A stretch of 64,000 nt of DNA from Escherichia phage KarlSchell_Bas89. The stretch lies in the sequence record PQ850613.1. The stretch is one strand, 5' to 3'. How positions within the stretch are numbered: position 1 is the stretch's first letter; every line of letters starts with the position of its first letter. Below, one piece after another: positions 1-64,000 of this stretch. The position numbers were made by a program, and so were the translations under genes. Below the pieces are notes generated by a model. It did not search any database and had not been told where the DNA came from. It saw only the letters and a program-made list of their open reading frames with translations.

Positions 1-517
1 AGAAGGAGGGTACGTAAATACTATTAGTGGAGATTGGTATGACGGAAGTTGGTTACTTGGCGGAGTCAGAAGTGGCTCGACATTATTGGACCGTGCACAG
101 CTTAACGTTTTTGATGGCGTTGGTAGTAGCGCCTCGTTTGCATTTAATTCTAATGGTGTAGCAAGCTGCCAAGAATGGAGAAGCACATCTGATGAACGGG
201 TTAAAAGCAATATTGAGCGTATCAGTGATCCACTCTCCAAGATGAGAAACATCAAGGGGGTTAAATGGGTTCTGGAAACCAATGGATCAATAGGATACGG
301 ATTCATCGCACAGGACGTAGAGAAGGATTTTCCTGAAGCTGTATCAGAAACAAAGGCTTCACCAGTCACTCTGCGAGATGGGTCAGTGTTGGATAACGTA
401 AAGTCAGTTAACACCTCGGGCGTTGCTGCTGCGTTGCACCATGAAGCTATTCTTGAACTTATGAAGCAGGTTGAAGACCTCAAGAAAGAGGTGTCAGAGC
501 TTAAGTCTAGTAAGTAA
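1..517 (+). CDS. tail fibre/tailspike protein, C-terminal fragment (gene begins upstream of window) with peptidase S74-type intramolecular chaperone domain
   Basis: Frame is open from position 2 with no stop before the listed TTG; motifs SDERVKSNIE and GFIAQDVEKDFPEAV match the self-cleaving C-terminal chaperone domain of phage fibres; coiled-coil-like tail KQVEDLKKEVSELK. Confidence 0.7.
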   Translation, partial: EGGYVNTISGDWYDGSWLLGGVRSGSTLLDRAQLNVFDGVGSSASFAFNSNGVASCQEWRSTSDERVKSNIERISDPLSKMRNIKGVKWVLETNGSIGYGFIAQDVEKDFPEAVSETKASPVTLRDGSVLDNVKSVNTSGVAAALHHEAILELMKQVEDLKKEVSELKSSK

Positions 518-523
518 TCTAGT

Positions 524-543
524 AGCCCCTTCGGGGGCTTTAG
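524..543 (+). terminator. putative rho-independent terminator
   Basis: Hairpin AGCCCC-TTCG-GGGGCT followed by short T run, just after the fibre stop codon. Confidence 0.45.
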
Positions 544-611
544 TAGTAAGTATGTTCAAGAAGTAATGAAACTACTATATCACAAAAGGAATACACATAG
601 GAGATACGAAG

Positions 612-830
612 ATGAAAATGATGAAACAAATCAGTTATGGGCTAGCTTGTGTTGCTACCGGTTTTGCTGTGTCAGTGGCTGTTCCTGTTAACGCAGTGCA
701 TCCTCTGGTAACACAACCCGCACCAATTGAGAAGTTAAGTGCATCATGTAAGCAGCGTACAATTCAAAATAATCTTGTAGTTATTTGTCCGGACTCTGAT
801 TCTAGTGCTCTGAGAAACATGCTTCAGTAA
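612..830 (+). CDS. small secreted protein (N-terminal signal peptide)
   Basis: ATG with upstream AGGAG; hydrophobic N-terminus MKMMKQISYGLACVATGFAVSVAVPVNA; sits next to the lysozyme gene. Confidence 0.4.
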   Translation: MKMMKQISYGLACVATGFAVSVAVPVNAVHPLVTQPAPIEKLSASCKQRTIQNNLVVICPDSDSSALRNMLQ

Positions 831-860
831 CTTAGGGCTAACTGGAAAGGGAGGTGAAAA

Positions 861-1352
861 ATGGATAATGTCGCATTGCCACCGATACAACTGAGCTTAA
901 GCCCAGAAGGGATGGAATTCATCATGAAGCATGAAGGTATGAGAACTCGTGCTTACCAAGATTCCGCAGGTATCTGGACGATATGTGTTGGGGCTACGCG
1001 CGATATGAATGGGTATCCAGTTAGACAGGGATTAACGTATTCTATAGAGGATTGTCTAGCTCTGCTAGATAGAGACACACAAGACTCTGTTCGTGCCACT
1101 CAGAAAAATATTAGGGTTCCTTTGTTAACCCACGAGTTTGATGCTCTCACCTCTTTCAACTTTAACGTTGGTGGTGGGGCCTTATCAACTTCTAAACTTA
1201 GGAAAGTTATTAACGGAGATGTGAAGGGTGATGTTTATTCTGAGTTCCTCCGTTGGGATAAAATTACAGTTAAAGGTAAGAAGATTAGCAGTCCGGGATT
1301 GAAGAATCGTAGAACTGCTGAAGCTGACCTTTACACTGAAGGTAAATACTAA
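861..1352 (+). CDS. lysozyme, GH24 (T4 lysozyme-like)
   Basis: E-x8-D-x5-T catalytic spacing in EGMRTRAYQDSAGIWTICVG, as in T4 lysozyme; strong RBS GGAGG. Confidence 0.75.
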   Translation: MDNVALPPIQLSLSPEGMEFIMKHEGMRTRAYQDSAGIWTICVGATRDMNGYPVRQGLTYSIEDCLALLDRDTQDSVRATQKNIRVPLLTHEFDALTSFNFNVGGGALSTSKLRKVINGDVKGDVYSEFLRWDKITVKGKKISSPGLKNRRTAEADLYTEGKY

Positions 1353-1363
1353 AAGGAGTTGTC

Positions 1364-2170
1364 ATGGCAGTAGAAACTAATGCTAACACAATTAATGACC
1401 TCAACCCCCTGTACCCTCGTGACAGGGACTATCTTTACGAAGGGGCGGCTCAGATTCGCCTCGTTAAACAAGTATTGCAGAACACTTTTCCAAATGTAAC
1501 AGAACCAGTTCAATTGGATTCAGATTCTCTCAATATTCTGGCTAGCAAAGTTACCTTCACTGGCGACTCTATGGATGTTGGTGGGTTGATGATCAAGAAT
1601 GCCACTCCGGGCACAGGTGACAGAGATGTTGTCACTAAAGGCCAGATGGAAGCTTTCATGCAGAACTGGATGGCTAACAAAGTATTCAGGATTGGTTCTT
1701 ACTATATCACTGAAGAAGATATTAACCCCGGTGATAGTTCTTCTCTTGGTTTTGGCTCTTGGGCTAAAGTGACTGGTGTTATCATGGGTTCTGGTGTAGT
1801 AAACCCTGATGGTTCTGTTCCTAATGCTCAGCGTGTTGAATTCCAAGCAGGTGGTACAGGAGGTCGTGTGTTCAATACTATCCGTGCTGATAACTTGCCA
1901 CTCACCACAATCAACGGCTCAAGCTTCCAAGTAAGTTCTTATACTCACCGACATAACATGCAATACTCTCGTGGTGATGCTAGCGGTCATAACAGCAATG
2001 ATAACTGGCTATCTCCAGATGGTGCAGAGTTTACGGATTACACCTCGGAAGATACTCACAGCCATACCATTACTGGTACAGCTTCATTTGGTCGTGATGA
2101 TATTTCTCGTCAACCAATCAACACTTTACCACCTTTCCGATCTGCACACATCTGGAGACGTATTAGCTAA
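1364..2170 (+). CDS. hypothetical virion/tail protein
   Basis: ORF with RBS, inside structural module; no recognisable motif. Confidence 0.45.
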   Translation: MAVETNANTINDLNPLYPRDRDYLYEGAAQIRLVKQVLQNTFPNVTEPVQLDSDSLNILASKVTFTGDSMDVGGLMIKNATPGTGDRDVVTKGQMEAFMQNWMANKVFRIGSYYITEEDINPGDSSSLGFGSWAKVTGVIMGSGVVNPDGSVPNAQRVEFQAGGTGGRVFNTIRADNLPLTTINGSSFQVSSYTHRHNMQYSRGDASGHNSNDNWLSPDGAEFTDYTSEDTHSHTITGTASFGRDDISRQPINTLPPFRSAHIWRRIS

Positions 2171-2179
2171 GGAGGCAAT

Positions 2180-5100
2180 ATGGCGCTGTATCCAATAAAA
2201 TCATTAGGGGCTATCGGTGTTATTGCTGATCAGGCACCAACTGATTTAGCACCTAACGCTTTCACCAACGCTATGAATGCTCGGTTTGTTGAGCAGAGAG
2301 TTTTTAAGACGGGGGGCAATGCCCCTCTTTCTTACGTGGAAGAAGACAAAGATCTGACCCCACTCTCTTTTGTCTCCATGCCTTTCGATTATTATAGCGC
2401 AGGAAATAGCTTCCTTGTAGTAGGTACAGATAAGAAGTTATATAAACTGACAGATGAAAGCTTAACCGATATCAGTCGTAAAGTTGCTACGGTAACTAAG
2501 AAAGCTTCTGCTATCATAAAAATTTATCCAGTGGTCTCAAGGATTGTTCCTAAAGAGAGCACTATCACAATGAACTTTAACCAGACAAAAGAGTTAGAAG
2601 TTCAGGTTTTTCCAGAGGATGCTAATAATGCCAATCTGACTTGGGAAGTAAGCAACCCCTCTTATGCCAGTATTGCAGTAAATCCTACAGATTCTAAAAA
2701 AGCCACCCTCACTACATTGTCTACAGAAGGAACACTATCCATTACTGTTTCTACTGAAGACGAATCTGTGACAGCTCAAATCTCTGTTAACATCGTTGAT
2801 GGTGATACCGGTATCTTCTTGAGCCAAGACACAATCACAATTCGAAGAGGTGGTACAACAACTCTTACTGCTATCTCAGGTAAGACTCCTATCACTTGGG
2901 TTAGTAGCAACGGTGGTGCTTTGTCTGTGACACCTAATGCCAATACACTAACTGCTGTTCTTAATGCTATAGGAGAAGGAACTTTTACTGTTACAGCTGA
3001 TAACGGTTCTAAGTCTGCTACATGTACGGTTAATGTGATACCTCAGATTGATTCTATTTCTTTGAGTCAGACAGATGTTCAGATGGATAGAGGAACTCAG
3101 TATGTTCTGACTGCGACAGTCAACCCTGCTGATGCTCCTAATAAAGCAATCACTTGGACTTCTTCTAATCCGAATATTGCTACAGTATCAGGGACAAGCA
3201 CAGAAGCTACAATTACTGGACTTCTGGCTGGGTTTACAGAGATTACAGCAGTAACAGAGGAAGGTAGTCGTTCAGCTGTTTGTACTGTTCGTGTCAACCT
3301 AGCAGGTAGAATGCTAAATACCAGAAGCCTAGCGATGGCTGCTAGTGCATCTCTAGTAGAAGAGTTCAAAGAGGAAGAAGAACCAGTTGTACAGAATGAA
3401 GAAATTGTTTACTTTATGTCTGACTCTATGGGAATTGATACCTCCGGAATGGCTGAAGGCAACAACTTCTTTGACTACTCTAACGTATTCGACATGGAAG
3501 GTTTTGCTCGTGCTGCGGAGAACTCAAGAGCTGCTCCTCTGACCAATGTGACACTAGATATTGTTGAAGCTTCTCTAGACGTAGGTGAAGAAATTGTCAT
3601 AACTGCTACAGCAGCTCCAGAAGGGGATTACTCCTACCAGTGGGTTGTTGATAAAAGTGGTTATGTTTCTACTACCTCTACAACTGGAAGATCTTTGAAA
3701 CTAACAGCTGTTCGTAAAGGTGAGATTAAAGTTACATGTACGGCGAGTCAGATGACTCAAAGAGACTACGACGCTTTTGATGATTACCCTTGGTATCATG
3801 CAGTAATCTCTAACTGTGCAGTAGCGACAACTCACTATGAAACTCCTCAGGTTAAAGAATTCGAATCTGAATACTTTACAGACCTTCCGGGATGGGGTGA
3901 ACAGACAGTTGTTGATGGTGACGGAAACCCTTCTGTTCGTAAGTTTAACTGGAAGTGCGAAAGAGTTAGAGCTTTTAACAACAGGCTATTTGCTCTGAAT
4001 ATGAGAGAGTCTAACGCCTCTGGTGTTACCACTCATTATCCTTTACGTCTTCGCTGGTCTAACTTTGCGAATGAGAACAAGGCTCCTACTTTGTGGGATG
4101 ATTATGCTTACGACCGACTGACAACTTCTGATCTTTCAGCGAATATTGTTGGACAGACTGAAGCTCTTGAGAATGGTTATGCAGGATATATTGATCTGGC
4201 TGACTCTAACGGAAGTTTGATTGATGTTCTCCCTTTGAAAGATTACTTATTTGTTTACACCGAGTTTGAAACCTACATTGGTTCTCCTACCAATAACACA
4301 TACCAGCCTCTGATGTTTAAGAAGCTGTTTAACGATTCAGGTATTCTTGCTCCTGAGTGTGTGGTTGAAGTGGAGGGTGGTCACTTTGTTGTAACACAGA
4401 ACGATGTGATTCTTCATAACGGTGCATCTAAGAAATCTATTGCATCTAATCGTGTCAAGAACATGCTCATTAATGAAGTGTGTTTGGTAAATCCTCTAGC
4501 TACTAGAGTTCACTTGCATCAAGATAAGAAAGAAGTTTGGGTCATGTATGTTGGGCCGGGAGAGCCGAAAGAGAGTTTTGCTTGTACAAAGGCTGCGGTC
4601 TGGAATTACGAGTTTGACACTTGGTCTTTCCGTACTATCCCTTATGCTCAATGTATTGGTCTTGTTGATCCTCCGGTTCTCGAAAGAGGTCCAGTGTGGA
4701 CTGACTTCCAAACTATCACTTGGGATGACCCTGCTATCGATAAACTGGTGTGGAGAAAAGATGCAACTAACTTCCGTCAGAGAATTACTATCGTAGGCTC
4801 TTTCTTAAGAGGTTTCTATCAAGTAGATGTTGGTGCTTTGGATTATTTCTACGATAGAGCTAATGACAGAGTAATAGAACGTCCTCTGGAAATGAGGTTA
4901 GAGAGAACGGGGATTGATTTTGATAACGTCACTAACGAATGGAATCAAAAACATATCAACCGATTCAGACCTCAGACTACAGGTTCTGGTACGTATATCT
5001 TTGAAGCTGGAGGTAGTCAATTCTCTAATGAGTATGGTCACAACCACACAACTAAGAGTTATACGATTGGAGTTGATAGGCACGTAGCTGTGAGACTGAA

Positions 5101-5200
5101 CCATCCATACCTATTCTATAATGTTATAGATAATGATGTTAACAGTAACGCAGCCATAAATGGGCTGACAATAGAGTTTAATGTTGGCGGTCGAAGATAA
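2180..5200 (+). CDS. large virion protein with several bacterial Ig-like (Big_2-type) repeats
   Basis: 1006 aa; repeated segments such as ATVNPADAPNKAITWTSSNPNIATVSG...ITAVTEEGSRSAVCTVRV typical of Big_2 domains; RBS AAGGAGG. Confidence 0.65.
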   Translation: MALYPIKSLGAIGVIADQAPTDLAPNAFTNAMNARFVEQRVFKTGGNAPLSYVEEDKDLTPLSFVSMPFDYYSAGNSFLVVGTDKKLYKLTDESLTDISRKVATVTKKASAIIKIYPVVSRIVPKESTITMNFNQTKELEVQVFPEDANNANLTWEVSNPSYASIAVNPTDSKKATLTTLSTEGTLSITVSTEDESVTAQISVNIVDGDTGIFLSQDTITIRRGGTTTLTAISGKTPITWVSSNGGALSVTPNANTLTAVLNAIGEGTFTVTADNGSKSATCTVNVIPQIDSISLSQTDVQMDRGTQYVLTATVNPADAPNKAITWTSSNPNIATVSGTSTEATITGLLAGFTEITAVTEEGSRSAVCTVRVNLAGRMLNTRSLAMAASASLVEEFKEEEEPVVQNEEIVYFMSDSMGIDTSGMAEGNNFFDYSNVFDMEGFARAAENSRAAPLTNVTLDIVEASLDVGEEIVITATAAPEGDYSYQWVVDKSGYVSTTSTTGRSLKLTAVRKGEIKVTCTASQMTQRDYDAFDDYPWYHAVISNCAVATTHYETPQVKEFESEYFTDLPGWGEQTVVDGDGNPSVRKFNWKCERVRAFNNRLFALNMRESNASGVTTHYPLRLRWSNFANENKAPTLWDDYAYDRLTTSDLSANIVGQTEALENGYAGYIDLADSNGSLIDVLPLKDYLFVYTEFETYIGSPTNNTYQPLMFKKLFNDSGILAPECVVEVEGGHFVVTQNDVILHNGASKKSIASNRVKNMLINEVCLVNPLATRVHLHQDKKEVWVMYVGPGEPKESFACTKAAVWNYEFDTWSFRTIPYAQCIGLVDPPVLERGPVWTDFQTITWDDPAIDKLVWRKDATNFRQRITIVGSFLRGFYQVDVGALDYFYDRANDRVIERPLEMRLERTGIDFDNVTNEWNQKHINRFRPQTTGSGTYIFEAGGSQFSNEYGHNHTTKSYTIGVDRHVAVRLNHPYLFYNVIDNDVNSNAAINGLTIEFNVGGRR

Positions 5201-5206
5201 CAACTA

Positions 5207-5235
5207 AGGGGCTTCGGCCCCTTTTCTTGTTTTTA
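5207..5235 (+). terminator. rho-independent terminator
   Basis: AGGGGC-TTCG-GCCCCT hairpin followed by TTTTCTTGTTTTT. Confidence 0.65.
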
Positions 5236-5251
5236 AACTTTGGAGGTACTT

Positions 5252-6220
5252 ATGGGTGCTGGAGGTTTTCGTAAGAATACTGGACGCAACAACACCACAC
5301 TTCCCTACAACGTTGGGTTTCTCAATAGGGTAGAGGATACGGAAACATATAACACTGCTGTCTATGATGAACTACAGAAAGTCAGTACAGCGACTAACCA
5401 AATGTTCCAAGCAATCGATGAGATTCATGATGAGATTGATGTTCGTATCAAAGCTCTTAACGCAATGAATCTCCAGTTCGATGAGCTTGAGAATCGAATT
5501 ACTACAGAGATTGAAACAGCTATCGCAGATATTCAAACCCAGATGGGCAACCTGTCTACGGAGGACATTTGGGATAACTCAACGAATCCTCCTACTAAGC
5601 TAGATGGTACGGTAGCTGGTATCAAGACTAGCATTGAAGGTAATGATGTAAAGATTCAAACGGTTCAGGGGATTGTTAACGAGCAGGGAGAGGAGATTGC
5701 TTTAGTTCAAACAGAACTTTCTAACATTAATAGCAGTCTTTCTCAGTATATGAAGCTCACTGACTACGAAGCTACTTGGGGTGTTAATTCTAATGTTAAT
5801 GGTCGATATGCTGGAGTTAAGTTAACTAACAACGGGACGAACAGTGCTTTCCAAGTAACTGCTCAGAAGTTTATTGTCGGTGATGGCAGCTCTGGTAACA
5901 CCCCTTTCGTCTTTGAGAATGGTAGGGCTAGAATGGAGTTCGCTGATATAAAGAACGTCAACATCACAACTGCCATGATTGCTAATGCTCGTATCCAGTT
6001 TGCTCAGATTGATAACGTATGGATTCAAGATGGTCAGATTGCTAACCTAACTGCTAACAAGATTACTGCTGGTAGTATGTCCGGCTCTAACTGGAGACTT
6101 ACTGTAGGTGGGGATTTTGTAATGGGCGGAACAGGTGGGGCACAGCTTTGGATGAATGGAAACAGAATTGATTTCTATGATGGGAGTGGTGCTTTGAGAA
6201 TTAGAATAGGGAGTTGGTGA
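5252..6220 (+). CDS. putative tail fibre / receptor-binding protein
   Basis: ATG at 5252 with GGAGG 5 nt upstream (track start 5240 is TTG); coiled-coil N-half, Gly/Asn-rich beta-type C-half. Confidence 0.45.
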   Translation: MGAGGFRKNTGRNNTTLPYNVGFLNRVEDTETYNTAVYDELQKVSTATNQMFQAIDEIHDEIDVRIKALNAMNLQFDELENRITTEIETAIADIQTQMGNLSTEDIWDNSTNPPTKLDGTVAGIKTSIEGNDVKIQTVQGIVNEQGEEIALVQTELSNINSSLSQYMKLTDYEATWGVNSNVNGRYAGVKLTNNGTNSAFQVTAQKFIVGDGSSGNTPFVFENGRARMEFADIKNVNITTAMIANARIQFAQIDNVWIQDGQIANLTANKITAGSMSGSNWRLTVGGDFVMGGTGGAQLWMNGNRIDFYDGSGALRIRIGSW

Positions 6221-6221
6221 T

Positions 6222-7253
6222 ATGGCATATGGAATTTGGGCACAACCTGTAGGGCCGGGGCCAGCTGCCCCTGCTCCTCTCTTTATAGATAGCGGGAGTA
6301 CTTTCCCTCAGATAAAGAACACCATAAGCGGCAGTTTCAACTTTAACGGCGGTGGGAGATCTTTCCCTATTAGTGGGTGGGATGGTTCAGGTCAGATTGT
6401 TATTGTCCCAACAGGATCTCTTTGTTGGCAATGGGAAGTTCCACCTAACCTAGTACCAGATGTTTATTGTGTAAACAATATCTACGTAGAGAACACCACA
6501 TCGTTTCGTGTCAACCTTAATCAGAACCCCGGAAGCAACCCTCTTTTCGATTGCGGTTTTAACGTTTACCAAATCTGGCCCAGAGCTGATAGGAACTACG
6601 GTATAACCTTTTCTAATACAGCGGATTACTTCTCTATCTCTGATGCTGGAGTTGTTGGTCAGTGTGTTTGGGCTTGGCAAGGAACAATAAACAATGCTTT
6701 ACAAATTCCAGATATCGGTGGATTCTATATGCCTAACGCTGTGGTTTTTGCTAACTGGTCTGATGGTGGTTTAGGTCTGTCTTACACTTCTGGTGACAGG
6801 GTTATACGTGTTTATCAAAACCGTCCATATATTAACGGAAACACTAACGAAGGCGGTTCTGTCTTTGCTAGAGTTGCTGTGTTTTGTAATGGTGCTGGAG
6901 TTCCTGAGCACAATGGTGGTTTGAATATTTACTCACCGGGAACTACACAGTGTGTGTTCTCGACAAATAGGACACCTTTTACCATCGACAATTTTATAGG
7001 TTCTGGTGGGGGTAACACTGGAATGGCTTACCCTATGATACCTCTTTCCTCTGGTATTGGGGCTATAAAGGGTCAAGGGAGTGGTTGGAGATATCAGCAG
7101 ATGAGATCTCATACAATGTCCGGTTCTAGTGTAGGAACGGGTTATGGGAGATATCTTTTCCAGTGGGATCAGAATTACGATTTAGGGTCTGATACTGTGG
7201 TCAATTTATCTATACCTGTAATTAATGCAGCTAAAGTTTTTGCTGGTTTATAA
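6222..7253 (+). CDS. hypothetical virion protein (Gly/Asn-rich)
   Basis: ORF with ATG overlapping upstream stop; composition typical of fibre/tip proteins. Confidence 0.45.
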   Translation: MAYGIWAQPVGPGPAAPAPLFIDSGSTFPQIKNTISGSFNFNGGGRSFPISGWDGSGQIVIVPTGSLCWQWEVPPNLVPDVYCVNNIYVENTTSFRVNLNQNPGSNPLFDCGFNVYQIWPRADRNYGITFSNTADYFSISDAGVVGQCVWAWQGTINNALQIPDIGGFYMPNAVVFANWSDGGLGLSYTSGDRVIRVYQNRPYINGNTNEGGSVFARVAVFCNGAGVPEHNGGLNIYSPGTTQCVFSTNRTPFTIDNFIGSGGGNTGMAYPMIPLSSGIGAIKGQGSGWRYQQMRSHTMSGSSVGTGYGRYLFQWDQNYDLGSDTVVNLSIPVINAAKVFAGL

Positions 7254-7265
7254 CAAGGAGAGATT

Positions 7266-8060
7266 ATGGATAAGATTTTAGGAGTTTCAGAACTAGACCC
7301 ACTGGTTCAACAAGCTGCTAAGAAGTATGGTATTCCTGCTGCTCTTGTTCATGCGGTTATTCAGAGGGAGTCTAGTGGCAAACCCTCTGCTGCTTCAGGA
7401 ACAGGTCCGGTAGGGTTAATGCAAATTAGTAAAGGCTTGGCTAAAGATTATGGTTACAAATTAGAAGATCGTCTAGACCCAGCTAAGAATATCGACATGG
7501 GTGCTAGGTATATCAGGGACAACTTAAAAGCTTTTAATGGCGATGTAAGAAAGGCAATGGTAGGTTATTCAGAAGGGACTGGTGGTGCTAAGCAAATGTT
7601 TGCTGGTAAGAGAGGGTTTACTCCTCAAGCATTAGATTCTATGAACAACAAACACTTCCTCCCTTTCTTCAACCCTAACGATGCAGCAAGACAGACAGCA
7701 AACCCTGTAGGAGCTTTACAGGAGGCTCAAGTGGCAGATCAATACAACCCATCAACAATAACTCGTGAGGGTGCTGCAAACGCTCCTACACAGGCTGAGG
7801 TGATGGCTAGTAAGACAGGTGCTCTTGGTGGGAAACCTGCTGAGTTCTACACTGAAGAAGTACAAGGTCAAGACCAACAAAGGCCTCAGAACTTTGGTAA
7901 TGCTGCTCTAGCTGCTGCTGCAATGTTAGCTGGTAAAGTTCCTAACTCACAGACTGTTCAAAGAGCGCATGCACCTACTGGAGCTTCCTCTAATTACAGT
8001 CCTCAAACTCAAGCGGTGCTCAGACGTTTAGCAAGCATCGGTACAGACATTTACAGGTAA
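7266..8060 (+). CDS. lytic transglycosylase (SLT domain), probably virion-associated
   Basis: IQRESSGKPSAAS...GLMQI matches the SLT catalytic E-S motif region. Confidence 0.7.
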   Translation: MDKILGVSELDPLVQQAAKKYGIPAALVHAVIQRESSGKPSAASGTGPVGLMQISKGLAKDYGYKLEDRLDPAKNIDMGARYIRDNLKAFNGDVRKAMVGYSEGTGGAKQMFAGKRGFTPQALDSMNNKHFLPFFNPNDAARQTANPVGALQEAQVADQYNPSTITREGAANAPTQAEVMASKTGALGGKPAEFYTEEVQGQDQQRPQNFGNAALAAAAMLAGKVPNSQTVQRAHAPTGASSNYSPQTQAVLRRLASIGTDIYR

Positions 8061-8069
8061 GGAGGTTCT

Positions 8070-9116
8070 ATGTCTCTCTTCGGTTCTTCGGCTAAATCTA
8101 AAGTTACAGTAGCGCCTTCTTCTCAAGTAGATGCTCTGTTACGTCAGATTGTTTCCAATGCTCAAGGAATGAATAACGGTCAATTTGTTGGTCGTGAAAT
8201 GGCAGGATTCAATCAGAATCAAAGTGCTGCGCTCTCAGGTTTGGCTAACTCTGATGTGCAGAAACAACTAGCTGCTCTTTATACCCCTCGTACTCAGCAA
8301 GGTTTAGACCAAATGAACACTCTGGCCCAGCGGTATCAGAGTATGGCAAACGGTGGTGGTGTTACTGGTCAAGCTGTTAATGATTACAGCAAAGCTCTTA
8401 ATAACTCAGCTCTTGCACAAGCAACAGGTAAAGCTGCTTCTAATGTATCACTTGGTAATGGCTCTGATTCTGGTTCACTCCGTCGTGCTAGTGCTCAAGG
8501 TGCTGCTCTGGCTAGTGCAAACACTAACCTCTCTCGTAGTATAGATGGTAAGAACATGGGGATTAATAACCTCCAGAACAATGAAGCTTTCCAACGTGGA
8601 ATCCTAGGTGCTCAGACAGGTCTAGCTGGTCAGAATCTTAATCTGGGTGCTCAAGGTGTTCAGGCTACTCAACAAGCTATTCAGAATCAGCTCTTGGCTG
8701 GCAATCTGCAACAACAGCAAGATCAGGCTCGAGCTAACCTTAATTGGGAGAATGCTATTGGTAATCAACAGTTCGGTTGGAATCAACTCAACAATCAGCT
8801 TAATGTACTTAACTCAGTAAGTCCTATGGCTGGGTACACAATCAAGAATGCACAGCCCGGTGTTAGCCAAGGACAGCAACTGCTTGGTGCAGGTATGACT
8901 GGACTAGGTATTGCAGGTCGCTTAGGTGCTTTCACTCCTAATACTCAAACTCAGAATGCTTGGAACTCTTACAATGCTTCTGGTGGACAATCCGGTATGG
9001 CTGGTCCTATGATTGGTGGGTCTAACCTTTCTAATCAACAGAGTCAAAACAACTGGCTATCTACCGCAGGTAATAATATTTTAGGTGGTGTTCTTGGAGC
9101 ATTCGGGGCTAACTAA
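8070..9116 (+). CDS. Q/N/G-rich low-complexity virion protein
   Basis: 348 aa rich in Gln/Asn/Gly/Ala; RBS AAGGAGG. Confidence 0.5.
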   Translation: MSLFGSSAKSKVTVAPSSQVDALLRQIVSNAQGMNNGQFVGREMAGFNQNQSAALSGLANSDVQKQLAALYTPRTQQGLDQMNTLAQRYQSMANGGGVTGQAVNDYSKALNNSALAQATGKAASNVSLGNGSDSGSLRRASAQGAALASANTNLSRSIDGKNMGINNLQNNEAFQRGILGAQTGLAGQNLNLGAQGVQATQQAIQNQLLAGNLQQQQDQARANLNWENAIGNQQFGWNQLNNQLNVLNSVSPMAGYTIKNAQPGVSQGQQLLGAGMTGLGIAGRLGAFTPNTQTQNAWNSYNASGGQSGMAGPMIGGSNLSNQQSQNNWLSTAGNNILGGVLGAFGAN

Positions 9117-9128
9117 GGAGAAAACTTT

Positions 9129-10097
9129 ATGGCTTTATTTGGCAGCGGGGGTGGTTCTACTACCTCCAAAATGACAAGACCTGACTACATTCAGAGTTAC
9201 ATTGATCAATTAGTTAATCAAGTAAACAACACTAGTTCAGGCGATTATGTTTATCGAGAGAACGTAGGATTTAATAACAACCAGAACCAAGCTCTTAATG
9301 ATCTTGCTCAATCTGGTGCCCTAGGTGCTCTCTCTTCTCAATATATGGATGCAGCTGGTCAAGGGTTAGGTTATATGGATAACGCCTACCAAGGCTTTAA
9401 TAACCTCTCAGGACAGGGGCCTATCTCAGCAGAACAGGTTGGTGCTCTTGCTGGTGAACTCTACGACGATTCCGCTGTACAAGCAGCTATCAATGCTAAC
9501 AATGAACAAACTCAACAGAGTCTGGCACGTCATGCTCTTCCTCAGCTGGCTCAGCAGTATGCTGGTCAACAAGGTTCTGGTGCTCGTATGGCTAAATCTT
9601 TTGCTCAGGGTGACGCTCTGAATCAGATGCAGAACACAGCAACCAATATTACTAATAGCGCTTATGACTCAGCTCTAGGACAAGCTCAGAACATCCTCTC
9701 TGGAAATAGACAGAACCAAGCAGCTGCTTTAAGTGGACTATCTAACATTGGTAGTAATATGGCTGGCTTAGGTCAACAAGGTGCTCAGCTATCACAACAG
9801 CAACTAGCTAATCAATGGGGTGCTGGTTTGCAGCAACAGCAACAGCAACAAGCTGGTTTGGATAATGCTTATCAGAATGCTCAGAACGCAGCTAATTGGG
9901 GATGGCAAGACATTAATAACCAACTAGGTGCAGCAGGTGTCCTCAATGGCGCTCTCGGAACAACTACAACTACTAAAACAACTGGAGGTGGTGGTGGTTT
10001 CCTTGGTGGAGCAGCAAGCGGTGCAGCAGCTGGTTCAGCGTTTGGCCCTTGGGGTGCATTAGCTGGCGGTGTTATTGGTGGCTTAGCCTCTACCTAA
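9129..10097 (+). CDS. Q/N/G-rich low-complexity virion protein (paralog-like of preceding gene)
   Basis: 322 aa, poly-Q stretch, Gly-rich C-terminus. Confidence 0.5.
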   Translation: MALFGSGGGSTTSKMTRPDYIQSYIDQLVNQVNNTSSGDYVYRENVGFNNNQNQALNDLAQSGALGALSSQYMDAAGQGLGYMDNAYQGFNNLSGQGPISAEQVGALAGELYDDSAVQAAINANNEQTQQSLARHALPQLAQQYAGQQGSGARMAKSFAQGDALNQMQNTATNITNSAYDSALGQAQNILSGNRQNQAAALSGLSNIGSNMAGLGQQGAQLSQQQLANQWGAGLQQQQQQQAGLDNAYQNAQNAANWGWQDINNQLGAAGVLNGALGTTTTTKTTGGGGGFLGGAASGAAAGSAFGPWGALAGGVIGGLAST

Positions 10098-10111
10098 CTA
10101 GGAGATTAATT

Positions 10112-11776
10112 ATGCAACAAACTTCATATGCGTACCTCCGTAGTCGAGACCCACGCAATCAGATTTATGGTGTAAATCAGGGAGGGGTGCAAGCCTCTCC
10201 TTATATTCCTCGTCCTGCTTACCCACAAGCAGATATGTCTGTTTATACCCGTCCTAGTATGGCTCCTGCTGGATTAGCTGGGCTGGTTTCTCAGGCTAAT
10301 GAAGATCAAGAAGCAATGCTTGGTCCAAACAAACAAGTTGTTCAGGGTGCTAACATCCAACCTGATATCCCCAACGAAACTCCTGTAGCAGCCTCTCAGT
10401 CAGCTTCTCCGTTTGTTAACGATGAAAGCATGGTTGCTGCTGGCCTTTCTCCAGAAACTGCTTCTCAAGAGTTCTCAGACCCTCTACCGGTAAGTGCTCC
10501 TCCTAAACCGTTGGAACCTACTGATACAGAGTTTACTCAAGACCAAGTTAAACAGGCACAACAGGTTATGTCAACCCTTTCTTCCGGTTTACCTGAAGCT
10601 GAAGGTATGGCAGGTGCTTCTCGTAGCGCTGACCAAGAACGTGTTAACAAAGATTTAATGGAAGTGGCTAAGGCTAAGAACCCGATGGAAGAGTGGGGTA
10701 AGTTACAGAAACAACCTTTCTATCAGAACTCTAGCTTCTATACAGGTTTGATGGGTGTAGGTCTTTCTATTATGTCAGGTAAGTCTCCTATTGAAGCTTT
10801 CCAGATTGGCTCTGGTATGGCTGCACAGGATGAAACTAAGAATCAGCTTGAAGCTAACCGTGAATCTCTGATTGAACAGGGTTATTCTCCAGACTCAGTT
10901 GCTGCTGCAATTGCTACTGGTGATCCTTCTGCTCTGAAGATGCGTCAGATTAGCCCTCAAGAGAAACTTGCTTTGTCTGCTATTGAAGATGAAAGAGCTA
11001 ACCGTGAATGGGACAGACGCCAACAGATTAGTGAACAGTCTATGAGTCGTAGGATGGATGCAACTCGCCAAGCTGCTGAACAACGTGTACAAGAACAGTT
11101 TGCTCGTCAGAAAGAGTTGATTGGGTATCGTGATCAAGTAAAAGCTGATCGTGCTGAGAAAGCTGCTCAGAGTTTTAATTTTAATCCGAAAGAAGTTCGT
11201 CTTGCTCAGAACACAGCTGAAGGTACAGTTGCTAAGCAGTGGGCAGAGAAAGGTGGTCTGTTTAACCAGTCTCATAAAGACTTGGATTTGGCAGATCAGG
11301 CAGTTAAAGATAAAGACTATCAGACAGCTCGTTCTGCTTACATGCAGGCTATCATGAACTCCGCAAGGGCTGAAATCGGTGCTACTCGTTCTCTGACCGA
11401 AGAAGACTTACGTCACTTTGCAGAAGACCCATCAATCTTTGTTAAGGTTGGTAATACTTGGTCTCTGAAAGGTGGGTATCGTCCTACTGATGCTGCTCTT
11501 GCTTATGCTCGTAAACAGGCAACCGTTGGTGCTACTTCAGCGATGAAGGGTGTTAAGGATGCTAAGAAAGCAACCATCGAAGCTTACGTTGGTTCTGGTA
11601 TGGATAAGAAACGTGCTACTGCACTTGTTAACCGTGCTATACCTTCTGGTGGTTTCTATGACCCATTAGGTACATTTGAATCACAAGCTGAGGAAGAGGT
11701 TGGTGGTGCTGCTACTAATCCACGTCTGAATGGTGCTCTTTCAGCTTCTGAAGACACTAGCTGGTTTACTCAATAA
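10112..11776 (+). CDS. hypothetical virion (internal/ejection?) protein
   Basis: ATG at 10112 with AGGAG upstream (track start 10049 probably too early); 555 aa. Confidence 0.5.
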   Translation: MQQTSYAYLRSRDPRNQIYGVNQGGVQASPYIPRPAYPQADMSVYTRPSMAPAGLAGLVSQANEDQEAMLGPNKQVVQGANIQPDIPNETPVAASQSASPFVNDESMVAAGLSPETASQEFSDPLPVSAPPKPLEPTDTEFTQDQVKQAQQVMSTLSSGLPEAEGMAGASRSADQERVNKDLMEVAKAKNPMEEWGKLQKQPFYQNSSFYTGLMGVGLSIMSGKSPIEAFQIGSGMAAQDETKNQLEANRESLIEQGYSPDSVAAAIATGDPSALKMRQISPQEKLALSAIEDERANREWDRRQQISEQSMSRRMDATRQAAEQRVQEQFARQKELIGYRDQVKADRAEKAAQSFNFNPKEVRLAQNTAEGTVAKQWAEKGGLFNQSHKDLDLADQAVKDKDYQTARSAYMQAIMNSARAEIGATRSLTEEDLRHFAEDPSIFVKVGNTWSLKGGYRPTDAALAYARKQATVGATSAMKGVKDAKKATIEAYVGSGMDKKRATALVNRAIPSGGFYDPLGTFESQAEEEVGGAATNPRLNGALSASEDTSWFTQ

Positions 11777-11796
11777 GACCTAAGTCCTGCCTTCTA

Positions 11797-11805
11797 TAAT
11801 GTATA
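11797..11805 (+). promoter_or_regulatory. TAATGTATA promoter-like element
   Basis: Exact 9-mer 37 nt upstream of the 11842 start codon; same 9-mer and spacing upstream of a minus-strand gene at 29201. Confidence 0.45.
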
Positions 11806-11841
11806 TAGGGGGTAGGACATTTTTATTTATAAGGAGACGTT

Positions 11842-14800
11842 ATGGCTAACATTAAATCTTGGGAAGAAGCATCGAAAAGCCCCAAGTATATGAATGCAAC
11901 TCCTGAGCAACAGGCTCAGTTGAGAGAGCAATACAAAGCGGCAGGTGGTACAATCCCTGAAGATAAGCCAGTACAACCACAACAAGAAGAGCGTGGCTTA
12001 GTTGGTGAGTTCGCTCAGGGCGTATCTAATGCTATCGAATCTGGTGGAGCTAATATTGCAGCTAGTACCGCTCGTGGTTTAGGTGGTCTGGTTGAAATGG
12101 GTGAGAACGTTCTCGGTTCCCAAACAAGCTATGGTAAAAGAATTCAAGATAACGCAAAACAAGTATTAGAAAAGCGTATGGCTGGTATCGAGGATGGCTT
12201 TGGTAAGACTGCTGGGCAGTATGCTGGAGTGGCTGCTGATATCGGTTTGACAGTTGCTAACCCTGCTTTGGCTGCTGGTGTTATTGCGGGACGTGAAGCA
12301 GGGCGTGCTTATGCAGACCAGACTCCAGAAGAGGGAGAAGATAAGTCAGTGTTAGATGCTGCTCTTGTTGGTGGTGCTAACTTTGCAGCTCAGAAGATTC
12401 TTCCGGGTTTCACAGGAACAGCTGAGTCTACTTTAGGTCGTATTGGTCAGAGTGCTGCTTCTAACGCAGTGGCTGGTGCTAAGGGTGGTGCTCTCGTAGG
12501 TGCTGCTGAAGCTCAGAATAAGTATGGTGATGACACTACACTTGCCAATGTACTAGAAGGTGCAATTGATGAAGGTGTTGCTGGTGCTGCTTACGGCGGT
12601 GCTATTGGTGGTGTTCATGGTGCGATCAGTCGTCCTAGTCCTCAAGTATTTGATAAGACTCCTGAGAACGTTAAGACTGATATCTCCGCTGAAGATGAAG
12701 CGATTCGTAATGCTAAAAATGCTGATGAACTCCGTGAAGCTTATTCTCAAGCTGATACTGCTAACACAGCTTCCGCTCTTAACCTGCTAGACCAGAATGA
12801 TTTCCGTATTACAGATGCCGTGGCTATGGATTCTCCTGCTGCTCAACGTATCCTTAATACAGACCAGACTCGTGCTGAGAAAGCTGCTTCCTCTCTTACA
12901 GAGCGTTCTAACATCCCAGGTCTCAATCCTCTTGCTTCTCCAAGTAAGGTTAAGGGTAAAGCTTTTGCAGATAACGAACATAACCAGAAGCAAGCTGTAG
13001 CAATGAAAGATGCAATGGCTGACTACACTAAAGACAACACCAAGGCTCTTAATGATGTTCTTGATAATCTAGACAGAGAGTTGAATGACCTTCGTGTCCG
13101 TGGTGACTTTACTGGTAGCGCTATTGACATTAAGAATCAGACTCGTAATGATCGTGATTTCATTGATGCTTACAAGAACTTCTACACTGAAGCAAACAGA
13201 TTCAAAGCTCGTGATGGTGAAGACTTTAATAACTTTGTAGAGAAAGCTACCGAGCTACAGAAACTTGCTGATAATGTTTCTCCAGAGATGAAGAAAGCTA
13301 TTGGTGGTTTGAAGAAACTGAAAGGTATGCCTGAAGGTTTCAACCCTATCCAAGATGCCTTTACTCTGAATAACACAGCTAAATTAATGAGTAACCAAGA
13401 CCGTGGTTGGACAACCCTGACAGATGATGGTTTCCGTGAAGCCTCTTCTCCAAGTTTTGTTATGAACACCCTTGGTGCTGCTAAGTATGCTCTGAACCGC
13501 TTCTCTTCAGAGAGGGCTAGGTCTCAACGTGCTCGACAGCAGGATTCAAACAGTGAAGCAATTCGCTCTTTGGCTCGTGGTGATTTAGAGGTTGCTCGTG
13601 CTCGAAGTGCAGCAGCAAAAGCACGCGAAGAAATGGAAGCCGAACCGGTTGTTGATGACGTTCAATTTAAGACGCAAGCTGATGACCAAAATCAGGCTGG
13701 TTCTGAACCCTCTTCTCCAGCTACTGTGACGGAAGATTTCTCTCCTTCTCCAGCTCCTTTAACTGCTCGTGATTTGGTTGCTCAAAGACGTGCTATTCGA
13801 CAGGCGGAACAACGCCGTGCAGAGGAGGAAGCACAAGCTGCTCAGAATGCTCCAGTTGAACCAGAAGCTCCAGCAGAAACTTTGCCTACGCGTAACCCTC
13901 TTGAGGAACGTAGAGTGCAAGAAGCTGAGATGGAACAACAGCGTGCAGCAGAAGAGGCTGCTAAAGCTCCTGAGACGTCCGTAGAAGAGCCTACAGCTAA
14001 AGCTGAGCCGTTACCTGCTCGTGCTCCTAAAGCTCCTAAGGAAGCTGCTCCTGAGGTTAAACCGGCTACTGGTGTAGAACGTCTTGCTGCTATGTCAACA
14101 GCTGCTCGTCAGGCTACTAAAAACCGTGCTGAACGTTTTGCTCGTTCTTTGTATACTGCTGGTGCTAAAGCCAAAGCTACTGCGGAAAACTTCTTGGCTT
14201 ATAAAGGAGACCCGAAAGAGCTGATGCGTCGTATCCGTCAGGAAGACCAAGCGAACAATGCTGCTCGTCATGAAGAGATGGCTCGTAACCAACTAGCTTC
14301 TCAGCAAGGTATTGCAGCTGCTAAATCTAACCGAGTTCGTTCTGCATTCTCCGATTGGGTTAAAGAGCGTGGATTACCTTCTGAAATCGCCTCTAAAGCC
14401 CTACGTGCTGAAGAACGTGGATTGGATGGTAACGTATCAAGCCTAGACTCTTTGAAGCGCAGAGCTGAGCGTATGTATCAGAAAGAGCGTGATGATGAGT
14501 TTGATAGGCTGTATCGTGAAGCTCTGGAAGAAAACAAAGCTTTTGATAAGAAAGATGCACCTAAGCTGAAAGATCAGAAGGCTGAGTTCCAGTCAGAGAT
14601 TGATTCTCTACTTGAGAACGAACCTCTCCGTCCTGCTCAGAAAGATGCAATGCGTAAGATGATGAGTGATTTTGTTGATGGGAAGTTTAAAGCGGCTGAG
14701 AAAGCTGGAAGGGAAGAAGCTTTAGAGGTTGGTCAAATGAAGGATTTGTGGGATGGGTTTATTAATACCTACAATCGTGAAGTTGGCATGTTCAATAAAG

Positions 14801-16263
14801 CTAACAAGAACTCTCAGTATGAGGCAGCAGCTAAACATCTACAGGCTCGTGAAGAGCGTCTTACCTCTTTACGTAACAGAGCAGAAGCTCGTGCTCAAGC
14901 GAAAGCTACAGCAGAAGCTGAACGTCAGTCACTCGAAGCTATTGCTGGTCAGAAGACTGAGATAGAGAAGATGTTTGATGAGTTACCTAAACCTGTCCGC
15001 GAGGCTCAGGAAAGCCGTACTCTGAAACAGCTTGCAGCTCACCACGATAAGAACTCCCCTGTTCCTCCAGAACGTTTCCGTAGTATTATCGAACGTATCC
15101 ATAACGCAGAGTCCGACTACCTTGATCGTAAGCGTCGTCTCACTGATGCAGAGGAAGATGCTCGTGAAGCTAAGTGGAACAAGATGTATGAACAAGCAGA
15201 GGAGATGAACCGTAAATTCGATATAGATGCTCGCGTGTCCCGTGATAAGAGCCTCAAAGAAGCTCAGGAGCGACAGAATGATCTCATGGCAGTACAACGC
15301 CAACGTGATGACATTCACAGCCGTCTGGTGCGTTCTATCGAAGATAAGGGCATCCCTAAAGCTGATGCTGAAGCATTTGCTGGTTCTTATATGGATAACC
15401 GTTATGCTCTTCTTGAAAAACCTATGACCCCTACCGAGCATCAGAATGCTCGTGCACGTATTGAGTCCGATGTAGAGAAGTTTGCTAAGAAGTATGAAAG
15501 CTTGTCTCCTATCGAGAAAGACGTGGTTAAGATTACTGGTGATGTGGAAGGTAAACTGGATGGGTTGGATGCTGAGACTATGAAGGCAGTTGAGGAAGCT
15601 AGGAAGGTTGACTCTGATATTAAGAAACTTCAGGATGAAGAGTTGGAAATGGAGAAAGTCCGTTCAGCTTTACCTGATGATGAAAAGTCTCAGGCAAATT
15701 CCGACATTCTGGAAAGCATTAAAAAGCAAGAAGATGAGTTTGCAGGAAAGGTTGAGAAGGCATTCTTGGAAGGCAAGGACTTGAAGGAATTGGCTAGTGT
15801 TGCAGAGGTTCTGGATAGGGTTCATGGTGCTGACAAGGCTGGGAACAACCGTAGATTTGTTCGTGCTCTACAGACTGCTGCTGACAACAAGAATAAGTAT
15901 GGTGATAATCCGGTAGCTTGGTTTAGTGCTGATGATTACTCTGCTATTGCTAAACTTGGTGCTGCATCAGCGGGCGGTAACAAATCGAGAGCGTTGGAGA
16001 AGATCTTTGGTTCTACAGCAGATCAAGCTAAGGCTAAGCTTTTGGGGAGAGATGATGTAGCGAAGATTAGACGTGTGATTGAAGCGAATCCTGAAGTCAA
16101 GATTCCTTCTTACAAGACTACTACTCGTCAAGAGTATTTACAGTTCTTGGAGAAGTATAATGATGAAGGAGTGTTGAAAGTCAAACGTGGTTCTCTGTCT
16201 GACAGATTAGAAAGGAATAAGCGTCAAGCTAAACTCCGTGTTAGAGTTCGCTCGAAAGAGTAA
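11842..16263 (+). CDS. large (1473 aa) coiled-coil-rich virion protein (internal core/ejection-type)
   Basis: Long ORF with RBS AAGGAG; A/E/K/R-rich helical composition; last gene of the plus-strand structural block. Confidence 0.55.
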   Translation: MANIKSWEEASKSPKYMNATPEQQAQLREQYKAAGGTIPEDKPVQPQQEERGLVGEFAQGVSNAIESGGANIAASTARGLGGLVEMGENVLGSQTSYGKRIQDNAKQVLEKRMAGIEDGFGKTAGQYAGVAADIGLTVANPALAAGVIAGREAGRAYADQTPEEGEDKSVLDAALVGGANFAAQKILPGFTGTAESTLGRIGQSAASNAVAGAKGGALVGAAEAQNKYGDDTTLANVLEGAIDEGVAGAAYGGAIGGVHGAISRPSPQVFDKTPENVKTDISAEDEAIRNAKNADELREAYSQADTANTASALNLLDQNDFRITDAVAMDSPAAQRILNTDQTRAEKAASSLTERSNIPGLNPLASPSKVKGKAFADNEHNQKQAVAMKDAMADYTKDNTKALNDVLDNLDRELNDLRVRGDFTGSAIDIKNQTRNDRDFIDAYKNFYTEANRFKARDGEDFNNFVEKATELQKLADNVSPEMKKAIGGLKKLKGMPEGFNPIQDAFTLNNTAKLMSNQDRGWTTLTDDGFREASSPSFVMNTLGAAKYALNRFSSERARSQRARQQDSNSEAIRSLARGDLEVARARSAAAKAREEMEAEPVVDDVQFKTQADDQNQAGSEPSSPATVTEDFSPSPAPLTARDLVAQRRAIRQAEQRRAEEEAQAAQNAPVEPEAPAETLPTRNPLEERRVQEAEMEQQRAAEEAAKAPETSVEEPTAKAEPLPARAPKAPKEAAPEVKPATGVERLAAMSTAARQATKNRAERFARSLYTAGAKAKATAENFLAYKGDPKELMRRIRQEDQANNAARHEEMARNQLASQQGIAAAKSNRVRSAFSDWVKERGLPSEIASKALRAEERGLDGNVSSLDSLKRRAERMYQKERDDEFDRLYREALEENKAFDKKDAPKLKDQKAEFQSEIDSLLENEPLRPAQKDAMRKMMSDFVDGKFKAAEKAGREEALEVGQMKDLWDGFINTYNREVGMFNKANKNSQYEAAAKHLQAREERLTSLRNRAEARAQAKATAEAERQSLEAIAGQKTEIEKMFDELPKPVREAQESRTLKQLAAHHDKNSPVPPERFRSIIERIHNAESDYLDRKRRLTDAEEDAREAKWNKMYEQAEEMNRKFDIDARVSRDKSLKEAQERQNDLMAVQRQRDDIHSRLVRSIEDKGIPKADAEAFAGSYMDNRYALLEKPMTPTEHQNARARIESDVEKFAKKYESLSPIEKDVVKITGDVEGKLDGLDAETMKAVEEARKVDSDIKKLQDEELEMEKVRSALPDDEKSQANSDILESIKKQEDEFAGKVEKAFLEGKDLKELASVAEVLDRVHGADKAGNNRRFVRALQTAADNKNKYGDNPVAWFSADDYSAIAKLGAASAGGNKSRALEKIFGSTADQAKAKLLGRDDVAKIRRVIEANPEVKIPSYKTTTRQEYLQFLEKYNDEGVLKVKRGSLSDRLERNKRQAKLRVRVRSKE

Positions 16264-16271
16264 ACAAGAAA

Positions 16272-16305
16272 AGCCCCAACCGAAAGGAAGGGGCTTTATT
16301 TTTAT
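16272..16305 (+). terminator. rho-independent terminator
   Basis: AGCCCC...GGGGCT hairpin followed by TTTATTTTTAT. Confidence 0.65.
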
Positions 16306-16331
16306 CTAAGTTTTAGAAACCATCAAATTCG

Positions 16332-16835
16332 TCAATCTTTTTTAAACTCTCCATGATATTCCTCTCTTTTACTCTTAAGCCATCTATGTAAATATAAGAT
16401 ATCGTATGAAGATTTCGTGTAAGATTTACCTGATATGTAAATTCGAGCCTGGTAGTATCCCGGATTCTTTCCTCCATGAGAGTTGTCATGAATACCTTTA
16501 GGTAAAGAATCTCTTTTACTGCTCCAACCTCTAGTATTCCTAGCACTTTCCTTCGCATTACAAAGTCTAAGATTTTCTATTGTATTGTTGTCTAGGTTAT
16601 TATCTATGTGGTCTACTAAAAACCCTTCTGGGATAGGTCCATTATGGTACTCCCAAACCAACCGGTGAGCTTTAATTCTTCCAGAGTTTTTGGTGTTGAT
16701 TTCCCAATAACCTTTCTTGTTTTTCGTACCTACCACGCTTCCTATTTTTACAAAAGGGGCTGGTTTACTCTTCCAGAGAAATCCAGAAGGGGATTCAGAG
16801 GAGTATAGAAAATGGGTCCACTTTTCTTCACTCAT
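16332..16835 (-). CDS. HNH homing endonuclease
   Basis: AHRLVWEYHNGPIPEGFLVDHIDNNLDNNTIENLRLCNAKESARN. Confidence 0.8.
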   Translation of the reverse strand: MSEEKWTHFLYSSESPSGFLWKSKPAPFVKIGSVVGTKNKKGYWEINTKNSGRIKAHRLVWEYHNGPIPEGFLVDHIDNNLDNNTIENLRLCNAKESARNTRGWSSKRDSLPKGIHDNSHGGKNPGYYQARIYISGKSYTKSSYDILYLHRWLKSKREEYHGEFKKD

Positions 16836-16843
16836 ACACTCTC

Positions 16844-17212
16844 CTAGATTAAGTCGTAATACTGGATAATACCTTTCAGAGCAAAGTCACGAATCTGGTC
16901 TTTCTCTGTATCATAGGCTGTCATAATCCAGCAAGGATTCCCGTCATTGTGATAAACGGAAACACCAACTGAAGTTCGGATAGGAATAACGGCGCGGTCT
17001 GCAACCTCACCTCTCCAATTACGATAGCGAAAGCGAAGAATTTGTTTCGTAGAGACTGGAGCATCAGTTGTTTCCTTTTTTAAATTGTTTTCTAGCATTA
17101 TTTTCTTCTTGAGTTTTAGTCTTGTGACAAGGTTCTTTACAAAGCACTTGGAATCCATGCTTCTCAACAAGTGCCCTCTGAATAATTTCATCCCAAGTAG
17201 CTTCATGGTCAA
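16844..17212 (-). CDS. hypothetical protein
   Basis: ORF; true start probably an internal Met near 17098; overlaps next ORF. Confidence 0.3.
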   Translation of the reverse strand: MTMKLLGMKLFRGHLLRSMDSKCFVKNLVTRLKLKKKIMLENNLKKETTDAPVSTKQILRFRYRNWRGEVADRAVIPIRTSVGVSVYHNDGNPCWIMTAYDTEKDQIRDFALKGIIQYYDLI

Positions 17213-17465
17213 TAGGAACCAGAGGCTCTATATGGTCAATAGCCATTTCTTTAACAGGGTGATCATTGCCACACATAGCACATTGATAGTGCATTGCCAG
17301 CTTCCCTGTCTTGGGGTTTATCTTTCGTTCTGTTTGAGCATCTTTAAGAGCATCGAACATAGGCTTCCACTTCCTAGTCAGAGAGCGAATCCCTGACTTG
17401 ATGAAGGAGTTATATCGAGCTTCTGTCCAAGTGCCGCTACAGCGAGTCTTCTCAACCTTCGCCAT
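17064..17465 (-). CDS. His-Me finger (HNH-type) nuclease
   Basis: CAMCGNDHPVKEMAIDHIEP ... CKEPCHKTKT. Confidence 0.5.
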   Translation of the reverse strand: MAKVEKTRCSGTWTEARYNSFIKSGIRSLTRKWKPMFDALKDAQTERKINPKTGKLAMHYQCAMCGNDHPVKEMAIDHIEPLVPIDHEATWDEIIQRALVEKHGFQVLCKEPCHKTKTQEENNARKQFKKGNN

Positions 17466-17676
17466 AACCTACATCCATATCATCCTCCTGCCAAACTCTT
17501 TTATTAACACGGTGACTAACCTTGTCAGCTTTAGGGATACGACCAGTGCGTTGATCAAACAGTTGGTGTTTAATCTTCTGATCTTTACGAGTTTCACGGT
17601 TAGGTGCAGTTTCATCATAAGTACGGTAGTTGAATTTATTACCCATTATCAATATCCTTATTCCAAATTTTATCAA
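17452..17676 (-). CDS. hypothetical small protein
   Basis: ORF between two annotated genes; no motif. Confidence 0.25.
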   Translation of the reverse strand: MIKFGIRILIMGNKFNYRTYDETAPNRETRKDQKIKHQLFDQRTGRIPKADKVSHRVNKRVWQEDDMDVGYGEG

Positions 17677-18502
17677 GCCATGACCACTCGAAGAGGTCTT
17701 CTGGTGTTTGACCTACGAATAGGAGACGAGCATTCTCAAGCATCTTTTCTTCCCATTCTGTATCAAACTTCTTATAATATTCCATTCGCACTATATGATA
17801 AAGAGTCCACTTATCACTTACACCTTGTAAAAGGTTAATAGCAGCTTTCTTTCCAATCCCTTGACGACGGAGTTGTAACTTACCTCCCCACATGACTTCT
17901 TCACGCTCGCCACAACCGGGAATGTTGTCTGTGCCATCACCAATAAGCATTTGATAAAAGAAGTTTTGCCAAGCAACCTCATCTGATACGTAGTGAGGAG
18001 GAACCTCTTTCTGCCTTTCTCCACATGCCCACCGATAATGCCATCCGGGGGTTATCAATAAATCTTTGTCTCGTGTGCAGATGATAGTGTTCTTGTCAGT
18101 TCGCTGCCTTTCTGCTAATGCATCGTCAGCCTCTCTTCCATAAACACCTACATACTCGTAGTTATTTTTAATGTAATCACCAACGTTCTGCCAGTGGAAA
18201 GGTCTTTCTCCCGGAGGTCGGTTGGCTTTGTACCCTTGCTGCTTTGCTACATCAAAACGGAAGTTACCGCCTTCGCTGAAGTAGAAGATTGTCTTTCGGC
18301 AACCAGCGCGAGCAATGATTGTATCAATTTTATTTTGAAGTCGTTCAATTAGAAATCCATAATCTACTGGTGTACGTCCTGTATCTAGGAAAGGATGCTC
18401 CTGAGTCAGAGCACCCACTTCGTATCGGAGAACATCAGCATCAACCAAAGCTACTTCAGGATACTTAACATCTTCCATAAACATCATCCCGAGTTTGAGC
18501 AA
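17639..18502 (-). CDS. 5'-3' exonuclease / flap endonuclease (T7 gp6-like)
   Basis: ALVDADVLRY, GREADDALA, TRDKDLL, IGDGTDNIPG acidic-cluster motifs. Confidence 0.75.
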   Translation of the reverse strand: MLKLGMMFMEDVKYPEVALVDADVLRYEVGALTQEHPFLDTGRTPVDYGFLIERLQNKIDTIIARAGCRKTIFYFSEGGNFRFDVAKQQGYKANRPPGERPFHWQNVGDYIKNNYEYVGVYGREADDALAERQRTDKNTIICTRDKDLLITPGWHYRWACGERQKEVPPHYVSDEVAWQNFFYQMLIGDGTDNIPGCGEREEVMWGGKLQLRRQGIGKKAAINLLQGVSDKWTLYHIVRMEYYKKFDTEWEEKMLENARLLFVGQTPEDLFEWSWLDKIWNKDIDNG

Positions 18503-19079
18503 TAATCCAATCCAAATAATATCGAGCTTCCGAAATAGTCCGATTATTATATAATGTGCAAGTTTCTAACTGATTTCCTTCAATATAATTCCTAGAATCT
18601 CCAGAAAAATCACATCCCTCTCTTTTGACTTGAACTACTACTACATTGAAAGACTTCTCTAACTCTCTTACCTCTGCTTCAAACCCACCGTCCGTAAACA
18701 GGATAACATCATTATGATTCCTCCCTTCTGCATTGATGCTGTTTACTGCTTGGATTCCCATATAGTTCTCACCAAACATAGGTTTTAAGTAATCTTCACT
18801 TGTGGAAATCATTAAATCCCTAACAGATCTCCCTCCCCATTCAGGTCTAGCCTTTTCTTTCCAGTCTCGGTCTTTATACAACTCCAGAAAATCCTCCAAC
18901 TGCAAACCTAATGCTGCGGAGGCTACTTTGTACATAGGCTCTTTAAATGATTTAGCATAACGGGAATAAGACGCAATGTGGGATTTTAGTAACCACTCCT
19001 CAGCTATCGTGTCTTTACCACAACCCGGAGGCCCATTGAGAATTACTACTAAAGGTTTAGACTTATCAGTCATTTCCAA
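18465..19079 (-). CDS. P-loop nucleotide kinase (probable dNMP kinase)
   Basis: Walker A ILNGPPGCGKDT near N-terminus, about 200 aa. Confidence 0.5.
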   Translation of the reverse strand: MEMTDKSKPLVVILNGPPGCGKDTIAEEWLLKSHIASYSRYAKSFKEPMYKVASAALGLQLEDFLELYKDRDWKEKARPEWGGRSVRDLMISTSEDYLKPMFGENYMGIQAVNSINAEGRNHNDVILFTDGGFEAEVRELEKSFNVVVVQVKREGCDFSGDSRNYIEGNQLETCTLYNNRTISEARYYLDWIIAQTRDDVYGRC

Positions 19080-19462
19080 TCTCCAATGATTTCCATATCT
19101 AGTTTGTCTCCTTTCTTTGTAAGGAGTATTGCTGGTTTATCTTTACTTTTCATGTACTCAAACATGTGCAGAGAGCCTCTTGACTCTCCATCCCAGAAGA
19201 CTATTGCTGAGTCAGCATATTCTCCCATGTCTACGTTTCTAAGGATACCAGCTTTCTTTCCTAAGGTTGTCCAAGACGGGATAAACCTTTTAATACCAAG
19301 GCCGTTATGCTTAGCAATAACCTCTCCATGAGAGTCTGGCCCTTTTGCTCCCCCTGATACAACTTCAGTGAAGAGCTTAGGTATACCTTTCGGGAGTAAA
19401 TCCCACATCTGAATAAAAGAAGGCCAGTCAATAGACCGGCTTCCTGCTATAATCACTTTCAT
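19070..19462 (-). CDS. SLOG/DUF2493-like Rossmann-fold protein
   Basis: KVIIAGSR ... GGAKGPD ... AGILRN ... VFWDGESRGS pattern. Confidence 0.45.
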   Translation of the reverse strand: MKVIIAGSRSIDWPSFIQMWDLLPKGIPKLFTEVVSGGAKGPDSHGEVIAKHNGLGIKRFIPSWTTLGKKAGILRNVDMGEYADSAIVFWDGESRGSLHMFEYMKSKDKPAILLTKKGDKLDMEIIGDWK

Positions 19463-19463
19463 A

Positions 19464-20105
19464 TTAAGACCCTTGGAATTCTTCCTTGTCGAAGTGCTTC
19501 TCTACCACATACTCATACAGATCTTTATACTCTGCATAACGACGATAGAATGTCCCATGTGAGATGCCTAATTCTTTCTGAATGGAATCGTGAGGGATAC
19601 CTAAGAAGAGCATTGAGAACATGCTTGCAAGCTTCTGTGTATCCATTGTATCACTCAAATCTTGGAAGAAGTAGAAGATACGAGACTCCATGAAAGGGTC
19701 CCCAACTGAGTCATGCTTATTAACTGCATATTCCAGAGGGCCTTCTGAGTAAATGTCAGGGTTGTTAAACATATCTGCTTCTGGAATAGCATAGATACGT
19801 CGATCACCAACTGTCTGTCGATTGGAACGGATAGACCAGATGATATTCTTCACACGATAAGTCATGTGCTCAATCTCTACTTCACCTTCTAGTAGAAGTT
19901 CTTCTTGCTTGGAGTAGATGAAACGCCAAACATTAAGCAACACCTCTTGAGCTACATCCTCTGCTTCATGATAGTCACGAATGTCGTACATAAAGAATTT
20001 GTGAACCACTTTCCAGTTCACCTTATAGAACTCATCGAAGGTTGGGAAGTATTTGATTGGAATACCGTGAATACGATACCGAGTAGGTGTTGTTTTCTTA
20101 GCCAC
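19464..20105 (-). CDS. phage-encoded sigma factor (ECF-like)
   Basis: Region-2-like [17 protein letters not shown] and region-4-like [28 protein letters not shown]. Confidence 0.7.
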
Positions 20106-20135
20106 AAGTTATCCTTAACTTTGTCGGTTTTAATT

Positions 20136-20342
20136 TTATACACTGATCAAGTAAATAGCTGTTTCAGGGTTTGGTGTGTTTTGTTGTGGTGTGCCGGAGA
20201 TACGAATCCACTCATCATTTTCTGGTTCGTAATACAACCAAGCATCTGTGAATTTGAAAGTTCTTCCAAACACTTTATTATCATGTTCCCAAATTACGTG
20301 AACATTCCTAGTATCAGGTAGAACTGATTGCGCTCTAATCAT
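20136..20342 (-). CDS. hypothetical protein
   Basis: ORF only. Confidence 0.3.
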   Translation of the reverse strand: MIRAQSVLPDTRNVHVIWEHDNKVFGRTFKFTDAWLYYEPENDEWIRISGTPQQNTPNPETAIYLISV

Positions 20343-20599
20343 TGAATACCTCTTTCTTTCAGAGCTTCTAACAACCCATTGTGGTTAGCAGCACACTCTG
20401 GGTACTGGTCTTGATACCACTCTAGTGTCGTTAATATTGCAACACCTTGTGGACTTTTTAGCATCGGCAAATCTACACGACACTTAGTTTTTAGATTTGT
20501 TGGTAATGGCATTAACTGCCTGCTGTTGTCGCTCGTTGAACAGCTTGACGTACTCATCACTAGCGCAAACATTATAAAAAACTGGCTTAGTCTTTTCAT
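20339..20599 (-). CDS. candidate o-spanin (lipoprotein) overlapping the 3' end of the next gene
   Basis: Internal Met gives MKRLSQFFIMFALVMSTSSC (signal peptide plus Cys); different frame from the overlapping gene. Confidence 0.3.
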   Translation of the reverse strand: MKRLSQFFIMFALVMSTSSCSTSDNSRQLMPLPTNLKTKCRVDLPMLKSPQGVAILTTLEWYQDQYPECAANHNGLLEALKERGIQ

Positions 20600-20858
20600 A
20601 GTGCATCTCTTTGTAAACTGTCTCAGTGTTCTTCTTCCAGTCTGATAGACCATTGAGAACTCTCATAGCAACATCATCAGCTGCTTTGTTTCTCTCTATC
20701 TCTAATTCTTGCTGATGTTTCTCTTTGTCCAGATTATTACTATCTGTTTGATATTCGTTAAACTTCATACCACCAAAGAATACAAGAGCTGAAAAGATGA
20801 TGAACCCTAAGTTATCACTTAACGTGTTTTGCATATTATCTCCAACGAAAAAAGCCAC
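20484..20858 (-). CDS. candidate i-spanin (N-terminal TM helix plus coiled coil)
   Basis: LGFIIFSALVFFGG hydrophobic helix then charged helical region. Confidence 0.35.
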   Translation of the reverse strand: MAFFVGDNMQNTLSDNLGFIIFSALVFFGGMKFNEYQTDSNNLDKEKHQQELEIERNKAADDVAMRVLNGLSDWKKNTETVYKEMHYEKTKPVFYNVCASDEYVKLFNERQQQAVNAITNKSKN

Positions 20859-20870
20859 CCGAAGGTGGCT
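20846..20870 (-). terminator. rho-independent terminator (minus strand)
   Basis: AGCCACC-CGAA-GGTGGCT hairpin with A run on plus side (T run on minus), downstream of SSB gene. Confidence 0.65.
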
Positions 20871-20892
20871 AAACTGTTACAAGGAGAGATAC

Positions 20893-21633
20893 TTAGAATG
20901 GAGATTCGTCTTCTTCAAAAGTAGACTCAGGCTCACGATCAATAGTAGGGATAGAAGCAACCGGCTCTTTCTGCTCGTTCTCAGAAGCCTTAGTGACTTC
21001 ACGACCAGCGAGAGGAATGTTCTTAGCGTCATTAGCTTGGGTAAGCAGGTTACGCTGGAATGGGAAGATTACCTGATAAGCAGCTACGTTATCATCTGTT
21101 TCAGCATACGGTTCGAAGAAGACCAGAGGACTGCGAGCAGCAGCAACAGCTTCACGATACTTGGTAGGAATCGGAGTAATCTGTTTGATAGAGTTCTTAA
21201 CTTCACCAGCTTTGTTGGTGTAAGAGTTGATTAGAACGTTTACAGGCTGACCTAACAGCATTTCTTTAAACCAAGCCAAATCACCTTTCAGTGCTTGGAT
21301 GCTAGGGTCAACCATCTTAATTAGGTTGAGAATACCAGAGTTCTTAGCTCGTGGGTTTACATCGAAGCTCTTAAACTGACATGCAGGGCGCGGGTCAAGA
21401 GCATTGCCTTCAGAGTCCTTACCGGTTGCATCAACACCAATCAGCTCAAACGCCAAGTCCATACGGAAAGCTGGGTTCTTAGGAGTAACTGCTTTAGTCT
21501 TAGGGTCAACCCAAGGGTCACGATTGTGAACACCAAGACCAACAACACGAACGATACGAGCTTCGTACTCACCATCAGGGATTACGTCGTAGTTGGATTT
21601 ACGGGAAACGGACATAGTTGGGATAGAAGACAT
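20893..21633 (-). CDS. single-stranded DNA-binding protein (T7 gp2.5-like)
   Basis: Acidic C-terminal tail ending EEDESPF; position in replication module. Confidence 0.55.
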   Translation of the reverse strand: MSSIPTMSVSRKSNYDVIPDGEYEARIVRVVGLGVHNRDPWVDPKTKAVTPKNPAFRMDLAFELIGVDATGKDSEGNALDPRPACQFKSFDVNPRAKNSGILNLIKMVDPSIQALKGDLAWFKEMLLGQPVNVLINSYTNKAGEVKNSIKQITPIPTKYREAVAAARSPLVFFEPYAETDDNVAAYQVIFPFQRNLLTQANDAKNIPLAGREVTKASENEQKEPVASIPTIDREPESTFEEDESPF

Positions 21634-21680
21634 ATTTTAATTTCCTTATTTAATTTAAGATTGTTGCTCACTTTGAGCGG

Positions 21681-21699
21681 TTATGTATAGTATACATTA
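21681..21699. promoter_or_regulatory. near-palindromic TTATGTATA-g-TATACATTA element (back-to-back promoter-like 9-mers)
   Basis: Minus-strand TAATGTATA about 58 nt upstream of SSB start; one-mismatch copy on plus strand. Confidence 0.4.
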
Positions 21700-21762
21700 C
21701 ACCTATACCGATAAGGGTGCTATATAGTATAAGCAGTAGTGGTAGTAGATATTGACTACTAG

Positions 21763-21771
21763 TAATGTATA
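21763..21771 (+). promoter_or_regulatory. TAATGTATA promoter-like element facing an ORF-less region
   Basis: Exact 9-mer; downstream 280 nt has hairpins but no plus-strand ORF. Confidence 0.35.
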
Positions 21772-22048
21772 TATTGTATAGATGATAATTCTATTGCAGG
21801 CTTGTATATTGGGCAATTCTCAGAATCCCTTGCAAGTACCGAAGGGCAGGAGACACCTGCGAGATAAAAATAGAGAATTAAGGAATCCTTGATTTAGGTT
21901 GTAGGGACTCCTAGGGACTTTGATTCTCTATTTAAAAGAAATATTAATTACTTACTACCTAAATAGTTAACTAACTTACTTAAAACCTTTTCAATAAGAA
22001 TTGCTAAAAGGATAATTCCTAAGAAAGCTAATAAGAGAAAGGCATAAG

Positions 22049-22300
22049 TTACCATTCCATCATTCCTTTTAATCTAGATTCTTCTACTATTCGCTGATAG
22101 AGTAAGTTAGACTCAGCTTGATCTTTTAACATTTTACTGTATTGATCTCTGAGACTATCTTTATAAACAACAGGTGGTTTAAATAGTGATGATACTTTGT
22201 TCTTTTCTTCTTTCATCAAAAGTCTTCCTAATCTCTTGCAGAGATACAGCTTTAAAGTTGATTTGTTCCATCGAGGTACAGAAGTATCTCCAATCATCAA
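22049..22300 (-). CDS. hypothetical protein
   Basis: ORF, overlaps 3' end of next gene in another frame. Confidence 0.25.
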   Translation of the reverse strand: MMIGDTSVPRWNKSTLKLYLCKRLGRLLMKEEKNKVSSLFKPPVVYKDSLRDQYSKMLKDQAESNLLYQRIVEESRLKGMMEW

Positions 22301-22685
22301 TCACATGATTGTGAGTATGAGCATAGATGTTGAACTTCCCTCTCATTTCATCAGCGTGAATGGGAATGTGAGTCACCCAAAACTCTTTGTACTTGAAGTC
22401 ACCTGATACAGTTCTGAACACTTTCATAATCTGTGGTAACAAATCCAGTCTGTCATGATTCCCTAAGACAAGATGCTTCTCGCCTTTAATCTCATAGATG
22501 ATATCCAGTGCATATGGTTCAAACACCCAATCACCAGTGAAGAAAGTCTTATCTCGTTTAGTCACATGGTCAAACGCTGAAAGAACTGCTTTATCGTGCT
22601 CTTCAATACTACCAAACTGTTTACGAAACTTGCAGATATTACGATGACCTAAGTGACCATCTCCTGCGAAATATACTTCAGCCAT
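22179..22685 (-). CDS. metallophosphoesterase (calcineurin-like)
   Basis: GDGHLGH, GDWV, LGNHD, AHTHNH motifs. Confidence 0.7.
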   Translation of the reverse strand: MAEVYFAGDGHLGHRNICKFRKQFGSIEEHDKAVLSAFDHVTKRDKTFFTGDWVFEPYALDIIYEIKGEKHLVLGNHDRLDLLPQIMKVFRTVSGDFKYKEFWVTHIPIHADEMRGKFNIYAHTHNHVIDDWRYFCTSMEQINFKAVSLQEIRKTFDERRKEQSIITI

Positions 22686-22694
22686 AAAGACCTC

Positions 22695-23177
22695 TTAGAT
22701 AGTTAATTTGTGATCTTCCTCCGCTCTGTTTCTGACAGAGACGGCTTCCTCTAGGGTTGAGAAAGTTCCTAGGTATTTAGTTTTACCTTTAATGTGTATG
22801 TTGGCTATGTACTTCCCTCTTGAATTGAGGTACACACCCTTAGCCCCTGAGGTGTTGTTAGAATTCAAACCCTTATTCCAAGAGTTATTCTCGTTGTTAA
22901 CCTCTCTAAGGTTGCCTATGGAATCATTGGAAGGATTTCGATCAATGTGGTCTATTTGATCTTTAGGTAAAACGCCATTAGCAAAATACCAAATGATATG
23001 GTATCTGTAAATAGCTCTTCCTTTCAATCGAATAAACACTCTTCCATCCTTTTTTGAAGTTCCTGCCTCATCACCTCGCCTGCATTTTGTTCCGTTGTGA
23101 ATTCTCCAGAACACTTTCCCAGATGATAAATCACAAACAAAGAACTCATCCAGAAGATCTTCTATCATATCATGCAA
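22695..23177 (-). CDS. HNH homing endonuclease with AP2-like DNA-binding domain
   Basis: IDHIDRNPSNDSIGNLREVNNENN plus YLGTFSTLEEAVSVRNRA. Confidence 0.75.
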   Translation of the reverse strand: MHDMIEDLLDEFFVCDLSSGKVFWRIHNGTKCRRGDEAGTSKKDGRVFIRLKGRAIYRYHIIWYFANGVLPKDQIDHIDRNPSNDSIGNLREVNNENNSWNKGLNSNNTSGAKGVYLNSRGKYIANIHIKGKTKYLGTFSTLEEAVSVRNRAEEDHKLTI

Positions 23178-23386
23178 CCATCACACACGAAATCCCCACT
23201 CAGGGATTCTTGTAATAAACGACTTTGTTCATCAGAGACTAACTGATTAACAACTTTCTGTAACTCTAACAGTTGATCAAAATCTATATATTGTCCTTCC
23301 TCAAGAACGTTAGTTTCAATCCCCCATAAAGGTGACGGCATGTTTCCACTTGCATTAAAAATCATCGTATGTTTCCTTATGTCCAA
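23165..23386 (-). CDS. hypothetical protein
   Basis: ORF only. Confidence 0.3.
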   Translation of the reverse strand: MDIRKHTMIFNASGNMPSPLWGIETNVLEEGQYIDFDQLLELQKVVNQLVSDEQSRLLQESLSGDFVCDGCMI

Positions 23387-23516
23387 GATTTAGCTTTTAC
23401 TTCAACGTAGGTTTTAACTTCACCTTTCAGAACCTCTTGAGAAGCGATAGCGCTTTCTTCAGAGTGGTGTACAACGGTAATTACTTTCTTTCCAATCTTA
23501 TAAGTATGAACCCAAA

Positions 23517-23723
23517 TCATTTAACTTCCTCAATATCAACTAATTCGAAACTCCCTATTTCTTCAAGCTGGATAATCTTTTCAACCTTCTCAACAGCTTT
23601 AATAGGGTTCTCTTCTTCTACAACCTTACACCCCGACACCACGAGACTGCCTGTCCCACGAAGGTATAGATTTAACTTATAGATCACTTTGTAATATTTC
23701 ACCTTGATAAGACCCTTCCCCAA
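23517..23723 (-). CDS. hypothetical protein
   Basis: ORF only. Confidence 0.3.
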   Translation of the reverse strand: MGKGLIKVKYYKVIYKLNLYLRGTGSLVVSGCKVVEEENPIKAVEKVEKIIQLEEIGSFELVDIEEVK

Positions 23724-23874
23724 TCTTTGATGTAACAGCGACCATCAATCCACTTGGTCTCTGATTTAAATTCTTGAGAGATTCTTGTTTCACAGTCTTC
23801 TTTACTGTAGTCACCAAGCATCTCCATAACACAAATAAACAGAGCTATACCAATGGCCCACAAGATTAACTTCT

Positions 23875-24267
23875 TCATCGAATCACCAAAGGCTCATCAG
23901 AGTACACAGGAGCGGCTATTTCTACAGGAGGTGCTGCTTTAAGGTCATTAAGTCTTACACCCTTTAGCATCCCATCTAGGTGGTCCATTTTAGGGATTCC
24001 AACAGGGAAGTCATCAATCCAGATATCTACAAAGAAACCTAGTTGACGACATACATCATCCTTCTGTACACCATTACAAAAGATAACAGGAATCTGTAAG
24101 GTCTCTGCATCATAGAGAATGTCTACGTTGTCATACCCGTTAGGCTCTGAGAATCGGAAAGTTACAAATCGAACATCGTGCCCATTTGCTTTCATTAAAC
24201 CAATCACGTCTCTCCACAAGCGTCTATCCGCTGTGTATGTATCATCATAATCTAAACCAATGTTCAT
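23875..24267 (-). CDS. HAD-like phosphatase (putative)
   Basis: N-terminal IGLDYDDTY resembles HAD motif I. Confidence 0.4.
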   Translation of the reverse strand: MNIGLDYDDTYTADRRLWRDVIGLMKANGHDVRFVTFRFSEPNGYDNVDILYDAETLQIPVIFCNGVQKDDVCRQLGFFVDIWIDDFPVGIPKMDHLDGMLKGVRLNDLKAAPPVEIAAPVYSDEPLVIR

Positions 24268-24284
24268 ATCTAATCCTTAGACAA

Positions 24285-24312
24285 GAAAAGCCGCCCGAAG
24301 GCAGCTCTTTAT
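24285..24312 (-). terminator. putative terminator hairpin (A/T runs on both sides)
   Basis: GCCGCC-CGAA-GGCAGC imperfect hairpin flanked by AAAA and TTTATTTTAT. Confidence 0.45.
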
Positions 24313-24313
24313 T

Positions 24314-24511
24314 TTATGCTTCTTGTTCTTCTGGCTCTTCAGCGTTCAACTGTTCCAGTCGATCATTCTCAATACTAAGATCAATAACTACACCAGTAAG
24401 TTCTACTACAGCCTGACGCAGTGCGTCTTTACCCATCGAGTTAACTTGGGTCAGGAAGAATGCTTTACCTTCTTCGGTGGATAGGGTTTCTTTAAGTTCA
24501 ATAGGGGTCAT
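24314..24511 (-). CDS. hypothetical protein
   Basis: ORF only. Confidence 0.3.
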   Translation of the reverse strand: MTPIELKETLSTEEGKAFFLTQVNSMGKDALRQAVVELTGVVIDLSIENDRLEQLNAEEPEEQEA

Positions 24512-24858
24512 TTATTATCTCTCATAAATTCGGGTTACTGTACCACCCGCAGCTTCTACTTGAGCTACGAATGAATCACGCTCTTCATCTGTATAAACCA
24601 GCTCATTCAGGAAGATCCCTTCAGAGTCTTGGTACAAGATGTTCCACTTAGGCAGGGGCTTACGAATCAAGTCCATCACTCTTTATCCTCCCGTTCTTTC
24701 CACAGTTGGGCTAGTTCTAAATAATACTCAGCTTCGTCAGTGCGTCCTTGTTCTTTACAGATGCTATGCTGACGGAAGCACCAATCTGAAGGTTGCTCTT
24801 CCACTTCCTTGTCTCCTTGAGAAGTAATCAATAAGACTACTTCATTTGTTTTTCCAAT

Positions 24859-25050
24859 TCACTCTGCCATTTGAGGAATCTCTAGATGCTTTATAGAGAA
24901 GTTTTTATTTGGGAAAGTCTTTATTAGCCAAGCTGCTTCTTGGATAGCTTTGTTTTCTTTCTCGTAAATACAAAGCCGAGCATCCAAGGAAACAATTCTC
25001 CCGGTTTCGCTGACGATTACCCATGTTTTATAGGTATAAGTAGGGGTCAT
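24859..25050 (-). CDS. hypothetical protein
   Basis: ORF only. Confidence 0.3.
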   Translation of the reverse strand: MTPTYTYKTWVIVSETGRIVSLDARLCIYEKENKAIQEAAWLIKTFPNKNFSIKHLEIPQMAE

Positions 25051-25066
25051 TGATAATCCTTTTGAA

Positions 25067-25552
25067 TCAATGTGTGTGATTCCAATTTAATCCAATCTGA
25101 CAGTCAGATGCCAGAGGGCATTCCATCTTGAGATACTCACCAGCTTTCTTAACACAAAGCTCTGTAAGCTCTTTTAGCTTTTGTGCATCATTACGGTGAA
25201 CAGAGAACTGCCCTTCATCGTGCATGTCAATAACCTTCGCACAACGAACACCATCACGCTCAATCCACTTGTTAAGGAAAAGCATGGCATACTTCATAAC
25301 AATCGCACCAGCACTCTGTAAGAGAGTATTCAGTGCTTTATGAACCATTACCTTGCCTGTTGCATCACGTCTCATTGTAATACGACGACCATCAACACCC
25401 AAGATATAACCTTGAGCTGCTTTCTCTGTCATACGCTCAATAAGAATTGCAATACAAGGATTCTCTGCCAAGAAACGTGCTCTCATTACTGCACCTTCTT
25501 CAGAGCCTCCACCAACGATAGAACCGAGCTTAGCATCACCTGCCCCATCAAT
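25067..25552 (-). CDS. DNA polymerase (family A, T7 gp5-like), 3' segment (after the inserted HNH element)
   Basis: Frame open upstream of the listed Met gives IDGAGDAKLGSIVGG...; contains ALNTLLQSAGA and motif C HDE; protein ends in H like T7 gp5 (from memory). Confidence 0.7.
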   Translation of the reverse strand: MDGAGDAKLGSIVGGGSEEGAVMRARFLAENPCIAILIERMTEKAAQGYILGVDGRRITMRRDATGKVMVHKALNTLLQSAGAIVMKYAMLFLNKWIERDGVRCAKVIDMHDEGQFSVHRNDAQKLKELTELCVKKAGEYLKMECPLASDCQIGLNWNHTH

Positions 25553-26332
25553 AGTTCAAGCAAAGGCGCTACTCTTTGCTCCGTTCTCTTATGAACTGCT
25601 TACAGTTTCCTGTAAGATCGGACTATATCTTCATCTCCACCTTTACGTGCTGAGAGACAGGCGCTTCCGTAACACTTGTTACGTACTCCCTTCCGGGATA
25701 GTCTCTGAACTTTCCGTGACACAAACTTTTCTACATAGATCAATGAACTGAGCATCAGATAGTTTACCTTTTGCATTATTCACTTCCCAAGTTACCCATT
25801 GGACATTTCCAATTTCGTAACCTTTCGAATTATCCTTCCTATCTAAAGAAAGTTTATTCGGGTGTCCGCTGACGAAAGATAGTGAATCCCCTGTCAAGGC
25901 ACATTTGTAGTTTTGCTGAGAAAGAAGCTCGAATAAATAGTCTTGAGTAATCGTGAACTCAAAACCCCTTTCTCTAGCTCTGTGATGGGAGTTGTGATAT
26001 CTCTCACGAACCGCTCCACCCCAAGTTTGTCGATATTGTCCCATAGCAGCAGATGCTGCACTTCTGTTTCGACGTCTCCACTCATTTGAAGCAATGCGAG
26101 CACAATTTTTACATTGACATTGCTTTCCATCTTTACTCTTAGATGAATTATGGAAACTGTCGAGTGGCTTTTCTTCGCCACAGCTTGAACATATCTTTGT
26201 CATAAACACCTCCTTGTGTTGATGTTTATGTCACGGCTTAGCTGCTGATTGGCATATCTTTCGACTTAGCTTTCCAGCAATTCACCTGTTTTGCTTCTGC
26301 ACATTTCTATGCAGTGAACCAATTATTTAGTT
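25553..26332 (-). mobile_element. candidate group I intron carrying an HNH endonuclease ORF, inserted in polymerase motif B
   Basis: Upstream piece stops right after TFIYAF, downstream frame resumes at IDGAGD; about 780 nt between, containing an ORF with its own RBS; boundaries approximate. Confidence 0.45.
25679..26209 (-). CDS. HNH homing endonuclease (insertion-encoded)
   Basis: SLDRKDNSKGYEIGNVQWVTWEVN; own RBS AAGGAGG. Confidence 0.8.
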   Translation of the reverse strand: MFMTKICSSCGEEKPLDSFHNSSKSKDGKQCQCKNCARIASNEWRRRNRSAASAAMGQYRQTWGGAVRERYHNSHHRARERGFEFTITQDYLFELLSQQNYKCALTGDSLSFVSGHPNKLSLDRKDNSKGYEIGNVQWVTWEVNNAKGKLSDAQFIDLCRKVCVTESSETIPEGST

Positions 26333-27694
26333 AAAGGCATATATAAATGTCTTCGCATTGTCACGAGTAGGAAGACCAGCAAGTCTCTGGTTGTGGGAGT
26401 GGATATCACCTTCTAATAAAATGTCACGATACATAACAGCAGAAGCTAAACCACGTTCAGCCAATGCTTTCTTACCAGCGTTACCTTCTGCAATGGCTTC
26501 AGCAAGCATGTCTCTACACTCTTTAATGAGGTAGTGAGCAAGCATACGAAGCTCTAATCCAGAACCGTCATAACCTAAGAAGAGTTCTCTACCAGCTGGT
26601 ACATAATATTTATACAGACCTACCGGTTTGTCTTTCTTTCCGGGTTTTCCACGTTCGTAGATAACGTTTGTATTTTTTCGTAAGTAACACCCATCAGGGA
26701 TATTGTTGGTAATGATGAAAGGATAGTTATGACTATCATCTGTGGAGTAGTTAGATTGAAATAAACTCCTACACTCGTGACCAAACAAACCGCGAGAAGG
26801 AATATTAACAACAATGCGATGTTTAAAACGAAATGTCGGAGTAGCGCAGCTATTAGCTTCCGCTGAGAGTTTACCATCTGGACGTTCCTTATCAATCAGT
26901 CCATTAATCAAGCCTAGTCTGTGAGCCGCTACAACACGTCTCTTAAGCAGACTTCCCACTTTACCTAGATCACCCTCAAGACCTTCTTCAAGAGTCTCTT
27001 CGAGGTTTGTAGGAGCTGTGGGCCACTTGTTTGAAGTAGCTAATGCTCTCTTAATTTCATCAAAGGTTACAGGTTTCTTCCTGTTAGGGTTCAAACCTAA
27101 ACCAAAGACATAAGCCTTCATGTAGTTGACAGTTTTGTGACGGAAGTGCTTATCCAAGAACTTCTTGATATCAGCATCAACCATCTGAGCTGTCTGTCGC
27201 TCTTTCTCATTGCCACGCATCCAAGAGTTGTACCATTCTTGATACGTTCCACACTTACGCATGGCTCGCTTAATCTCAAATGTGTTCCAAGGCTTCTTAG
27301 ATGTATTAAATTCTGGAGGAAGAAAACCTTCATCCATCAGTGCTTCTTTAACTCGTGCATCCTTTGATGGGTCAAAGTCAACATACTCAACACAAGTAAA
27401 AGCTCCACCAATATCTTCTCTCTTTAACCCTACTCTGTCGCAATATAATTGAGGCCACTTCTGAAGAGCACCAGTCTTCTTAAAGGGTTTCATGTAAGTA
27501 GAGCCATCAACCCTCATCTTAGGTAACAGAGGAATTAATTCTCTGTCGATGTTAACGATAATCTCTCTGAGAAGGTGAACATACCACCGTGCATTCCTCC
27601 GATTAAAGTTGACACCACTCTTCGCTTGCTTTGAAATTATATCAGCGACAGTCATCTCCGTTAAGAACGGAAGTACATCAGGGTTCTCCATCAC
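26333..27694 (-). CDS. DNA polymerase (family A, T7 gp5-like), 5' segment of polymerase domain
   Basis: GYDGSGLELRMLAHYL (motif A) and LPTRDNAKTFIYAF (start of motif B) closely match T7 gp5 as recalled. Confidence 0.8.
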
Positions 27695-27706
27695 CCTCTC
27701 CTTTTA

Positions 27707-28084
27707 TTATCGGTATAGTAAATCTGTAAATGCTTGATTATCTGCTATTACATCCAAAGCCTCATCCGTGCTAGGAGTTTCAGCTTCTTCTACTTGGTAC
27801 ACAACCTCACGCACACGGAAAGCTCTTGCAGGAACCCTAAAGCCAGCATGTCTCTCCATAACATCTTTCTGAACCTGTGCAAGTTTCATACCCCACACTT
27901 CTTCATAAAGCTCTGGATGTTTATTACTAATAACTACATATTGGCGATGTACGGATTTCGACTCTCTGACCTTAGCTAGTAACTCATTAAACAGGTCTAA
28001 CTCTTCTTCAGAGAGTGCATCCACAATATCTTCCCACTTCTCTACACAGAAGCGGTGGGCATGTCTGATAGGTAATGGCATCAT
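27707..28084 (-). CDS. hypothetical protein
   Basis: ORF directly upstream of polymerase gene. Confidence 0.4.
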   Translation of the reverse strand: MMPLPIRHAHRFCVEKWEDIVDALSEEELDLFNELLAKVRESKSVHRQYVVISNKHPELYEEVWGMKLAQVQKDVMERHAGFRVPARAFRVREVVYQVEEAETPSTDEALDVIADNQAFTDLLYR

Positions 28085-28339
28085 TTACCCCTTAGGGAAA
28101 GGAAGAAGATTTTCTACTGCAACACGATAAACTTTTTCTACGTTTTTGTTTTTATAGGAGATAAACTTGCCATCAGCACCACGAAGAATTACATTAGTGC
28201 GAGCAGTCTTCGGGTTCTGGGAAATCTGACCAGCAATGATAGACGCATTAATCGCATTATCAGCGAAGTTAGCAAACTTCCACTTAACCAGTTTATTGGA
28301 AATTGAATCGATGATAGTTACAGTTTTTACGATAGACAT
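28085..28339 (-). CDS. hypothetical protein
   Basis: ORF only. Confidence 0.35.
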   Translation of the reverse strand: MSIVKTVTIIDSISNKLVKWKFANFADNAINASIIAGQISQNPKTARTNVILRGADGKFISYKNKNVEKVYRVAVENLLPFPKG

Positions 28340-28363
28340 ATTTTATTACCTAAAGGGTTTGTA

Positions 28364-28393
28364 TAAAAGAAAAGGCCACCCAAGCGGGTAGCC
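28364..28393 (-). terminator. putative rho-independent terminator (minus strand)
   Basis: GGCCACCC-AAGC-GGGTAGCC hairpin with A-rich run on plus side. Confidence 0.5.
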
Positions 28394-28398
28394 TCTGA

Positions 28399-28893
28399 TT
28401 AACTAGAGCTTAAAGCGTGTCTGATAGCTGTATGGCTTACACCAAACATCCTACCTAAAGCTCTTGTTCCAAACTGAGCAGAACCTTTGACATAAAGGTT
28501 TTTAACTCTTTTAACATCCTCTGTATTAAGTTTCATTCTAGGGTTTATGTTCCTGTGATGGCCTACATTAAGACCTGTATCAAAAGAATGTTGAACATTC
28601 TCAGAAGCATCTGCCCACTCTAGATTCTCAATACGATTATCACTTTTTACACCATTCTTATGATTTATCTGAGGTTTGTTTTCAGGGTTAGGTATGAAAA
28701 AGGTTGCTATCAACCTATGAGCTTTCCATGACCTCCCTTCAAAATAAACCCTAATATAACCTTTAGTGTCTAAGTGGCCAGCCTCTTTACCCGGATGGCT
28801 CTTATTCCACTTAAAACCTTTTGAAGATGACTCTGTGTAAAACAGACGACCAGAATCTCTATCATAAGAGAGGTAGTCGGATATAGGAATCAC
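28399..28893 (-). CDS. HNH homing endonuclease
   Basis: AHRLIATFFIPNPENKPQINHKNGVKSDNRIENLEWADASEN. Confidence 0.8.
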   Translation of the reverse strand: MIPISDYLSYDRDSGRLFYTESSSKGFKWNKSHPGKEAGHLDTKGYIRVYFEGRSWKAHRLIATFFIPNPENKPQINHKNGVKSDNRIENLEWADASENVQHSFDTGLNVGHHRNINPRMKLNTEDVKRVKNLYVKGSAQFGTRALGRMFGVSHTAIRHALSSS

Positions 28894-29201
28894 TGACTCA
28901 GCGCCCCCTTCCTTCCACCATTTGATTTTCCAGCTCGATCTCCACTTTTGCCGCCAGCTGAACGATTGCTGCTGACTGTCTCAACACGTAAATTGCTTGA
29001 CGCATTAGAGCCTCCTGATTTAATGGCTCGTTTGTGTCCGACATCTTTACCTTTGAGTGCAGATTTTCCAACGCGTTTCTCAACGATGCGACGTGCACGG
29101 TGGCGCTGAGCATCTCCGCTCTTACTTCCAACTCCCGTTTCACCTCTTGCGATGGCTGTACGTCTTTCTTGTGCATAATCTCTTTTAGCCTTATCAGTCA
29201 T
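28890..29201 (-). CDS. basic K/R/G/S-rich small protein (possible nucleic-acid-binding)
   Basis: Good RBS AAGGAG 8 nt upstream; TAATGTATA 37 nt upstream; a second ORF (28898-29176) is open in another frame. Confidence 0.4.
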   Translation of the reverse strand: MTDKAKRDYAQERRTAIARGETGVGSKSGDAQRHRARRIVEKRVGKSALKGKDVGHKRAIKSGGSNASSNLRVETVSSNRSAGGKSGDRAGKSNGGRKGALSQ

Positions 29202-29237
29202 TTACAACTCCTTAATATATCAGTGTACACTAAGGAG

Positions 29238-29246
29238 TATACATTA
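29238..29246 (-). promoter_or_regulatory. TAATGTATA promoter-like element (minus strand)
   Basis: Exact 9-mer on minus strand 37 nt upstream of 29201 start. Confidence 0.45.
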
Positions 29247-29259
29247 TGAGAGGGTAGCT

Positions 29260-30000
29260 TTAGTTGCCACCCTTCTCCATAGCTTTAACGATTGCTTTAC
29301 AGAAACCAGAACGAACAATGTCATCCGAGTCGCCATCAACAATATCAGCGAACTCGTACAGATCATGCTCATCAATGAACTCGGTAGCCCAAGTAAGACC
29401 ACTCTCCCGACCTTTCATATCGTGCTGGTTAGTGTCACCCATGCAGAACAGCTGGGATGTTTCACCCAAGCGGGTCATGATAGAGAATGCTTCATCTTTG
29501 GTTGTATTCTGGAACTCATCCACAATAACAATGGCATCATTGAAAGAGCGACCACGGAGGTATTCCAGAGGCACAAACTCAATATTCCCATTACCAAGCT
29601 GGCATTCATAAAAACCTTTACCATATCGCTGAGTAATCACATCAACAATAGGCATCAGGTATGGTTCGAACTTATCACGAAGCCCACCCGGAAGTAACCC
29701 AAGAGAATTACCCATGCCAACAGAGGGTCGGCTAATGATAATCTTTTGAATCTTACCACTCTTCAGTGCATCAATGACAGTAGAGGTGATGACGAATGTC
29801 TTACCACAGCCCGCAGGAGCGTCTGTGAACACCACTTGTTTAGTCTTGATAGCATTGAGTAGCTCAGATTGAAACTGATTCTGAGGGACCACTGGCTTCG
29901 CTAAAACAACCTCTTCATACTCACGCTTACCTTTCTTGGTGACTAAGGCTTCACGACGTAAATCTTTACGAGATTCTCTACGGGACTGTCTACGGCTCAT
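29260..30000 (-). CDS. phoH: PhoH-like ATPase
   Basis: Walker A DAPAGCGKTF and PhoH-like length/architecture. Confidence 0.8.
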   Translation of the reverse strand: MSRRQSRRESRKDLRREALVTKKGKREYEEVVLAKPVVPQNQFQSELLNAIKTKQVVFTDAPAGCGKTFVITSTVIDALKSGKIQKIIISRPSVGMGNSLGLLPGGLRDKFEPYLMPIVDVITQRYGKGFYECQLGNGNIEFVPLEYLRGRSFNDAIVIVDEFQNTTKDEAFSIMTRLGETSQLFCMGDTNQHDMKGRESGLTWATEFIDEHDLYEFADIVDGDSDDIVRSGFCKAIVKAMEKGGN

Positions 30001-30182
30001 TTGCGCTCTCCTAGCTCTTCGTAATTAAATACAGAGGTTCGACAATCTTTACATATTGTTGTATAGACTCGAACATTAATGAACTTCTTGTTCTTCCCTT
30101 TGGTGGGTGAGCCTTTAGCAAGCTCACTGATAACTTTAGAACTTAAGTTTAGGTTTGTGCCTTCACATTTAGAGCACTTCAC
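29997..30182 (-). CDS. small zinc-ribbon protein
   Basis: CSKCEG ... CKDCR cysteine pairs. Confidence 0.35.
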   Translation of the reverse strand: MKCSKCEGTNLNLSSKVISELAKGSPTKGKNKKFINVRVYTTICKDCRTSVFNYEELGERK

Positions 30183-30345
30183 TCAGGCTCACCAACAGTA
30201 ACTTCCAAAACAACTTGAGAGATGATGTTGTTGATCTGTTTGATTTGCTCATAAGTCAGTTGCATACCTTTCATTTTCCGAGGGGCATTACTTCGTGCTC
30301 TTCGCTGACGATAAAAATTGTTCTTTTTGACAGAGTGTAAGCTAC

Positions 30346-30576
30346 TCATTTTAAATCCACCAACTCAAGATTCCACCAAACATCTTCCATTCTCGGCGAA
30401 CGCCCACCGAATGAGTCGTCGCAGTTCTTGTTGTTTAGGGTGTAATCGATAGAGTAACAAGGCACACCTTCATCTTCTAGCTGCTTTCGAGTCGGTTTAT
30501 CTTGGAACACAGCTTCGAAGTATGAACCATCTTGATCATATTCATTTATTTCACGAGTTAGAACCCATACTTTCAT
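30346..30576 (-). CDS. hypothetical protein
   Basis: ORF only. Confidence 0.3.
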   Translation of the reverse strand: MKVWVLTREINEYDQDGSYFEAVFQDKPTRKQLEDEGVPCYSIDYTLNNKNCDDSFGGRSPRMEDVWWNLELVDLK

Positions 30577-30794
30577 TTCACAACCTTAAACTTAAATGTT
30601 GTTGGGTGGTAGTAGTGTAACCTGTTTATTGTGTGCTTAGTCTCATGATACAGAACACAAGAGTGGCACATTGAATGGTGCAAACAGGTTACTGGATTAC
30701 GTTTGAAATTGGCAATAAGCTTCCGCTTGTTACAGAAGCTACATGTTTTGTGTAAGTCCATTAACTCTCCAGAGTTTTCCTTAGAGCTGACCAA
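30573..30794 (-). CDS. Cys/His-rich small protein
   Basis: CSFC ... CLHHSMCHSC. Confidence 0.35.
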   Translation of the reverse strand: MVSSKENSGELMDLHKTCSFCNKRKLIANFKRNPVTCLHHSMCHSCVLYHETKHTINRLHYYHPTTFKFKVVK

Positions 30795-31417
30795 GAAATT
30801 GGGTAGAGTTTAGCCATCTCTTCATCTAATGACTGAGCAAACAGTCGAACTTCATACTGAGCATGGGATGATAGTCGTTGACGACACAATTCAAACCAGC
30901 CATACAAGCTACCAGTCCAGACCCACTCAGTAATCATTCCCTGAGGAAGAACAAAGCGAGCTTGCTCTGGTGCAATAAATTCAATTAGCTTATCATACGC
31001 TGCCAGTGAAGCTTCGTATGCATTATTGATCAGCATTAATGCTTCGGCTCGTTCTCCGTTGACAAGCTGTGTCCCTGAACCTGCATGGAGGTCCGAAGGT
31101 CTCGCAAAAATCTCTTTAGGGATGAAGACTTCAACTGCTCCATCTTTATACCGCCGGGACATTTCGTTCCACGAGAACCCAATTTGGTGTTTTCCAAGCT
31201 GTCTCGCAATTGCGATAGGTGCTTTGCATCGGAAACTGACTTGTGGGTGTCGGAATGGCGTAACATGCTTCTCTCTTGCGAGAAAGTTGATGAGACGTTC
31301 ATCGCGATCATTTAAATCACCTTCGCGGGTTACGCCAAAGGAAACTCGAGCTGCGTTTACTACGCTACGATCACTTCCCATAGCTTCGATTAATGTTGCT
31401 TGTAATTGTTCATTCAT
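30761..31417 (-). CDS. thyX: flavin-dependent thymidylate synthase ThyX-like
   Basis: KAPIAIARQ ... SWNEMSRRY and LSSHAQYE match ThyX signature regions as recalled; canonical RHR appears as KHQ. Confidence 0.75.
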   Translation of the reverse strand: MNEQLQATLIEAMGSDRSVVNAARVSFGVTREGDLNDRDERLINFLAREKHVTPFRHPQVSFRCKAPIAIARQLGKHQIGFSWNEMSRRYKDGAVEVFIPKEIFARPSDLHAGSGTQLVNGERAEALMLINNAYEASLAAYDKLIEFIAPEQARFVLPQGMITEWVWTGSLYGWFELCRQRLSSHAQYEVRLFAQSLDEEMAKLYPISWSALRKTLES

Positions 31418-31436
31418 CCGTGAATTTCCTTATTTC

Positions 31437-31712
31437 TTATTTAATATCCAAAGCTGTTACTAAGAAAGCTTTCAGGTTTGCTTCAGTCTGCATACCAGAT
31501 AAGCTATAATGTGCTCCGCTGTTACGATTAGGCACAATGAAAGCAGGAATGCTTCGTACACCGTACTCGATAGCTCGCTCACGACCGTTGCCTTCGAGGA
31601 TATTAACCTCTTCAACTTCTAGGTTAAGCTCTTCAGCTAATTTGTTGAGGGTAGGAGCCATTGCTTTGCAAGGGGCACATTGATTACTATAAAACTTAAT
31701 AATTTTGTTCAT
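31437..31712 (-). CDS. thioredoxin/glutaredoxin-like protein
   Basis: CAPC active-site-like motif near N-terminus, about 90 aa. Confidence 0.55.
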   Translation of the reverse strand: MNKIIKFYSNQCAPCKAMAPTLNKLAEELNLEVEEVNILEGNGRERAIEYGVRSIPAFIVPNRNSGAHYSLSGMQTEANLKAFLVTALDIK

Positions 31713-31719
31713 AAAAACC

Positions 31720-31974
31720 TTAAGCAGTGATCAGGTGGAGGGTAAATGGGATGACCACAGAGATAATAACCCAAGCAACAGATGCGATTTGGATTTCATT
31801 CTTCTTGTCCGGTGTCTCTTCAATAAGTTTCTTGCTGCCATAATAAACACCGCCGCCAATGAGAAGTGCCCAAATACTCCAAATGGTTGCTGATAACATA
31901 TTCAATTCCTTATAAACAAGTTCGCCCCACCTCGGATTAGGAGACAGGGCGGAGGTTTTAGTATGAGACGTCAC
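31720..31974 (-). CDS. small membrane protein (two predicted TM helices; holin-like)
   Basis: Hydrophobic segments IWSIWALLIGGGVYY and VAWVIISVVIPFTLHLI. Confidence 0.3.
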   Translation of the reverse strand: MTSHTKTSALSPNPRWGELVYKELNMLSATIWSIWALLIGGGVYYGSKKLIEETPDKKNEIQIASVAWVIISVVIPFTLHLITA

Positions 31975-32545
31975 TGGAGTGTGACATGTTACTTTTAACG
32001 AAGTAGCAATACTTGCCTAACCCTTCGTTGATTTCTTGGAGCATGCTCTGGTCAACTGGATACTCGCTCAAACATCCATCGAACTCATCCATTTTGTCAA
32101 TCATGCACATTAAAGACATGCACATATCAGAGAGCATACCATCCATATCTAGGTCTGCATTTCCTTCAGAGAACCAAGAGTGTGACAAGTAGTTAGAAGC
32201 AGTTGCATCCACCTTAATACAGTGGAAACGCATACGTTCAGCTATCCGATCACCTGTCTCACGAGCATAATCTTCCAGCTCATCAAACATTCCATGAACA
32301 CCCTGAAACCCTGCACCAGATACGTTCCAGTGATAATTCTTAGCTTTGATATGCAAGAGTTCTAAGTTAGCTTGAATACCGCATAGAATGTGTTCTAGGC
32401 TGTTTCCACTAATCATCCCTTGCATACGCTCTAAACGGGAGATAGAAGAGTCTGTTTCACGTAATACATCACGGAAAGAAGTCTCTTTTGTTAGAGTTGG
32501 TAAGTCGAAAACATTGTGATTAGACATTAGGATTTTCTCCATCAA
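31958..32545 (-). CDS. Dps/ferritin-like protein
   Basis: KNYHWNVSGAGFQGVHGMFDELEDYARETGDRIAERM resembles the Dps signature region. Confidence 0.5.
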   Translation of the reverse strand: MMEKILMSNHNVFDLPTLTKETSFRDVLRETDSSISRLERMQGMISGNSLEHILCGIQANLELLHIKAKNYHWNVSGAGFQGVHGMFDELEDYARETGDRIAERMRFHCIKVDATASNYLSHSWFSEGNADLDMDGMLSDMCMSLMCMIDKMDEFDGCLSEYPVDQSMLQEINEGLGKYCYFVKSNMSHSSDVSY

Positions 32546-32849
32546 GTTCTACTGAGTTCGCAACATTGCGTTCCAGATTTGAGATTACCTGTTGGGTGAT
32601 AACGATGCAGTTCTGTGGGTCAACTGACTTAGAACGTCCCATCTCAGGGTCATACACCTTAACACGTTTTGCTGTAGAACCAGTTACCTGTAACACCTTG
32701 AGAAGATAACCCTGATTCCCGATAGACCATGCAACAACATCACGATTCTTGATGAATCGACCAAGCATATCACGATGGTAGAACTGCTGCATAACCTTTG
32801 ATTTATTAATCTCTTCGGCTGGCGGAGCCACTTTACTCAAATCTAACAT
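32520..32849 (-). CDS. hypothetical protein
   Basis: ORF; TATACATTT (one-mismatch promoter-like 9-mer on minus) about 40 nt upstream. Confidence 0.35.
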   Translation of the reverse strand: MLDLSKVAPPAEEINKSKVMQQFYHRDMLGRFIKNRDVVAWSIGNQGYLLKVLQVTGSTAKRVKVYDPEMGRSKSVDPQNCIVITQQVISNLERNVANSVELDGENPNV

Positions 32850-32921
32850 TTCACTCTCTCCTGTTTAATACAATATTCTTATACTGTATATACATTTGAG
32901 AGTGATCATATCTACTACCAA

Positions 32922-33134
32922 TTAGTAGTAAACATATCCAGAGATATATGAGCCTTTATCCCCACTAAACTCAAACCATCGATGCATGTCAGCACGTTTA
33001 ACCGTACCGACTAGAGCTTTCATATTCTTCTTAGCAATACGAGCCTCTTTACGAGTGTTAAACAGTTTGATATTATCTTTACCTAGATGGTGTCCATCTT
33101 CCCAAACAACACGAACAGCCCACATCTTTTTCAT
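32922..33134 (-). CDS. small basic protein, member of tandem paralog trio
   Basis: MKKMWAVRVVWEDG ... YISGYVYY shared pattern with two neighbours. Confidence 0.45.
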   Translation of the reverse strand: MKKMWAVRVVWEDGHHLGKDNIKLFNTRKEARIAKKNMKALVGTVKRADMHRWFEFSGDKGSYISGYVYY

Positions 33135-33349
33135 TAGTAATGCACCTTTCCGCTGATATAAATACGGCCTGAGGTATACTCATAGCCCTTGAGAATCTTG
33201 ACAGAGGTAAGATATCCAGTGTGTAATTCACTGAACGATTTCTTAAGCCTACGTGCGCCTTCTCGTGTTTTCTGGTAGGTCATGGTCACACCCCCACTTG
33301 TCCACTCTGTTCTAACTAACCAAACTCTTTTCATAAGACCTGCTCTCAT
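33134..33349 (-). CDS. small basic protein, member of tandem paralog trio
   Basis: MKRVWLVRTEW ... IYISGKVHY. Confidence 0.45.
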   Translation of the reverse strand: MRAGLMKRVWLVRTEWTSGGVTMTYQKTREGARRLKKSFSELHTGYLTSVKILKGYEYTSGRIYISGKVHY

Positions 33350-33546
33350 TAGTAGTACACCTTGCTGCCAGCCATGAAAGCCCCTGTCGAGCTTATAATA
33401 ACCTTACTGATAGTAACTTTCTTATGCCGGAAGTATGTCTTCCAGCCCTTTTTACAGATTCGAGCTTCTTGTCGAGTCTTACAAAAGTCAGCCAAAGACA
33501 GCTCTTGGGTTTTGTTATCATAAACACGAACACACCACTTTTTCAT
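33349..33546 (-). CDS. small basic protein, member of tandem paralog trio
   Basis: MKKWCVRVYDNKT ... GSKVYY. Confidence 0.45.
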   Translation of the reverse strand: MKKWCVRVYDNKTQELSLADFCKTRQEARICKKGWKTYFRHKKVTISKVIISSTGAFMAGSKVYY

Positions 33547-34071
33547 TTATCTTTCATCCACATTAAAGGAGAGATGGAGTCTGCTTCTCATAGACTTAGC
33601 TAAAAGTTTTGCCTCTTCGAGAGTTTTCACTCCATATACAGACTCACGTTTACCATCTTTTTGAACAGAGACACAGAACGTCCCACCTTTCTCTTGGTAG
33701 ACATTCTTAATCCCTAGCTTGTTATCAACTCTGGTCTTAGCATTCTGACTATTTTCAGAGTGAGAACACTTTCTCAGGTTAATTTCTTCTAGATTCCCTC
33801 TGTTACCATCAGCGTGATCTATTTGATATTCATCCGATAAATCCTCACCAGTATAAAGAACAAAAAGAATCCTATGATTATGGACACGAACTCCTCCTAA
33901 GGGAATTTGGTAATATCCATCTTTTGTGAGTTTTCCAGCAGGTTTCCCTGCTATATCATTAGCAAATTTACTAGGCTTCCTTTTCCAAGAAAGCCCTGAC
34001 GGGGATGACATGTCTATGTTAAAAAGATCAAACACTTCATCATAGCATATCAGCATGGTTTGTTCCACCAA
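33547..34071 (-). CDS. HNH homing endonuclease with AP2-like domain
   Basis: YQIDHADGNRGNLEEINLRKCSHSENSQN. Confidence 0.75.
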   Translation of the reverse strand: MVEQTMLICYDEVFDLFNIDMSSPSGLSWKRKPSKFANDIAGKPAGKLTKDGYYQIPLGGVRVHNHRILFVLYTGEDLSDEYQIDHADGNRGNLEEINLRKCSHSENSQNAKTRVDNKLGIKNVYQEKGGTFCVSVQKDGKRESVYGVKTLEEAKLLAKSMRSRLHLSFNVDER

Positions 34072-34594
34072 AAGCTTTTGTTGGCCCTTGTTGGTTATTG
34101 TATGAACCTTTAGTTGCGTAACTATCTTCTTCAGAGGAGGAGTGTTTAAAGAACTCCATTTGACCGATACGCATTCCCGGCTTAATTAGCAAAGAGTGAT
34201 GCTGTAGGACGTTCTTGAATTCCATAGTAAGTTGGCTCCCATGCCACCCACCGTCAGCATGACCAGCGTGCATGTGCTCTAAGAAGCAACGACCAACAGT
34301 GGACCGTAACATGAAGTCACAACTAATATTATCTGGCAGGTTGAATGTCTCCACTGTATGAGCCAAGAAGCACTCACCCGGTTTGATAACTAAACCTTCT
34401 TCTGGAATCATAACCTCGTTGAAGTTAGGAGACTCTTTAGCGGAGATATCAACAACCCCATTAGCTGCTCCTTCCATCAGAACACGGTCTCCAATACGAA
34501 CATCAATACTGGAGGAGTTAACAGCTGAGTGAGGTGCATCAATAACACCATCATCGATTAGTTTATGTAATTCCGGACTTCCTAATAAACTCAT
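34040..34594 (-). CDS. dcd: dCTP deaminase-like (dUTPase superfamily)
   Basis: N-terminus and length resemble Dcd; beta-rich, Gly-rich loops. Confidence 0.6.
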   Translation of the reverse strand: MSLLGSPELHKLIDDGVIDAPHSAVNSSSIDVRIGDRVLMEGAANGVVDISAKESPNFNEVMIPEEGLVIKPGECFLAHTVETFNLPDNISCDFMLRSTVGRCFLEHMHAGHADGGWHGSQLTMEFKNVLQHHSLLIKPGMRIGQMEFFKHSSSEEDSYATKGSYNNQQGPTKAFGGTNHADML

Positions 34595-34608
34595 TCTTAT
34601 TCCTTGTA

Positions 34609-35889
34609 TTAATCTGCGATACTATCGCTTTCATCAACCCAGACTGTACCATTAACCTGTCTTAGACGACGAGCTGACGCTTCGTTAATAGAGTTAACCC
34701 CTGCTGTGCGAGGGTTTGTGTACCAAGGTCGAGCTATGGTGCCCTCTCGAATCACTTGGTTCGTTTCGACATGCCATCTGTTTGATACCATGTTGGCTTC
34801 AAAGTTACCACCCGCTCCACCACTGATAGGCACAGCTTGAGCTGGTTGGTTTACTCGGTTAGTTCCTGCCCCAAAGGATGCTGCAAATTCAGACATACGT
34901 GCATCAAATGCAGAACGAACACGCTGAGTAGGTGATATATCATTTCGTGTATCTACTGCACGAGGCATAGCCCAAGTATCATCTGTTGAGATATCAGGGG
35001 TAGGCTCTTGCTCTAGAGGTTGAAGATTAGCTGTCCATTGACTGTTCAGTATACGATAGAAATCTGCACCATAACCACTTCGGATAACATCTTCTCTGAT
35101 ACCAAAAAAGCGACTAATATCTCCACCGATTCGGGCCAACTTATCGTTGTATGTAGATACAGATACCCCACTTTCTGTTACTAAGTCAGAAACACGACTT
35201 GTTGTAAGTGGTGAGTTATTCCAACAATAATAGTCAGTAATGTGGCCGTCATACCCAAAGTATGCAACCTCTGCATCAGGCCATTTCTTGTGGACATATG
35301 CCACTTCGCGAGTAGAACAAACAGGGATTGCGCCTGTTTCAGTCATTGCATAGAAGCCGTCAGAAGAGAACCAAAGTGAGTCTAGTGCTAAGAATCCACG
35401 ACACACACTTGGGAAAGTAGCAGCCAGCGCCCCAAGTGAGGTGGGTTCGTTGAACATTAACTGAACCTTTGCACCCTGATAATCAATCTCTAGGATATCT
35501 ACAAAATTCAAAGAAGACCCAGGGGCATATTGACTATTACTTCGTCCAATATCCTGCTCAACAAGAAGAGATCTTGTTTCAACACCATGAGCCTCTGCCC
35601 ACTCTTTGAAATCTTCAAGGAACAAGCGAGCCTTAGCTCGCCACATCGACCGATCAGTTACGGATTGTCTCGGCAATCCGCCCTCTGTAGTGATGAGGAA
35701 GATATCAATGTCATGGGGCTCACGCGTCTGGAAGATTGCATCCCTAACAGCACCACCTGCAATGATAGGGTACACACCATCAGGGATTAAACGGTTTGCA
35801 ATCAACTCGTTAATTAACGTAAGACCAGACATAAGCTGCGGACTGTCATCAATCCGACGACGAATTAGTGCATTAGGGATATTATACAT
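34609..35889 (-). CDS. nucleotidyltransferase with Pol-beta/CCA-adding-type head motif
   Basis: IIAGGAVRDAIFQTREPHDIDIF matches GGxVRD...DxD; start ATG directly abuts the stop of the exonuclease gene. Confidence 0.45.
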   Translation of the reverse strand: MYNIPNALIRRRIDDSPQLMSGLTLINELIANRLIPDGVYPIIAGGAVRDAIFQTREPHDIDIFLITTEGGLPRQSVTDRSMWRAKARLFLEDFKEWAEAHGVETRSLLVEQDIGRSNSQYAPGSSLNFVDILEIDYQGAKVQLMFNEPTSLGALAATFPSVCRGFLALDSLWFSSDGFYAMTETGAIPVCSTREVAYVHKKWPDAEVAYFGYDGHITDYYCWNNSPLTTSRVSDLVTESGVSVSTYNDKLARIGGDISRFFGIREDVIRSGYGADFYRILNSQWTANLQPLEQEPTPDISTDDTWAMPRAVDTRNDISPTQRVRSAFDARMSEFAASFGAGTNRVNQPAQAVPISGGAGGNFEANMVSNRWHVETNQVIREGTIARPWYTNPRTAGVNSINEASARRLRQVNGTVWVDESDSIAD

Positions 35890-36438
35890 TTACATTTTCC
35901 AATATAAAGATGGGGGGTCATTTGGGTCAAAGTTTGCAATATGACAAAGATATTTATAAACCTTAACCGTTAAGTTTACATCCTGTTCACAATAAGTAAA
36001 CATGTCCTCTGTAAAGGCATCCCATGCTTCTTCCTGTTCACCGTAATCACCCTTAAGCTCTTCTAAGAACTCACCCCATTGCTTTAAGCCATGACCTCTT
36101 GGGCCATGTCTAGGGTCGCCTTTCGGATACTCAGGACTGTCACCAATACGGTCAGGTTTAAGATACCGACTCAGACATAAAGTGTCTAGGACGTTGAATT
36201 TGTAATCAATCAAATCAGGGTACATCTTCTTCAGAGCACATAAGTCGAAGTCAATAACGTTATGACCTACAACAACATCAGCCTCTGTAAGTTTCTTGAT
36301 ACCCTCTTCAATCTGGTGAGGACGAAATCCCCACCGTTCACCAGTTGCTATATCAAAGATAAAGATACACCATACGTTTGTGATATCGTCGTACAGTGCA
36401 TCACTCTCAATATCAAATGCGTAGACTTTCTTTACCAC
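35890..36438 (-). CDS. DNA polymerase 3'-5' exonuclease domain protein (T7 gp5 N-terminal-domain-like), separate gene
   Basis: [11 protein letters not shown] (Exo I), [14 protein letters not shown] (Exo II), YCEQDVNLT (Exo III) align with the T7 gp5 N-terminus as recalled. Confidence 0.75.
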
Positions 36439-38222
36439 GGGCTTTTCTCTCCATCTTGAGCAAGAAGTGATGCTGCATCCTCTCCATTTGTCAGCGAGAA
36501 TGGATTTTCTTCATCAATTTCATGTTCTTCACGCTCAAGCAGTCGTCCCGTCTCTCCTACATATTTCGTATAGCACACCCCTGTTTGTCCATAGTTACGC
36601 TCTTTGAGGAGTCGTATAATGGAGAGGTTCTTAGCCAGACCATCTGCTTGTTTGTCACGTTCAAAACCGATGATACATTGACACCAACGCATAAGAGAAC
36701 GAGAGCCAGTAAACTGTACCTCTCGAACCTGACCACCTTCTTCATGAGGTGCACCACCTGCCGGAGCATTGAGGTGAGATAATACGAATGCTGTGAAGTT
36801 TAATTCTTGACACATACCAGCAAGCTCGGAAGCAATCTTACTGATTTCAGTGTTAATCTCTGAAGGTGTTAAATGAGACACCAGAGCGGTAATATTATCA
36901 AGGATGATAAACTTACACTGGTTTTCAACAACCCAGAAACGGATACACTGTTTAATGTCGGCCCATTCATTCTGACCAAAGTTATCATAGAGGAAGAATT
37001 TATCTGCATATCGAAGAGCTTCGTTACGCAATGTATCTTCATCATACTCAACATCAGGTCTGTGGAAAGGGATAGATGCTGACTTACCTGCAATGTTCTT
37101 AACGGACATTCCGACCTTCTCTTCCAAGAAGAATCCACCACCATTAAAACCATGCTCAAGACAAAGCCAAGCAACCAGTTCATGTGCAATCAGTGTTTTA
37201 CCAGAGCCTACACCGCCACCAATTGCTACCATCTCTCCCCAACGAATACCGTAGGTCATCTCATTAAGAGTCTTCCACGGATATGGGATACCCCACTCTG
37301 CTTTCTTCAGAGCATCATCTAAGCAATCAAAAACAGTTACAGCACCAGCTGGAGATTCACGCTTCGCTGAATATTTAAGAATGTTAAACAACTCCTGACC
37401 ACGACCAGAGAGAAGCATATCATTCGCATCTTTAAGTTCTTTCTCAACACCATTGTACTGGAAAGAACCTTTAGGAATACGAGCAAACTTCACATGTGGG
37501 AACAGAGCACGCCCTTTGGTAAGAGCAATCTCACCAGCATCATCGTTGTCCATACAGAGGACAACCTCTTCAAAACCATTCAAGAACTCACGGTTGCGAG
37601 ATAGAACGGAAGAGATTGACCCTGCACCGAATGGTAAAGAGACACACGCTGGTTTAATGTTTGTTGCATTTGTAAAAGCTGTAAGAACGTGGAAGCCAGA
37701 CATACAAGACAAGGGGTCTTCAAAGATGAAGAGCTTCTTATTGTACACATCTCCACGTTTAGCCTGTGCCATACCAAACAAATCAGCTTCTTTCACACTA
37801 CCGATGTAATAAAACTTTTTACTATCGAGCAGTTTAACCTCATAACCGACAATGTTTCCATCACGTTCACGAGGGAAGAAGTAACTATCCGGTGTCTGAC
37901 CATCAGTTTGACTGAGACCTATACGACACTCAAAACGCTCTGATACAGCTTTAGGGATTAATCGACGAGTGAGTTCTCCTTGAGGTAACTCCAAGCAATC
38001 ATCCAAGACTTCTCGAAGTTCTTCAGGGGACAGCTCTTTCTTTTCATTTGGTGTAGGTGTCGTGCCTTTCTCAAAGACTTCGTAATTACCACACCGGTTG
38101 CAACTTCCAAAAGTTTCTTCAGTTTCTTCGTTATGAAACAGAATCATATGATTGCCGGTCTTGTCCCTACCATGTGACTGGCATTCTTTACAAGCGCAAT
38201 CTCCAATAATCTTTTTAGACAT
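36432..38222 (-). CDS. DNA primase/helicase (T7 gp4-like)
   Basis: Zinc ribbon CACKEC...[23 protein letters not shown], Walker [20 protein letters not shown]; start at internal Met 38222 with GGAG upstream. Confidence 0.85.
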
Positions 38223-38706
38223 ATAATCTCCATCCGTGAGTTTGTTTATATTCTCCGCTATATAACCTGTAAAGGGCGGCAGAATCAACACCAGAAAGCC
38301 TTGAAAGCTGTCTTATACTATCACCTGAAACAATTTCCCCATTACTAGAGACGATCGACATACTCTTACCAAAAGAATATATCTGATTGTACTCAGAAGT
38401 GCACCACTCTAGATTCTCTACCAGATTATTATCTGGCTGTTCATCTATATGATTAACTTGAGGTAAGTTTTCAGGGTTAGGAAGGAAAGCTATAGCTACT
38501 AATCTGTGTACACTTCTAGTACATTTAACACCTTCAGAGTTTGTCATTCTCACGTAAAGATATTTACGACTATAATGTAGAGACTTGATAGCTGGCTCTG
38601 TGGGAGGTTTTCTCCCACGTCCAGTAATTCTCCAAGATCTTATACGTCCAAAGGATGAAACCTCATACCCCGGAAAATCTGTAATTGGTTTCCATTCTTC
38701 TGACAT
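38215..38706 (-). CDS. HNH homing endonuclease
   Basis: VHRLVAIAFLPNPENLPQVNHIDEQPDNNLVENLEW. Confidence 0.8.
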   Translation of the reverse strand: MSEEWKPITDFPGYEVSSFGRIRSWRITGRGRKPPTEPAIKSLHYSRKYLYVRMTNSEGVKCTRSVHRLVAIAFLPNPENLPQVNHIDEQPDNNLVENLEWCTSEYNQIYSFGKSMSIVSSNGEIVSGDSIRQLSRLSGVDSAALYRLYSGEYKQTHGWRLYV

Positions 38707-38743
38707 GCTCTATCCTCCTTGGATTCTCCTTGAGCAAACTACC

Positions 38744-38953
38744 TTACTTATAAAAACTTCGAATCATGTCCCAGATTTCTTCCTGCTGGACCCTAAAGAA
38801 AGCTAAACGTGTCGATGTACGTTCAATAAATTCTTCACTATGCTTTTCTCTATCTAGCATACTGACAAGCTTTTCATATTTATTGATCTTCCATCGCATT
38901 TTTAAATAGTCTGATTCTAGTGTCCTTAACCTCTGACACTCAATCAAATCCAT
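38744..38953 (-). CDS. hypothetical protein
   Basis: ORF only. Confidence 0.3.
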   Translation of the reverse strand: MDLIECQRLRTLESDYLKMRWKINKYEKLVSMLDREKHSEEFIERTSTRLAFFRVQQEEIWDMIRSFYK

Positions 38954-39372
38954 CAGTTATCCTCTGACAGATAAAGAGACCAGTCACCAGATTCAACCAG
39001 TTCATCTTGCTCTTCATCAATGTGATAAATCCAAGCAGTGACAGTTTCACCACTATCCAGAACCACTTCGATAGGTGTACGCTTATAGAAAGTGTGTGGG
39101 TTGTCATTACCACGATGCCCTTCCAGCATGTCATAAGCACCCTCAACACCGTCCATGTCAGTTTTAAACACTTCAACACGAACAGGTTTACCGTTACTGC
39201 TGTGTTCCAGAGAAACACTTGGGAAGTATGAACCACCGTAGCGGTACAGGTTGTAGTTTTCTTTAGTGAAACCTTCACCAATCGATTCAGCACCTGCACG
39301 AGCATTCACTCGGAAGTTAGCCTGACCAGTACGAAGAGAACCATAAGTTGCTACATAAATTACTTCTGACAT
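38953..39372 (-). CDS. gamma-glutamyl cyclotransferase-like (AIG2/GGCT family) protein
   Basis: N-terminal YVATYGSLRTG ... RYGGSYFPSV pattern. Confidence 0.45.
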   Translation of the reverse strand: MSEVIYVATYGSLRTGQANFRVNARAGAESIGEGFTKENYNLYRYGGSYFPSVSLEHSSNGKPVRVEVFKTDMDGVEGAYDMLEGHRGNDNPHTFYKRTPIEVVLDSGETVTAWIYHIDEEQDELVESGDWSLYLSEDN

Positions 39373-39443
39373 TTTAAATACCTTTGTTCATTGTTTAGTT
39401 AATCCGAACTAGCCTCCTCTTTCGAAGAAGCTAGAGCAGATTG

Positions 39444-39626
39444 CTATGCTGTGAAGTTTTTGATTACACCGCAAATAACATCTGTTTCAAACGTACCCAC
39501 CAGAACATCGTCTCGGTAGAAGTTAATCGCCTTACCATCTCGGTTAAAGTGATCTGCTTCAATGAGCATAGATTGTACCTGACCATCTGGAGTGGAGGTT
39601 CGAAAGATGACGTTATACTGACTCAT
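39444..39626 (-). CDS. hypothetical small protein
   Basis: ORF only. Confidence 0.25.
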   Translation of the reverse strand: MSQYNVIFRTSTPDGQVQSMLIEADHFNRDGKAINFYRDDVLVGTFETDVICGVIKNFTA

Positions 39627-39865
39627 AAAGAAGTTACTCCCTTATCTTCTTGGGCGATAGAGATGATACGACTCACACACTGCATTGAGTACTCATCACC
39701 ACGCTTTAGGAACGTTACGATAGCAGAGAATTGATTACCAATCATCCGCTCATTTGTAATACCGAACTCTTTGCAGAGTTCTTTCAGTTTGCTACGAGAA
39801 CCAATAATCAGAGGTTCTTTTTCTTCAGTCATTCCACGACTAATCAAATCTTCAATAGACAACAT
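39623..39865 (-). CDS. hypothetical small protein
   Basis: ORF only. Confidence 0.3.
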   Translation of the reverse strand: MLSIEDLISRGMTEEKEPLIIGSRSKLKELCKEFGITNERMIGNQFSAIVTFLKRGDEYSMQCVSRIISIAQEDKGVTSL

Positions 39866-39888
39866 AATTCCATTCCTTGGGGGTTTAA

Positions 39889-41106
39889 TTAAAAGTTTAC
39901 TGCTTCACCATCAACGGTAGTTACTGATGCAAGACGACGAACACGGCCAATCTGTTCACGACTGATTGGAGTATTCCAACCAGAGCGATAGAAGTTGCGA
40001 CCACAGAAGAACACAACAACATTAGAAGCAATCCGTCCGTAGTTACGATCAGGGTGATTGATGTTAGCAAGATAATAACCACGGGTCAAGTTTGCATTTT
40101 CGTTGATATGCCGAGCATTTGGTGCAGTTGTTTCAGCTTGCATCATTTCAGGAACATCTTCTACGATAGGCTCAACCGTAGGTTCATCACCAGCTAAAGC
40201 AAAGTTCTCATCAGCAGCCTCTTCTGCATCATCTTCCAGCTCCACAGTTTCCTGAATAACTGGCAGAGGGTATGCTACACGATACTCAGGGTTTTGACCA
40301 CGGAGAGATTCAACATACTGCAAGAAGTTGTGCTGGTAAGTTTCCAGAGTTGTACCAGTCAGGCCCGGAGCGGTATTAACTTCTAACACCCACGCTTCCT
40401 CACCTTTACTGATAAGATCAACAGCACCAAAGTTAAGACCGAGTGCTTGTACTGCTTTGTGCGCTTGAATTAGAACCTGATCAGGTGGTGAATCATTAAA
40501 AGAGTTGGAATAAACCCAACCAGTGTGGTGATTACGAACATCTTCACGATAGTCAGGGTTATCACGATACCCATTACGACGAATCTTCTTCTGGACGTAA
40601 GTAATAACACCTTCAAAAACATGCACACGCCATTCACGACGTGGACCAGTGATTGCTTTTGTATACAGAGGAGCCTCAGCAACACCCTCACGAGGAAGAC
40701 GAACAGTGATGCCTTCACCAGAGTGACCATTAAGTACACCACGTTCGTAAACAATACTGTTTTGGTTCCAGTTAAGTGCTTCATCTCGGTTAGTGGTATA
40801 CTCAACAGTCTTGACTTCCGCAAGACGCATGGCATTGAAAGCTGCAACCTTGTTAGCCGCACGATTCAATGCTGCTACGTTGTTCAGAACCGTTGCACCT
40901 TCGAAGAAGGATTCTTGATAACGACGGTTTCCATAGTTGATAATCACGTCACCAGAACGAGCACGGAATCGGCTGGTTCCATCAGACAGAAGAGTCATTG
41001 CGTTGGCATTGATTCGGTTGTCACGGAGATGTTGATTCAAGCTGGATACCAGAGCATTAACAGAATCAGAAGGGCCATAAGGGAGAACACGGATACGAGT
41101 AGTCAT
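39889..41106 (-). CDS. ATP-grasp family ligase
   Basis: GAVDLISKGEEAWVLEVNTAPGLTG matches the ATP-grasp E-x-N...PG signature. Confidence 0.6.
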   Translation of the reverse strand: MTTRIRVLPYGPSDSVNALVSSLNQHLRDNRINANAMTLLSDGTSRFRARSGDVIINYGNRRYQESFFEGATVLNNVAALNRAANKVAAFNAMRLAEVKTVEYTTNRDEALNWNQNSIVYERGVLNGHSGEGITVRLPREGVAEAPLYTKAITGPRREWRVHVFEGVITYVQKKIRRNGYRDNPDYREDVRNHHTGWVYSNSFNDSPPDQVLIQAHKAVQALGLNFGAVDLISKGEEAWVLEVNTAPGLTGTTLETYQHNFLQYVESLRGQNPEYRVAYPLPVIQETVELEDDAEEAADENFALAGDEPTVEPIVEDVPEMMQAETTAPNARHINENANLTRGYYLANINHPDRNYGRIASNVVVFFCGRNFYRSGWNTPISREQIGRVRRLASVTTVDGEAVNF

Positions 41107-41108
41107 TT

Positions 41109-41342
41109 TTAGATACCTTTAAGTTTAAGAATTTCGTTGCGAGTACGTTGGATACGTTCTTCAAGAGTGTGATAATCAAAGATGCACATCTCTTCTGCTT
41201 CATCAGAAGGTGCATCCATTAAACCCATAGCAATCGGATACACCTTTCGCTGTTCCGTTGTCATGCCCTGTAGCCGGAGTCGTTGATACTCCAGCAGGGT
41301 AATTTTCGGCTTGTTAGTTTCCTTGCTTGACATGAGGCTCAA
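41109..41342 (-). CDS. hypothetical small protein
   Basis: ORF only. Confidence 0.3.
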   Translation of the reverse strand: MSLMSSKETNKPKITLLEYQRLRLQGMTTEQRKVYPIAMGLMDAPSDEAEEMCIFDYHTLEERIQRTRNEILKLKGI

Positions 41343-41547
41343 CCTTGATACCTTTCAGTTTCACATAGTCAGCCAGCACGTTGTTAATAACTGTTGGGAA
41401 AGGAATCTCAACAGGTGCATTAACTAACCCACCAATACCCTCTTGCATCCACTTCTGGATTGCACGAAGGTTATCACATCCTGTGCTTGTCATTGGAATA
41501 CGGCGAGTGGTTACAACGTTATCCAACATCATCTTACGAATTTCCAA
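41314..41547 (-). CDS. hypothetical small protein
   Basis: ORF only. Confidence 0.3.
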   Translation of the reverse strand: MEIRKMMLDNVVTTRRIPMTSTGCDNLRAIQKWMQEGIGGLVNAPVEIPFPTVINNVLADYVKLKGIKVEPHVKQGN

Positions 41548-42043
41548 GGTACACCTCTACATTTTCATTTAGTTTAGCAAAAGATTTGTGATGAATAGGA
41601 GCTGCTTTATTGTAAGCATTTGCTGCATCTTCCTCGGTAGAAAACCTACCAAGATACAGAAGCTTACCATCAACTCGAATCCTCGCTTCCCATTTACCAG
41701 AATTGAAGTATATTCCTTTATACTTGGTATTTTTACCATTCATAACAGAACAGTTTCTACTATTTCCTGCTGCATCAGCTTCTCTAAGATTTTCGGGATG
41801 CTGATCATCTCGGATACCATTGATATGGTCTACATATTTAGGAAGGTATCCATTATACATAAAGAAAGCTACCCTATGTGCTAGGTATGTCTTTCTTTTG
41901 AATCCGATTTGAATATACCCGCTATCTTTGTTTAGGCTTCCAGCAAAATCTCCAACTTGTTTCATCGGGGTAGGTTGTTTCCAATAGAGACTCCCCTCTT
42001 TATGTTCCAACCTAGATGCAAGCTCTATTAGTGTTTCATCCAC
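41534..42043 (-). CDS. HNH homing endonuclease with AP2-like domain
   Basis: AHRVAFFMYNGYLPKYVDHINGIRDDQHPENLREA plus YLGRFSTEEDAANAYNKA. Confidence 0.75.
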   Translation of the reverse strand: MDETLIELASRLEHKEGSLYWKQPTPMKQVGDFAGSLNKDSGYIQIGFKRKTYLAHRVAFFMYNGYLPKYVDHINGIRDDQHPENLREADAAGNSRNCSVMNGKNTKYKGIYFNSGKWEARIRVDGKLLYLGRFSTEEDAANAYNKAAPIHHKSFAKLNENVEVYLGNS

Positions 42044-42053
42044 TCTACACCTC

Positions 42054-44072
42054 TTAATTATGACCTTTACAGTGCACTGAATCGCACACCACTTGATTGG
42101 TATTGTTTAGTGTGCAGAGTTCTGCATCACGCCACGGAATCTTTTTAAAACAGACTGCACAAAACCCAAGAGTAGACCAGAGGGCTTTTGTGAAGGTTGC
42201 TGATCGGTTTCCATCGAAGGACGCAACTGTTCTGGTAATTGAGACTTTTGACTCACGAAAGGTTTCCGCTGCTGGAGCGGGTTCCTCCTTTGGGGTAGTC
42301 ACTGCAATAGCATAAACACCACCCCAACGCTTCTCAATGTAAGCACCGAACACATCTTCCAGAGTGATTTCACTCTTACGTTTGGTTGAGGATTCCATGA
42401 CAATCATGTTGTCCAGAATCTTTTGATCAACACGAAGAGCTACTTCAGGACGTCGAGCACTTGTTGTATCAACATACTTGGTCCAAACATAACCCTCTTT
42501 CAGAGTGACTTGAGTTGCTTGCTTCTTTGCTTTATTAGCACAGATTTTACAAACATCGTCACTACGAAGTTTACTGAACTCTTCATCAAATTCAAAGTCA
42601 GACTTCACTTCGCCGCACACTGAACAAACGCCGATAGGAATCTCATCCTCTTCAACGTCTTCCACTTGCTTCTGGATAGAGTCAAAACAAGCTTTATGCC
42701 AATATGCTTGGTATGCGAAGATCGCACTTGGTGCTTCTTTCCAGTCGATGTGCTTATCACAGCCACCACAATCACCGTGGGAATGGGCTTCCCAGAACTT
42801 ACGAGTGATAGTCACCCCATTCTTGCTGACAAAACTATCCTCTGCGTCAAAAGGGATATCATCATCGAAATCAGCAGTAGTGCTTTCCGGCTCCTTTTTC
42901 GACAAATCAAAGAAGTGACCAGAGATTAACACCAGACGAATCATGCTATTAACTTCAGAGATACAGCCAACCGTACCACGGTAAACCATATGCTTGTTCT
43001 TAAGAGCAGCTTCATAATCAGTTTGCAGGATGTTATGAACATCACCCTCAATATACTCTTGAGCTTTGTCATCATAAATATAACCAACCATCTTACCGCG
43101 ATCGGTATCTTTATAACAAACAAACTCATGAGGAATAATATCAACCTGCATATCACGACGGATATCAACACCTTTGTCAGAGGCGATCTTGTTTTGTTTC
43201 AAGATTGCTTCACGACGACGTACATCACCTGCGGTTACGCCGGGCTTTCTTTGCTCGTCGCTGTTCCCGTTTAAGTAACTTTTTACTACGCTTGAGTGGT
43301 TGTTGCTGTAGCTGTTCGAGTAATAACTGCCCCAACGCGTTGCTACCGTAAAAACCGGGAGTTCATGTACGACCTCCTCTACCAAAGTCATCTTGTTGTC
43401 AGAAACATCAAAGATGTACTCTGTACCGACCTTACACTCAAAGTGCTCATCAATTCGGTTCTTGTGGCTCTTAGAACGCTGAAGAATCCACATCAACATC
43501 GCTTCTTCTGAAGCACCAAACCATGAAGTTCCCAGACGGGCCAGATGGAATGGACGCTCATCGTTGCGAATGATGTGAAGACGGTTATCACTTGCATCAT
43601 GCCAGATCAGAGTGAATGCACCATCCAACTTCTGAATAGTCTCTGCTGCACCAATCTTGTTAATAGAGTGGCAGATATTCTCACTATCAACTTCAAAAGC
43701 CTTACTGTCAGGCAGGAGGTCTTGATCAACTAGGGTTCCGTTATGAACCAGAGTGATGTTTCCGTGAGAGAATGGGTGAGCGTTACGTGAGTTAATAGCG
43801 CCTTTCGTAGCATGTCGGCTGTGACCAACAATCCATGAAGGAGGCACTGTGTAATTAGTAAGGCCAGTTGTCAGCTCGGTGTACTCTTTCTGTAACATGA
43901 AAGCATAGGAAGGCAGTGCTTCTTTATAAGAGAACACAGATCTTTCGCTTTTACGCTGACCGAAAATACCAGTTGAGTGTTGACCACGAAATACACCAGC
44001 GTAGAGAAGCTGGTTGTAAATATCTAAGTCATAACTTGAGAGGCTTCCACCTGCTAATACGATACCACAAAT
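42054..44072 (-). CDS. class II (Ntn) glutamine amidotransferase fused to a Cys-rich C-terminal domain; probable non-AUG (ATT) start
   Basis: Frame upstream of the track start reads stop-K-I-CGIVLAGGSLSSYDLDIYNQLLYAGVFRGQHSTGIF, the classic MCGIV N-terminus; GAFTLIWHDASDNRLHIIRND downstream. Confidence 0.7.
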   Translation of the reverse strand: MCGIVLAGGSLSSYDLDIYNQLLYAGVFRGQHSTGIFGQRKSERSVFSYKEALPSYAFMLQKEYTELTTGLTNYTVPPSWIVGHSRHATKGAINSRNAHPFSHGNITLVHNGTLVDQDLLPDSKAFEVDSENICHSINKIGAAETIQKLDGAFTLIWHDASDNRLHIIRNDERPFHLARLGTSWFGASEEAMLMWILQRSKSHKNRIDEHFECKVGTEYIFDVSDNKMTLVEEVVHELPVFTVATRWGSYYSNSYSNNHSSVVKSYLNGNSDEQRKPGVTAGDVRRREAILKQNKIASDKGVDIRRDMQVDIIPHEFVCYKDTDRGKMVGYIYDDKAQEYIEGDVHNILQTDYEAALKNKHMVYRGTVGCISEVNSMIRLVLISGHFFDLSKKEPESTTADFDDDIPFDAEDSFVSKNGVTITRKFWEAHSHGDCGGCDKHIDWKEAPSAIFAYQAYWHKACFDSIQKQVEDVEEDEIPIGVCSVCGEVKSDFEFDEEFSKLRSDDVCKICANKAKKQATQVTLKEGYVWTKYVDTTSARRPEVALRVDQKILDNMIVMESSTKRKSEITLEDVFGAYIEKRWGGVYAIAVTTPKEEPAPAAETFRESKVSITRTVASFDGNRSATFTKALWSTLGFCAVCFKKIPWRDAELCTLNNTNQVVCDSVHCKGHN

Positions 44073-44146
44073 TTTCTAATCCACCTGAAGGGTAAACCCT
44101 TTCATCTAATTAACCTTTAGTTGTGCCCCTTTCGAGGCACCCATTG

Positions 44147-45247
44147 TTACAGCAGTCGTTCTAACTGAATTTCCAAGTGATCTGGAATATACTCAGTGAC
44201 GTTGTTATCGGAGACGCCAGATTCACGCATCATGTTGAGCATGTTACGAATCTGCCCTTCTGTTGCTTCACGAGCTTCGCTGATCTCTGATTCATAGAGG
44301 GACATAATCTCGTCATGAACATCTGGAGCGTTACCTCGAACATATCCGAGGAAGCCGTAGAAGTCAGACATATCACGAAGAGATACAACTACGGACCCAC
44401 TATTATCAAGAGTTTGTAAACGAATACGCCCAACCTGACGTACAGAACGGTTACGACAGAACAGGATATCACGAGCCAGACGATAACCACTATCAAGATC
44501 TTCGTGTCTTGGTGAATAATCCAGAGGTAGGTGAGGTAGCATAGGTTCAAAACGAACCCTGTTAAGCATCTCAACAAACTCTTCATTGTCAAGCTCTGCA
44601 TTCTCAACTGCTAATTTCTTGAGAACCAAGAAGCGATTTACCAGATTTAACAGCTGACCTTTCTTCCACTTAGGCTCTGAGATACGGAACTCAACAGAAC
44701 CGAACTGAGCCAGAGGAAGTAGATTAAGTGATGTATACTTATCCCAACGATCAACAATATGTCGGAAGAAGTTCTCACCTTCGTAGTTAAACGCTTCAGA
44801 GGCATTCATTACTTGAGCCTGAACCACTGCAAACGCAGGACAGAAATTACTACGGTAACGGTGATAACCAGAGCACTTAAACATCAATGCTTCATAGAAA
44901 GTCCACCCAAGGATAACTTTCTTAACGATGTTGCTATCAGCATCTCGCATATCCATATGAACGTGAGTGGAACAGCGCCAAGTCCCTTCTGCTTCGGACT
45001 CCATCACTGCCTCACTCAGATTGTTGATAGCGTCAAACAGTTCTACACCATTGTAAGGGCGAGAACAGACCATTTCACATCCGTTGCGAAGCGAGCCGTC
45101 CTCTGTACATTCCCACATATCTGCTTCGATATGATCGTCACCTTCAAGCTCCAGCTCAATACCAATACCACATTGGAATGCGATACTCGGATGTTCTTCA
45201 CTCAGACGATTACTACGGTATCCAAAAGCTTGCGCTACAGTTGTCAT
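44147..45247 (-). CDS. amidoligase (glutamine-synthetase-like carboxylate-amine ligase)
   Basis: GIGIELELEG and CSTHVHMDM resemble amidoligase/GS-like metal-binding motifs. Confidence 0.55.
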   Translation of the reverse strand: MTTVAQAFGYRSNRLSEEHPSIAFQCGIGIELELEGDDHIEADMWECTEDGSLRNGCEMVCSRPYNGVELFDAINNLSEAVMESEAEGTWRCSTHVHMDMRDADSNIVKKVILGWTFYEALMFKCSGYHRYRSNFCPAFAVVQAQVMNASEAFNYEGENFFRHIVDRWDKYTSLNLLPLAQFGSVEFRISEPKWKKGQLLNLVNRFLVLKKLAVENAELDNEEFVEMLNRVRFEPMLPHLPLDYSPRHEDLDSGYRLARDILFCRNRSVRQVGRIRLQTLDNSGSVVVSLRDMSDFYGFLGYVRGNAPDVHDEIMSLYESEISEAREATEGQIRNMLNMMRESGVSDNNVTEYIPDHLEIQLERLL

Positions 45248-45858
45248 AACGACTCCACTAACTCCACAGTGTATTGGTTAAAATCACTTTCAATATGCTT
45301 GAACTTGTCAAGCAGTTGTACGGTCTGACGACCACGGCTGTCATATCCAGCCCTAAGAAGCACACGACCAACATGTGCACCTTTATAATAAATAAGACCA
45401 TCAGAAGGGTTGATGAAGATGAATCGAGTCAACAAACCTTCAAAGGATGGATTAAACAGGTTATAAACCATCTCACCGGAGATGTTACGACCCAGAGAAG
45501 TTACACCACGGAGTTTGTTACCCATTAGACCCTTAGCTCGCTGACGAACTGGATTGATATGGGTCCAACTTACCATGTTACGACCGTGTTGAAGATAACC
45601 AACATCAGGGGATTCCAGAATCAGGTTAGGGTTGAACACCCCAATCTGAACTGTTGTACGGTTAAACCCTGAGTCTGTTTTAATCCAACGCTCTGCTTCG
45701 AACATCAAAGCCATCTCTGCTTCATGAGAGAAGTCATCACGAGAGAACTCACCTTGTTGGAATACGTTCATAACAAACAGTGGGATATTTAGGTTCCCAC
45801 GTCTTTCAGCAATCCATGTCCCACAATAGTAATGAGAGAAGTCAGTTACTAAGCTCAC
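45244..45858 (-). CDS. hypothetical protein (cluster member)
   Basis: ORF with 4-nt overlap to neighbour, suggesting co-translation. Confidence 0.4.
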   Translation of the reverse strand: MSLVTDFSHYYCGTWIAERRGNLNIPLFVMNVFQQGEFSRDDFSHEAEMALMFEAERWIKTDSGFNRTTVQIGVFNPNLILESPDVGYLQHGRNMVSWTHINPVRQRAKGLMGNKLRGVTSLGRNISGEMVYNLFNPSFEGLLTRFIFINPSDGLIYYKGAHVGRVLLRAGYDSRGRQTVQLLDKFKHIESDFNQYTVELVESL

Positions 45859-45867
45859 GATAACCCC

Positions 45868-46677
45868 TTACGCTACCTGTAAACGTTTCAAGAACACACC
45901 TGCTTCACGAACATCATTGGTGTTGATGATCTGGTGCAGCTTTTCAATCGGAAGGCGAGAGTGGAGGCTCATCAAGAACTCCATGTCGCTGTTTTGTACA
46001 ACCTTGTCAACTTGATCATACACAAATTGACGATCTTCTTTCTTGCCAATCCAGAAGTTCGACAGAGATCGATACTCAATACCGTAAGGTTTGTAACGGA
46101 TTGCGGATGCTTTACCGTACAGCTCTTTACGACGAGTATCACCGTCCATCAGAACAGCAGGCAATGACAGGAAGTAATCACACAGAACGCCCAGCATCAT
46201 CTGAACCTTCTTATTCACATCCAGAGAGCCAGTGACACCAATGTGCACATGACCACCTGCTGTACGCAAGCCCTTGTTCTCTGAAGTTGGAGAAGCATTC
46301 TTTTGACCGGTGAATGCGTTGAAGTCTGGAGTACAACCAAACACGAAAGCGGACGGATGGAATGATTCCAATTCTTCTTTAGAGAAGATATGAGAGCTTA
46401 CACCCAGAGCCGCTTCCATGTCCTGTTTCTTCAGCACTTCATTGGTAAGATCAATACCGCGCTGAACGTTGTCATTAAACGCTTCAAAACCTTGTTGTGG
46501 GTTGATATCAAACTCAGCCAGCACGTTGTCTTCTTGGAGACGTACATCCTTAGCCAGATCGATTTTATTTTCTTTAGAACAACCCAGCTTGCCAGCAACA
46601 GAGGTGATGATGCCAGAAGAAGTACGAACAAACATCTCTGGGTCCGTCCCAATTAAAAATACACGTTTAGTAGTCAT
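45868..46677 (-). CDS. second glutamine-synthetase-like ligase (putative)
   Basis: LIGTDPEMF and GGHVHIGV resemble GS/GCS2-type motifs. Confidence 0.45.
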   Translation of the reverse strand: MTTKRVFLIGTDPEMFVRTSSGIITSVAGKLGCSKENKIDLAKDVRLQEDNVLAEFDINPQQGFEAFNDNVQRGIDLTNEVLKKQDMEAALGVSSHIFSKEELESFHPSAFVFGCTPDFNAFTGQKNASPTSENKGLRTAGGHVHIGVTGSLDVNKKVQMMLGVLCDYFLSLPAVLMDGDTRRKELYGKASAIRYKPYGIEYRSLSNFWIGKKEDRQFVYDQVDKVVQNSDMEFLMSLHSRLPIEKLHQIINTNDVREAGVFLKRLQVA

Positions 46678-47144
46678 GCTTTAGTCCAACCTTTATGAGA
46701 TAGATAGTTTTTAAACCTGCCACTGTGAACAGCTCCCATGTGGCCGGGATGTAAGTTGTTATTTCTACAGAAGTCTTTGAGGTTATATATTTTAACAACC
46801 CTTCCTTCTGGAGATTTAAACTTCCAAAATCTAGCATTCCCTTTCACAGCATTATCTTTGCTGGATAGAAGTTGGAAATTGGTGAGACGGTTATTAGTTT
46901 TATCACCATCTATGTGGTCAACTGTCATGCCCTCAGGTATCGGGCCTATAAACAACTCCCACAAGAGCCTGTGTACCAGAAAATTTCTTGTAATCTTTTC
47001 CGGAGCTTGAATGGCAACAAACCTTAAATAGCCATCTTTATCAGGGAATGTTTTCCTACATTTCCCTGTTTTTGCATTAATGATTCTACCGTTTTCAAAT
47101 ACCCGAAAAGTAGAAACACCAACTACTAACTCTCTGTAGTCCAT
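46674..47144 (-). CDS. HNH homing endonuclease
   Basis: VHRLLWELFIGPIPEGMTVDHIDGDKTNNRLTNFQLL. Confidence 0.8.
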   Translation of the reverse strand: MDYRELVVGVSTFRVFENGRIINAKTGKCRKTFPDKDGYLRFVAIQAPEKITRNFLVHRLLWELFIGPIPEGMTVDHIDGDKTNNRLTNFQLLSSKDNAVKGNARFWKFKSPEGRVVKIYNLKDFCRNNNLHPGHMGAVHSGRFKNYLSHKGWTKA

Positions 47145-47171
47145 AAGAAACTGCCAATTAAAAAGATGCGC

Positions 47172-48101
47172 TTAGTCATTATAGTATTCCACCAATTCTT
47201 TAAAGAGGGATATGATTGTTTCTTTGTTGCTCTCCATATTAGAGCCGCAACGACTTTCAATACGTTCTAAGAAACCATTTACATTGATGTTAGAAATCTT
47301 TTCATCAAGAGATGAACGTTTCCAACCAGTGCTCATAGACCAAACTCTCAAAAAGGTACTCATTGAAGAGTACATCTCTGCGTTTTGGTTTCGACGACGA
47401 GCAATACGACGAAGGGCTGCACGGTCATGGTTTCGGATATACCCTGATGTGTTATCACCTTCTCCGACTTTGTTTTGCAACCAAACGTCGGTTGAAAACT
47501 CATCTGTATCGCAAATGATCGGAAGAAATGCAAATGCTGGTAAATCATGCGGTAAATAGATAGATGTTGATTCGTCAGTGGAGTCATTAACTCTGTCAAA
47601 GTTAAGCTCCCCAAAGAAATCCTTACTTACCCCAGCAAGAGCTAGAGCTAATCCAACACGACGACGGAATAGCCATTCTTCTCTATCATCAACTCCCTCT
47701 GAAAGAAAATCCATAGATTCGTACTCGCAATCGAGATAACTACGGAAAGTCATTAGTCCTGTAAAAACTTTATCTGCTGCGTGTTCGCGAAGATCAACCT
47801 CTACGCTATTAGCAGAAGTGATCGTGAACATGTCTTTGTACATAGAACAAGAGTTCAGTACGTCAGCAGTATCCAACAAATGGGACTCAATCTCATCCAT
47901 GTTGCAGTGGGGCCAGTAGTTAATCTTACCCATGTGCGCTGTGAAGTTATCCAAGCTGGTTCGAGTACTTAGGCCGTTAACATCACGAGTGCTGAAGTTG
48001 TGCATAGAGTTGTGGATACCAAAACAAACTCGGCTCGTAAAACTCTGCTCACCCACCATGTCACTAACTTCTACAGGAGCTAATGTTGTGGAAATTGCCA
48101 T
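47172..48101 (-). CDS. hypothetical protein (cluster member)
   Basis: 309-aa ORF, no recognisable motif. Confidence 0.45.
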   Translation of the reverse strand: MAISTTLAPVEVSDMVGEQSFTSRVCFGIHNSMHNFSTRDVNGLSTRTSLDNFTAHMGKINYWPHCNMDEIESHLLDTADVLNSCSMYKDMFTITSANSVEVDLREHAADKVFTGLMTFRSYLDCEYESMDFLSEGVDDREEWLFRRRVGLALALAGVSKDFFGELNFDRVNDSTDESTSIYLPHDLPAFAFLPIICDTDEFSTDVWLQNKVGEGDNTSGYIRNHDRAALRRIARRRNQNAEMYSSMSTFLRVWSMSTGWKRSSLDEKISNINVNGFLERIESRCGSNMESNKETIISLFKELVEYYND

Positions 48102-48113
48102 TGTCTTTAACCT

Positions 48114-56865: not shown

Positions 56866-57086
56866 GATGCTTGATACCTTTGAATGTGTTCAATACGAGT
56901 GGATTGAGCAAAAGACGCTTTAACAGCCATTTCTTTAACTTCTTCTTTCCGCTGATTAACGTGTACAGTATCCCAATGTTTATGGTCACGACGTCGCTGT
57001 AATATCTTACTACACTTGCGATGGTTTCCAGTGCTGCGATGTTTCTCACAAATAGGACACTTGCCAAAATTATTACTAAATATCAT
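56862..57086 (-). CDS. small Cys/His-rich protein
   Basis: GKCPICEKHRSTGNHRKC. Confidence 0.35.
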   Translation of the reverse strand: MIFSNNFGKCPICEKHRSTGNHRKCSKILQRRRDHKHWDTVHVNQRKEEVKEMAVKASFAQSTRIEHIQRYQAS

Positions 57087-57310
57087 TTTCTAAATCCTAG
57101 CTTACGCAATACACGGCCTAGCGTTGTTTCTTGTGTGATAATATAGCTGATCGCCTCACGTTCCAACGTGTCAATCTTCATTGGCGACGGATACCATTCA
57201 CCAGTAAGCACACATTTACACTCGACACCATATTTTTTAGATAGGCGGTAATGTTGACCGTTGCGAAGGTTTCTATAAACCGTGGTATGTGTAGTTAACA
57301 TAATCGTCAC
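57083..57310 (-). CDS. hypothetical small protein
   Basis: ORF only. Confidence 0.3.
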   Translation of the reverse strand: MTIMLTTHTTVYRNLRNGQHYRLSKKYGVECKCVLTGEWYPSPMKIDTLEREAISYIITQETTLGRVLRKLGFRK

Positions 57311-57354
57311 CTTTGATTAGATTCTTTGATTAGCACACTGAATCAATGCACTGA

Positions 57355-57392
57355 TAAAAGAAAAGGCGCTGCCCGTTAAGATAGCGCCTTAT
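57355..57392 (-). terminator. rho-independent terminator (minus strand; hairpin flanked by A and T runs)
   Basis: AAGGCGCT...AGCGCCTT 8-bp stem. Confidence 0.55.
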
Positions 57393-57410
57393 GTTGTTTA
57401 TATTGTGGTG

Positions 57411-58322
57411 TTATGCTGCATTTTGACGTGCTGCCATAATCTCAGCCGCTTTCCGCAAGATCTCTTCTTGCTCAGCCGCCGCCGCTTGTTCTGTACGGAT
57501 TGCAACCGTTGAAGAGATACGACCGCGCAGATTATCTAACTTCTCCTGCATTTTTGCGATGGTTGATTCCATTTCATCGGCATAAGAATCCAGTGATTCC
57601 AATTCCTTGCTTGATGCGTTCATCAAGTAGTCATCAGAGATCGCTACGGTTGAAGCCGTTACTTTCTTAATCAGGGAGTCAAAGGACTTCTTAACCTTGC
57701 CCACTTCTTCACTAAGGGCAATAGTGTTATCACTGGTAGCGCCGTTACGCTCATCCGCCAACAGTTTAGCTTCAATACGGATTGCATTCAAGCGTTCAAC
57801 CAGAGCGTAAATATCTTGATTAAAATCTTCCTTTACTTTCGCCGGAATTTGCAGGTGTGCCGCTACGTTATCGTTGCAACCTTTGAAGAAGTTAGGATTA
57901 TCTACTTCGATTTCATCACCTTTGGCGAATTTTTCGAAAGAGTTAGACCAACGAGCGCGGTTTTGTTCCATTTTCGCCTTAATTTGCGCTTCTTTCGCAT
58001 CTTCTTTCGCTTTCGCTTCACCTTCTAAAGTAATCCACTTCTTACGACCATTTGCCGCCTCAGTGTTATATTTGATAGGAGTTAAGAAAGTGATCGCGGT
58101 AGCAATTACATCAAAATCGCGAAAACGTTCAGTTAACAGGAAATCAACCGCCGTCTGCAATACGTCCAACTTCTTACCGTTGCTACGGAAGTGCTGCAAA
58201 TGACCTAACAAGAAGTTAGAAACATCTTGCTTAATTGCCGCGTTGTTGCTACGGATATTGTTAGCCAGTGCATTAAAACCAGATTCGTTAACCAGATTAA
58301 AAACTTTAGCCATGATATTCAC
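57411..58322 (-). CDS. hypothetical early protein (helical)
   Basis: 303-aa ORF directly downstream (minus sense) of the large non-coding region. Confidence 0.45.
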   Translation of the reverse strand: MNIMAKVFNLVNESGFNALANNIRSNNAAIKQDVSNFLLGHLQHFRSNGKKLDVLQTAVDFLLTERFRDFDVIATAITFLTPIKYNTEAANGRKKWITLEGEAKAKEDAKEAQIKAKMEQNRARWSNSFEKFAKGDEIEVDNPNFFKGCNDNVAAHLQIPAKVKEDFNQDIYALVERLNAIRIEAKLLADERNGATSDNTIALSEEVGKVKKSFDSLIKKVTASTVAISDDYLMNASSKELESLDSYADEMESTIAKMQEKLDNLRGRISSTVAIRTEQAAAAEQEEILRKAAEIMAARQNAA

Positions 58323-59134
58323 CTTTCAATTGTAAGGGCGCTATTGCCCCGCTCTCTATGAGCTTGTTTAAGCCACTATTGACTTATCGATAACCACTCA
58401 TTTTTAAGTAGTTATTGATAAGTAAGGGAGTCTTATCAGGAATTAACCTTGCTCCCTTATTATCTGCGATGTTTCATCCGGTATCTTTAATTAGTCGCTA
58501 TAAACTAAGCCGACCTGATAGCGATGATCAATCATCACAATAAGGCAGTGTGCCCGACTCTAATTAGTTACTTTATTGTAACCGTCGGTAATATCGTTTA
58601 CTCTGTTTTCGCTCCCGCCTATCCTTTTGTACCAACTCTCAATCGCTAACCATCGCCCACTACGGGAGGTTATTGCGAAAAAGTCATTAGCCGTCTGATA
58701 CATTGACGTTTGATTATCTTTCAGCAGGTTTACTACATAAACTGATTATGTACGCCATCAATAGTGGCCTCAAATCATTCACTTCGTAAACGTTCACACT
58801 AAACCTTATTGTTAAATAGCAATTTGCTACTCTTTAACCACTCCCCGCCGCTCGCAATTGAGCGTTAATTCTTCGGATTTGCCTACCCTGATTAACTTCT
58901 TTCACCGTAGCGCCTTGTTAGCGATGACCGCCGCTACCCTTAACCGTGGGCGATTAGCTTAAGTCTTTGCGTGCACTCGATGAATCTGCTTATCAGTGGT
59001 GACGTTTCCAGTAAGGGATTGTAAGATTGTTTACTCTGATAACTTAGAGAATCTTACACCGTTTTATCTGGTATGCTATCCGATGGTTATTATCATCTAG
59101 CATATTCAACCGATATAGAAGAATGTTTAAATTG

Positions 59135-59613
59135 TTAAAGAGCGGTAAATCTATCAGTGTGCTTTCTCACACTATGCAACTGTTAGCCGTTGTTACGCTG
59201 TTCACTTCGCGGTGATTTGCTTAGTGAGTGCTCATTATGAATCATGTTGTTTTAGCTGTCAACCACTTTTTTAATCTTTTTTCGTCGTTCCCGCTGTTGG
59301 GAGGATATATCAATCAGCTTTATTTGATTGAAGATTAAGCGGTAAGGCTTAACTTATGATTCATATTTTTAAAGAGCGGTGAAGCATTTACAGCTTAACA
59401 CATCGTGTTAGCTTGTCAACTCTTTTTATCATCTTCTTTTAATTCTTTTCCCTTATCTCGCGTGAATCTTTGCGAAAGGGCAAGATGATAAATTTTTAAA
59501 GAGCGGGATGTTTCAAGTCATCGCTGACTGTGCTCATTATGTATCAGGCTTTTTCCGGTGTCAATACTCTTTTTCAAGTATTTTCACTTTCTAGCCTGAT
59601 TTTTAAAGAGCGG
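59135..59613. repeat. array of four TTTTTAAAGAGCGG repeats plus three TGTCAAnnACTnTTTTT motifs within a 1.6 kb non-coding region
   Basis: Copies at about 59135, 59366, 59493, 59600; no ORF of 60 aa or more apart from one weak 68-aa ORF. Confidence 0.55.
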
Positions 59614-59948
59614 GGCAATTTCTTGCCTTGTATGTTTTACATCGTACCCGATGAAATGAAGTATACGCTAATCGGACGGGTATGCAATAGGGATAAGCAA
59701 ATTATTTTAAACTTTTTTGAAAGGTGGGAAGTGTAAGAGAGTGCGCGCGGGATAACATACGCAAAACAGGCTGTAAATCACTTTCTAACGTCCTGTAAGC
59801 CATCCTAACGAGCTAATCAGGGATAAGGCATACAATCACCCCAGAAACGAGAAAAGCCTCACTAGGAGGCTTATAGGAAGGATTTAGAGCATCAGATAGA
59901 TTATGACCATAGGCATGACTACGGCACAATACAGGAGAAAGATTAGCC

Positions 59949-60314
59949 CTATGGATTTACACATTGACCGTTACCGGATGCTACTTCATTCATAGACTCA
60001 TCGAACAAGGTTAGGGATGAGCGTAACAGGTGATCGATCATGATTTGCTTGCCAGTGGTTTCATTTACCAACTGGATAGTTTTATCGAATGATTGTACCC
60101 GATTGAAATCACTAACGTGTAAAATAATAACCTTCGGTGACTTTTTACCAGTGTCATAATTCTCAATCAAATAGGTGCACTGTAAACCGTCAACCGTAGC
60201 AGGGGAGAACGTTACAGCCTTAACATTACCCATAGACGAGAAGAATAGCGCCACCGTAGCAACGAACAAGCCACGCCAAAAATAATCACGAATCACTATT
60301 GCTATCCTCGCCAA
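59949..60314 (-). CDS. secreted/membrane protein (N-terminal hydrophobic segment)
   Basis: FWRGLFVATVALFFSSMGNVKA. Confidence 0.35.
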   Translation of the reverse strand: MARIAIVIRDYFWRGLFVATVALFFSSMGNVKAVTFSPATVDGLQCTYLIENYDTGKKSPKVIILHVSDFNRVQSFDKTIQLVNETTGKQIMIDHLLRSSLTLFDESMNEVASGNGQCVNP

Positions 60315-60568
60315 AAAAATGCTACGCTAATCTGTTCCACTTCTTCCAGCGATAGAAGAATCCCACGTTGGGCTAAATACTTCCCAACAGTTAGATAGTC
60401 CTGCACTAAACAGACAACAGGAAAGCGGATAGTTTGTATCTCACCCTTAGAAAGAAAGGATAAATATCCAACGTCACTTGACTCATCAAAGGATAGTGTA
60501 ACTCCACCGTAATTGTGCGTATCAATTAGCGCAATAGTTTCATTTCCCATAATATTTCCAATCCTCAT
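60302..60568 (-). CDS. hypothetical small protein
   Basis: ORF only. Confidence 0.3.
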   Translation of the reverse strand: MRIGNIMGNETIALIDTHNYGGVTLSFDESSDVGYLSFLSKGEIQTIRFPVVCLVQDYLTVGKYLAQRGILLSLEEVEQISVAFFWRG

Positions 60569-61116
60569 TATTGTTTAGCACTGATACAATCAGCCAGATT
60601 AATATGAATGGTGTACATCGCATTATCTTCGCTATTGTAAACCGTGGTAGCAAGTATTGATTCATTTATCGGGCCATAGCTGACCAGATTAGTGACAGCT
60701 TTCGCATGGCTGTAACGTTGTACAGTGCCATATGTAACTAGTTCGGGATCGTTATCAGTACGCTTTAATAACAGATCTTCATTGCCCTGATTATCTAGTG
60801 TTTTGGTACTAACGACCAGACCATCACGGGAAACATTACTAAGTTTAACTTTTAAAACGACCTGATTGGTGTCACTATCCGCACCATTACAGATTAGCCA
60901 TTGCTTCGGTGCAGTCTTAACGAATAGACTAGCGGCATCATTAGCAACAGGAGCAGGACTAGCAACAGCGTTGTCAGAGATAGCACCAACGGCAGCACTG
61001 ACACCGATAGCTGCAACCAGTGCATAACTTGCAAGGTTAATAGATTGCATAACTCTGATACGTGTATTCATAATCCTACCCTTATAAAATAGATTTAATT
61101 TGATTGTATGTTTCAC
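60568..61116 (-). CDS. secreted protein (signal peptide)
   Basis: MQSINLASYALVAAIGVSAAVGAIS. Confidence 0.4.
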   Translation of the reverse strand: MKHTIKLNLFYKGRIMNTRIRVMQSINLASYALVAAIGVSAAVGAISDNAVASPAPVANDAASLFVKTAPKQWLICNGADSDTNQVVLKVKLSNVSRDGLVVSTKTLDNQGNEDLLLKRTDNDPELVTYGTVQRYSHAKAVTNLVSYGPINESILATTVYNSEDNAMYTIHINLADCISAKQ

Positions 61117-61479
61117 AAAGTAGCACGTATATCTTATTCATACGTAGGGCCATTGCTCAGTTGACCGCTTCACTGACCTGATAGTGTTCTGGCTTGCGCC
61201 AGTCAATCACGGAGTCCTTACTTTTAAACATTCTCACTTACTTAAGCTGATTAGCCTTCGGTGAGCTTACTACGTTAAGAAGCTACTTTGCATCACTGCT
61301 TTACTTCCTAACTACAAACTACACTCGCAACTATATATTAAAGGAAAAGATTGTCAACCATTTATTTTCTGACTTTCTCATAACTTATTGGATTATAAAG
61401 GAATTTAATTTACTAAACTTTCTCATTCAGGGCATAGATTACTACTTCTATTGTTACACTATCACATAACGCCAGACAT

Positions 61480-62016
61480 ACGGGGAGAACAGGCCGCATA
61501 AACAGACATACGGGGCAACGGTACAACGCAACCAGCACGGGGGAAGGATAAACGGGTAACATATAATGTATGTTGTTACATGATGCTATGGTTAGCGGCT
61601 TGCGGAAGTAATATACCAATCAAATAATTCACTCATCAAACTATCACGCACTGCGTGCAACGCTGAAAAAGAAAGAGATTAAAAGAATAACATAAAGAAA
61701 CAATTAAAAGAATAATAATAACATCAATTATCAATACCAATCTAACTATTACATACATCATTAATCCACTCATAATTATCACTCATAGAATCATTTACAT
61801 TCAAACTATGGGGCGATGTGATGGTTACTATCCTATACTATTCTACCTGCAATAATGTGCCCTTTACTAGTTCCTATACAGTGCTAGCCTCTCATACCCT
61901 CCCAATTAATGAATGAAATAAACGGGGCAAAAGTAATGCCTACTATATTACACGGGGTAACAACCTCAAGGGATAGGACACGGGGAAGACTGGAACGTTC
62001 AGGCATGTTCACGGGG
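61480..62016. repeat. eight (C)ACGGGG repeats in two clusters flanking an AT-rich spacer (iteron-like)
   Basis: Copies at 61480, 61510, 61537, 61552 (degenerate), 61922, 61952, 61980, 62011, spaced about 27-31 bp within clusters; AT-rich 61620-61900 between. Confidence 0.55.
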
Positions 62017-62150
62017 AAAGGAGGAAGCGAGGGAATAGCCATAATTTAAATGAGGACTCCCCCTTTTTAGGAAACGCGCTCGGAGGGGCTAGGTCCACTC
62101 GGTCAAATCAGAATTTTAAACTGTTATATATAAGGTTGAGAGAGGAATTA

Positions 62151-62312
62151 ATGAATCTAATTAAAGTGTTTAGACGGATGAAATGTAAACACAATTACTA
62201 CCTTCTTCGTAAAGCTTACGGGGATGAAAGAGTACACGGGCTATACCTATCAACATGGAAATGTAAGGATTGTGGTAAGCTACGGTTTAGTGAATGGATA
62301 GACAGACCGTAA
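62151..62312 (+). CDS. small zinc-ribbon protein (53 aa, below track cutoff)
   Basis: ATG with GAGAGAGG upstream; CKH...CKDCG cysteine pairs. Confidence 0.35.
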   Translation: MNLIKVFRRMKCKHNYYLLRKAYGDERVHGLYLSTWKCKDCGKLRFSEWIDRP

Positions 62313-62593
62313 TGGAATGGATATTCTGGTTAGTAATAATCTTCTGTTTGTTCATCTGCTTCTCTATAGCAAGATGTATCAAATATGACTAAGCCTTAAC
62401 ATGACATGGCCTTTATGTGAGGTCCCCTTTATATCAGAGGATATAGTAAATATGACAGAAGATGAATACGGTAGCTTCTCTGAAGAAGACTACGAAATAG
62501 AATACAGATATACTCACGGGGTGGCCTTAATATGAGTGAGTCATCAAAGATGACGACCCCTTTATGTCTTCCCTTTTTCAGAGGAGAATTAAT

Positions 62594-62851
62594 ATGGATT
62601 TTATCTTAGACTTTTTATCAGAGGTGATTCCTCGGTTTCGCACTGAAAGATGTGCATTCACATTTGAAGATATGGGTGACGGGGAGTTAATCCTCACTTG
62701 TATTGGTCGCTTAGTAGACCTAGATGATGACGAAGACTTCGATGCCACAATGGATGTAAGCTCCTTGAGTTGGCTTTACATGAGAGCTTTCCTGTCATTC
62801 AAAACAAACACATTTACTGATTATAGAAAAGAGGACACTGATAATGAATAA
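62594..62851 (+). CDS. hypothetical acidic protein
   Basis: Internal ATG with AGAGGAG upstream. Confidence 0.35.
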   Translation: MDFILDFLSEVIPRFRTERCAFTFEDMGDGELILTCIGRLVDLDDDEDFDATMDVSSLSWLYMRAFLSFKTNTFTDYRKEDTDNE

Positions 62852-63362
62852 CACAACAATCATCGCAGCACAGGCTATGGACTTAAACGATTATAACTCT
62901 GCCCTGTGTGGCTCAGGTACTACAACCAAGCTATTCAATGGAGAAGTGGTTACAATGAATGGCCTTTGCTCTCCGGATCTTTATAGTGGCTCTATCCTCA
63001 AGCCAGAACACAAGAACCCTTCTACATTGGAAGTTATTCAGTATGAATCTACCAAACACAAAAACTTGCCGGAACATGCACGACAGATGATCGAATGGAT
63101 TGAAGAAGCAGAATATGAAATGTTGTATAACTATATGAACTCAAAAGATGAGTGGACTCGATTGGTAAGCATTAACGAAGATGGCACAGAAAAGATTACG
63201 TGGATTCATAAAGACGAAGTGGTTAACGACGTGGTAGAAGATTACGAAAAATTTTTGGTCGGAGGGTTGGCTGAAGTTGAGAAGGGGTATGCAGTTCCTG
63301 TAGAATATGAAGGTGAACTTGTTGCTCTGAAGAAGATGTTTAACCTAAGCATCGATTGCTAA
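62844..63362 (+). CDS. hypothetical protein
   Basis: 172-aa ORF followed by a terminator. Confidence 0.45.
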   Translation: MNNTTIIAAQAMDLNDYNSALCGSGTTTKLFNGEVVTMNGLCSPDLYSGSILKPEHKNPSTLEVIQYESTKHKNLPEHARQMIEWIEEAEYEMLYNYMNSKDEWTRLVSINEDGTEKITWIHKDEVVNDVVEDYEKFLVGGLAEVEKGYAVPVEYEGELVALKKMFNLSIDC

Positions 63363-63371
63363 TTTTGGTAT

Positions 63372-63396
63372 GCCTCTCGTAGTGGGAGGCTTTTTG
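63372..63396 (+). terminator. rho-independent terminator
   Basis: GCCTCTC-GTAGT-GGGAGGC hairpin followed by TTTTTG. Confidence 0.6.
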
Positions 63397-63426
63397 TTAT
63401 AGTGGTAATGTAAGAAGGAGAGAAAC

Positions 63427-63897
63427 ATGTTTGGTGAAAAAGGAGAACTCACGCCTCTACAGGTAGCTGAGATTACAGGAAGATTACCCGGAGTAACGGA
63501 AGAACTTGAATCCAAGGGTATGAACCCAAGCAATGGAAAGTTTCAAAAAGGAAATAAGTTTGGTAGACCAAAAGGTAGTAGAGGTAAACTTACTCAGCTT
63601 ATGTTAGACCGAGTAGCTTCTAGTCATTTGTCTCCTGATGAAGTGTTAATTCAAATTTACGAAGACCCTAATATTCCGCCTGATCTTAGATTCAAGGCTG
63701 CATCAAAAGTCGCAGATCTAGTTTATCCTAAGGCAGCTTCTGTTGAAATTAAGATGGAGGATGAGAATGCAATTAATGAGGAAACGTTGAATGCACAAAT
63801 CAAGGACTTCTTGACCGGAGCTTTAGGTATTGATGTTATGCCTCCAGAAGACTCTGAGGACGCTGAAAAGGAGGAGGAAGCGGACGAGAGTAAATAA
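63427..63897 (+). CDS. hypothetical protein with GRPK motif and acidic C-terminus (possible small terminase/DNA-binding)
   Basis: KGNKFGRPKGSRGKLT; lies where a packaging module would be expected. Confidence 0.3.
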   Translation: MFGEKGELTPLQVAEITGRLPGVTEELESKGMNPSNGKFQKGNKFGRPKGSRGKLTQLMLDRVASSHLSPDEVLIQIYEDPNIPPDLRFKAASKVADLVYPKAASVEIKMEDENAINEETLNAQIKDFLTGALGIDVMPPEDSEDAEKEEEADESK

Positions 63898-63965
63898 AGG
63901 AAACGGGGAGCTGTCGAAGATTCTTTTACAGTGTACCTCAGTATAGAGGGGAGGGTTCTTTTCGC

Positions 63966-63986
63966 GAGGGATCTCTCCCTTTTTTA
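63966..63986 (+). terminator. rho-independent terminator
   Basis: AGGGA-TCTC-TCCCT hairpin followed by TTTTTTAATTTT. Confidence 0.55.
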
Positions 63987-64000
63987 ATTTTGGAGGAAGT

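Follow-up and report, generated by a model that had tools for sequence, protein, structure and literature searches.

A candidate phage-sigma-dependent non-coding RNA with a nearly invariant 3' domain in phiEco32-like coliphages

Results

Genes and sequence elements around the gap

The window, by which we mean the whole 64,000-nucleotide stretch of Escherichia phage KarlSchell_Bas89 that was analysed (PQ850613.1), belongs to an EP335/phiEco32-like coliphage (Gordonclarkvirinae); it is 99.9% identical to EP335, and we found 98 related records. A first-pass annotation had drawn attention to an ORF-less interval of about 400 bp at 21640-22048 and to a series of motifs within it, all of which are present where it had placed them. 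The true intergenic gap is 21634-21947, and for this part the description holds; the roughly 100 bp on the right (21948-22055) are coding sequence on the minus strand. The genes, promoters, and transcript discussed below are:

19464-20105, minus strand: phage sigma factor, a homolog of gp36 (phrog_1740 match, E = 9e-46)
20893-21633, minus strand: 246-aa homolog of phiEco32 gp40, downstream of the P40-type promoter
21681-21689, plus strand: palindrome half TTATGTATA, with T at -14, where gp36 contacts A, and no GGTA at -37
21691-21699, minus strand: -10-like element TAATGTATA of a P40-type middle promoter, homolog of phiEco32 P40
21741-21771, plus strand: predicted gp36-dependent promoter (-35-like GGTAGTAGATA at 21741-21751, then 12 nt of variable sequence, then AATGTATA at 21764-21771)
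21778-21935, plus strand: predicted non-coding RNA, about 155-160 nt long in this type A version; +1 predicted at 21778, 3' end assumed
21948-22055, minus strand: ORF37.1, a 35-aa hydrophobic peptide annotated in the EP335 RefSeq record (PHROG match, E = 4e-15)
32889-32919, minus strand: P68 homolog, the only other composite promoter match in the window

The gp40 homolog has an acidic C-terminal tail (...EEDESPF) and an AF2 model with a pLDDT of 82.7. Its best Foldseek matches, SSB, PriB, RPA, and PrgE, are all weak (E = 1e-3 to 0.1). The protein is labelled SSB in one record, and it shows a weak match to an NCBIfam 'replication initiation' family (24 bits against a cutoff of 75). It is probably an OB-fold single-stranded-DNA-binding protein. 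A canonical terminator, which the terminator scan located as a short GC-rich hairpin at 20870-20853, closes its transcription unit. The sigma factor is 83% identical to phiEco32 gp36 and retains ten of ten promoter-contact residues (E79, H80, Y83, R84, W90, S91, S94, N95, Y186, and R187). On the other side of the gap, ORF37.1 is convergent with the predicted RNA, its stop codon lying 14 nt from the base of the long hairpin H4 described below. About two thirds of the RNA-carrying phages have this peptide; the RNA carriers without an ORF37.1-like peptide are ECBP2, Paul, EK010, NC-B, XT32, Bas86, Bas88, and the relatives L045, L049, and L055. A tRNA/tmRNA scan of the window returned a single match, an unrelated tRNA-Arg at 53287.

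Two divergent promoters of the gp36 type, one of them predicted

The exact 9-mer TAATGTATA occurs four times in the window, twice within the gap: at 21699-21691 on the minus strand and at 21763-21771 on the plus strand. Both gap copies are exact for AATGTA at -14 to -9 (consensus tAATGTAtA). With one mismatch allowed, the 9-mer is not enriched in the window (22 found versus 19.2 expected).

The minus-strand copy is the known P40-type promoter of the probable SSB gene. It exactly matches the SU10 'middle promoter 36247 ... between CDS37 and CDS38', for which SU10 Table S2 gives the sequence of the P40 homolog, and it is invariant across all relatives compared. Transcription is predicted to start near 21684, giving a 51-nt leader (21684-21634) with the hairpin GCUCA-AAG-UGAGC (plus-strand coordinates 21666-21678). 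The base at -37 is A, unlike the G of the plus-strand promoter.

The first-pass annotation had also suggested that the gap may hold divergent promoters, and this idea stands, the partner of P40 being the motif at 21763 together with a -35-like element at 21741. The composite GGTAGTAGATA-N12-AATGTATA has two mismatch-free copies in the window where 0.03 are expected. Given that AATGTATA occupies -14 to -7, with -14 at 21764, the numbering of this promoter places -37 at 21741 (G) and -34 at 21744 (A). A cryo-EM study (PMC12276001) reported that contacts of the -35 region with G at -37 and A at -34 are needed for gp36 promoter activity, and that mutating the gp36 contact bases compromises or abolishes gp36 transcription. 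All six contact bases are present here: -37G, -34A, -14A, -13A, -12T, and -11G. Among 32 unique sequence versions of the locus, which formed the comparison set for both promoter and RNA, the -35 element reads GGTAGT(A/G) in every one, and the -10 element reads AATGTATA in 27, AATGAATA in three, AATGTATT in one, and AATATATA in one, the relative L030. The spacer between the two elements is hypervariable, 11-12 nt long, with sequences that are unrelated between groups. We therefore predict that 21741-21771 is a full gp36-type promoter of the P68 class.

P68 of phiEco32 is reportedly a middle promoter dependent on gp36 and gp79 (PMC12276001). It has the identical composite GGTAGTAGATA-N12-AATGTATA, with -37G, -34A, and AATG at -14 to -11, and the SU10 P68 has the same architecture; as in phiEco32, the phage studied here encodes its own sigma factor with these contact residues. 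What differs is the setting: P68 serves a long operon of protein genes, whereas the plus-strand promoter opposes the gene cluster and has about 155 nt of conserved non-coding sequence behind it. The gp36 homolog at 19464-20105, which keeps the contact residues, should read both promoters, whose predicted start sites lie back to back, 94 bp apart. In phiEco32, such promoters are reported for six genes (6, 13, 26, 40, 58, and 68), and the plus-strand promoter is not among these six; it is undescribed in the literature that we examined, and Pavlova 2012 or Savalia 2008 may already mention it.

A modular fold supported on the plus strand

Transcription from 21778 would yield an RNA with the following elements:

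21778-21794, plus strand: H1, 5'-terminal hairpin AUAGA/UCUAU, with its first base at the predicted +1; an invariant UGCA (21795-21798) comes next
21800-21837, plus strand: H2, variable middle module, type A here and swapped elsewhere for unrelated hairpin modules (types B, C, and D)
21838-21846, plus strand: purine-rich linker ACCGAAGGG, probably single-stranded, with GAAGGG in all four module types
21846-21860, plus strand: H3, hairpin GCAGG-AGACA-CCUGC (GCAGGAGACACCTGC), mostly invariant, with one loop position A or C
21868-21933, plus strand: H4, a long hairpin of 66 nt with a 16-bp outer stem, including two G·U pairs, and an inner helix UCCU/GGGA

An A-rich linker separates H3 from H4. 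We placed the 3' end, by assumption, at or just past H4, the hairpin at which the conserved block stops. For ECBP2 or ES17 the expected length is greater, about 185-190 nt. A small structured plus-strand RNA from about 21775 had been proposed from the window alone, and the comparative evidence supports such an ORF-less structured transcript. The plus strand folds with a minimum free energy of -42.6 kcal/mol and the minus strand with one of -35.2; the single-sequence fold z-scores are modest, about -2.

Folding with covariation in related phages had been put forward as a check, and H1 provides the clearest answer. Its arms occur as seven haplotypes, every one of them fully paired, an outcome reached by 9 of 20000 shuffles, and four of its five base pairs show double changes. 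Read as plus strand, H1 pairs in all 32 unique sequences, but read as minus strand it pairs in only 17; its G·U pairs fit the plus strand only. In 31 of 32 it begins at the predicted +1. Counting pairs over the whole structure, 99% of cells are paired, and the observed covariation score was reached by none of 500 shuffles. H1, H3, and H4 are all kept in related genomes. The covariation is solid for H1 only; that of H3 consists of a single compensatory variant, GCUGG/CCAGC, in the relative L055. In the same relative, as read by eye from the alignment, the hairpin of the type C middle module stays paired through two double changes.

Most base pairs of H4 never vary and hence say nothing about covariation. 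The inverted repeat GAGAATTAAGG (21872-21882) / CTTTGATTCTC (21918-21928), initially described as imperfect, is present but not imperfect: on the plus strand it forms an unbroken helix of 16 bp with G·U pairs. These invariant G·U pairs would become A·C on the minus strand. The inner helix survives indels on both sides (UCCU/GGGA, UCCCU/AGGGA, and UCCU/AGGA), and variation is limited to the predicted internal loop and the apex, the apical part carrying two TAGGGACT repeats 10 bp apart. Two adjacent hairpins had also been described upstream. The first, CCCTT...AAGGG (21827-21846), is not supported, since its 5' arm is present in only one of the four middle-module versions, type A, while GAAGGG is kept in all four; the second, GCAGG/CCTGC, is supported as an RNA helix, as is the long inverted repeat. 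Some minimum-free-energy folds contain a long-range UUGCA/UGCGA helix around the middle module; it conflicts with H3 and is weakened in L055, and we set it aside as a possible alternative conformer. An RNA from the minus strand was rejected on the G·U evidence.

We also rejected coding potential for this segment. The claim that there is no plus-strand ORF is right for conserved frames, the 3' domain having stops in all frames and indels of 1-2 nt; it misses a mechanical ORF of 36 aa at 21782-21892, whose ATG is CTG in relatives.

The stem base of H4 is AU-rich, and the hairpin is absent from the output of the intrinsic-terminator scan. Its plus-strand tail, UAUUUAAAA, is a poor U-tract; on the minus strand, H4 is followed by an invariant UUUUU (plus-strand coordinates 21866-21870). 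H4 is a possible bidirectional terminator.

The 3' domain is the most conserved stretch of its neighbourhood

The locus of the predicted RNA is present in 98 of 98 INPHARED relatives. In the records listed, the conserved segment is free of RNA and regulatory features; one has a hypothetical-protein CDS there. The 3' half is the most conserved stretch of its neighbourhood across Kuravirus, Suseptimavirus, and Nieuwekanaalvirus: its 91 nt are 96-100% identical, whereas identity is 81-82% in the SSB gene and 52-83% over the 400 nt downstream. This second half of the RNA is almost identical in more than 100 related E. coli phages, and near-identical even in relatives with 70-73% protein identity.

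Searches beyond this group returned no relatives of the RNA. The covariance models of Rfam 15 gave no match in 21775-21940 even at E <= 10 and none in six variant loci at E <= 1, and on the window Rfam reported nothing on the RNA at gathering or permissive thresholds. A blastn search of E. coli genomes with a 211-nt query (E <= 10) and an exact-pattern scan of GTDB genome contigs were both without a match, and so we found no host-derived or prophage origin. Within the window, the only parts of the region that recur, as repeats or complementarity, are the promoter elements. The Grimontviridae phages 7-11, GAP52, and J3S, and the relatives L008 and L052-L054 (61-67% protein identity), have short intergenic regions without the element, and they add no covariation. 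RNAduplex comparison with 114 phage translation-start regions gave best matches no better than those of shuffled queries, and no trans target stood out.

Discussion

The locus as a probable middle/late non-coding RNA gene

The best reading of the locus is that it would be a new, unannotated gene for a middle/late non-coding RNA, and on balance we consider it probable, judging from the sequence comparisons, that a gp36-driven plus-strand RNA exists. Under this reading the phage sigma would read two divergent promoters in the gap. The P40-type promoter would direct transcription from near 21684 through a one-gene unit, the probable SSB, stopping at the terminator 20870-20853; the P68-type promoter would start at about 21778 and produce the RNA, timed to the middle/late phase, the period in which gp36 acts together with its activator gp79. 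From 5' to 3' the transcript would consist of H1, the exchangeable H2, the purine-rich GAAGGG linker, H3, the A-rich linker, and H4. Because hairpins stand at both of its termini, the ends should be protected and the RNA should be stable. H4 probably also forms the 3' end, or the terminator, of the convergent operon on the minus strand, where an invariant U5 follows it.

What the RNA would do is a matter for more tentative statements. Our guess is that the invariant 3' domain serves to bind some conserved partner, which could be a host or phage protein or an RNA. In its specific form, a regulatory RNA whose invariant 91-nt 3' domain docks or decoys a conserved host factor or phage protein while the middle hairpin tunes it, this proposal is a possibility that we hold with some reserve. 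Candidate partners include RNA-binding regulators, nucleases, and defence sensors. A secondary cis effect on the mRNA of the convergent operon is likely: the 3' hairpin would be fully complementary to the 3' end of that mRNA, and the resulting duplex could lead to decay of the transcript once gp36 is active. A CsrA sponge was suggested by A(R)GGA motifs and by a CsrA-family gene that lies near the locus in the distant relative L056; we set this idea aside, as the motifs number only about four and the window holds no CsrA homolog.

phiEco32 is a model for transcription by a phage-encoded sigma factor, and the gp36 regulon has been described as six promoters, all before protein genes. If our reading is true, the regulon has a seventh promoter, of full consensus, whose product is a non-coding RNA, and this adds an RNA layer to the gp36 programme. 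Many phages of Kuravirus, Suseptimavirus, and Nieuwekanaalvirus are therapy candidates; if the docking or decoy function is true, a new functional class of RNA would exist both in a well-studied model phage family and in therapeutic coliphages. The invariant domain offers a clear handle for pull-downs.

Known phage RNAs offer partial precedents. The OOP RNA of phage lambda and the sar RNA of P22 are short RNAs transcribed against the flow of the early/replication operon. Like OOP, the predicted RNA would be a small ORF-less transcript in opposite orientation within an early/replication block, with a hairpin end and potential complementarity to the 3' part of a convergent mRNA. Unlike OOP, it would be under a phage sigma rather than sigma-70; it is twice as long, has no CDS overlap in the window, and is modular with an invariant 3' domain, and we found no sequence or Rfam relation between the two. 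Small non-coding RNAs have also been detected by RNA-seq in the virulent phages PA5oct and phiR1-37 (PMC7318152, PMC4848604). These too are ORF-less transcripts of lytic phages; they have other sequences and hosts, whereas the RNA predicted here has a defined promoter class and exceptional conservation.

Alternative explanations

The promoter might instead serve a transcription-activated or transcription-primed replication origin, firing beside the SSB gene with the TAGGGACT repeats as protein-binding sites. The T7 primary origin (phi1.1A/B) and T4 oriF/oriG are promoter-dependent, and the ColE1 RNA II primer needs a defined RNA fold; the locus resembles such origins in having a phage-specific promoter in a replication module without a gene behind it. 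That this promoter opposes all neighbouring genes, that the locus adjoins a probable SSB with its weak 'replication initiation' match, that the direct repeats are spaced by one helical turn, and that the DNA past H4 is AT-rich would all suit an origin, as would the relative L057, which retains the promoter followed by AT-rich DNA and is missing the RNA. However, no unwinding element lies right behind the promoter; what follows is a protective 5'-terminal hairpin and further stable hairpins that are not readily melted. AT-rich DNA begins only after 21934 and is variable; in most phages this stretch belongs to a coding sequence, and a third of them lack it. The cumulative GC skew of the window changes direction near 16 kb and near 62 kb, at gene-orientation switches, not at the gap. 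We regard an origin as improbable given that the covariation, the G·U pairs, and a hairpin exactly at +1 suit a stable RNA better than a primer.

We also find it unlikely that the RNA acts solely in cis, pairing through H4 with the mRNA that ends with ORF37.1 and so controlling the peptide or its operon. The arrangement has well-known counterparts in txpA/RatA, bsrG/SR4, and par RNA I/RNA II, type I toxin-antitoxin systems with convergent RNAs that overlap at their 3' ends. Here, too, the gene for a small hydrophobic peptide converges with a small RNA over a shared hairpin, and this bidirectional layout recalls txpA/RatA and the par locus in particular. In the window, as in roughly two thirds of the carriers, 14-17 nt separate the end of the peptide gene from the hairpin, and the relatives L058 and L057 have unrelated peptides of a like kind at the same position. 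In a toxin-antitoxin pair of this type the peptide gene would always accompany the antisense RNA, but here roughly a third of the carriers of the invariant RNA lack the peptide, and the phage is a virulent one. Moreover, the RNA and the coding sequence do not overlap, and since complementarity between convergent transcripts exists by construction, pairing would leave the near-invariance of the 91 nt without a reason.

A purely DNA-level role, in which the promoter stimulates or insulates P40, the hairpin simply terminates the upstream operon, and the transcript is a by-product, strikes us as quite improbable. Divergent-promoter coupling and blocked read-through are the routes by which it could work, and the back-to-back start sites would allow it. 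In all relatives the minus strand has the invariant U5 after the hairpin, directly past the upstream gene, as expected of a terminator, and the relatives L057 and L044 retain a promoter followed by different downstream DNA. Yet compensatory changes in all of H1, H2, and H3, and an identity of 96-100% that extends to the loops, are not what a by-product would show. The clear terminator at 20870-20853 is short and GC-rich, unlike H4, whose minus-strand form has A·C mismatches and is the weaker one.

Lastly, the palindrome at 21681-21699, TTATGTATA (21681-21689), g (21690), and TATACATTA (21691-21699), had been read as two opposed promoter-like 9-mers and as a possible operator. The minus half is the P40-type element. 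The plus half, TTATGTATA, with its T at -14, is probably not a promoter, and it is not conserved, the same position reading TTGGTATAC or TTTGTATAC in ECBP2, SU7, and EK010. That the palindrome is an operator bound by a dimeric protein, or two promoters facing opposite ways, is very unlikely despite symmetry at 17 of 19 positions in the window, since the plus half lacks both the -14A and a -35-like element and the symmetry is lost in the ECBP2/SU7/EK010 group, where only the minus-strand half is conserved. The palindrome is a by-product: the GTATAC within the promoter motif is itself palindromic, so that partial symmetry comes free.

Locus and neighbouring genes

The 2 kb around the locus are 99.9% identical to Escherichia phage EP335 (Gordonclarkvirinae, Nieuwekanaalvirus) and ~84% identical to phiEco32, SU10, NJ01 and some 90 further coliphages. 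Its neighbouring genes all lie on the minus strand:

20893-21633, minus strand: 246-aa protein (EP335 ORF36; phiEco32 gene 40)
21948-22055, minus strand: ORF37.1, 35 aa
22179-22685, minus strand: phosphoesterase

Given that the first of these genes ends at 21633 and ORF37.1 occupies 21948-22055, the ORF-free interval of 21640-22048 in the first-pass annotation must be redrawn; the true non-coding gap is 21634-21947, and the right end of the earlier interval holds ORF37.1 (-). The motifs placed there were all found in position when checked on the sequence, and the main idea, divergent promoters with sequence for a structured RNA, is borne out at that level: two divergent gp36-type promoters are present, with constrained, structured, ORF-less plus-strand sequence behind one of them. 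We think it reasonably probable that the locus is a previously unannotated small RNA gene, encoding a phage non-coding RNA of a known general kind; the promoter of this predicted gene is unusually well defined and its conservation unusually strong. The gene is unannotated in the listed records and may have been mentioned in the primary phiEco32 literature.

ORF37.1, which roughly two in three related phages possess and the others lack, encodes a single hydrophobic helix with a basic tail and shows translational coupling to the preceding ORF. In two relatives (L058 and L057), its slot is filled by unrelated peptides of the same kind.

Two divergent gp36-type promoters

The 9-mer shared by both promoters is not enriched in the window with up to one mismatch (22 found vs 19.2 expected); exact copies occur at only four sites in 64 kb (11797+, 21691-, 21763+ and 29238-). 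Among the middle promoters of SU10 Table S2 is 'aagcgTAATGTATActatacataaccgctcaaagagagcaa, between CDS37 and CDS38', which corresponds to the minus-strand reading of 21699-21660, and a second paper places tAATGTAtA upstream of phiEco32 genes 6, 13, 26, 40, 58, and 68, agreeing with experimentally found gp36 promoters. On these two grounds, the minus-strand half of the palindrome at this site is, by homology, the counterpart of P40, the phiEco32 gene 40 promoter. We numbered promoters after the cryo-EM study (PMC12276001), where AATGTA spans -14 to -9; this puts the predicted P40 start near 21684, with a leader of 51 nt. The product of 20893-21633 is probably a single-stranded-DNA-binding protein (SSB), on weak but consistent evidence: an acidic C-terminal tail (...EEDESPF) and a confident AF2 model (pLDDT 82.7) whose top PDB matches, with weak E-values, are only OB-fold SSB, PriB, RPA, and PrgE chains. 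Directly 3' of this gene lies a canonical GC-rich intrinsic terminator (20853-20870, minus strand; AGCCACC-TTCG-GGTGGCT then T5), making it a one-gene unit from P40 to the terminator.

The plus-strand motif at 21763, noted earlier as promoter-like, forms part of a complete predicted gp36-type promoter. The composite motif GGTAGTAGATA-N12-AATGTATA has exactly two zero-mismatch copies in the window (0.03 expected), at 21741-21771 (+) and 32919-32889 (-); the second is the homolog of P68, the phiEco32 gene 68 promoter, which in SU10 reads 'ttGGTAGTAGATAtgataactctcaAATGTATAta' (SU10 Table S2). By cryo-EM, the N-terminal domain of gp36, the phage sigma factor, reads -14A, -13A, -12T, and -11G, and its C-terminal domain reads -37G and -34A; mutations at the contacted bases compromise or abolish transcription (PMC12276001). 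With -14 at 21764, all six contact bases are present and the predicted +1 is A21778. The sigma encoded in the window (19464-20105, minus strand) shares 83% identity with phiEco32 gp36 and keeps 10 of 10 named contact residues.

We compared 32 distinct versions of the region, taken from INPHARED, IMG/VR, metagenomes and Logan contigs. Hardly any change is seen in the -35-like and -10-like elements, while the spacer of 11-12 nt shows no sequence relationship from one group to another. Near-constant elements flanking a free spacer are classically the mark of a promoter that works. The plus-strand promoter has every testable feature of the gp36 family and is missing from the list of six phiEco32 promoters; the conserved RNA segment bears no RNA or regulatory annotation in any of the 98 listed records.

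Homologs of known phiEco32/SU10 promoters in the window are P68 (32889-32919, minus), the promoter between SU10 CDS56 and CDS57 (29238-29246, minus) and the SU10 late promoter between CDS23 and CDS24 (11797-11805, plus); among these three, only P68 has the upstream element GGTAGTAGATA. In the EP335 RefSeq record, the sigma CDS (ORF32, locus 2665-3192) is called shorter than the 213-aa ORF and labelled only as a hypothetical protein. One phage subgroup (ES17, 482-625 of L015; L006; L026-L030) has a ~150-bp insertion between the divergent promoters, with its own inverted repeats and, in ES17, an annotated 47-aa CDS.

A predicted structured RNA on the plus strand

Conservation extends from 21741 to ~21938 and breaks off sharply after the last of four predicted hairpins (H1-H4); beyond it, relatives diverge or have no ORF37.1. 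No conserved reading frame was found behind the plus-strand promoter among the relatives compared, and conservation, covariation and G·U pairs support the structured, ORF-less RNA proposed at first.

H1 forms by pairing of +1 to +5 with the five-nucleotide stretch just ahead of an invariant UGCA. All seven arm haplotypes (AUAGA/UCUAU, AUAGC/GCUAU, AUAGC/GUUAU, AUAGU/ACUAU, AGAGU/ACUCU, ACAUC/GAUGU, and AUCUC/GAGGU) are fully paired, with both-sided changes in four of five pairs; re-dealing the arms did as well in 9 of 20,000 trials. Because of G·U pairs, pairing holds in 32/32 sequences on the plus strand but only 17/32 on the minus strand. The first base of H1 coincides exactly with the independently predicted +1, which lends independent support to both the start site and the stable-RNA reading.

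H2, the middle module, comes in at least four unrelated versions, shuffled relative to H1 type and flanking genes, each folding as a hairpin and each followed by the purine-rich linker GAAGGG; in the type C hairpin of one relative (L055), pairing survives two double changes, judged by eye. The hairpin CCCTT/AAGGG suggested earlier is unsupported, since its CCCTT arm is confined to type A, the version in the window. The suggested GCAGG/CCTGC hairpin (H3), with one variable loop base, fares better, having one compensatory variant (GCUGG/CCAGC). The long inverted repeat corresponds to the outer stem of H4 (21868-21933), a continuous 16-bp plus-strand helix whose U·G and G·U pairs are invariant and would turn into A·C mismatches in a minus-strand RNA. 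The inner helix of H4 is maintained through indels on both sides, and variation is restricted to the predicted internal loop and apex. Fold energy is -42.6 kcal/mol for the plus strand vs -35.2 for the minus, with z-scores of only about -2.

H4 contains two direct TAGGGACT repeats (21902-21919, plus strand) at a spacing of exactly 10 bp. A G is missing from both of them in one haplotype group (AGGACT twice); this may point to a binding motif present twice, or to nothing more than a single linked haplotype.

Conservation and distribution

Phages whose SSB genes match the window at 81-82% and whose downstream 400 nt match it at 52-83% identity are 96-100% identical to it across the 91-nt 3' domain; even metagenomic relatives at 70-73% SSB protein identity show almost no change in this domain. 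The element was not found in relatives at 61-67% identity or in Grimontviridae (7-11, GAP52, J3S), where gaps are short, nor in E. coli genomes or GTDB genome contigs. Because one relative at 68% identity (L057) keeps the divergent promoter with different, AT-rich DNA behind it, the promoter appears to be older than the RNA.

Possible functions of the predicted RNA

We propose that gp36 holoenzyme together with the activator gp79, which assists it at P68, would produce a stable ~155-160-nt RNA in the middle/late phase, with hairpins shielding both ends. In the minus-strand reading, an invariant U5 follows H4, which lies directly 3' of the upstream gene in every relative and probably also terminates transcripts of the convergent operon; the two transcripts would then be fully complementary over ~70 nt. 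The plus-strand U-tract after H4 is poor, so the RNA 3' end may arise by weak termination or by trimming back to H4. Neither termination nor cis-antisense pairing accounts for 91 nt held constant down to the loops, and for this reason our guess is that the 3' domain binds a conserved partner.

The predicted RNA matches no described RNA family, and Rfam holds nothing comparable. Closest in layout are counter-transcripts of the lambda OOP type and the antisense RNAs that overlap at the 3' end in type I toxin-antitoxin systems. A type I-like pair with ORF37.1 is nonetheless unlikely, given that the defining peptide gene is missing in a third of RNA carriers; a transcription-primed origin adjoining the SSB gene is equally unlikely. 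That the locus is a purely architectural arrangement of promoter and terminator is also quite improbable, and an operator is hardly credible. In the palindrome, for which an operator was among the possibilities named earlier, the plus-strand half (TTATGTATA) is not conserved in the group of ECBP2, SU7 and EK010 and lacks the -14A contact base; we therefore reject this reading and regard the symmetry as a side effect of a near-palindromic promoter core.

Some relatives have HNH homing-endonuclease genes inserted immediately beside the SSB-like gene (SU10, 1594-2007 of L002; L047, 2270-2692), which suggests that mobile endonucleases and mosaic exchange are concentrated in this neighbourhood. In one distant relative (L056, 58% protein identity), a gene with a CsrA-family domain (PF02599; 1-47) lies upstream of the SSB-like gene at a distance of ~1.5 kb; the window has no CsrA homolog. 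The window's sole tRNA, tRNA-Arg (anticodon TCT; 53287-53363, minus strand), is also its sole Rfam gathering-score match.

Follow-up and report, generated by a model that had tools for sequence, protein, structure and literature searches.

A T7 gp5-like DNA polymerase with its exonuclease and polymerase domains in separate genes of an Escherichia phage, and a group I intron in polymerase motif B

Results

The DNA analysed here (the window) comprises 64,000 nucleotides of Escherichia phage KarlSchell_Bas89, and all features described below lie on its minus strand. Judged from its sequence, the source is a phiEco32-like podophage (Gordonclarkvirinae), a coliphage whose nearest relatives are KBNP1711 and EP335 (93-94% nucleotide identity) and whose gene order is that of phiEco32. 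A T7 gp4-like primase/helicase gene (36432..38291; Pfam DnaB_C and Toprim_2), the orthologues of which are annotated as 'DNA primase/helicase' in KBNP1711 and phiEco32, probably starts at an internal ATG near 38222. It lies directly upstream of the exonuclease gene, with a 7-nt overlap. The latter (35890..36438) encodes a predicted 3'-5' proofreading exonuclease subunit of 182 aa, an orthologue of phiEco32 gp74 that is 98% identical to the exonuclease subunit of KBNP1711, and its stop abuts the start of a nucleotidyltransferase gene.

The preliminary description of this locus had taken the 182-aa protein for a T7 gp5-type N-terminal exonuclease with Exo I, II and III that ends near the exonuclease/polymerase boundary, and this holds. 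BLASTP aligns its residues 9-172 with residues 5-193 of T7 gp5 (30% identity, E = 5e-16), and in a PDB sequence search the sole matches were T7 DNA polymerase (residues 4-182, E = 6e-9). The protein scores 26.6 bits against Pfam DNA_pol_A_exo1 (PF01612; cut-off 23.6) and matches the PHROG 'DNA polymerase exonuclease subunit' at 3e-70 and 4e-36. As read from the sequence, the motifs are intact: Exo I D9-x-E11, Exo II N60-x3-F64-D65 and Exo III Y149-x3-D153 align with D5/E7, the HN..YD motif and the Y..QD motif of T7. A DEDDy 3'-5' exonuclease is defined by a Pfam score that exceeds the cut-off and by the patterns DxE (Exo I), NxxxFD (Exo II) and YxxxD (Exo III), all of which the protein has.

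The polymerase domain had been placed at 25067-27694. Motifs A, B and C are present there, but this stretch is not the single ORF of one gene product: a 455-aa ORF (26327-27694) is followed by 780 nt of intervening sequence and then by a second exon. Exon 1 (26329..27694) contributes the N-terminal palm, a thumb with two inserts, motif A and the part of motif B that ends in ...FIYAFN, as well as the first base of the Tyr codon, while exon 2 (25067..25548) supplies what remains of motif B ((Y)GAGDAKLG...) together with the fingers and palm and with motif C. The 139-aa ORF of exon 2 on its own matches Pfam DNA_pol_A (4e-15, 56 bits), and the spliced product of 615 aa reaches 84.5 bits with this model (PF00476; cut-off 34.3). 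With the family A patterns DxSxxE (A), RxxxKxxxFxxxYG (B) and HDE (C), the motifs read YDGSGLELR, RDNAKTFIYAFN|YG and MHDEG, all of which align with those of T7; motif B is whole only once the intron is removed. The spliced polymerase aligns with T7 gp5 at residues 217-373 (E = 1e-5) and 318-704 (E = 1e-37), and after intron removal it is collinear with the 614-aa gp53 of phiEco32. An AF2 model of the SGF2 polymerase (87% identical; pLDDT 92.5) has T7 gp5 as its best structural match (Foldseek E = 3e-26). On these comparisons we assign the spliced product to the family A DNA polymerases as a T7 gp5-like member and predict polymerase activity for it.

No exonuclease domain accompanies the polymerase: a Pfam search with the 455-aa ORF product gave no match, and pairwise comparison found no similarity between this product and the exonuclease protein. 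Placed on one PHROG polymerase profile (PHROG 17), the three pieces lie side by side with no overlap, the exonuclease covering 670-825, exon 1 836-1072 and exon 2 1097-1233. A T7 gp5-like family A polymerase is thus encoded here in two genes, one for its exonuclease domain and one for its polymerase domain, and the two part at the domain boundary of gp5, between residue 193 at the end of the exonuclease alignment and about residue 217 at the start of the polymerase alignment. From the exonuclease stop to the polymerase start we measured 8,195 nt, close to the 8 kb first estimated.

The intervening sequence (25549..26328) is a 780-nt group I intron of IA type with P7.1 and P7.2, identified by two partial matches to Rfam Intron_gpI, by a copy in Escherichia phage LAMP (MG673519) and by restoration of the reading frame. 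The initial reading of the polymerase gene had overlooked it. The intron sits within the Tyr codon of motif B, its excision restores the frame ...KTFIYAFN-Y-GAGDAKLG..., and the exon junction is given by comparison with phiEco32 and EP335, whose genes are uninterrupted. A U-G pair marks the 5' splice site in P1 (U at 26329), where the exon AACU|AA pairs with the intron sequence UUGGUU, and the intron closes with ...UAUUG, the last G of which is 25549. Elements P, Q, R and S were found at 26282-26269, 26250-26241, 25710-25698 and 25631-25620, the P3-P9 core with P7 is present, and hairpins P7.1, P7.2 and P9 were located. Rfam Intron_gpI (RF00028) gives two half-matches in the window (34.7 and 48.1 bits), each under the gathering score of 50, because a 476-nt ORF insertion divides the match; the ORF-less LAMP copy scores 100.8 bits.

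Outside the ORF segment the intron is identical to the LAMP copy (304/304 nt), whereas the flanking exons are 81-84% identical, and identical introns span different genera. The intron thus moved recently. It is present in KBNP1711 and absent from EP335 and phiEco32, and by these sequence comparisons it is a recently mobile element that few members of the group carry. The pre-mRNA must, by inference, self-splice. In this polymerase clade the region that codes for motif B may be a hotspot for introns: metagenomic relatives are interrupted at three positions, and one relative has two introns around a mini-exon of 16-17 nt.

The intron carries an ORF of 174 aa (25679..26203) in the P6a loop that runs into P7, P7.1 and P7.2 and is preceded by the Shine-Dalgarno sequence AAGGAGGTG ahead of its ATG. 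Its product resembles His-Me/EndoVII/HNH homing endonucleases, with matches to PHROG 1035 'endonuclease VII' (1e-43), 3322 and 3118 'HNH endonuclease'; Pfam, NCBIfam and PDB sequence searches with it gave no match. In the motif SLDRKDNSKGYEIGNVQWV an Arg stands at the position expected for the first HNH histidine (LDRKD). Since this Arg replaces the His and no Pfam HNH match was obtained, nuclease activity of the product is uncertain.

Between the polymerase and exonuclease genes lies a block of 8.2 kb with about 20 ORFs (27695..35889), in the same order in KBNP1711, phiEco32 and EP335. It contains the nucleotidyltransferase (34609-35889; PHROG), a dCTP deaminase (34040-34594), an HNH gene (33547-34071; Pfam HNH_3), a Dps/ferritin-like protein (31958-32545), a thioredoxin, ThyX (30761-31417), PhoH (29260-30000), a second HNH gene (28399-28893; Pfam HNH_3) and a conserved 125-aa ORF with no assigned function (27707-28084). 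The functions proposed earlier for the interval genes, like all coordinates given at that stage, were confirmed. The thioredoxin-like gene (31437..31712) encodes 91 aa with a CAPC active site and matches Pfam Thioredoxin at 3e-13; its match to the NCBIfam thioredoxin model (3.9e-13) is under that model's cut-off. Homologues of it are confined to C3-type phages of Escherichia, Shigella, Proteus and Cronobacter.

Elsewhere in the window, a gene of its own (17639..18502) encodes a candidate FEN-like 5'-3' exonuclease (PHROG 107 'exonuclease', 6e-67; Pfam 5_3_exonuc_N at 1e-5, under the cut-off). A separate 5'-3' exonuclease gene has been described for the phage group (YF01 paper). By sequence similarity, the candidate would be a third Pol I-type activity on its own gene.

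Discussion

The split between exonuclease and polymerase is not new for this phage group, in which it has been both annotated and published. The record of phiEco32 names gp74 'DNA polymerase exonuclease subunit' and states that it 'contains 3'-5' exonuclease domain', while gp53 'lacks 5'-3' and 3'-5' exonuclease domains', and a 2023 paper (YF01) reported the separation as common to all group members. The preliminary description was silent on this earlier work. The window has separate orthologues of gp74 and gp53 and a polymerase without exonuclease domain, which is the phiEco32-type arrangement. The same split is found in KBNP1711, phiEco32, EP335 and the LUZ24-like phage Clew-3, about 100 independent phage records and many metagenomic contigs show this architecture, and in roughly 100 closest polymerase homologues (496-618 aa; PF00476 only) an exonuclease domain occurred in none. 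The split is old and is common to the whole group and to LUZ24-like phages. Our literature search located no report of an association of the two subunits or of proofreading in trans.

We consider it very probable that the locus encodes a T7 gp5-type replicase as separate exonuclease and polymerase subunits that associate, the split being old and the polymerase gene carrying a recently mobile, self-splicing intron. The gene for the 182-aa DEDDy 3'-5' exonuclease has stayed right behind the gp4-like primase/helicase gene, at the place where T7 gene 5 starts, and the gene for a polymerase-only subunit of 615 aa lies 8.2 kb downstream on the same strand. The group I intron would self-splice from the pre-mRNA and join exon 1 to exon 2, and the two polypeptides may then associate non-covalently to a proofreading polymerase. 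This association is modelled on the alpha and epsilon subunits of E. coli Pol III and on the packing of the domains within T7 gp5. In Pol III, polymerase and DEDD proofreader are separate polypeptides that bind non-covalently (PMC2528190). The likeness is a functional analogy: the Pol III polymerase belongs to family C and that of the window to family A, and epsilon has a dedicated C-terminal tether, whereas an equivalent tail is not evident in the 182-aa exonuclease.

Alternatively, the exonuclease could act alone in host DNA breakdown, recombination or RNA processing, leaving the polymerase without a dedicated proofreader. The position of its gene, away from the polymerase gene and wedged between helicase and nucleotidyltransferase genes, would be compatible with such a role. 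However, outside the group it is most closely related to the N-terminal domains of T7-type polymerases and to proteins annotated as 'polymerase exonuclease subunits', its end coincides exactly with the domain boundary of gp5, it holds the gene 5 position behind the helicase in two distant phage groups, and it always co-occurs with an exonuclease-less polymerase, all of which makes an independent role unlikely.

It is still less probable that the polymerase gene remains unspliced, and that the 455-aa and 139-aa ORFs are translated apart, their products then coming together again in a fractured enzyme, with a free-standing endonuclease gene as the cause of the split. Gene callers do annotate these ORFs as separate CDSs in KBNP1711, and an SD-like GAAGGTG precedes the ATG at 25486. 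Translation from this ATG would, however, lose 21 upstream codons of the conserved YGAGDAKLGSIVGGG...V stretch, the Tyr-Gly of motif B included; moreover, all hallmarks of group I introns are found in the intervening sequence, and the LAMP record joins the polymerase exons. Rejoining of exonuclease and polymerase to one gp5-like chain by a split intein or by trans-splicing of their mRNAs is highly improbable: metagenomes are reported to contain fractured genes that are joined through split inteins (PMC2677866), but Pfam found no intein domain in either protein, and intein halves have no room, as residue 172 of the 182 of the exonuclease reaches gp5 193 and the polymerase aligns from residue 13. 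An assembly or sequencing artefact or a polymerase pseudogene can be practically dismissed in view of the many independent records noted above, the intact ORFs with all catalytic motifs, and the fact that both KBNP1711 and LAMP were deposited as phage isolates, each with its host named.

Among known systems, gene order and spacing are identical to those of phiEco32 gp74/gp53 and the Gordonclarkvirinae orthologues, and the phiEco32 group has the neighbours nucleotidyltransferase, dCTP deaminase, Dps-like, thioredoxin, ThyX and PhoH in common, whereas the window interval contains extra free-standing HNH genes. The polymerase gene is uninterrupted in phiEco32 and EP335 (614 aa) but contains the intron in the window and in KBNP1711. 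LUZ24-like (Bruynoghevirus) Pseudomonas phages, whose polymerase is labelled 'DNA polymerase part I / part II', share the order helicase-exonuclease-insert-polymerase, with an exonuclease gene overlapping the helicase end, and the upstream ligase, amidotransferase and AIG2-like genes. Their exonuclease-less polymerase has 545 aa and is 35% identical over 98% of exon 1. In Clew-3 the helicase-exonuclease overlap is followed by about 1.9 kb of small genes before the polymerase, compared to 8.2 kb in the window.

The intron belongs to the same class, with P7.1 and P7.2, as the IA2 introns with HNH genes in DNA polymerases of phages such as SPO1, SP82, Bastille, Pf-WMP3, phiL7, PhiI/W31 and the Bastillevirinae. 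Shared with these, too, are an ORF that begins in P6a and extends into P7, a highly conserved coding site and a patchy spread among close relatives. The intron sites reported in E. coli Pol I numbering are 674, 676 and 881 (PMC3428280), whereas the window intron lies in the codon equivalent to Tyr766 of motif B, and its ORF, unlike theirs, lacks a recognisable Pfam HNH domain. In LAMP the polymerase CDS is annotated as a two-piece join with the same insertion site; its intron is without the 476-nt segment, which contains the ribosome-binding site and most of the ORF.

For both pieces T7 gene 5 polymerase (PDB 1T7P and others) is the top match in sequence and structure, and in T7, too, gene 5 comes after the gp4-like primase/helicase gene. 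The T7 enzyme is a single 704-aa chain that relies on host thioredoxin, in contrast to the two genes of the window, whose phage encodes its own thioredoxin, a candidate processivity partner of the polymerase. The window polymerase has an insert of 46-50 aa between two long thumb helices, the position of the thioredoxin-binding domain (TBD) at the tip of the T7 thumb, and differs from T7 by a further clade-specific thumb insert of 65-95 aa. The alignment of the former insert with gp5 262-331 is weak and lies inside the HSP of E = 1e-5. The same insert is present in LUZ24-like polymerases, and a homologue search found no counterpart of this thioredoxin in their phages. That the thioredoxin serves processivity was already proposed for phage Privateer in a 2021 paper. 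Along the lines published for Privateer, one could imagine the replicase as an all-phage family A holoenzyme of three proteins, in which polymerase, trans-acting exonuclease and the 91-aa thioredoxin, docked as processivity factor on the thumb insert at the TBD position, act together; we regard this only as a tentative idea, with the odds rather against it. If it were true, the phage would be independent of host trxA.

Exonuclease and polymerase domains lie on separate genes

The region 25000-38300 matched 99 phage records in megablast, nearly all of them Escherichia or Shigella phages of the phiEco32 group (Gordonclarkvirinae), with KBNP1711 (93% identity) and EP335 (94.5%) as the best matches. 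Its genes are carried on the minus strand in the order of the annotated tables of KBNP1711, phiEco32 and EP335. The preliminary description had assigned the 182-aa protein encoded at 35890-36438 (minus strand) to the N-terminal exonuclease type of T7 gp5, and this proved right: in direct BLASTP, residues 9-172 align with gp5 5-193 (30% identity, E = 5e-16), and the catalytic motifs read from the sequence (D9-I-E11, N60-x3-F-D65 and Y149-x3-D153) are intact. The protein also matches Pfam DNA_pol_A_exo1 (26.6 bits, above the cut-off of 23.6) as well as PHROG phage protein families named 'DNA polymerase exonuclease subunit', and T7 DNA polymerase residues 4-182 were its sole match in a PDB sequence search (E = 6e-9).

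The polymerase gene (25067-27694, minus strand) is separated from the exonuclease gene by 8,195 nt. It does encode a polymerase domain, as had been proposed, but in two exons with an intron rather than in one ORF. The spliced product passed Pfam DNA_pol_A (84.5 bits) and aligned with T7 gp5 217-373 (E = 1e-5) and 318-704 (E = 1e-37). Since Pfam detected no exonuclease domain in the polymerase ORF, direct comparison gave no similarity between the exonuclease protein and the 455-aa polymerase ORF, and the exonuclease and the two exons cover successive, non-overlapping stretches of a single PHROG polymerase profile (670-825, 836-1072 and 1097-1233), the polymerase product holds no complete exonuclease domain. 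The gp5 alignments of both pieces bear out the location of the two domains on separate genes. An assembly or sequencing artefact was considered as a reading of the split and rejected, and a split intein rejoining both proteins is excluded by size, because the T7 gp5 alignments leave no room for it.

The observation is thus confirmed and the two-gene interpretation supported, but the arrangement is nothing unusual in this phage group and was described before. The RefSeq record of phiEco32 names gp74 'DNA polymerase exonuclease subunit' (note: 'contains 3'-5' exonuclease domain') and gp53 DNA polymerase (note: 'lacks 5'-3' and 3'-5' exonuclease domains'). Besides this record, the split is present in LUZ24-like Pseudomonas phages and, according to the literature, in the whole group; it was seen in Salmonella phage 7-11, Proteus phage Privateer, Vibrio phage Vp_R1 and Aeromonas phage BUCT695 (YF01 paper, 2023). 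A split polymerase has been recognised in phiEco32-like phages and their relatives ever since the phiEco32 record of 2008. The ~100 database homologues closest to the polymerase have PF00476 only and, incomplete ones aside, are 496-618 aa long, the LUZ24-like 'DNA polymerase part II' among them.

A group I intron interrupts the polymerase gene

At the exon junction phiEco32 gp53 is uninterrupted (...NAKTFIYAFNYGAGDAKLGSIVGGGADEGSVMRARF...). In the window, the 455-aa ORF ends after ...FIYAFN and a 139-aa ORF begins at MRARF; the codons (Y)GAGDAKLGSIVGGGSEEGAV, missing from the latter, stand in frame just upstream of its ATG. The frame is restored by a junction at which exon 1 ends ...AAC-T (26329), the intron runs AAAUAAUUGG...CUAUUG (26328..25549, minus strand) and exon 2 continues AT-GGG... 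(25548), and intron removal yields a 615-aa polymerase. A fractured polymerase of two polypeptides was rejected, as the Tyr-Gly of motif B would be lost. The U at the 5' splice site pairs with G in a P1 of six base pairs (AACU/AA with UUGGUU, the slash marking the site), the last base of the intron is G, and the core elements P, Q, R and S, the helices P3, P6a, P7.1, P7.2 and P9 and distal P9 hairpins were located.

Rfam Intron_gpI matched the two intron halves with 34.7 bits (E = 6e-7) and 48.1 bits (E = 6e-11), the match being split because of a 174-aa ORF (25679-26203, minus strand). At the gathering threshold, Rfam found in the whole window only a tRNA gene (53290-53363, minus strand; 58.7 bits); the intron was recovered only with an E-value threshold on the local region and via the ORF-less copy of Escherichia phage LAMP (MG673519). 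This copy, which lacks a 476-nt segment with most of the ORF, scores 100.8 bits (E = 7e-27) and equals the window at all 304 shared positions, and the LAMP record gives the polymerase CDS as a join of two pieces. Judged from sequence, the intervening sequence is a group I intron, and the polymerase mRNA would self-splice. As an addition to the annotation the intron is correct, but it comes as no surprise. In the KBNP1711 RefSeq record (gp050-gp052), the exons and the intron ORF are entered as independent 'DNA polymerase', 'endonuclease' and 'putative DNA polymerase'. The three 'DNA polymerase' CDSs of KBNP1711 and the window represent one exonuclease subunit and two exons of a single polymerase gene, for which a join annotation as in LAMP is apt.

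Intron ORF and intron mobility

With a good Shine-Dalgarno sequence ahead of it, the intron ORF starts in the P6a loop and extends through P7, P7.1 and P7.2. PHROGs are its sole classifier, with matches to families labelled endonuclease VII, endonuclease and HNH endonuclease. Since Pfam, NCBIfam and PDB sequence searches gave no useful match and the ORF reads LDRKD where the first histidine of the HNH motif is expected, its activity is uncertain. Window and LAMP share the intron at 100% identity, compared with 81% for exon 1 and 84% for exon 2; against KBNP1711, 777 of 780 intron positions and 97.7% of the exons are identical. It is absent from EP335, which belongs to the genus of KBNP1711, and from phiEco32, and within the phage collection it was found in KBNP1711 and LAMP only. 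Identity and distribution show the pattern of a recently spreading element, and the intron ORF or a relative may have promoted homing.

Taking motif B of Pol I to read RRSAKAINFGLIYG, alignment with RDNAKTFIYAFNYG of the window puts the intron within the codon that corresponds to Tyr766. Phage DNA polymerase genes are well-known hosts of group I introns with HNH genes (SPO1, SP82, Bastille, Pf-WMP3, phiL7, PhiI/W31). PMC3428280 lists insertion sites at 674, 676 and 881 (E. coli Pol I numbering). As the Tyr766 codon differs from these sites, this is a known kind of intron at a further site; the literature searched gave no description of an intron in kuravirus polymerase genes.

The metagenomic relative L005 (4340-5900; polymerase 79% identical) has two intervening sequences in motif B, split by a mini-exon of 16-17 nt encoding IYAFN. 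The second is homologous to the intron of the window (89% at nucleotide level); the first, which scores only weakly against Rfam group I (21.7 and 14.5 bits), has its own endonuclease-like ORF of 160-182 aa. About 18 of the 70 closest exon-1 homologues (proteins P0007-P0062), including that of BUCT695, end inside motif B, after KTF, KTFI or FIYAF[N/L], and these three end positions suggest repeated intron insertions in a short stretch of motif B.

Neighbouring genes

The genes between exonuclease and polymerase proved to be those initially listed (nucleotidyltransferase, dCTP deaminase, HNH, Dps-like, thioredoxin-like, ThyX, PhoH). The 426-aa nucleotidyltransferase (34609-35889, minus strand) starts at the base after the exonuclease stop and matched PHROG 12715 only, with no match in Pfam or NCBIfam. 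It carries a GGAVRD...DIDIF motif that resembles the heads of CCA-adding and poly(A) polymerases. In addition to the intron ORF, the window carries five free-standing HNH-type endonuclease genes (16332-16835, 22695-23177, 28399-28893, 33547-34071 and 38215-38706, all minus strand); the gene tables of KBNP1711 and phiEco32 list nothing corresponding at the positions of those at 28399, 33547 and 38215. A conserved 125-aa ORF (27707-28084, minus strand; PHROG 11427), which directly precedes the polymerase gene in every relative examined, may encode an accessory protein of replication. A candidate 5'-3' exonuclease is encoded at 17639-18502 (minus strand; PHROG 107, Pfam 5_3_exonuc_N below cut-off). 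Should this candidate hold, each of the three Pol I-type activities has a gene of its own, in line with what the YF01 paper describes across the group.

Polymerase structure and thioredoxin

The SGF2 polymerase, which is 87% identical to the window's spliced polymerase, gave a confident AlphaFold2 model (pLDDT 92.5), whose best PDB matches were T7 gp5 structures (E ~3e-26), with Bst and Taq polymerases ranking lower. Two inserts lie between the long thumb helices at 31-55 and 241-267. Insert A (residues 57-104) corresponds in position to the T7 thioredoxin-binding domain and gives a weak alignment to it. Insert B, a mostly helical, confidently modelled thumb insert of ~90 aa (residues 134-228, encoded within 26330-27694, minus strand), is clade-specific, with 65-95 aa including LUZ24-like polymerases compared to ~8 aa in distant family A relatives.

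T7 does not grow on a trxA-deficient host. The conserved phage thioredoxin was proposed to couple with the polymerase as in T7 (PMC7881722). Homologues of this thioredoxin were found only in C3-type phages of Escherichia, Shigella, Proteus and Cronobacter and do not correlate with insert A, which the entire clade has, LUZ24-like phages that lack this thioredoxin included. This distribution neither supports nor excludes a role of thioredoxin in processivity, which may exist and is compatible with the data. In SU10 virion preparations, mass spectrometry detected DNA polymerase, thioredoxin (52.8% coverage) and Dps-like protein together, either packaged or as contaminants (PMC4281155).

Origin and significance of the split

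In T7, gene 5 directly follows the helicase gene. In the LUZ24-like phage Clew-3, which shares upstream ligase, amidotransferase and AIG2-like genes with phiEco32-like phages, the exonuclease gene overlaps the end of the helicase gene and the polymerase follows after ~1.9 kb of small genes. In the simplest reading, the exonuclease part would keep the ancestral gene-5 position, while inserted genes would have separated the polymerase part from it, in a block grown to 8 kb in the phiEco32 lineage. Both polypeptides probably form a non-covalent proofreading complex like Pol III alpha and epsilon, a precedent for such an association of polymerase and proofreader (PMC2528190).

Beyond correct annotation, the importance of these findings is small. 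The system would allow testing whether phage thioredoxin replaces host thioredoxin, and it would offer a convenient natural setting in which to study proofreading in trans by a family A polymerase.

Follow-up and report, generated by a model that had tools for sequence, protein, structure and literature searches.

A probable mobile group I intron of the IA2 type within the O-helix coding segment of the DNA polymerase gene of Escherichia phage KarlSchell_Bas89

The family A DNA polymerase gene of Escherichia phage KarlSchell_Bas89 (PQ850613.1, hereafter Bas89) is very probably interrupted by a mobile, self-splicing group I intron of the IA2 type, inserted inside a tyrosine codon of the O-helix, as judged from the sequence comparisons and RNA models reported here. 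The stretch of DNA analyzed, referred to as the window, comprises 64,000 nucleotides and is ~98% identical to Escherichia phage KBNP1711 (Nieuwekanaalvirus, Gordonclarkvirinae, phiEco32-like). All the genes in its polymerase part are carried by the minus strand, where an intervening sequence of 780 nt divides the polymerase gene. The upstream polymerase ORF (27694/27691..26327) has the C-terminus ...LPTRDNAKTFIYAFN-TAA. The downstream piece resumes in another frame with (T)IDGAGDAKLGSIVGG... and runs via FLAENP and MHDE to ...NWNHTH and a stop at 25067. The original prediction, made from the letters alone, had described both polymerase ORFs, the change of frame, and a third ORF in the middle, and all are present. 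The KBNP1711 record reports the polymerase as two CDSs with an 'endonuclease' in between, the intron being devoid of annotation.

Comparison with phage EP335, which is 97.6-97.8% identical to Bas89 and possesses an uninterrupted polymerase of 614 residues, delimits the insertion. Removal of positions 25549-26328 yields a 1845-nt CDS and a polymerase of 614 aa that align without any gap to those of EP335, with 40 nucleotide and 3 amino acid differences over the 1845 nt and 614 aa. Such a comparison with an intron-less homologue had been proposed as a check, and it returns a collinear gene with an identical junction. Pfam analysis of the separate pieces reports a DNA_pol_A hit for exon 2 (60.9 bits) and none for exon 1 or the middle ORF, while the spliced polymerase returns a single continuous DNA_pol_A match over the junction (84.5 bits, residues 361-611). 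Alignment with T7 gp5 assigns to exon 1 the motif A (LGYDGSGLELR) and the O-helix equivalents of T7 R518, K522, and Y526. The insertion point falls inside the codon of the tyrosine equivalent to T7 Y530, in agreement with the earlier proposal that the insertion splits motif B, i.e. the O-helix. We take T7 Y530 to correspond to Y766 of E. coli Pol I.

Two placements of the intron fit EP335, and only one of them combines a U as the last exon base with a terminal G in the intron. In this placement, the 5' splice site follows U26329, paired with G26320 in P1 as a U•G wobble (U•G in all five intron variants compared below), and the intron 3' end is G25549. The junction reads TFIYAFN/YGAGDAK, the tyrosine codon being rebuilt as T/AT, and is identical in the intron-less EP335. 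The predicted spliced RNA junction is AACT/ATGG (...GCCTTTAACT/ATGGGGCAGG), with the junction peptide TFIYAFNYGAGDAK. The original prediction had the right length, 780 nt, and placed the gap at 25553-26332, 4 nt away from the boundaries defined by EP335; its proposed junction, TFIYAF-IDGAGD, is replaced by TFIYAFN/YGAGD. It was this 4-nt shift that made the 3' end seem to lack a terminal G, a worry that the corrected end at G25549 removes. An in-frame UAA stop codon (26329-26327, minus strand) spans the 5' splice site, composed of U26329 and the first two intron bases.

Inspection for a P10 pairing between the guide and exon 2 returned nothing convincing, with at most one A-U pair with exon 2 AUGGGG. 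Some natural group I introns have a weak P10 or none, and its lack does not therefore exclude group I membership. The guide GGUUCA (26320-26315, minus strand) is also fully complementary to UGAACU (25559-25554), located 4 nt upstream of the 3' splice site. This pairing is used by the minimum-energy fold, and the variants keep only GUUC/GAAY, with zero compensatory changes.

Table 1. Coordinates of the features of the interrupted polymerase gene in the window.
Feature	Position	Strand	Description
Polymerase exon 1	26329..27691	-	codons 1-454 and base 1 of Tyr455; collinear with EP335 (L001:1610-3454)
Group I intron, IA2-like, 780 nt	25549..26328	-	starts AAAUAAUUGG, finishes ...CUAUUG, last G = 25549
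P1	26317..26332	-	exon AACU and intron AA (26332-26327) pair with guide UUGGUU (26322-26317)
P2 hairpin	26297..26314	-	CUGCAUA-GAAA-UGUGCAG; 2 pairs with compensatory changes
P3 5' strand	26283..26289	-	ACAGGUG; partner beyond the ORF, 25663-25657 (CGCCUGU)
P4-P5 domain	26243..26279	-	P4 UGCUGG/UCAGCA; P5/P5a with GAAA loop; Rfam and helix assignment
P6 and P6a 5' strands	26224..26242	-	GC; CCGUGACAUAAAC; partners after the ORF, 25726-25709 (GUUUGUGUCACGG...GU)
Local hairpin	26201..26230	-	CAUAAACAUC / GGUGUUUAUG; 10 bp, -11.3 kcal/mol, z = -4.1; predicted
Segment absent from LAMP intron, 476 nt	25743..26218	-	Shine-Dalgarno, AUG, and most of the endonuclease ORF
Endonuclease ORF, 174 aa	25679..26203	-	ATG 26203, TAA 25681-25679 inside P7.2; phrog_1035 1e-43
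Catalytic core 3' half	25621..25703	-	P7, P7.1, GUA, P7.2, P3 3' strand, P8
P7 (pseudoknot)	25703-25699 / 25625-25621	-	GACUA / UAGUC; Rfam and helix assignment
P7.1-GUA-P7.2	25698-25668	-	UCCC-GGAA-GGGA, GUA, CGUAAC-AAGU-GUUACG
Peripheral 3' hairpins	25558..25616	-	P9 CUUACAG-GAAA-CUGUAAG; P9.1 GUUC/GAAC; P9.2 GAGCAAAG/CUUUGCUU
Polymerase exon 2	25067..25548	-	Tyr455 codon bases 2-3, GAGDAKLG..., motif C (MHDE), stop

The sequence outside the endonuclease ORF folds into a group I core (Table 1). Rfam analysis reports two half-matches with the group I model RF00028, one covering P1 to P6 (34.7 bits, 26338-26041, minus strand) and the other P6' to P9 (48.1 bits, 25856-25599, minus strand). Neither reaches the gathering score (50), since the core is split by 476 nt of ORF lodged in P6a, and the intron is visible to Rfam only under E-value thresholds. 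A gathering-threshold scan of the whole window misses it and returns a tRNA as the only match, a single tRNA-Arg (anticodon TCT) at 53287-53363 on the minus strand. The ORF-less 304-nt intron of phage LAMP, whose core is identical, scores 100.8 bits (E = 6.6e-27, model positions 1-253), and its minimum-energy fold recovers most helices (z = -4.7). The covariance-model search suggested with the original prediction thus finds the core in halves in Bas89 and uninterrupted in the LAMP form. P7.1 and P7.2 lie between P7 and the 3' strand of P3 and are linked by GUA; such extra helices joined by G-U-A are the criterion for subgroup IA2 (PMC3428280).

Covariation was evaluated on an ORF-less alignment of five intron versions, Bas89 and four variants from metagenomic contigs, all at the same polymerase site. 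The four variants are 68-88% identical in the intron, and their host polymerases go down to 69% amino acid identity. Changes on both sides are found in 18 out of 87 pairs, with 98.4% of the cells being standard pairs, as compared with 0-3 such pairs and 32-43% pairing when the 3' partner was displaced by 1-3 columns as a control. P3 exhibits a C-G to U-A compensation in two variants, and the P6/P6a pairing co-varies in one, L017. Compensatory pairs also occur in P7.2 (four), P8 (two), and the peripheral P9-P9.2 hairpins (three and four). Hence the RNA-splicing reading of the original prediction is supported by the Rfam hits, the U•G pair and terminal G, the exact exon restoration, and the covariation alike.

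The same intron occurs in phage LAMP (Kuravirus), at the same site (L003:2001-2304), as a 304-nt form that corresponds to Bas89 intron nucleotides 1-110 and 587-780 without any mismatch. Judging from this comparison, the 476-nt segment that LAMP lacks is dispensable for the ribozyme. The LAMP intron keeps 16 nt of ORF-derived loop sequence, and this remnant suggests that its state results from an ORF deletion rather than being an ancestral ORF-less intron. While the intron is 100% identical between Bas89 and LAMP, the polymerase exons are only 81.5% identical. Moreover, of the 40 differences between Bas89 and EP335 in the 1845 nt, eight, all silent, cluster from -29 to +4 of the insertion, and at seven of these eight positions Bas89 shares the base with LAMP. 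Same-site intron variants are 82-88% identical in polymerases down to 69% amino acid identity. At the sequence level, the identity contrast and the flanking tract are the expected signature of homing with short co-conversion. The KBNP1711 intron (L005 / L002) is 781 nt long; an extra A in an A-run (homologue of 26111) throws the endonuclease ORF out of frame and accounts for the 'endonuclease' of 150 aa in the annotation, and three other substitutions are present.

The endonuclease ORF has its start in the loop of P6a, and its final codons coincide with the P6a and P6 3' strands, J6/7, P7, and P7.1. It is preceded by the Shine-Dalgarno sequence AAGGAGGT (26215-26208, minus strand), whose GGAGG core is 5 nt from the ATG. 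The protein comprises a Cys-rich N-terminal region and a C-terminal ββα-Me motif, SLDR...GY...N...N..K, for which a ββα-metal (HNH-like) fold is predicted. PHROG analysis reports hits with an endonuclease VII family (1e-43) and an HNH endonuclease family (1e-17). Searches against Pfam (E up to 10) and NCBIfam did not return any match, HNH families included, and the PDB sequences gave nothing meaningful. The canonical catalytic histidine at the end of β1 (D-H) is absent, the motif being S119-L-D121-R122. The prediction of an HNH ORF with its own ribosome-binding site is therefore right for the ORF, the Shine-Dalgarno sequence, and the predicted fold, while membership of an HNH family is putative. 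A large protein search returned 10 relatives. In a wider alignment with relatives down to 23% identity, D121, G128, Y129, N133, N142, and K145 never vary and R122 is almost invariant; closer relatives all share R122 as well.

Could the intron splice with an inactive endonuclease, as an immobile passenger heading for ORF loss? We consider this unlikely. Decay is indeed seen in the lineage, as the KBNP1711 frameshift and the LAMP deletion, and the missing histidine, together with the lack of any matching profile HMM of a characterised nuclease family, would suit a dead enzyme. However, the Bas89 ORF is intact, its exact protein is found on 26 independent contigs, and its dN/dS among the variants is 0.10-0.18, indicative of purifying selection; to judge from these figures, the gene is maintained. 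The near-invariance of the motif residues D121, R122, Y129, N133, N142, and K145 also argues against inactivity, as does the recent transfer indicated by the identical intron in divergent hosts and by the co-conversion tract. The endonuclease of this mobile intron may belong to an uncharacterised, His-less ββα-Me branch (S/H-L-D-R...G-Y...N...N..K) that has no Pfam model. This putative branch may recur in introns of different genes, namely the Bas89 polymerase, the RNA polymerase of phage PPWS1, and a second metagenomic intron located 17 nt upstream of the Bas89-type site, whose endonucleases in L014 and L017 have H-L-D-R. In the Pectobacterium phage PPWS1 (L004:2384-3095), a homologue with 32% identity lies ahead of a group I 3' core of similar type, both between two CDSs annotated as RNA polymerase, i.e. 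the same endonuclease family in a different gene.

A second alternative, which we hold to be highly improbable, is that no splicing takes place and that the polymerase consists of two separate polypeptides (454 aa and roughly 139 aa) that assemble, as for gene 39 of the G7C-like phage 10Gb. In that coliphage, a ~800-bp endonuclease-bearing insertion in the polymerase gene exhibits no Rfam match, yields no spliced RNA, and results in two polypeptides (bioRxiv 10.1101/542787), a precedent for a non-splicing insertion. It resembles Bas89 in its size and in the presence of an endonuclease ORF in a coliphage polymerase; in contrast, Bas89 possesses the full group I core that 10Gb lacks. The two polymerase CDSs annotated in KBNP1711 and an in-frame ATG at 25486 would fit a two-piece enzyme, but exon 2 has no canonical start codon in frame until 21 codons past the junction, leaving a C-terminal fragment devoid of YGAGDAKLGSIVGGGSEEGAV, including the tyrosine equivalent to Y530. 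Furthermore, an intact and co-varying core, which in its ORF-less form reaches twice the Rfam threshold, is unexpected for a non-splicing remnant, and the exact exon restoration against EP335 also speaks against this reading. Lastly, a conserved gene whose two halves flank an endonuclease ORF could also evoke an intein or a free-standing endonuclease gene without any RNA element, a practically negligible possibility: stop codons interrupt the reading of the polymerase (a UAA at the junction) and its frame changes, which rules out an intein, and the ~300 nt outside or overlapping the ORF that form a group I core rule out a plain insertion.

Besides the ribozyme, the intron RNA is predicted to form a local hairpin (26201..26230) that buries the 3' end of the Shine-Dalgarno sequence and the endonuclease AUG, using the P6a 5' strand. 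This initiation hairpin is predicted in four out of five variants, the minimum-energy fold of L014 being different. In L017, the most divergent variant, both hairpin strands and both P6a strands differ together. According to the model, the hairpin, covering the AUG and part of the Shine-Dalgarno sequence, probably holds down translation of the endonuclease. The P6a 5' strand would then have alternative partners, the initiation region or the distal P6a strand, which could couple ribozyme folding to endonuclease translation. A comparable situation is known from the T4 td intron, where translation of I-TevI is limited by RNA structure at the initiation region. Both are phage group IA2 introns with an ORF looped out of P6 and RNA structure over the initiation region, the control hairpin of Bas89 being a prediction only; they differ in that I-TevI is a GIY-YIG enzyme and the td host gene encodes thymidylate synthase.

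The following pathway can be proposed for Bas89. The ribozyme would fold in the pre-mRNA, and an exogenous guanosine would attack after U26329, held in P1 by the U•G pair. The freed exon 1 would then attack after G25549, and ligation of the exons would rebuild the TAT tyrosine codon and the 614-aa polymerase. On unspliced RNA, ribosomes would stop at the UAA spanning the 5' splice site. In mixed infection, polymerase alleles that lack the intron are probably nicked or cut by the endonuclease, an activity and a target that we infer; candidate target sequences are TTCAACTACGGAGC (EP335 type) and TTTAACTATGGTGC (4E8 type). Through recombinational repair, the recipient would then acquire the intron along with a few tens of nucleotides of the adjoining exon (homing).

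Phage Pol A genes have long been known to harbour IA2 introns with HNH-type ORFs, as in SPO1, SP82, Bastille, phiI, W31, phiL7, Pf-WMP3, and Bastillevirinae (PMC3428280, PMC11878797). The closest likeness is LAMP, which shares both insertion site and ribozyme, its 304 nt being identical throughout, while the 476-nt segment is lacking and the exons diverge as described. The LAMP record deposits the polymerase as a two-piece join, meaning that the intron was already recognised at the annotation level; the exact LAMP spliced protein was not found in the protein collection searched. In the DNA polymerase intron of Pf-WMP3, the ORF extends from P6a into P7.2, and the endonuclease ORFs of phiI and W31 lie in P6a (PMC3428280). 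Bas89 shares with these three the family A polymerase as host gene, the IA2 P7.1-GUA-P7.2 arrangement, the start of the ORF in P6a, and a stop codon right where the intron begins (PMC3428280). The nuclease motif of the Pf-WMP3 enzyme is likewise C-terminal and unconventional (PMC3428280). The Pol A insertion sites, in E. coli numbering, are 881 (phiI, W31), 674 (Pf-WMP3, SPO1, SP82, Bastille), and 676 (phiL7) (PMC3428280). The Bas89 site, at the tyrosine equivalent to Y530, differs from all three, and so does the host lineage (Gordonclarkvirinae). The introns of SPO1, SP82, and Bastille, encoding the nicking HNH enzymes I-HmuI, I-HmuII, and I-BasI, resemble that of Bas89 as group I introns in phage Pol A genes with a ββα-Me endonuclease and homing with co-conversion. 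Their enzymes, however, carry an N-terminal canonical HNH and NUMOD-type modules, whereas the Bas89 enzyme has a C-terminal motif without the first histidine and a Cys-rich N-terminus. A literature search on KBNP1711, phiEco32, Kuravirus, and LAMP found no published description of this intron. The element is of a well-known selfish kind, in a phage group and at a gene site for which we found no published description.

The O-helix segment harbours further insertions. In L014 (1173-1874), and alike in L017, a second group I intron of 685 nt with its own 161-aa H-L-D-R endonuclease is located 17 nt upstream of the first, with the mini-exon TATCTACGCATTTAACT between the two; the predicted splice sites restore KTFIYAFNYG. 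The Klebsiella phage KP12 (Vequintavirinae, L022:1864-3214) has two group I introns in Pol A (39 and 69.8 bits), the first of which splits the O-helix at ...KGVTYG/IMYGA (TYG/IMYG), three codons from the Bas89 site. From the sequences compared, this 10-codon stretch looks like a multi-intron hotspot with at least three distinct insertion points across phages, none of which is among the three sites listed in PMC3428280. Taken jointly, a His-less ββα-Me branch, a coupling of P6a to translation, and an O-helix multi-intron hotspot make a combination that is possible and that we advance tentatively, with somewhat more doubt than belief. Elsewhere in the polymerase, L009 (3485-4091) and ECBP2 (L007 from 2166) contain an insertion after codon 564 whose ORF matches Pfam HNH_3 and which scores weakly with RF00028 (26 bits). 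The ECBP2 polymerase CDS is annotated to end at this insertion, followed by an 'HNH endonuclease'; by its sequence, the insertion is probably another unannotated intron. The window also encodes two free-standing HNH endonucleases on the minus strand. One (28399-28893, 164 aa, phrog_59 3e-32) is located between two small conserved genes, its start overlapping the stop of the upstream gene, and its equivalent in EP335 is a 70-nt gap (L001:893-961); the other (22695-23177, 160 aa, phrog_99 1e-51) has no group I signal nearby.

These results leave the understanding of how such elements work unchanged. They extend the endonuclease-bearing IA2 introns to phiEco32-like coliphages and add sites of insertion within the part of the gene that codes for the O-helix. 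In KBNP1711-like phages, the polymerase, now two fragments and an 'endonuclease', should be described as one spliced 614-aa product, and a similar correction is probably due for ECBP2-like phages, in which the insertion after codon 564 is a candidate. The phages compared form a clean natural series, with an intact endonuclease ORF in Bas89, a frameshifted one in KBNP1711, a deleted one with the ribozyme intact in LAMP, and no intron in EP335, which is useful for following how the intron is gained, how its endonuclease decays, and how co-conversion proceeds in therapeutic-candidate coliphages.

What the first reader, a model, noticed from the sequence alone, without database searches (positions are those of the whole stretch)
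28890..29201. Two full-length overlapping ORFs in different frames on the same strand
Minus-strand ORFs 28890-29201 (103 aa, K/R/G/S-rich) and 28898-29176 (92 aa, helical) are both open across the same roughly 280 nt. The first has the better RBS (AAGGAG, 8 nt) and the TAATGTATA element 37 nt upstream; its composition is low-complexity. It is unclear which is translated, or whether both are.
Basis: seen in the sequence. Interest (0 to 1): 0.35.

Follow-up and report, generated by a model that had tools for sequence, protein, structure and literature searches.

The report
One real gene, one shadow ORF
Only the 103-codon frame is a real, conserved phage gene (a small basic HNH-like protein); the 92-codon frame overlapping it is a by-product of that gene's amino-acid composition, so the finding is ordinary.

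Summary
Both minus-strand ORFs exist as described. The window is a phiEco32-like coliphage. ORF1 (28890-29201) is the ortholog of phiEco32 gene 58. It matches PHROG 4590 (E 6e-40), has relatives in 260 phage records and at least 273 metagenomic clusters, and evolves at dN/dS about 0.13. It lies behind a TAATGTATA promoter that was mapped experimentally upstream of gene 58 in phiEco32. Its SU10 ortholog was detected by mass spectrometry.

ORF2 (28898-29176) is ORF1's +1 frame. It shows no protein-level constraint (dN/dS about 1.5), most substitutions fall at its second codon position, and it has no independent homologs. It is broken by stop codons in 26 of 41 dereplicated lineages that keep ORF1.

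The frame is open because ORF1 has few Leu/Ile/Val codons, so only about 3.6 +1 stops are expected (observed 1; P 0.067; rank 8 of 94 genes). Stop-forming codons are no rarer where they would create a +1 stop than where they are harmless.

ORF1 most likely encodes an HNH-fold protein of the replication module; its activity is untested. By-products of the work: a conserved leader hairpin that masks ORF1's ribosome-binding site, and LUZ24 gp26, which appears to be annotated in the wrong frame.

The parts
28890..29201 (-). ORF1: the real gene, ortholog of phiEco32 phi32_58 and SU10_056. It encodes a 103-aa, 10.8-kDa protein with pI 11.5.
   Evidence: PHROG 4590 at E 5.8e-40 over the full length. 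tblastn finds relatives in 260 phage records, and the protein search finds 273 clusters. dN/dS is 0.13, and variable columns at codon positions 1/2/3 number 25/10/55. phiEco32 annotates this frame as phi32_58. SU10_056 was detected by mass spectrometry.
28898..29176 (-). ORF2: the +1-frame ORF inside ORF1, judged to be a non-functional compositional by-product.
   Evidence: dN/dS is about 1.5 in Gordonclarkvirinae. No significant Pfam or PHROG match (best E 0.14 and 0.024). Only 3 similar clusters exist among 5.8 billion proteins; the two examined are +1-frame gene calls over ORF1 homologs. The frame is broken in 26 of 41 lineages, and there is no context-specific avoidance of stop-forming codons. 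Its ATG is the 'T ATG C' formed by the conserved frame-1 Asp-Tyr-Ala codons, and there is no good Shine-Dalgarno sequence at a suitable distance.
28959..29048 (-). HNH-like beta-beta-alpha core of ORF1 (residues 52-81: KDVGHKRAIKSGGSNASSNLRVETVSSNRS), containing H56, N66, N70 and N79.
   Evidence: H56, N70 and N79 are invariant in both alignments; N66 is invariant in the 35-sequence alignment and nearly so in the 63-sequence one. The AlphaFold2 model shows strands 52-56 and 71-75 and helix 76-81, with pLDDT about 76-82 in this region. Foldseek against BFVD matches small HNHc proteins at E 7.3e-5, TM 0.76. hhalign places the motif onto the HNH_3 catalytic region of the neighbouring gene.
29238..29246 (-). 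TAATGTATA, the single-element promoter recognised by the phage sigma factor (phiEco32 gp36 type).
   Evidence: There are 4 copies in the window against 0.56 expected, and 0 of 100 shuffles reach 4. PMC8948821 gives the consensus tAATGTAtA, places the transcription start 6-8 bp downstream, and lists gene 58 among the six phiEco32 genes behind identified gp36-dependent promoters. The element is conserved in 18 of 20 relatives.
29207..29238 (-). Leader hairpin: 13-bp stem with 5' arm at 29238-29226 and 3' arm at 29219-29207, including a perfect ACTCCTTA/TAAGGAGT repeat. It pairs ORF1's Shine-Dalgarno sequence (AAGGAG, 29213-29208).
   Evidence: Read-through RNA folds at -16.1 kcal/mol (z -2.6) with the Shine-Dalgarno sequence paired. 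RNA starting at 29231 or 29229 is essentially unstructured, at -1.8 and -1.2 kcal/mol. The leader is nearly invariant in 18 of 20 relatives, and the only changes fall between the ACTCCTTA/TAAGGAGT repeat arms.
28399..28893 (-). Downstream free-standing HNH_3 homing endonuclease (164 aa). Its GTG start overlaps ORF1's stop codon (GTGA).
   Evidence: Pfam HNH_3 at E 4.7e-11 and PHROG 59 at E 3.4e-32. It is present after the ORF1 ortholog in 4E8, E20-1, EcoN5, YF01 and SGF2, and absent in phiEco32, EP335, IME267, SU7 and SU10, so it behaves as a mobile insertion.
28371..28396 (-). Terminator-like hairpin that closes the ORF1 plus homing-endonuclease unit.
   Evidence: The scan finds an 11-bp stem with 6 GC pairs followed by a T-run. 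A terminator is annotated at the corresponding place in 4E8.

Best explanation
This locus encodes one protein. ORF1 (28890-29201, minus strand) is the ortholog of phiEco32 gene 58. It is a roughly 100-residue, very basic protein with an HNH-type beta-beta-alpha core, found in the DNA-replication modules of many unrelated phages.

ORF1 is transcribed from a phage-sigma (gp36-type) TAATGTATA promoter and translated from a strong AAGGAG site. That site is free in promoter-initiated mRNA but is predicted to be buried in a hairpin in read-through mRNA.

ORF2 is ORF1's +1 reading frame. A +1 stop (TAA, TAG or TGA) requires a frame-1 codon with T in the second position (Leu, Ile, Val or Met) that ends in A or G and is followed by a purine. 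ORF1 is rich in Lys, Arg, Gly and Ser and has only about 12 such codons, all ending in T or C within the overlap. The +1 frame therefore stays open passively.

What is shown: ORF1 is conserved and under purifying selection; ORF2 is not under selection; the ortholog's promoter was identified experimentally in phiEco32; the SU10 ortholog was detected by mass spectrometry.

What is inferred: the HNH fold (confidence about 0.75); a DNA nuclease or nickase role in replication or recombination (about 0.4, given Gly in place of the usual Asp before the catalytic His); and the hairpin switch (about 0.5).
For: ORF1 is a real gene. It matches PHROG 4590 at E 5.8e-40, has protein-level relatives in 260 phage records across Escherichia, Pseudomonas, Vibrio, Aeromonas, Proteus, Salmonella and Cronobacter phages, and has 273 clusters in metagenomes. 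Variable columns at codon positions 1/2/3 are 25/10/55, and median dN/dS is 0.13. phiEco32 gene 58 lies behind an experimentally identified gp36-dependent promoter (PMC8948821). SU10_056 is the frame-1 ortholog at 10.83 kDa. It was detected by mass spectrometry with 2 peptides and 18.3% coverage, which equals the frame-1 tryptic peptides SGGSNASSNLR plus GETGVGSK (19 of 104 residues).

ORF2 is a by-product. Median dN/dS is 1.52 in Gordonclarkvirinae, and pN/pS is 1.2-2.9 in Bruynoghevirus. Synonymous divergence of ORF1 (pS 0.42-0.58 in all but the near-identical KBNP1711 pair) is close to that of the neighbouring phoH gene (0.53-0.63). The +1 stop count is 1 against 3.59 expected (P 0.067, rank 8 of 94), and for the LUZ24 ortholog P is 0.079 (rank 4 of 68), with a well-calibrated null. 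In 41 dereplicated lineages the +1 frame is open over at least 85% of the gene in only 15. NTA codons occur at 0.77x expectation where they would create a +1 stop and 0.83x where harmless; NTG codons occur at 0.99x and 0.79x. ORF2-like proteins form only 3 clusters among 5.8 billion proteins, and the two examined are +1-frame calls over ORF1 homologs.

HNH fold. H56, N66, N70 and N79 are invariant or nearly so. The model has a beta-beta-alpha core. BFVD matches to HNHc proteins reach E 7.3e-5. 25 of 35 family members give weak Pfam HNH hits.
Against: The +1 frame and its ATG are preserved in all 20 Gordonclarkvirinae sequences examined. The frame is also open in several lineages whose synonymous sites are saturated relative to each other: Bruynoghevirus L006, L012 and L036, and L046-L049 and L074. 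Family-wide, +1 stops are somewhat fewer than expected (140 against 189; 99 against 120 after dereplication).

A purine-rich stretch (AGGAAAGAGAG in most relatives, AAGG...AGAG here) lies upstream of the ORF2 ATG and could act as a weak ribosome-binding site. The SU10 proteomics search appears to have covered predicted proteins only, so it could probably not have detected an ORF2 product.

On function: the window protein itself has no Pfam or NCBIfam hit, matches to solved structures are not significant (E at least 2.4), and Gly55 replaces the Asp that normally helps bind the catalytic metal in HNH enzymes.
Confidence: 0.9

Rival explanations
1. Both frames are translated. ORF2 would be a young, fast-evolving overprinted gene specific to Gordonclarkvirinae, translated at a low level by internal initiation at 29176. 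Independently, the +1 frame of the Bruynoghevirus ortholog would encode a small membrane peptide, as LUZ24 gp26 is annotated.
For: The +1 frame and its ATG are retained in all 20 Gordonclarkvirinae sequences. Resampling gives P 0.03-0.05 for the window gene and 0.002-0.02 for Bruynoghevirus genes when codon usage is taken from the flanking genes only. The Bruynoghevirus +1 product ends in a hydrophobic segment in L006, L012 and L036, and LUZ24 gp26 is deposited in that frame.
Against: The +1 product has dN/dS above 1 in both clades, and most substitutions fall at its second codon position. Synonymous divergence of ORF1 is not markedly depressed. With whole-genome calibration the genes are not outliers (P 0.067 and 0.079). 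There is no at-risk-specific avoidance of stop-forming codons. The frame is broken in 26 of 41 lineages, including some that are closer to the window than Bruynoghevirus is. In L007 the hydrophobic tail is interrupted by a stop. ORF2 has no independent homologs.
Confidence: 0.05
2. ORF2 is the real gene, and ORF1 is a spurious low-complexity ORF.
For: ORF1 is rich in Lys, Arg, Gly and Ser and looks low-complexity. ORF2 has a more ordinary composition (pI 6.8). Gene callers chose the +1 frame on two examined metagenomic contigs and in LUZ24.
Against: Only ORF1 is conserved across distant phages. Only ORF1 shows purifying selection. Only ORF1 has the strong ribosome-binding site directly behind the promoter. 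The frame-1 product was detected by mass spectrometry in SU10.
Confidence: 0.005
3. The +1 frame is kept open because ribosomes shift from ORF1 into it by programmed +1 frameshifting, producing a fusion protein.
For: The mild family-wide deficit of +1 stops, and the fact that ORF2 ends only 8 nt before ORF1's stop codon.
Against: Reading the sequence shows no recognisable +1 shift site, meaning a rare or stop codon preceded by a slippery codon. The stop deficit is the same in harmless contexts. The frame is broken in most lineages. The C-terminal half of frame 1, which holds the HNH motif, is the most conserved part and would be lost in any fusion.
Confidence: 0.01

Closest known systems
phiEco32 gene 58 (phi32_58, YP_001671803.1) / SU10_056 / PHROG 4590
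   Same: Same frame, about 86% protein identity and the same position between phoH and the DNA polymerase gene. The TAATGTATA promoter and leader are also shared. SU10_056 was detected by mass spectrometry.
   Different: This window has the MTDK N-terminus of the KBNP1711/EP335 type. It also carries an HNH_3 homing endonuclease directly downstream, which phiEco32 and SU10 lack.
Small stand-alone HNH (HNHc) nucleases of phages, and the Gme HNH nicking endonuclease (PDB 4h9d)
   Same: Similar size of about 70-105 residues, a beta-beta-alpha core, and His, Asn and Asn at the canonical positions. BFVD matches reach E 7e-5 and TM 0.76, and 4h9d is the top PDB hit.
   Different: The protein has no zinc-binding cysteines. 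In this clade Gly replaces the Asp before the catalytic His. It falls below the Pfam and NCBIfam thresholds, the PDB matches are not significant, and it carries a distinctive conserved N-terminal RGETGxGSxSGDAxRHRARR segment. It lies in the replication module, not next to the terminase.
Shadow ORFs: long alternative-frame ORFs inside genes with skewed composition, as opposed to true overprinted phage genes
   Same: The alternative frame is open across almost the whole gene, its sequence is fully determined by the primary frame, its dN/dS is above 1, and it is sometimes picked up by gene callers.
   Different: Unlike true overprinted pairs, it shows no constraint on the second frame, no depression of synonymous rate, and no persistence across the family.
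T4-type translational activation by late or middle promoters located inside an RBS-masking hairpin (T4 genes e, soc and 49; recalled from established literature, not re-read here)
   Same: The predicted hairpin pairs the Shine-Dalgarno sequence in read-through RNA. The phage promoter overlaps the 5' arm, so promoter-initiated RNA lacks that arm and is unstructured.
   Different: The transcription start was not mapped in this phage, and read-through transcription and differential translation are untested. The promoter type is a single-element phage-sigma promoter, not a T4 late promoter.

Membership tests
Functional overlapping (dual-coding or overprinted) gene pair | Both frames are open over the shared stretch in the genome itself. 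| tested here: met
   ORF1 is 103 aa and ORF2 is 92 aa, with ORF2 in the +1 frame.
Functional overlapping (dual-coding or overprinted) gene pair | The second frame stays open in relatives more than composition predicts. | tested here: not met
   The frame is open over at least 85% of the gene in 15 of 41 dereplicated lineages and broken in 26. Stop-forming NTA codons occur at 0.77x expectation in at-risk contexts and 0.83x in safe contexts; NTG codons at 0.99x and 0.79x. The gene ranks 8th of 94 in the window for +1 stop deficit (P 0.067).
Functional overlapping (dual-coding or overprinted) gene pair | Purifying selection acts on the product of the second frame. | tested here: not met
   Median dN/dS for the +1 frame is 1.52 in Gordonclarkvirinae, and pN/pS is 1.2-2.9 in Bruynoghevirus. 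The most variable position is the second codon position of the +1 frame.
Functional overlapping (dual-coding or overprinted) gene pair | The synonymous rate of the primary frame is depressed within the overlap. | tested here: not met
   pS for ORF1 is 0.42-0.58 against 0.53-0.63 for the adjacent phoH gene in the same genome pairs. This is at most a slight reduction.
Functional overlapping (dual-coding or overprinted) gene pair | The second frame has its own translation-initiation signals. | tested here: inconclusive
   The ATG is conserved, but frame-1 Tyr-Ala (TAT G) largely forces it. Only a weak purine-rich stretch lies upstream, with AAGG 12 nt away and no consensus Shine-Dalgarno sequence at 5-9 nt.
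Functional overlapping (dual-coding or overprinted) gene pair | The second product is detected. | not testable with these tools
   The SU10 proteomics appears to have searched predicted proteins only. No ribosome-profiling data were found.
phi32_58 / PHROG 4590 family | Full-length sequence match to the family profile. | tested here: met
   E 5.8e-40, with residues 4-100 aligned to profile positions 3-99 of 100. Identity to Gordonclarkvirinae orthologs is 85-98%.
phi32_58 / PHROG 4590 family | Conserved genomic position and promoter. | tested here: met
   The gene lies between phoH and the DNA polymerase gene, as in phiEco32, 4E8 and SU10. The TAATGTATA promoter and leader are conserved in 18 of 20 relatives. 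The gene-58 promoter was identified experimentally in phiEco32.
HNH (beta-beta-alpha-Me) nuclease superfamily | Beta-hairpin plus helix core fold. | tested here: met
   The AlphaFold2 model shows strands 52-56 and 71-75 and helix 76-81. BFVD matches to HNHc proteins have E 7.3e-5 to 7e-3, with TM up to 0.76. About 20 of the 30 PDB hits are HNH nucleases, but none is significant.
HNH (beta-beta-alpha-Me) nuclease superfamily | Catalytic His at the end of strand 1, plus the structural Asn and the metal-ligand Asn or His in the helix. | tested here: met
   H56, N70 and N79 are invariant, and N66 is invariant or nearly so, in alignments of 35 and 63 sequences. The motif aligns onto the HNH_3 catalytic region of the neighbouring endonuclease.
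HNH (beta-beta-alpha-Me) nuclease superfamily | An acidic or His residue immediately before the catalytic His (the DH or HH motif, a metal ligand). | tested here: not met
   The window protein and its close Gordonclarkvirinae orthologs read V-G-H, whereas nearly all other family members read V-D-H. Activity may therefore be altered or lost in this clade.
HNH (beta-beta-alpha-Me) nuclease superfamily | Score above the curated family thresholds (Pfam PF01844, PF13392; NCBIfam). | tested here: not met
   The window protein has no hits at E up to 1. Relatives give only weak hits: PF01844 in 25 of 35 (best E 0.0015) and HNH_3 in 9 of 35 (best E 7.5e-5).
HNH (beta-beta-alpha-Me) nuclease superfamily | Metal-dependent nuclease activity. 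| not testable with these tools
   This requires purified protein.
RBS-masking hairpin opened by an internal phage promoter (T4 e / soc / 49 type) | The Shine-Dalgarno sequence is paired in the upstream-initiated transcript and free in the promoter-initiated transcript. | tested here: met
   This is a prediction only. The read-through RNA folds at -16.1 kcal/mol with the Shine-Dalgarno sequence paired, while RNA starting 7-9 nt past the promoter element folds at -1.8 or -1.2 kcal/mol.
RBS-masking hairpin opened by an internal phage promoter (T4 e / soc / 49 type) | The transcription start lies inside or after the 5' arm, read-through transcripts exist, and translation differs between the two RNAs. 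| not testable with these tools
   The start site is inferred from the 6-8 bp spacing published for phiEco32. No terminator-like site is predicted between phoH and the hairpin. No expression data exist for this phage.

The most novel reading that the evidence does not exclude
The +1 frame is not entirely neutral. In Gordonclarkvirinae, and independently in Bruynoghevirus where it ends in a hydrophobic segment, it would be a very young overprinted gene whose product is translated at a low level. It would be selected only for being open, or for being hydrophobic, which would explain why dN/dS-type tests see nothing.
Probability: 0.04. Interest if true: 0.5.

Novelty: already known. Interest (0 to 1): 0.12.

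Why it matters
As posed, it matters little. The locus is an ordinary single gene, already annotated in relatives as a hypothetical protein, and the second ORF is a compositional shadow. The practical value is cautionary. Genes rich in Lys, Arg, Gly and Ser generate long same-strand shadow ORFs that annotators and gene callers sometimes choose; LUZ24 gp26 and two examined metagenomic gene calls are examples.

Three side results may be of modest use. First, the ORF1 family is a widespread HNH-like protein of phage replication modules that falls below Pfam thresholds and has no known function. Second, its leader appears to make translation depend on the phage-sigma promoter. Third, in this clade the family has lost the Asp of the DH motif.

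Tried and rejected
1. Bruynoghevirus resampling. A null based on codon usage from flanking genes only gave P 0.002-0.02 for the open +1 frame in Bruynoghevirus, which briefly suggested selection. Recalibration on the whole LUZ24 genome gave P 0.079, rank 4 of 68. The at-risk versus safe context control then showed only general codon bias. The idea was rejected.

2. ORF1 as the unidentified site-specific nickase of tf/LUZ24-type phages (nick motif TACTRTGMC; PMC3517423 and PMC11780129). [quoted passage not shown] No strand-specific, over-represented 8-10-mer was found. The idea is not supported for this phage and remains open for Bruynoghevirus.

3. A profile search of the family against PDB sequences found nothing meaningful (E at least 0.67).

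4. NCBIfam gave only weak IscB hits, which reflect IscB's HNH domain, in 9 of 35 members.

5. A search for a shared RBS-masking hairpin at the window's other three TAATGTATA promoters found none. The promoter at 11797 instead sits in the loop of a terminator-like hairpin.

It was repeated with database proteins only.

7. The primary phiEco32 transcription paper (Pavlova et al. 2012) could not be found in the library. The promoter information comes from PMC8948821, which cites it.
Full report
OBSERVATION. The ORF list shows two minus-strand ORFs at the stated coordinates: 28890-29201 (103 aa, ATG start) and 28898-29176 (92 aa, ATG start). ORF2 starts 25 nt inside ORF1, so it is ORF1's +1 frame. 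That frame is open for 99 codons, while the +2 frame has 10 stops. TAATGTATA lies at 29246-29238.

GENOME CONTEXT. The region is 78-97% identical in DNA to phiEco32-like coliphages of the subfamily Gordonclarkvirinae, with KBNP1711 and EP335 the closest. ORF1 sits between phoH (29260-30000; Pfam PhoH E 4e-56) and a 164-aa HNH_3 homing endonuclease (28399-28893; E 5e-11), whose GTG start overlaps ORF1's stop codon. phiEco32 annotates the ORF1 frame as phi32_58. All Gordonclarkvirinae records examined annotate that same frame.

WHICH FRAME IS CONSERVED. ORF1 matches PHROG 4590 over its full length (E 5.8e-40), whereas ORF2 matches nothing significant (best PHROG E 0.024). A tblastn search with ORF1 finds relatives in 260 phage records from many genera: Pseudomonas Bruynoghevirus, Vibrio ICP2-like phages, Aeromonas, Cronobacter, Proteus and Salmonella phages. 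ORF2 finds only the 98 Escherichia and Shigella records that share the DNA, mostly at 55-76% identity, where ORF1 is mostly 84-92% identical. In a database of 5.8 billion proteins ORF1 has 273 related clusters and ORF2 has 3. The two ORF2-like clusters I examined are +1-frame gene calls lying over ORF1 homologs.

SELECTION. Among 19 distinct Gordonclarkvirinae sequences, the variable columns at ORF1 codon positions 1, 2 and 3 number 25, 10 and 55. ORF2's most variable position is therefore its second codon position, the opposite of a coding signature. Median Nei-Gojobori dN/dS is 0.13 for ORF1 and 1.52 for the +1 frame. In Bruynoghevirus the values are 0.03-0.28 for ORF1 and 1.2-2.9 for the +1 frame, with 83 of 94 third positions variable. 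ORF1's synonymous divergence (pS 0.42-0.58) is close to that of the adjacent phoH gene (0.53-0.63) in the same genome pairs, so the overlap imposes no extra constraint.

WHY THE +1 FRAME IS OPEN. A +1 stop needs a frame-1 codon of the form NTA or NTG followed by a purine. ORF1 has only about 12 Leu, Ile or Val codons, and all of those inside the overlap end in T or C. With the protein held fixed and synonymous codons redrawn, the frame stays open for at least 92 codons in 4.8% of draws (2.8% with a context-aware model). Under a whole-window calibrated null, which reproduces the total count well (866 observed against 868 expected), ORF1 has 1 +1 stop against 3.59 expected (P 0.067). That ranks 8th of 94 genes. 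Five of the 94 crude genes have an alternative same-strand frame open over at least 80% of their length. For one gene picked out of about 90 because its alternative frame is open, this is what chance and composition give.

THE CLADE-LEVEL PUZZLE AND ITS RESOLUTION. The +1 frame is open in all 20 Gordonclarkvirinae sequences and in most Bruynogheviruses. It is broken by 1-7 stops in Aeromonas LAh_8, Cronobacter GAP52, E. coli phage PJNS034, Photobacterium PhCF1.2, Aeromonas BUCT695, Salmonella SE131, Cronobacter CsaP_009, Proteus 3H10_20 and Vibrio MJW.

A null based on flanking genes alone suggested P of about 0.01 per Bruynoghevirus lineage. Calibrated on the whole LUZ24 genome, however, the gene is not an outlier (1 stop against 3.49 expected; P 0.079; rank 4 of 68).

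I then sampled 79 further IMG/VR loci. Across 61 full-length homologs there are 140 +1 stops against 189 expected. After dereplication to 41 lineages sharing less than 80% nucleotide identity, the counts are 99 against 120, and the frame is open over at least 85% of the gene in 15 of the 41 lineages.

The decisive control compares the stop-forming codons in two contexts. NTA codons occur at 0.77x expectation where they would create a +1 stop and at 0.83x where they are harmless. NTG codons occur at 0.99x and 0.79x respectively. The mild deficit is therefore general codon bias of this gene, not avoidance of +1 stops. The hydrophobic tail of the Bruynoghevirus +1 product lies over the Gly-rich stretch of frame 1. 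I take it to be a by-product of pyrimidine-ending frame-1 codons such as GGT and GGC (my inference, not tested). It is interrupted by a stop in L007.

EXPRESSION EVIDENCE. PMC8948821 states that phiEco32 gp36-holoenzyme promoters have the single consensus element tAATGTAtA, with the transcription start 6-8 bp downstream. It lists gene 58 among the six genes located behind these identified promoters. The element occurs 4 times in the window against 0.56 expected. The copy at 29246-29238, together with the whole leader, is almost invariant in 18 of 20 relatives.

In phage SU10, CDS 56 was detected by mass spectrometry as a 10.8-kDa protein with 2 peptides and 18.3% coverage (PMC4281155, Table 2). 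SU10_056 is the ORF1-frame ortholog, with a computed mass of 10.83 kDa. The frame-1 tryptic peptides SGGSNASSNLR and GETGVGSK together cover 19 of 104 residues, which is 18.3%. Frame 1 is therefore translated in a close relative. ORF2's ATG is the 'T ATG C' produced by the conserved Asp-Tyr-Ala codons of frame 1, and it has no well-placed Shine-Dalgarno sequence.

WHAT ORF1 ENCODES. Alignments of 35 and 63 family members show invariant H56, N70 and N79 and invariant or nearly invariant N66, within the pattern V-D-H-x4-K-x-G-G-x-N-x3-N-L-x7-N. They also show a strongly conserved N-terminal segment, RGETGxGSxSGDAxRHRARR. The AlphaFold2 model (mean pLDDT 72; about 76-82 across residues 30-80) has strands 52-56 and 71-75 followed by helix 76-81, which is a beta-beta-alpha core.

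Foldseek against predicted viral structures gives significant matches to small 'HNHc domain containing' phage proteins (E 7.3e-5, TM 0.76), and most of the named hits further down the list are HNH endonucleases. Against solved structures nothing is significant, but about 20 of the 30 hits are HNH nucleases. The Gme HNH nicking endonuclease is the top hit, and colicin and pyocin cores superpose at 0.6-0.9 A over 25 residues. 25 of 35 family members give weak Pfam HNH hits, but the window protein gives none. hhalign places the family motif onto the HNH_3 catalytic segment of the neighbouring gene (E 0.047).

In this window and its close relatives Gly replaces the Asp of the 'DH' pair, and that Asp normally helps bind the catalytic metal, so activity may be altered. 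The gene lies in the replication module, near the DNA polymerase gene, in nearly all lineages examined.

My best inference is a small, basic HNH-fold protein that binds, nicks or cleaves DNA and acts in replication or recombination. Confidence is about 0.75 for the fold and about 0.4 for nuclease activity.

The idea that ORF1 is the unidentified nickase of tf/LUZ24-type phages found no support here. The literature still lists that enzyme as unknown, the tf motif is not enriched in the window, and no strand-specific over-represented word exists.

A SIDE FINDING. The leader contains a perfect inverted repeat, ACTCCTTA...TAAGGAGT, whose 3' arm is ORF1's Shine-Dalgarno sequence and whose 5' arm abuts the promoter element. 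RNA that reads through from phoH folds into a 13-bp hairpin (-16.1 kcal/mol, z -2.6) with the Shine-Dalgarno sequence paired. RNA starting 7-9 nt past the element is unstructured (-1.8 and -1.2 kcal/mol). This resembles the T4 e/soc/49 arrangement, in which only transcripts from the internal phage promoter are translated; I recall that arrangement from the literature and did not re-read it here. The switch is a prediction only. The window's other three promoters of this type lack such a hairpin.

VERDICT. ORF1 is an already annotated, conserved and expressed gene. ORF2 is a shadow ORF. Confidence is 0.9. The residual possibility of a young overprinted gene is about 0.04-0.05. Interest is low.

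Noticed in passing
window 29207-29246 (-): The ORF1 leader has a 13-bp hairpin containing a perfect ACTCCTTA/TAAGGAGT repeat. It pairs the Shine-Dalgarno sequence in read-through RNA (-16.1 kcal/mol). Its 5' arm overlaps the TAATGTATA promoter, so promoter-initiated RNA should lack that arm and be unstructured. The leader is nearly invariant in 18 of 20 relatives. This may be a T4-like device coupling translation to the phage-sigma promoter, and the phiEco32 papers I read do not describe it.
   Followed up: partly
L036 1501-1801 (LUZ24 NC_010325.1 15637-15937): LUZ24 gp26 (YP_001671899.1, 'contains transmembrane domain') is annotated in the +1 frame of the conserved HNH-like gene. The conserved frame (15637-15933, apparently with a TTG start) is under purifying selection and the annotated frame is not (pN/pS 1.2-2.9). 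This is probably a wrong-frame annotation. Phage Ka1 annotates both frames.
   Followed up: yes
window 28399-28893 (-): A free-standing HNH_3 homing endonuclease sits immediately after ORF1, with a GTGA start/stop overlap. It is present in 4E8, E20-1, EcoN5, YF01 and SGF2 and absent in phiEco32, EP335, IME267, SU7 and SU10, so it behaves as a mobile insertion at a fixed site. A terminator-like hairpin follows it at 28396-28371.
   Followed up: partly
window 29036-29038 (-), ORF1 residue 55: Gordonclarkvirinae orthologs have Gly (V-G-H) where almost all other family members have the Asp of the HNH 'DH' pair (V-D-H). This may be a clade-specific loss or change of catalytic metal binding.
   Followed up: partly
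window 11772-11835 (+): Another TAATGTATA promoter (11797-11805) sits in the loop of a strong hairpin (GTCCTGCCTTCTA...TAGGGGGTAGGAC, -26 kcal/mol in context) that is followed by a T-run. This looks like a terminator with a phage-sigma promoter embedded in it, just upstream of a gene with an AAGGAG ribosome-binding site.
   Followed up: no
window 56862-57086 (-), 38953-39372 (-), 17452-17646 (-), 39444-39626 (-): Other small genes in the window also have a +1 frame open over 84-99% of their length (for example a 74-aa ORF with 73 codons open). This shows that shadow ORFs are common among small genes in this genome.
   Followed up: no
window 26327-27694 (-) and 27707-28339 (-): The ORF at 26327-27694 looks like a partial family-A DNA polymerase starting at GTG, preceded by small ORFs. 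The polymerase may be split or have intervening genes, as in related phages. I did not examine this.
   Followed up: no

Follow-up and report, generated by a model that had tools for sequence, protein, structure and literature searches.

Introduction

Flavin-dependent thymidylate synthase (ThyX) is a homotetramer that holds FAD at an interface of three subunits and carries out dUMP-dependent NADPH oxidation and dTMP formation. The arginines of its Arg-His-Arg (RHR) triad reportedly proved essential in the mutagenesis of the M. tuberculosis enzyme by Ulmer in 2008. The triad forms part of the ThyX signature R-H-R-x7-S (Myllykallio 2002, quoted in PMC2826268), and published accounts treat its arginines as ligands of both FAD and dUMP that are strictly conserved (PMC6514825, PMC3498832). 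Together with an arginine of the neighbouring subunit, equivalent to R165 of T. maritima ThyX (positions in that enzyme are marked Tm below), RHR hydrogen-bonds the AMP and FMN phosphates and the ribityl moiety of FAD, and its first arginine contacts the isoalloxazine (PMC6514825). In the reduced T. maritima enzyme R78 is directed towards N1/C2=O and stabilises FADH-, a task for which, as the authors note, ‘a basic residue’ generally serves (PMC11940539).

The other enzymes relevant here are the ThyA-family hydroxymethylases of phages SPO1, SP10, PhiW-14, ViI and M6, which, like ThyX, bring a CH2-THF carbon to C5 of a pyrimidine dNMP and likewise sit in a phage nucleotide module with a dNMP kinase (PMC8989533). 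They differ from ThyX in having an unrelated fold and mechanism, with a Cys nucleophile and no flavin. In jumbo phages the presence of ThyX is reported to be anticorrelated with that of ThyA (PMC7824862). All known thymidine hypermodification begins with such a ThyA-type hydroxymethylase, 5-HMUDK and aGPT-Pplase (PMC8989533), and a ThyX-family hydroxymethylase or ThyX-based hypermodification is not described in the searchable literature. For the Gordonclarkvirinae, unusually strong resistance to restriction-modification systems is reported, with no pathway of DNA modification known (PMC11990801). From their dCTP deaminase and an adjacent nucleotidyltransferase, the same paper speculates on dU-containing DNA; the word ‘thymidylate’ does not occur in it.

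A ThyX homologue in a phiEco32-like coliphage

The window analysed here, 64,000 nucleotides of Escherichia phage KarlSchell_Bas89 (PQ850613.1), belongs to a Gordonclarkvirinae (phiEco32-like) coliphage: Escherichia phage EP335 (genus Nieuwekanaalvirus) matches its region 30000-33000 at 94% identity, and phiEco32 and the BASEL phages Bas92/93 match it at about 82%. The features discussed below are collected in Table 1. The product of the central ORF is a flavin-dependent thymidylate synthase homologue, and the thyX annotation of this gene dates back to the phiEco32 genome record.

An earlier note on this DNA had recognised the ThyX family from the translation, and Pfam, TIGRFAM, PHROG and the predicted fold all agree with it. 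The protein scores 149.5 bits on PF02511 (Thy1; E-value 1.3e-43, cutoff 24.8 bits), aligning with positions 1-190 of the 191 in the profile; on the equivalog TIGR02170, ‘FAD-dependent thymidylate synthase’, it scores 127.2 bits, where the cutoff is 87.9, and PHROG 85 (thymidylate synthase) is matched at E 8e-61. An AF2 model, computed as a monomer without ligands from a 56-sequence alignment, reaches pLDDT 94.5 and pTM 0.88. When it was compared with the PDB in Foldseek, the best 50 matches were all ThyX (TM 0.75-0.83, E about 1e-17 to 1e-18), with TM 0.81-0.83 for the T. maritima enzyme. The T. maritima (TM0449; 1KQ4/1O26) and T. thermophilus (6J61) proteins share about 33-35% identity with the window ThyX, belong to the same families and superpose with TM of about 0.8. 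The PDB sequence matches inspected were all of the RHR type, with no non-RHR member among them.

Table 1. Features of the window referred to in the text (positions are those of the 64,000-nucleotide window)
Feature	Position	Strand	Remarks
thyX	30761..31417	(-)	218 aa; ATG start, AAGGA 9 nt upstream
ThyX signature segment	31148..31207	(-)	residues 71-90 = ARQLGKHQIGFSWNEMSRRY; canonical ARQwfRHRia-SyNElSgRY
Codons AAA CAC CAA	31184..31192	(-)	K76-H77-Q78, at T. maritima R78-H79-R80
Thioredoxin-domain protein	31437..31712	(-)	directly upstream of thyX; PHROG 22, E 2.3e-10
PhoH-like P-loop ATPase	29260..30000	(-)	downstream of thyX, four small ORFs between; PHROG 170, E 9e-83
dCTP deaminase	34040..34594	(-)	PHROG 1663, E 2e-54; EP335 annotation dCTP deaminase
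Deoxynucleoside monophosphate kinase	18465..19079	(-)	PHROG 139, E 8.4e-41
Phosphoesterase	22179..22685		same early/replication region
GATase_6 (class-II GATase), Amidoligase_2, COOH-NH2_lig and GGACT domains	38953..46677		

Replacement of the RHR triad

The same note had read the triad as KHQ in place of RHR, and the alignments place both substitutions, R to K and R to Q, where it had put them. HMMER pairs the window ThyX with the T. thermophilus sequence 6J61 at E 2.7e-30 and with the T. maritima sequence 1KQ4 at E 6.6e-25, setting the segment ARQLGKHQIGFSWNEMSRRY opposite ARQWFRHRIA-SYNELSGRY, and a MAFFT alignment of 13 sequences gives the same register for the motif. (Residues 12-201 of the T. 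maritima sequence in the alignments were confirmed against the PDB chain sequence.) In this register ARQLG-K76-H77-Q78-IGFSWNEM-S87-R-R89-Y90 stands against ARQWF-R78-H79-R80-IA-SYNEL-S88-G-R90-Y91, so that the window protein has one extra residue before the motif serine, eight against seven. It thus departs from the R-H-R-x7-S signature, having K-H-Q-x8-S and retaining the His and the Ser alone. Could the canonical arginines be conserved at shifted positions? We observe no arginine between ARQ (residues 71-73) and SRRY (87-90), which excludes this reading.

The window protein shares H53, R74, Q75, H79, N85, E86, S88, R90, Y91, R147, R174 and Q180 with the T. maritima and T. thermophilus enzymes. 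It differs from them in R78 to K, R80 to Q and the extra residue between the triad and Ser88, and further in W76 to L, Y84 to W, R143 to P, R165 to Y and G89 to R.

What the substitutions would cost the enzyme depends on the role of the arginines. The earlier note took them to bind the phosphate of dUMP. This is right in part, in that R78 and R80 are among the residues that hydrogen-bond dUMP (PMC3498832), but the contacts described for the triad are mainly to the FAD phosphates and ribityl (PMC6514825). The change at R78 can be regarded as conservative for the catalytic role, because a basic residue generally serves there (PMC11940539): Lys76 would keep a positive charge facing flavin N1/C2=O, and Gln78 would keep hydrogen-bonding capacity only.

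Residues retained and residues changing with the triad

Residue statistics were compiled for 178 aligned sequences divided by their triad into 142 non-RHR and 36 RHR members; about 30 of the 36 come from Marinimicrobia and Lentisphaeria, and since the RHR set is phylogenetically skewed in this way, the counts for the two classes are descriptive only. Tm positions H53, Q75, E86, S88, R90, Y91, E144, R147, R174 and Q180, among them the folate-stacking histidine and the residues that recognise uracil and bind the dUMP phosphate, are unchanged in both classes, and nine of them (H53, Q75, E86, S88, R90, Y91, R147, R174 and Q180) show little or no variation in the 56- and 142-sequence samples of the clade. 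The dUMP-contact residues of the window ThyX are Q73, E85, S87, R89, Y90, R154 and R181; the equivalents of Tm Q75, E86, S88, R90, Y91, R147 and R174 are invariant in the 56 diverse clade members and kept in at least 137 of the 142 non-RHR sequences. H51, aligned with the folate-stacking Tm H53, is a histidine in 139 of the 142.

Several other features change together with the triad. The spacing to the serine goes from x7 to x8 in 118 of the 142 non-RHR sequences, and the motif of the subfamily takes the form [K/R]-[H/S/Y]-x-x8-S-R-R-Y. Tm W76 becomes L, Y84 becomes W and N163 becomes S. At Tm R143 all 36 RHR sequences have Arg or Lys, but 126 of the 142 have Pro, and Tm R/H165 gives way to non-basic residues in the non-RHR class, where Arg or Lys is frequent at Tm169/172. 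The one-residue insertion, the tryptophan at Tm84, the proline at Tm143, the loss of R165/H165 and the basic residues at Tm169/172 would together make up a remodelled pocket on the flavin-phosphate/folate side. Mapped on the canonical contacts, the non-conservative losses (R80, R143 and R165) would all lie on this side, away from the C5 chemistry. Such coordinated remodelling, with loss of RHR-x7-S in a phage-dominated clade, appears undescribed in the searchable literature, although the ‘distinctive ThyX motifs’ of Trichodesmium in Liu & Yang 2004 (J Bacteriol 186:6316) may overlap with it. The additional arginine of S-R-R-Y was considered as compensation for the lost R80 and rejected as a specific explanation, because RHR-type enzymes of Marinimicrobia and Lentisphaeria have SRRY too.

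One possible consequence of these changes is that the same reaction is run with other cofactor handling, using FMN, loosely bound FAD, or another reductant or folate form, with dTMP still being made. Without R80, R143 and R165 the enzyme would have fewer contacts either with the FAD pyrophosphate/ADP moiety or on the NADPH/folate side, and the changes at Tm143, Tm165 and Tm169/172 that go with the triad in the non-RHR class suggest such a shift. The FAD phosphates are reported to be bound by the RHR triad and the Tm R165 equivalent (PMC6514825), and E144, which neighbours R143, is the position mutated in T. maritima folate-complex structures, according to their entry titles. The argument is purely inferential, however, and the RHR set on which its comparison draws is the skewed one described above. 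We regard altered cofactor handling as rather unlikely; it would in any case be a refinement of ordinary dTMP synthesis, since the function is the same.

Distribution of the non-RHR subfamily

Does the KHQ triad represent drift in a single phage lineage? Some Escherichia phage records contain proteins 94-96% identical to the window ThyX, and for the best metagenomic cluster the figure is 89%. Among its 120 closest homologues, drawn from a collection of 5.8 billion protein sequences and 53-89% identical to it, 119 carry KHQ-x8-S-x-R-Y and the remaining one has KSQ. Drift is not compatible with 119 of 120 closest homologues carrying KHQ, and at this range of identities the conservation points to strong constraint on the triad. 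An exhaustive HMMER search of 1.84 billion representatives at 50% identity gave 6895 matches at E<=1e-3, of which 358 reach E<=1e-30. The best 150 of the 6895 (all E<=1e-36) contain no RHR; KHQ is found in 70 of them, and the others have KHK, KHT, RHT, RST, KHV and similar triads, nearly always followed by SRRY. Judging from these match lists and from column statistics by motif class, on which our statements about the clade are based, KHQ is the fixed character that marks a very large subfamily of ThyX, carried mostly by phages.

Coliphages, marine phages and ocean metagenomes are rich in the non-RHR clade, which some bacterial chromosomes carry as well. SAR202 genomes are among those with the KHQ type. 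Phages with the non-RHR type include the Gordonclarkvirinae, Salmonella phage SeKF_80, Yersinia phage PYps23T, pelagimyophage Mosig and Rheinheimera phages, as well as Chaseviridae (Erwinia phage Nougat) and Zobellviridae (Pseudomonas phage K4 with KHQ, Celeribacter phage P12053L with KHK). Bacillus phage Eoghan and Streptomyces phage PumpkinSpice have a ‘KY’ form, which is more distant and carries a longer insertion. RHR is kept in the sampled Thermus, Rhodobacter, Mycobacterium (Bxz1-like) and Synechococcus phages. In one phylogenetic study, ThyX sequences with more than two residues dissimilar to the RHR-x7-S motif were removed (PMC2826268). Given a large clade lacking the two RHR arginines, and given the use of the motif as a diagnostic, surveys based on it may therefore undercount phage ThyX.

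Cellular members were sought by scanning one genome per GTDB species. The variant lies mainly on prophage-like contigs or on mis-binned phage contigs, and two housekeeping contexts are clear. In the first, a Spirochaetia MAG (L004) with a complete chromosome of 1.79 Mb (OZ251568.1), the ThyX is 46-47% identical to the window protein and has the motif ARQLGKHQVGLAWNEVSRRY; its gene is flanked on one side by dihydrolipoyl dehydrogenase (Lpd), citrate synthase and an SDR, and on the other by dihydroorotate dehydrogenase (pyrD) and an OMP-decarboxylase/phosphoribosyltransferase protein (pyrF/pyrE). In the second, a marine Chloroflexota MAG (L005), thyX follows the 2-oxoacid dehydrogenase E1-alpha, E1-beta and E2 genes and precedes an MFS transporter. 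The nearest RHR-bearing relatives that we found are the chromosomal ThyX of Marinimicrobia, Lentisphaeria and Albibeggiatoa (34-39% identity), which share S-R-R-Y and the helix motif EQARMVLPQ with the window ThyX but, unlike it, have RHR, x7 spacing and Arg at Tm143.

A contig of a ‘Rickettsiales’ MAG (L016) was rejected as a chromosomal example, being a mis-binned pelagimyophage. Its order of ferredoxin, HhH-GPD, ThyX and PhoH recurs on contigs rich in small hypothetical genes, which also hold a clamp-loader-like AAA protein, Cpn10, MazG and peptidase M15.

The breadth of the clade also bears on the idea that the protein is an inactive relic, or a non-catalytic protein binding dUMP or flavin. 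It does lack two arginines of the signature, and canonical ThyX is considered to depend on both. Against this, purifying selection is strong across hundreds of divergent homologues, the other catalytic residues are invariant, and the gene is kept both in streamlined phage genomes and on bacterial chromosomes. Moreover, inteins home into the variant motif: in four homologues an intein lies exactly within it, as expected for an essential active-site segment. A relic is hardly credible under these circumstances.

Gene neighbourhood and the presumed reaction

The window ThyX is, in our view, likely to be a functional flavin-dependent dTMP synthase of a large, divergent and mostly phage-borne subfamily. 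Ordinary dTMP synthesis is the most likely function because KHQ is the hallmark of this large subfamily and also occurs amid bacterial housekeeping genes. Canonical ThyX is credited with RHR arginines that are strictly conserved and essential, so for a protein lacking them we infer rather than observe the dTMP synthase activity. The same applies to dTMP as the product and to compensation for the lost arginines, whereas family, fold, the substitutions with their fixation and spread, the co-varying positions and the gene contexts are observed directly. The searchable literature yielded no biochemical study of a KHQ or other non-RHR ThyX, and nothing relevant on the biochemistry of phage ThyX. 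The non-RHR clade may be seen as a natural experiment on the contacts that the flavin relay really needs.

The genes around thyX are those of a nucleotide module. The dCTP deaminase, kinase and phosphatase that the earlier note placed nearby correspond to the dCTP deaminase, dNMP kinase and phosphoesterase of Table 1, all within the same early/replication region; the deaminase gene lies 2.6 kb upstream of thyX and adjoins the split DNA polymerase and primase-helicase genes. In the proposed pathway, the phage dCTP deaminase would turn dCTP into dUTP and so be the presumed source of dUMP for ThyX, the step from dUTP to dUMP falling to host Dut or to a bifunctional Dcd. With CH2-THF and reduced flavin, ThyX would then convert dUMP to dTMP (overall dUMP + CH2-THF + NAD(P)H -> dTMP + THF), and the phage dNMP kinase would presumably take dTMP on to dTDP. 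Raising the dTTP supply is a standard phage strategy. The module would serve early nucleotide supply, raising dTTP for the replication of an AT-richer genome.

Possible altered chemistry and restriction resistance

Another possibility is that the enzyme performs altered chemistry, making a C5 product other than the methyl compound or acting on another pyrimidine nucleotide, and thereby feeds DNA hypermodification. One such product would be 5-hydroxymethyl-dUMP, reached by hydration of the exocyclic-methylene intermediate, and the modification could draw on the cluster of amidoligase, glutamine amidotransferase and gamma-glutamyl cyclotransferase genes at about 38.9-49.7 kb. The absence of two ‘strictly conserved’ arginines speaks for it, as does the strong restriction resistance reported for the phage group with no known modification pathway (PMC11990801), which leaves room for unusual nucleotide chemistry. 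The window moreover encodes a dNMP kinase and a conserved cluster of GATase, Amidoligase_2, COOH-NH2 ligase (phiEco32 type), GGACT-domain and RimK-like proteins. Pfam matches for amidoligase and glutaminotransferase are reported in metagenomic thymidine-hypermodification clusters (PMC8989533), so that accessory genes of hypermodification systems are present in the window, and a ThyX-derived modified pyrimidine is conceivable on the strength of these ligase-type domains.

The wider comparison argues against this. The motif variant occurs without a ligase cluster near thyX in Chaseviridae and Zobellviridae and is also found in bacterial housekeeping loci. The COOH-NH2 ligase, for its part, is distributed otherwise, for example in many Pseudomonas aeruginosa phages of about 45 kb; the phyletic distributions of the GATase/amidoligase genes and of KHQ-type ThyX differ. 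The residues that read the uracil ring (R90 and R174) and the dUMP phosphate are all invariant, as are S88, Y91 and H53, and the substituted positions make their contacts with the flavin, at its phosphates and N1, rather than with C5 of dUMP (PMC6514825, PMC11940539).

Nor does the gene content favour it. The window has no ThyA homologue (tblastn with E. coli ThyA, best E 0.98), and the inspected parts of the EP335 genome carry no ThyA annotation. In a scan of about 45 larger ORFs within the window, which is roughly 12 kb shorter than the genome, no Pfam or PHROG match to 5-hmU DNA kinase (5-HMUDK) or aGPT-pyrophosphorylase (aGPT-Pplase) was obtained, from libraries that may lack both models. 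The sole P-loop kinase among the scanned ORFs matches the PHROG of dNMP kinases. The suggestion of the earlier note that the substitutions may signal an altered substrate is not supported, given a large clade in unrelated phages and bacterial housekeeping loci, invariant substrate-reading residues and the absence of ThyA and hypermodification matches in the material scanned, and we judge altered chemistry to be very improbable.

Very improbable too is its most specific form, in which the Gordonclarkvirinae ThyX would, instead of dTMP or besides it, supply a C5-modified deoxyuridylate that the amidoligase/GATase/cyclotransferase cluster elaborates into a hypermodified thymidine. Were it true, this supply would explain the restriction-modification resistance of the Gordonclarkvirinae and would be the first flavin-dependent (ThyX-type) entry into DNA base hypermodification. 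On restriction digests of phiEco32-like DNA the searchable literature holds nothing relevant. A link between the KHQ ThyX and the restriction resistance of these phages is unlikely. The apparently intact ThyX encoded beside a dCTP deaminase speaks against the conjecture in the literature that dU stands in for thymidine in the Gordonclarkvirinae (PMC11990801), and it leaves their restriction resistance unexplained.

Neighbourhoods of other KHQ-type genes

The KHQ ThyX of phiEco32, SU7, SeKF_80, PYps23T, Nougat, K4 and Mosig have the same KHQ-x8-SRRY motif and the same nucleotide-metabolism neighbourhood as the window protein. They are annotated plainly as thymidylate synthase or ThyX, and the window protein shows no substantial difference from them. 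A fusion of ThyX with a dNMP kinase (P0166) falls within the non-RHR clade; its kinase domain was considered as kin of the window dNMP kinase and set aside, the BLASTP similarity being confined to the P-loop. In Pseudomonas phage K4 the arrangement is ThyX, PhoH, thioredoxin or glutaredoxin, and RNR, and on the pelagimyophage contigs L083-L085 PhoH adjoins a KHQ-type thyX.

Active-site covariation, inteins and a fusion in ThyX homologues

As judged from an alignment of 178 ThyX homologues, the losses of the third motif arginine and of the residue corresponding to R143 of Thermotoga maritima ThyX (Tm) are tightly coupled, since the latter position is held by Arg or Lys in 36/36 RHR-type sequences versus Pro in 126 of the 142 sequences of the subfamily without RHR; about 30 of the 36 come from Marinimicrobia/Lentisphaeria, and these counts are descriptive only. 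In the structures of T. maritima ThyX complexed with folate, the mutation is at E144, the neighbour of R143.

Four homologues (P0122, P0135, P0204 and P0236) harbour an intein exactly within the variant motif (KHQ-x-GF | intein | SWNE), and these inteins carry HNH-type endonuclease domains. In P0231 and P0233 the insertion site follows the conserved His (Tm H53) and precedes TPF. The active site includes both of these positions. Another homologue, P0166 (476 aa), is a natural fusion of a non-RHR ThyX of the RHT type with a deoxynucleotide monophosphate (dNMP) kinase domain (PF21448, E 3e-11).

Other genes of the window

The 'nucleotidyltransferase' carries at its N-terminus a GGAVRD...DIDIF motif, which we take to resemble that of class-II CCA-adding and poly(A) polymerase enzymes; a Pfam search with this protein gave no match at E<=1e-3. 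The motif and the presence of a phage-encoded tRNA-Arg(TCT) thus suggest that the substrate of this enzyme may be tRNA, instead of the DNA modification role that has been speculated (PMC11990801).

A conserved cluster on the minus strand (38953-49681) comprises the genes for the GGACT protein, the RimK-like 'S6 glutaminyl transferase', the class-II glutamine amidotransferase, Amidoligase_2 and the COOH-NH2 ligase, plus four conserved hypotheticals. Many ~45-kb Pseudomonas aeruginosa phages encode the ligase as well, and it also occurs in phages of Vibrio and Proteus, among other places. The cluster could be relevant to the unexplained restriction-modification resistance of Gordonclarkvirinae (PMC11990801).

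The replication module contains an unusually dense set of free-standing homing endonuclease genes (HEG, HNH or endonuclease VII-type). The family-A DNA polymerase appears to be split around one of them into separate ORFs (26327-27694 and 25067-25486).

Coordinates of genes discussed in this section
Feature	Position	Strand	Remark
HEG	16332-16835	-	
SLOG-family (YAcAr-like) protein, small	19070-19462	-	PHROG 'GTP-binding domain'; directly upstream of dNMP kinase gene
HEG	22695-23177	-	
HEG	25679-26209	-	
HEG	28399-28893	-	
HEG	33547-34071	-	
'Nucleotidyltransferase'	34609-35889	-	426 aa; adjoins dCTP deaminase
HEG	38215-38706	-	
GGACT	38953-39372	-	gamma-glutamyl cyclotransferase-like
'S6 glutaminyl transferase'	39889-41106	-	RimK-like
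HEG	41534-42043	-	
Glutamine amidotransferase	42054-43937	-	class II
Amidoligase_2	44147-45247	-	
COOH-NH2 ligase	45868-46677	-	phiEco32-type
HEG	46674-47144	-	
tRNA-Arg(TCT)	53287-53363	-	phage-encoded

Public records

Two thyX-bearing loci in public genomes are probably mis-assigned. The first, L016 (NZHE01000011.1, 'Rickettsiales bacterium MED657'), shares a ferredoxin/HhH-GPD/ThyX arrangement with the pelagimyophage-like contigs L083-L085; the second is the 526-bp Herbiconiux daphne contig L002, which encodes a ThyX fragment 69% identical to the coliphage protein.
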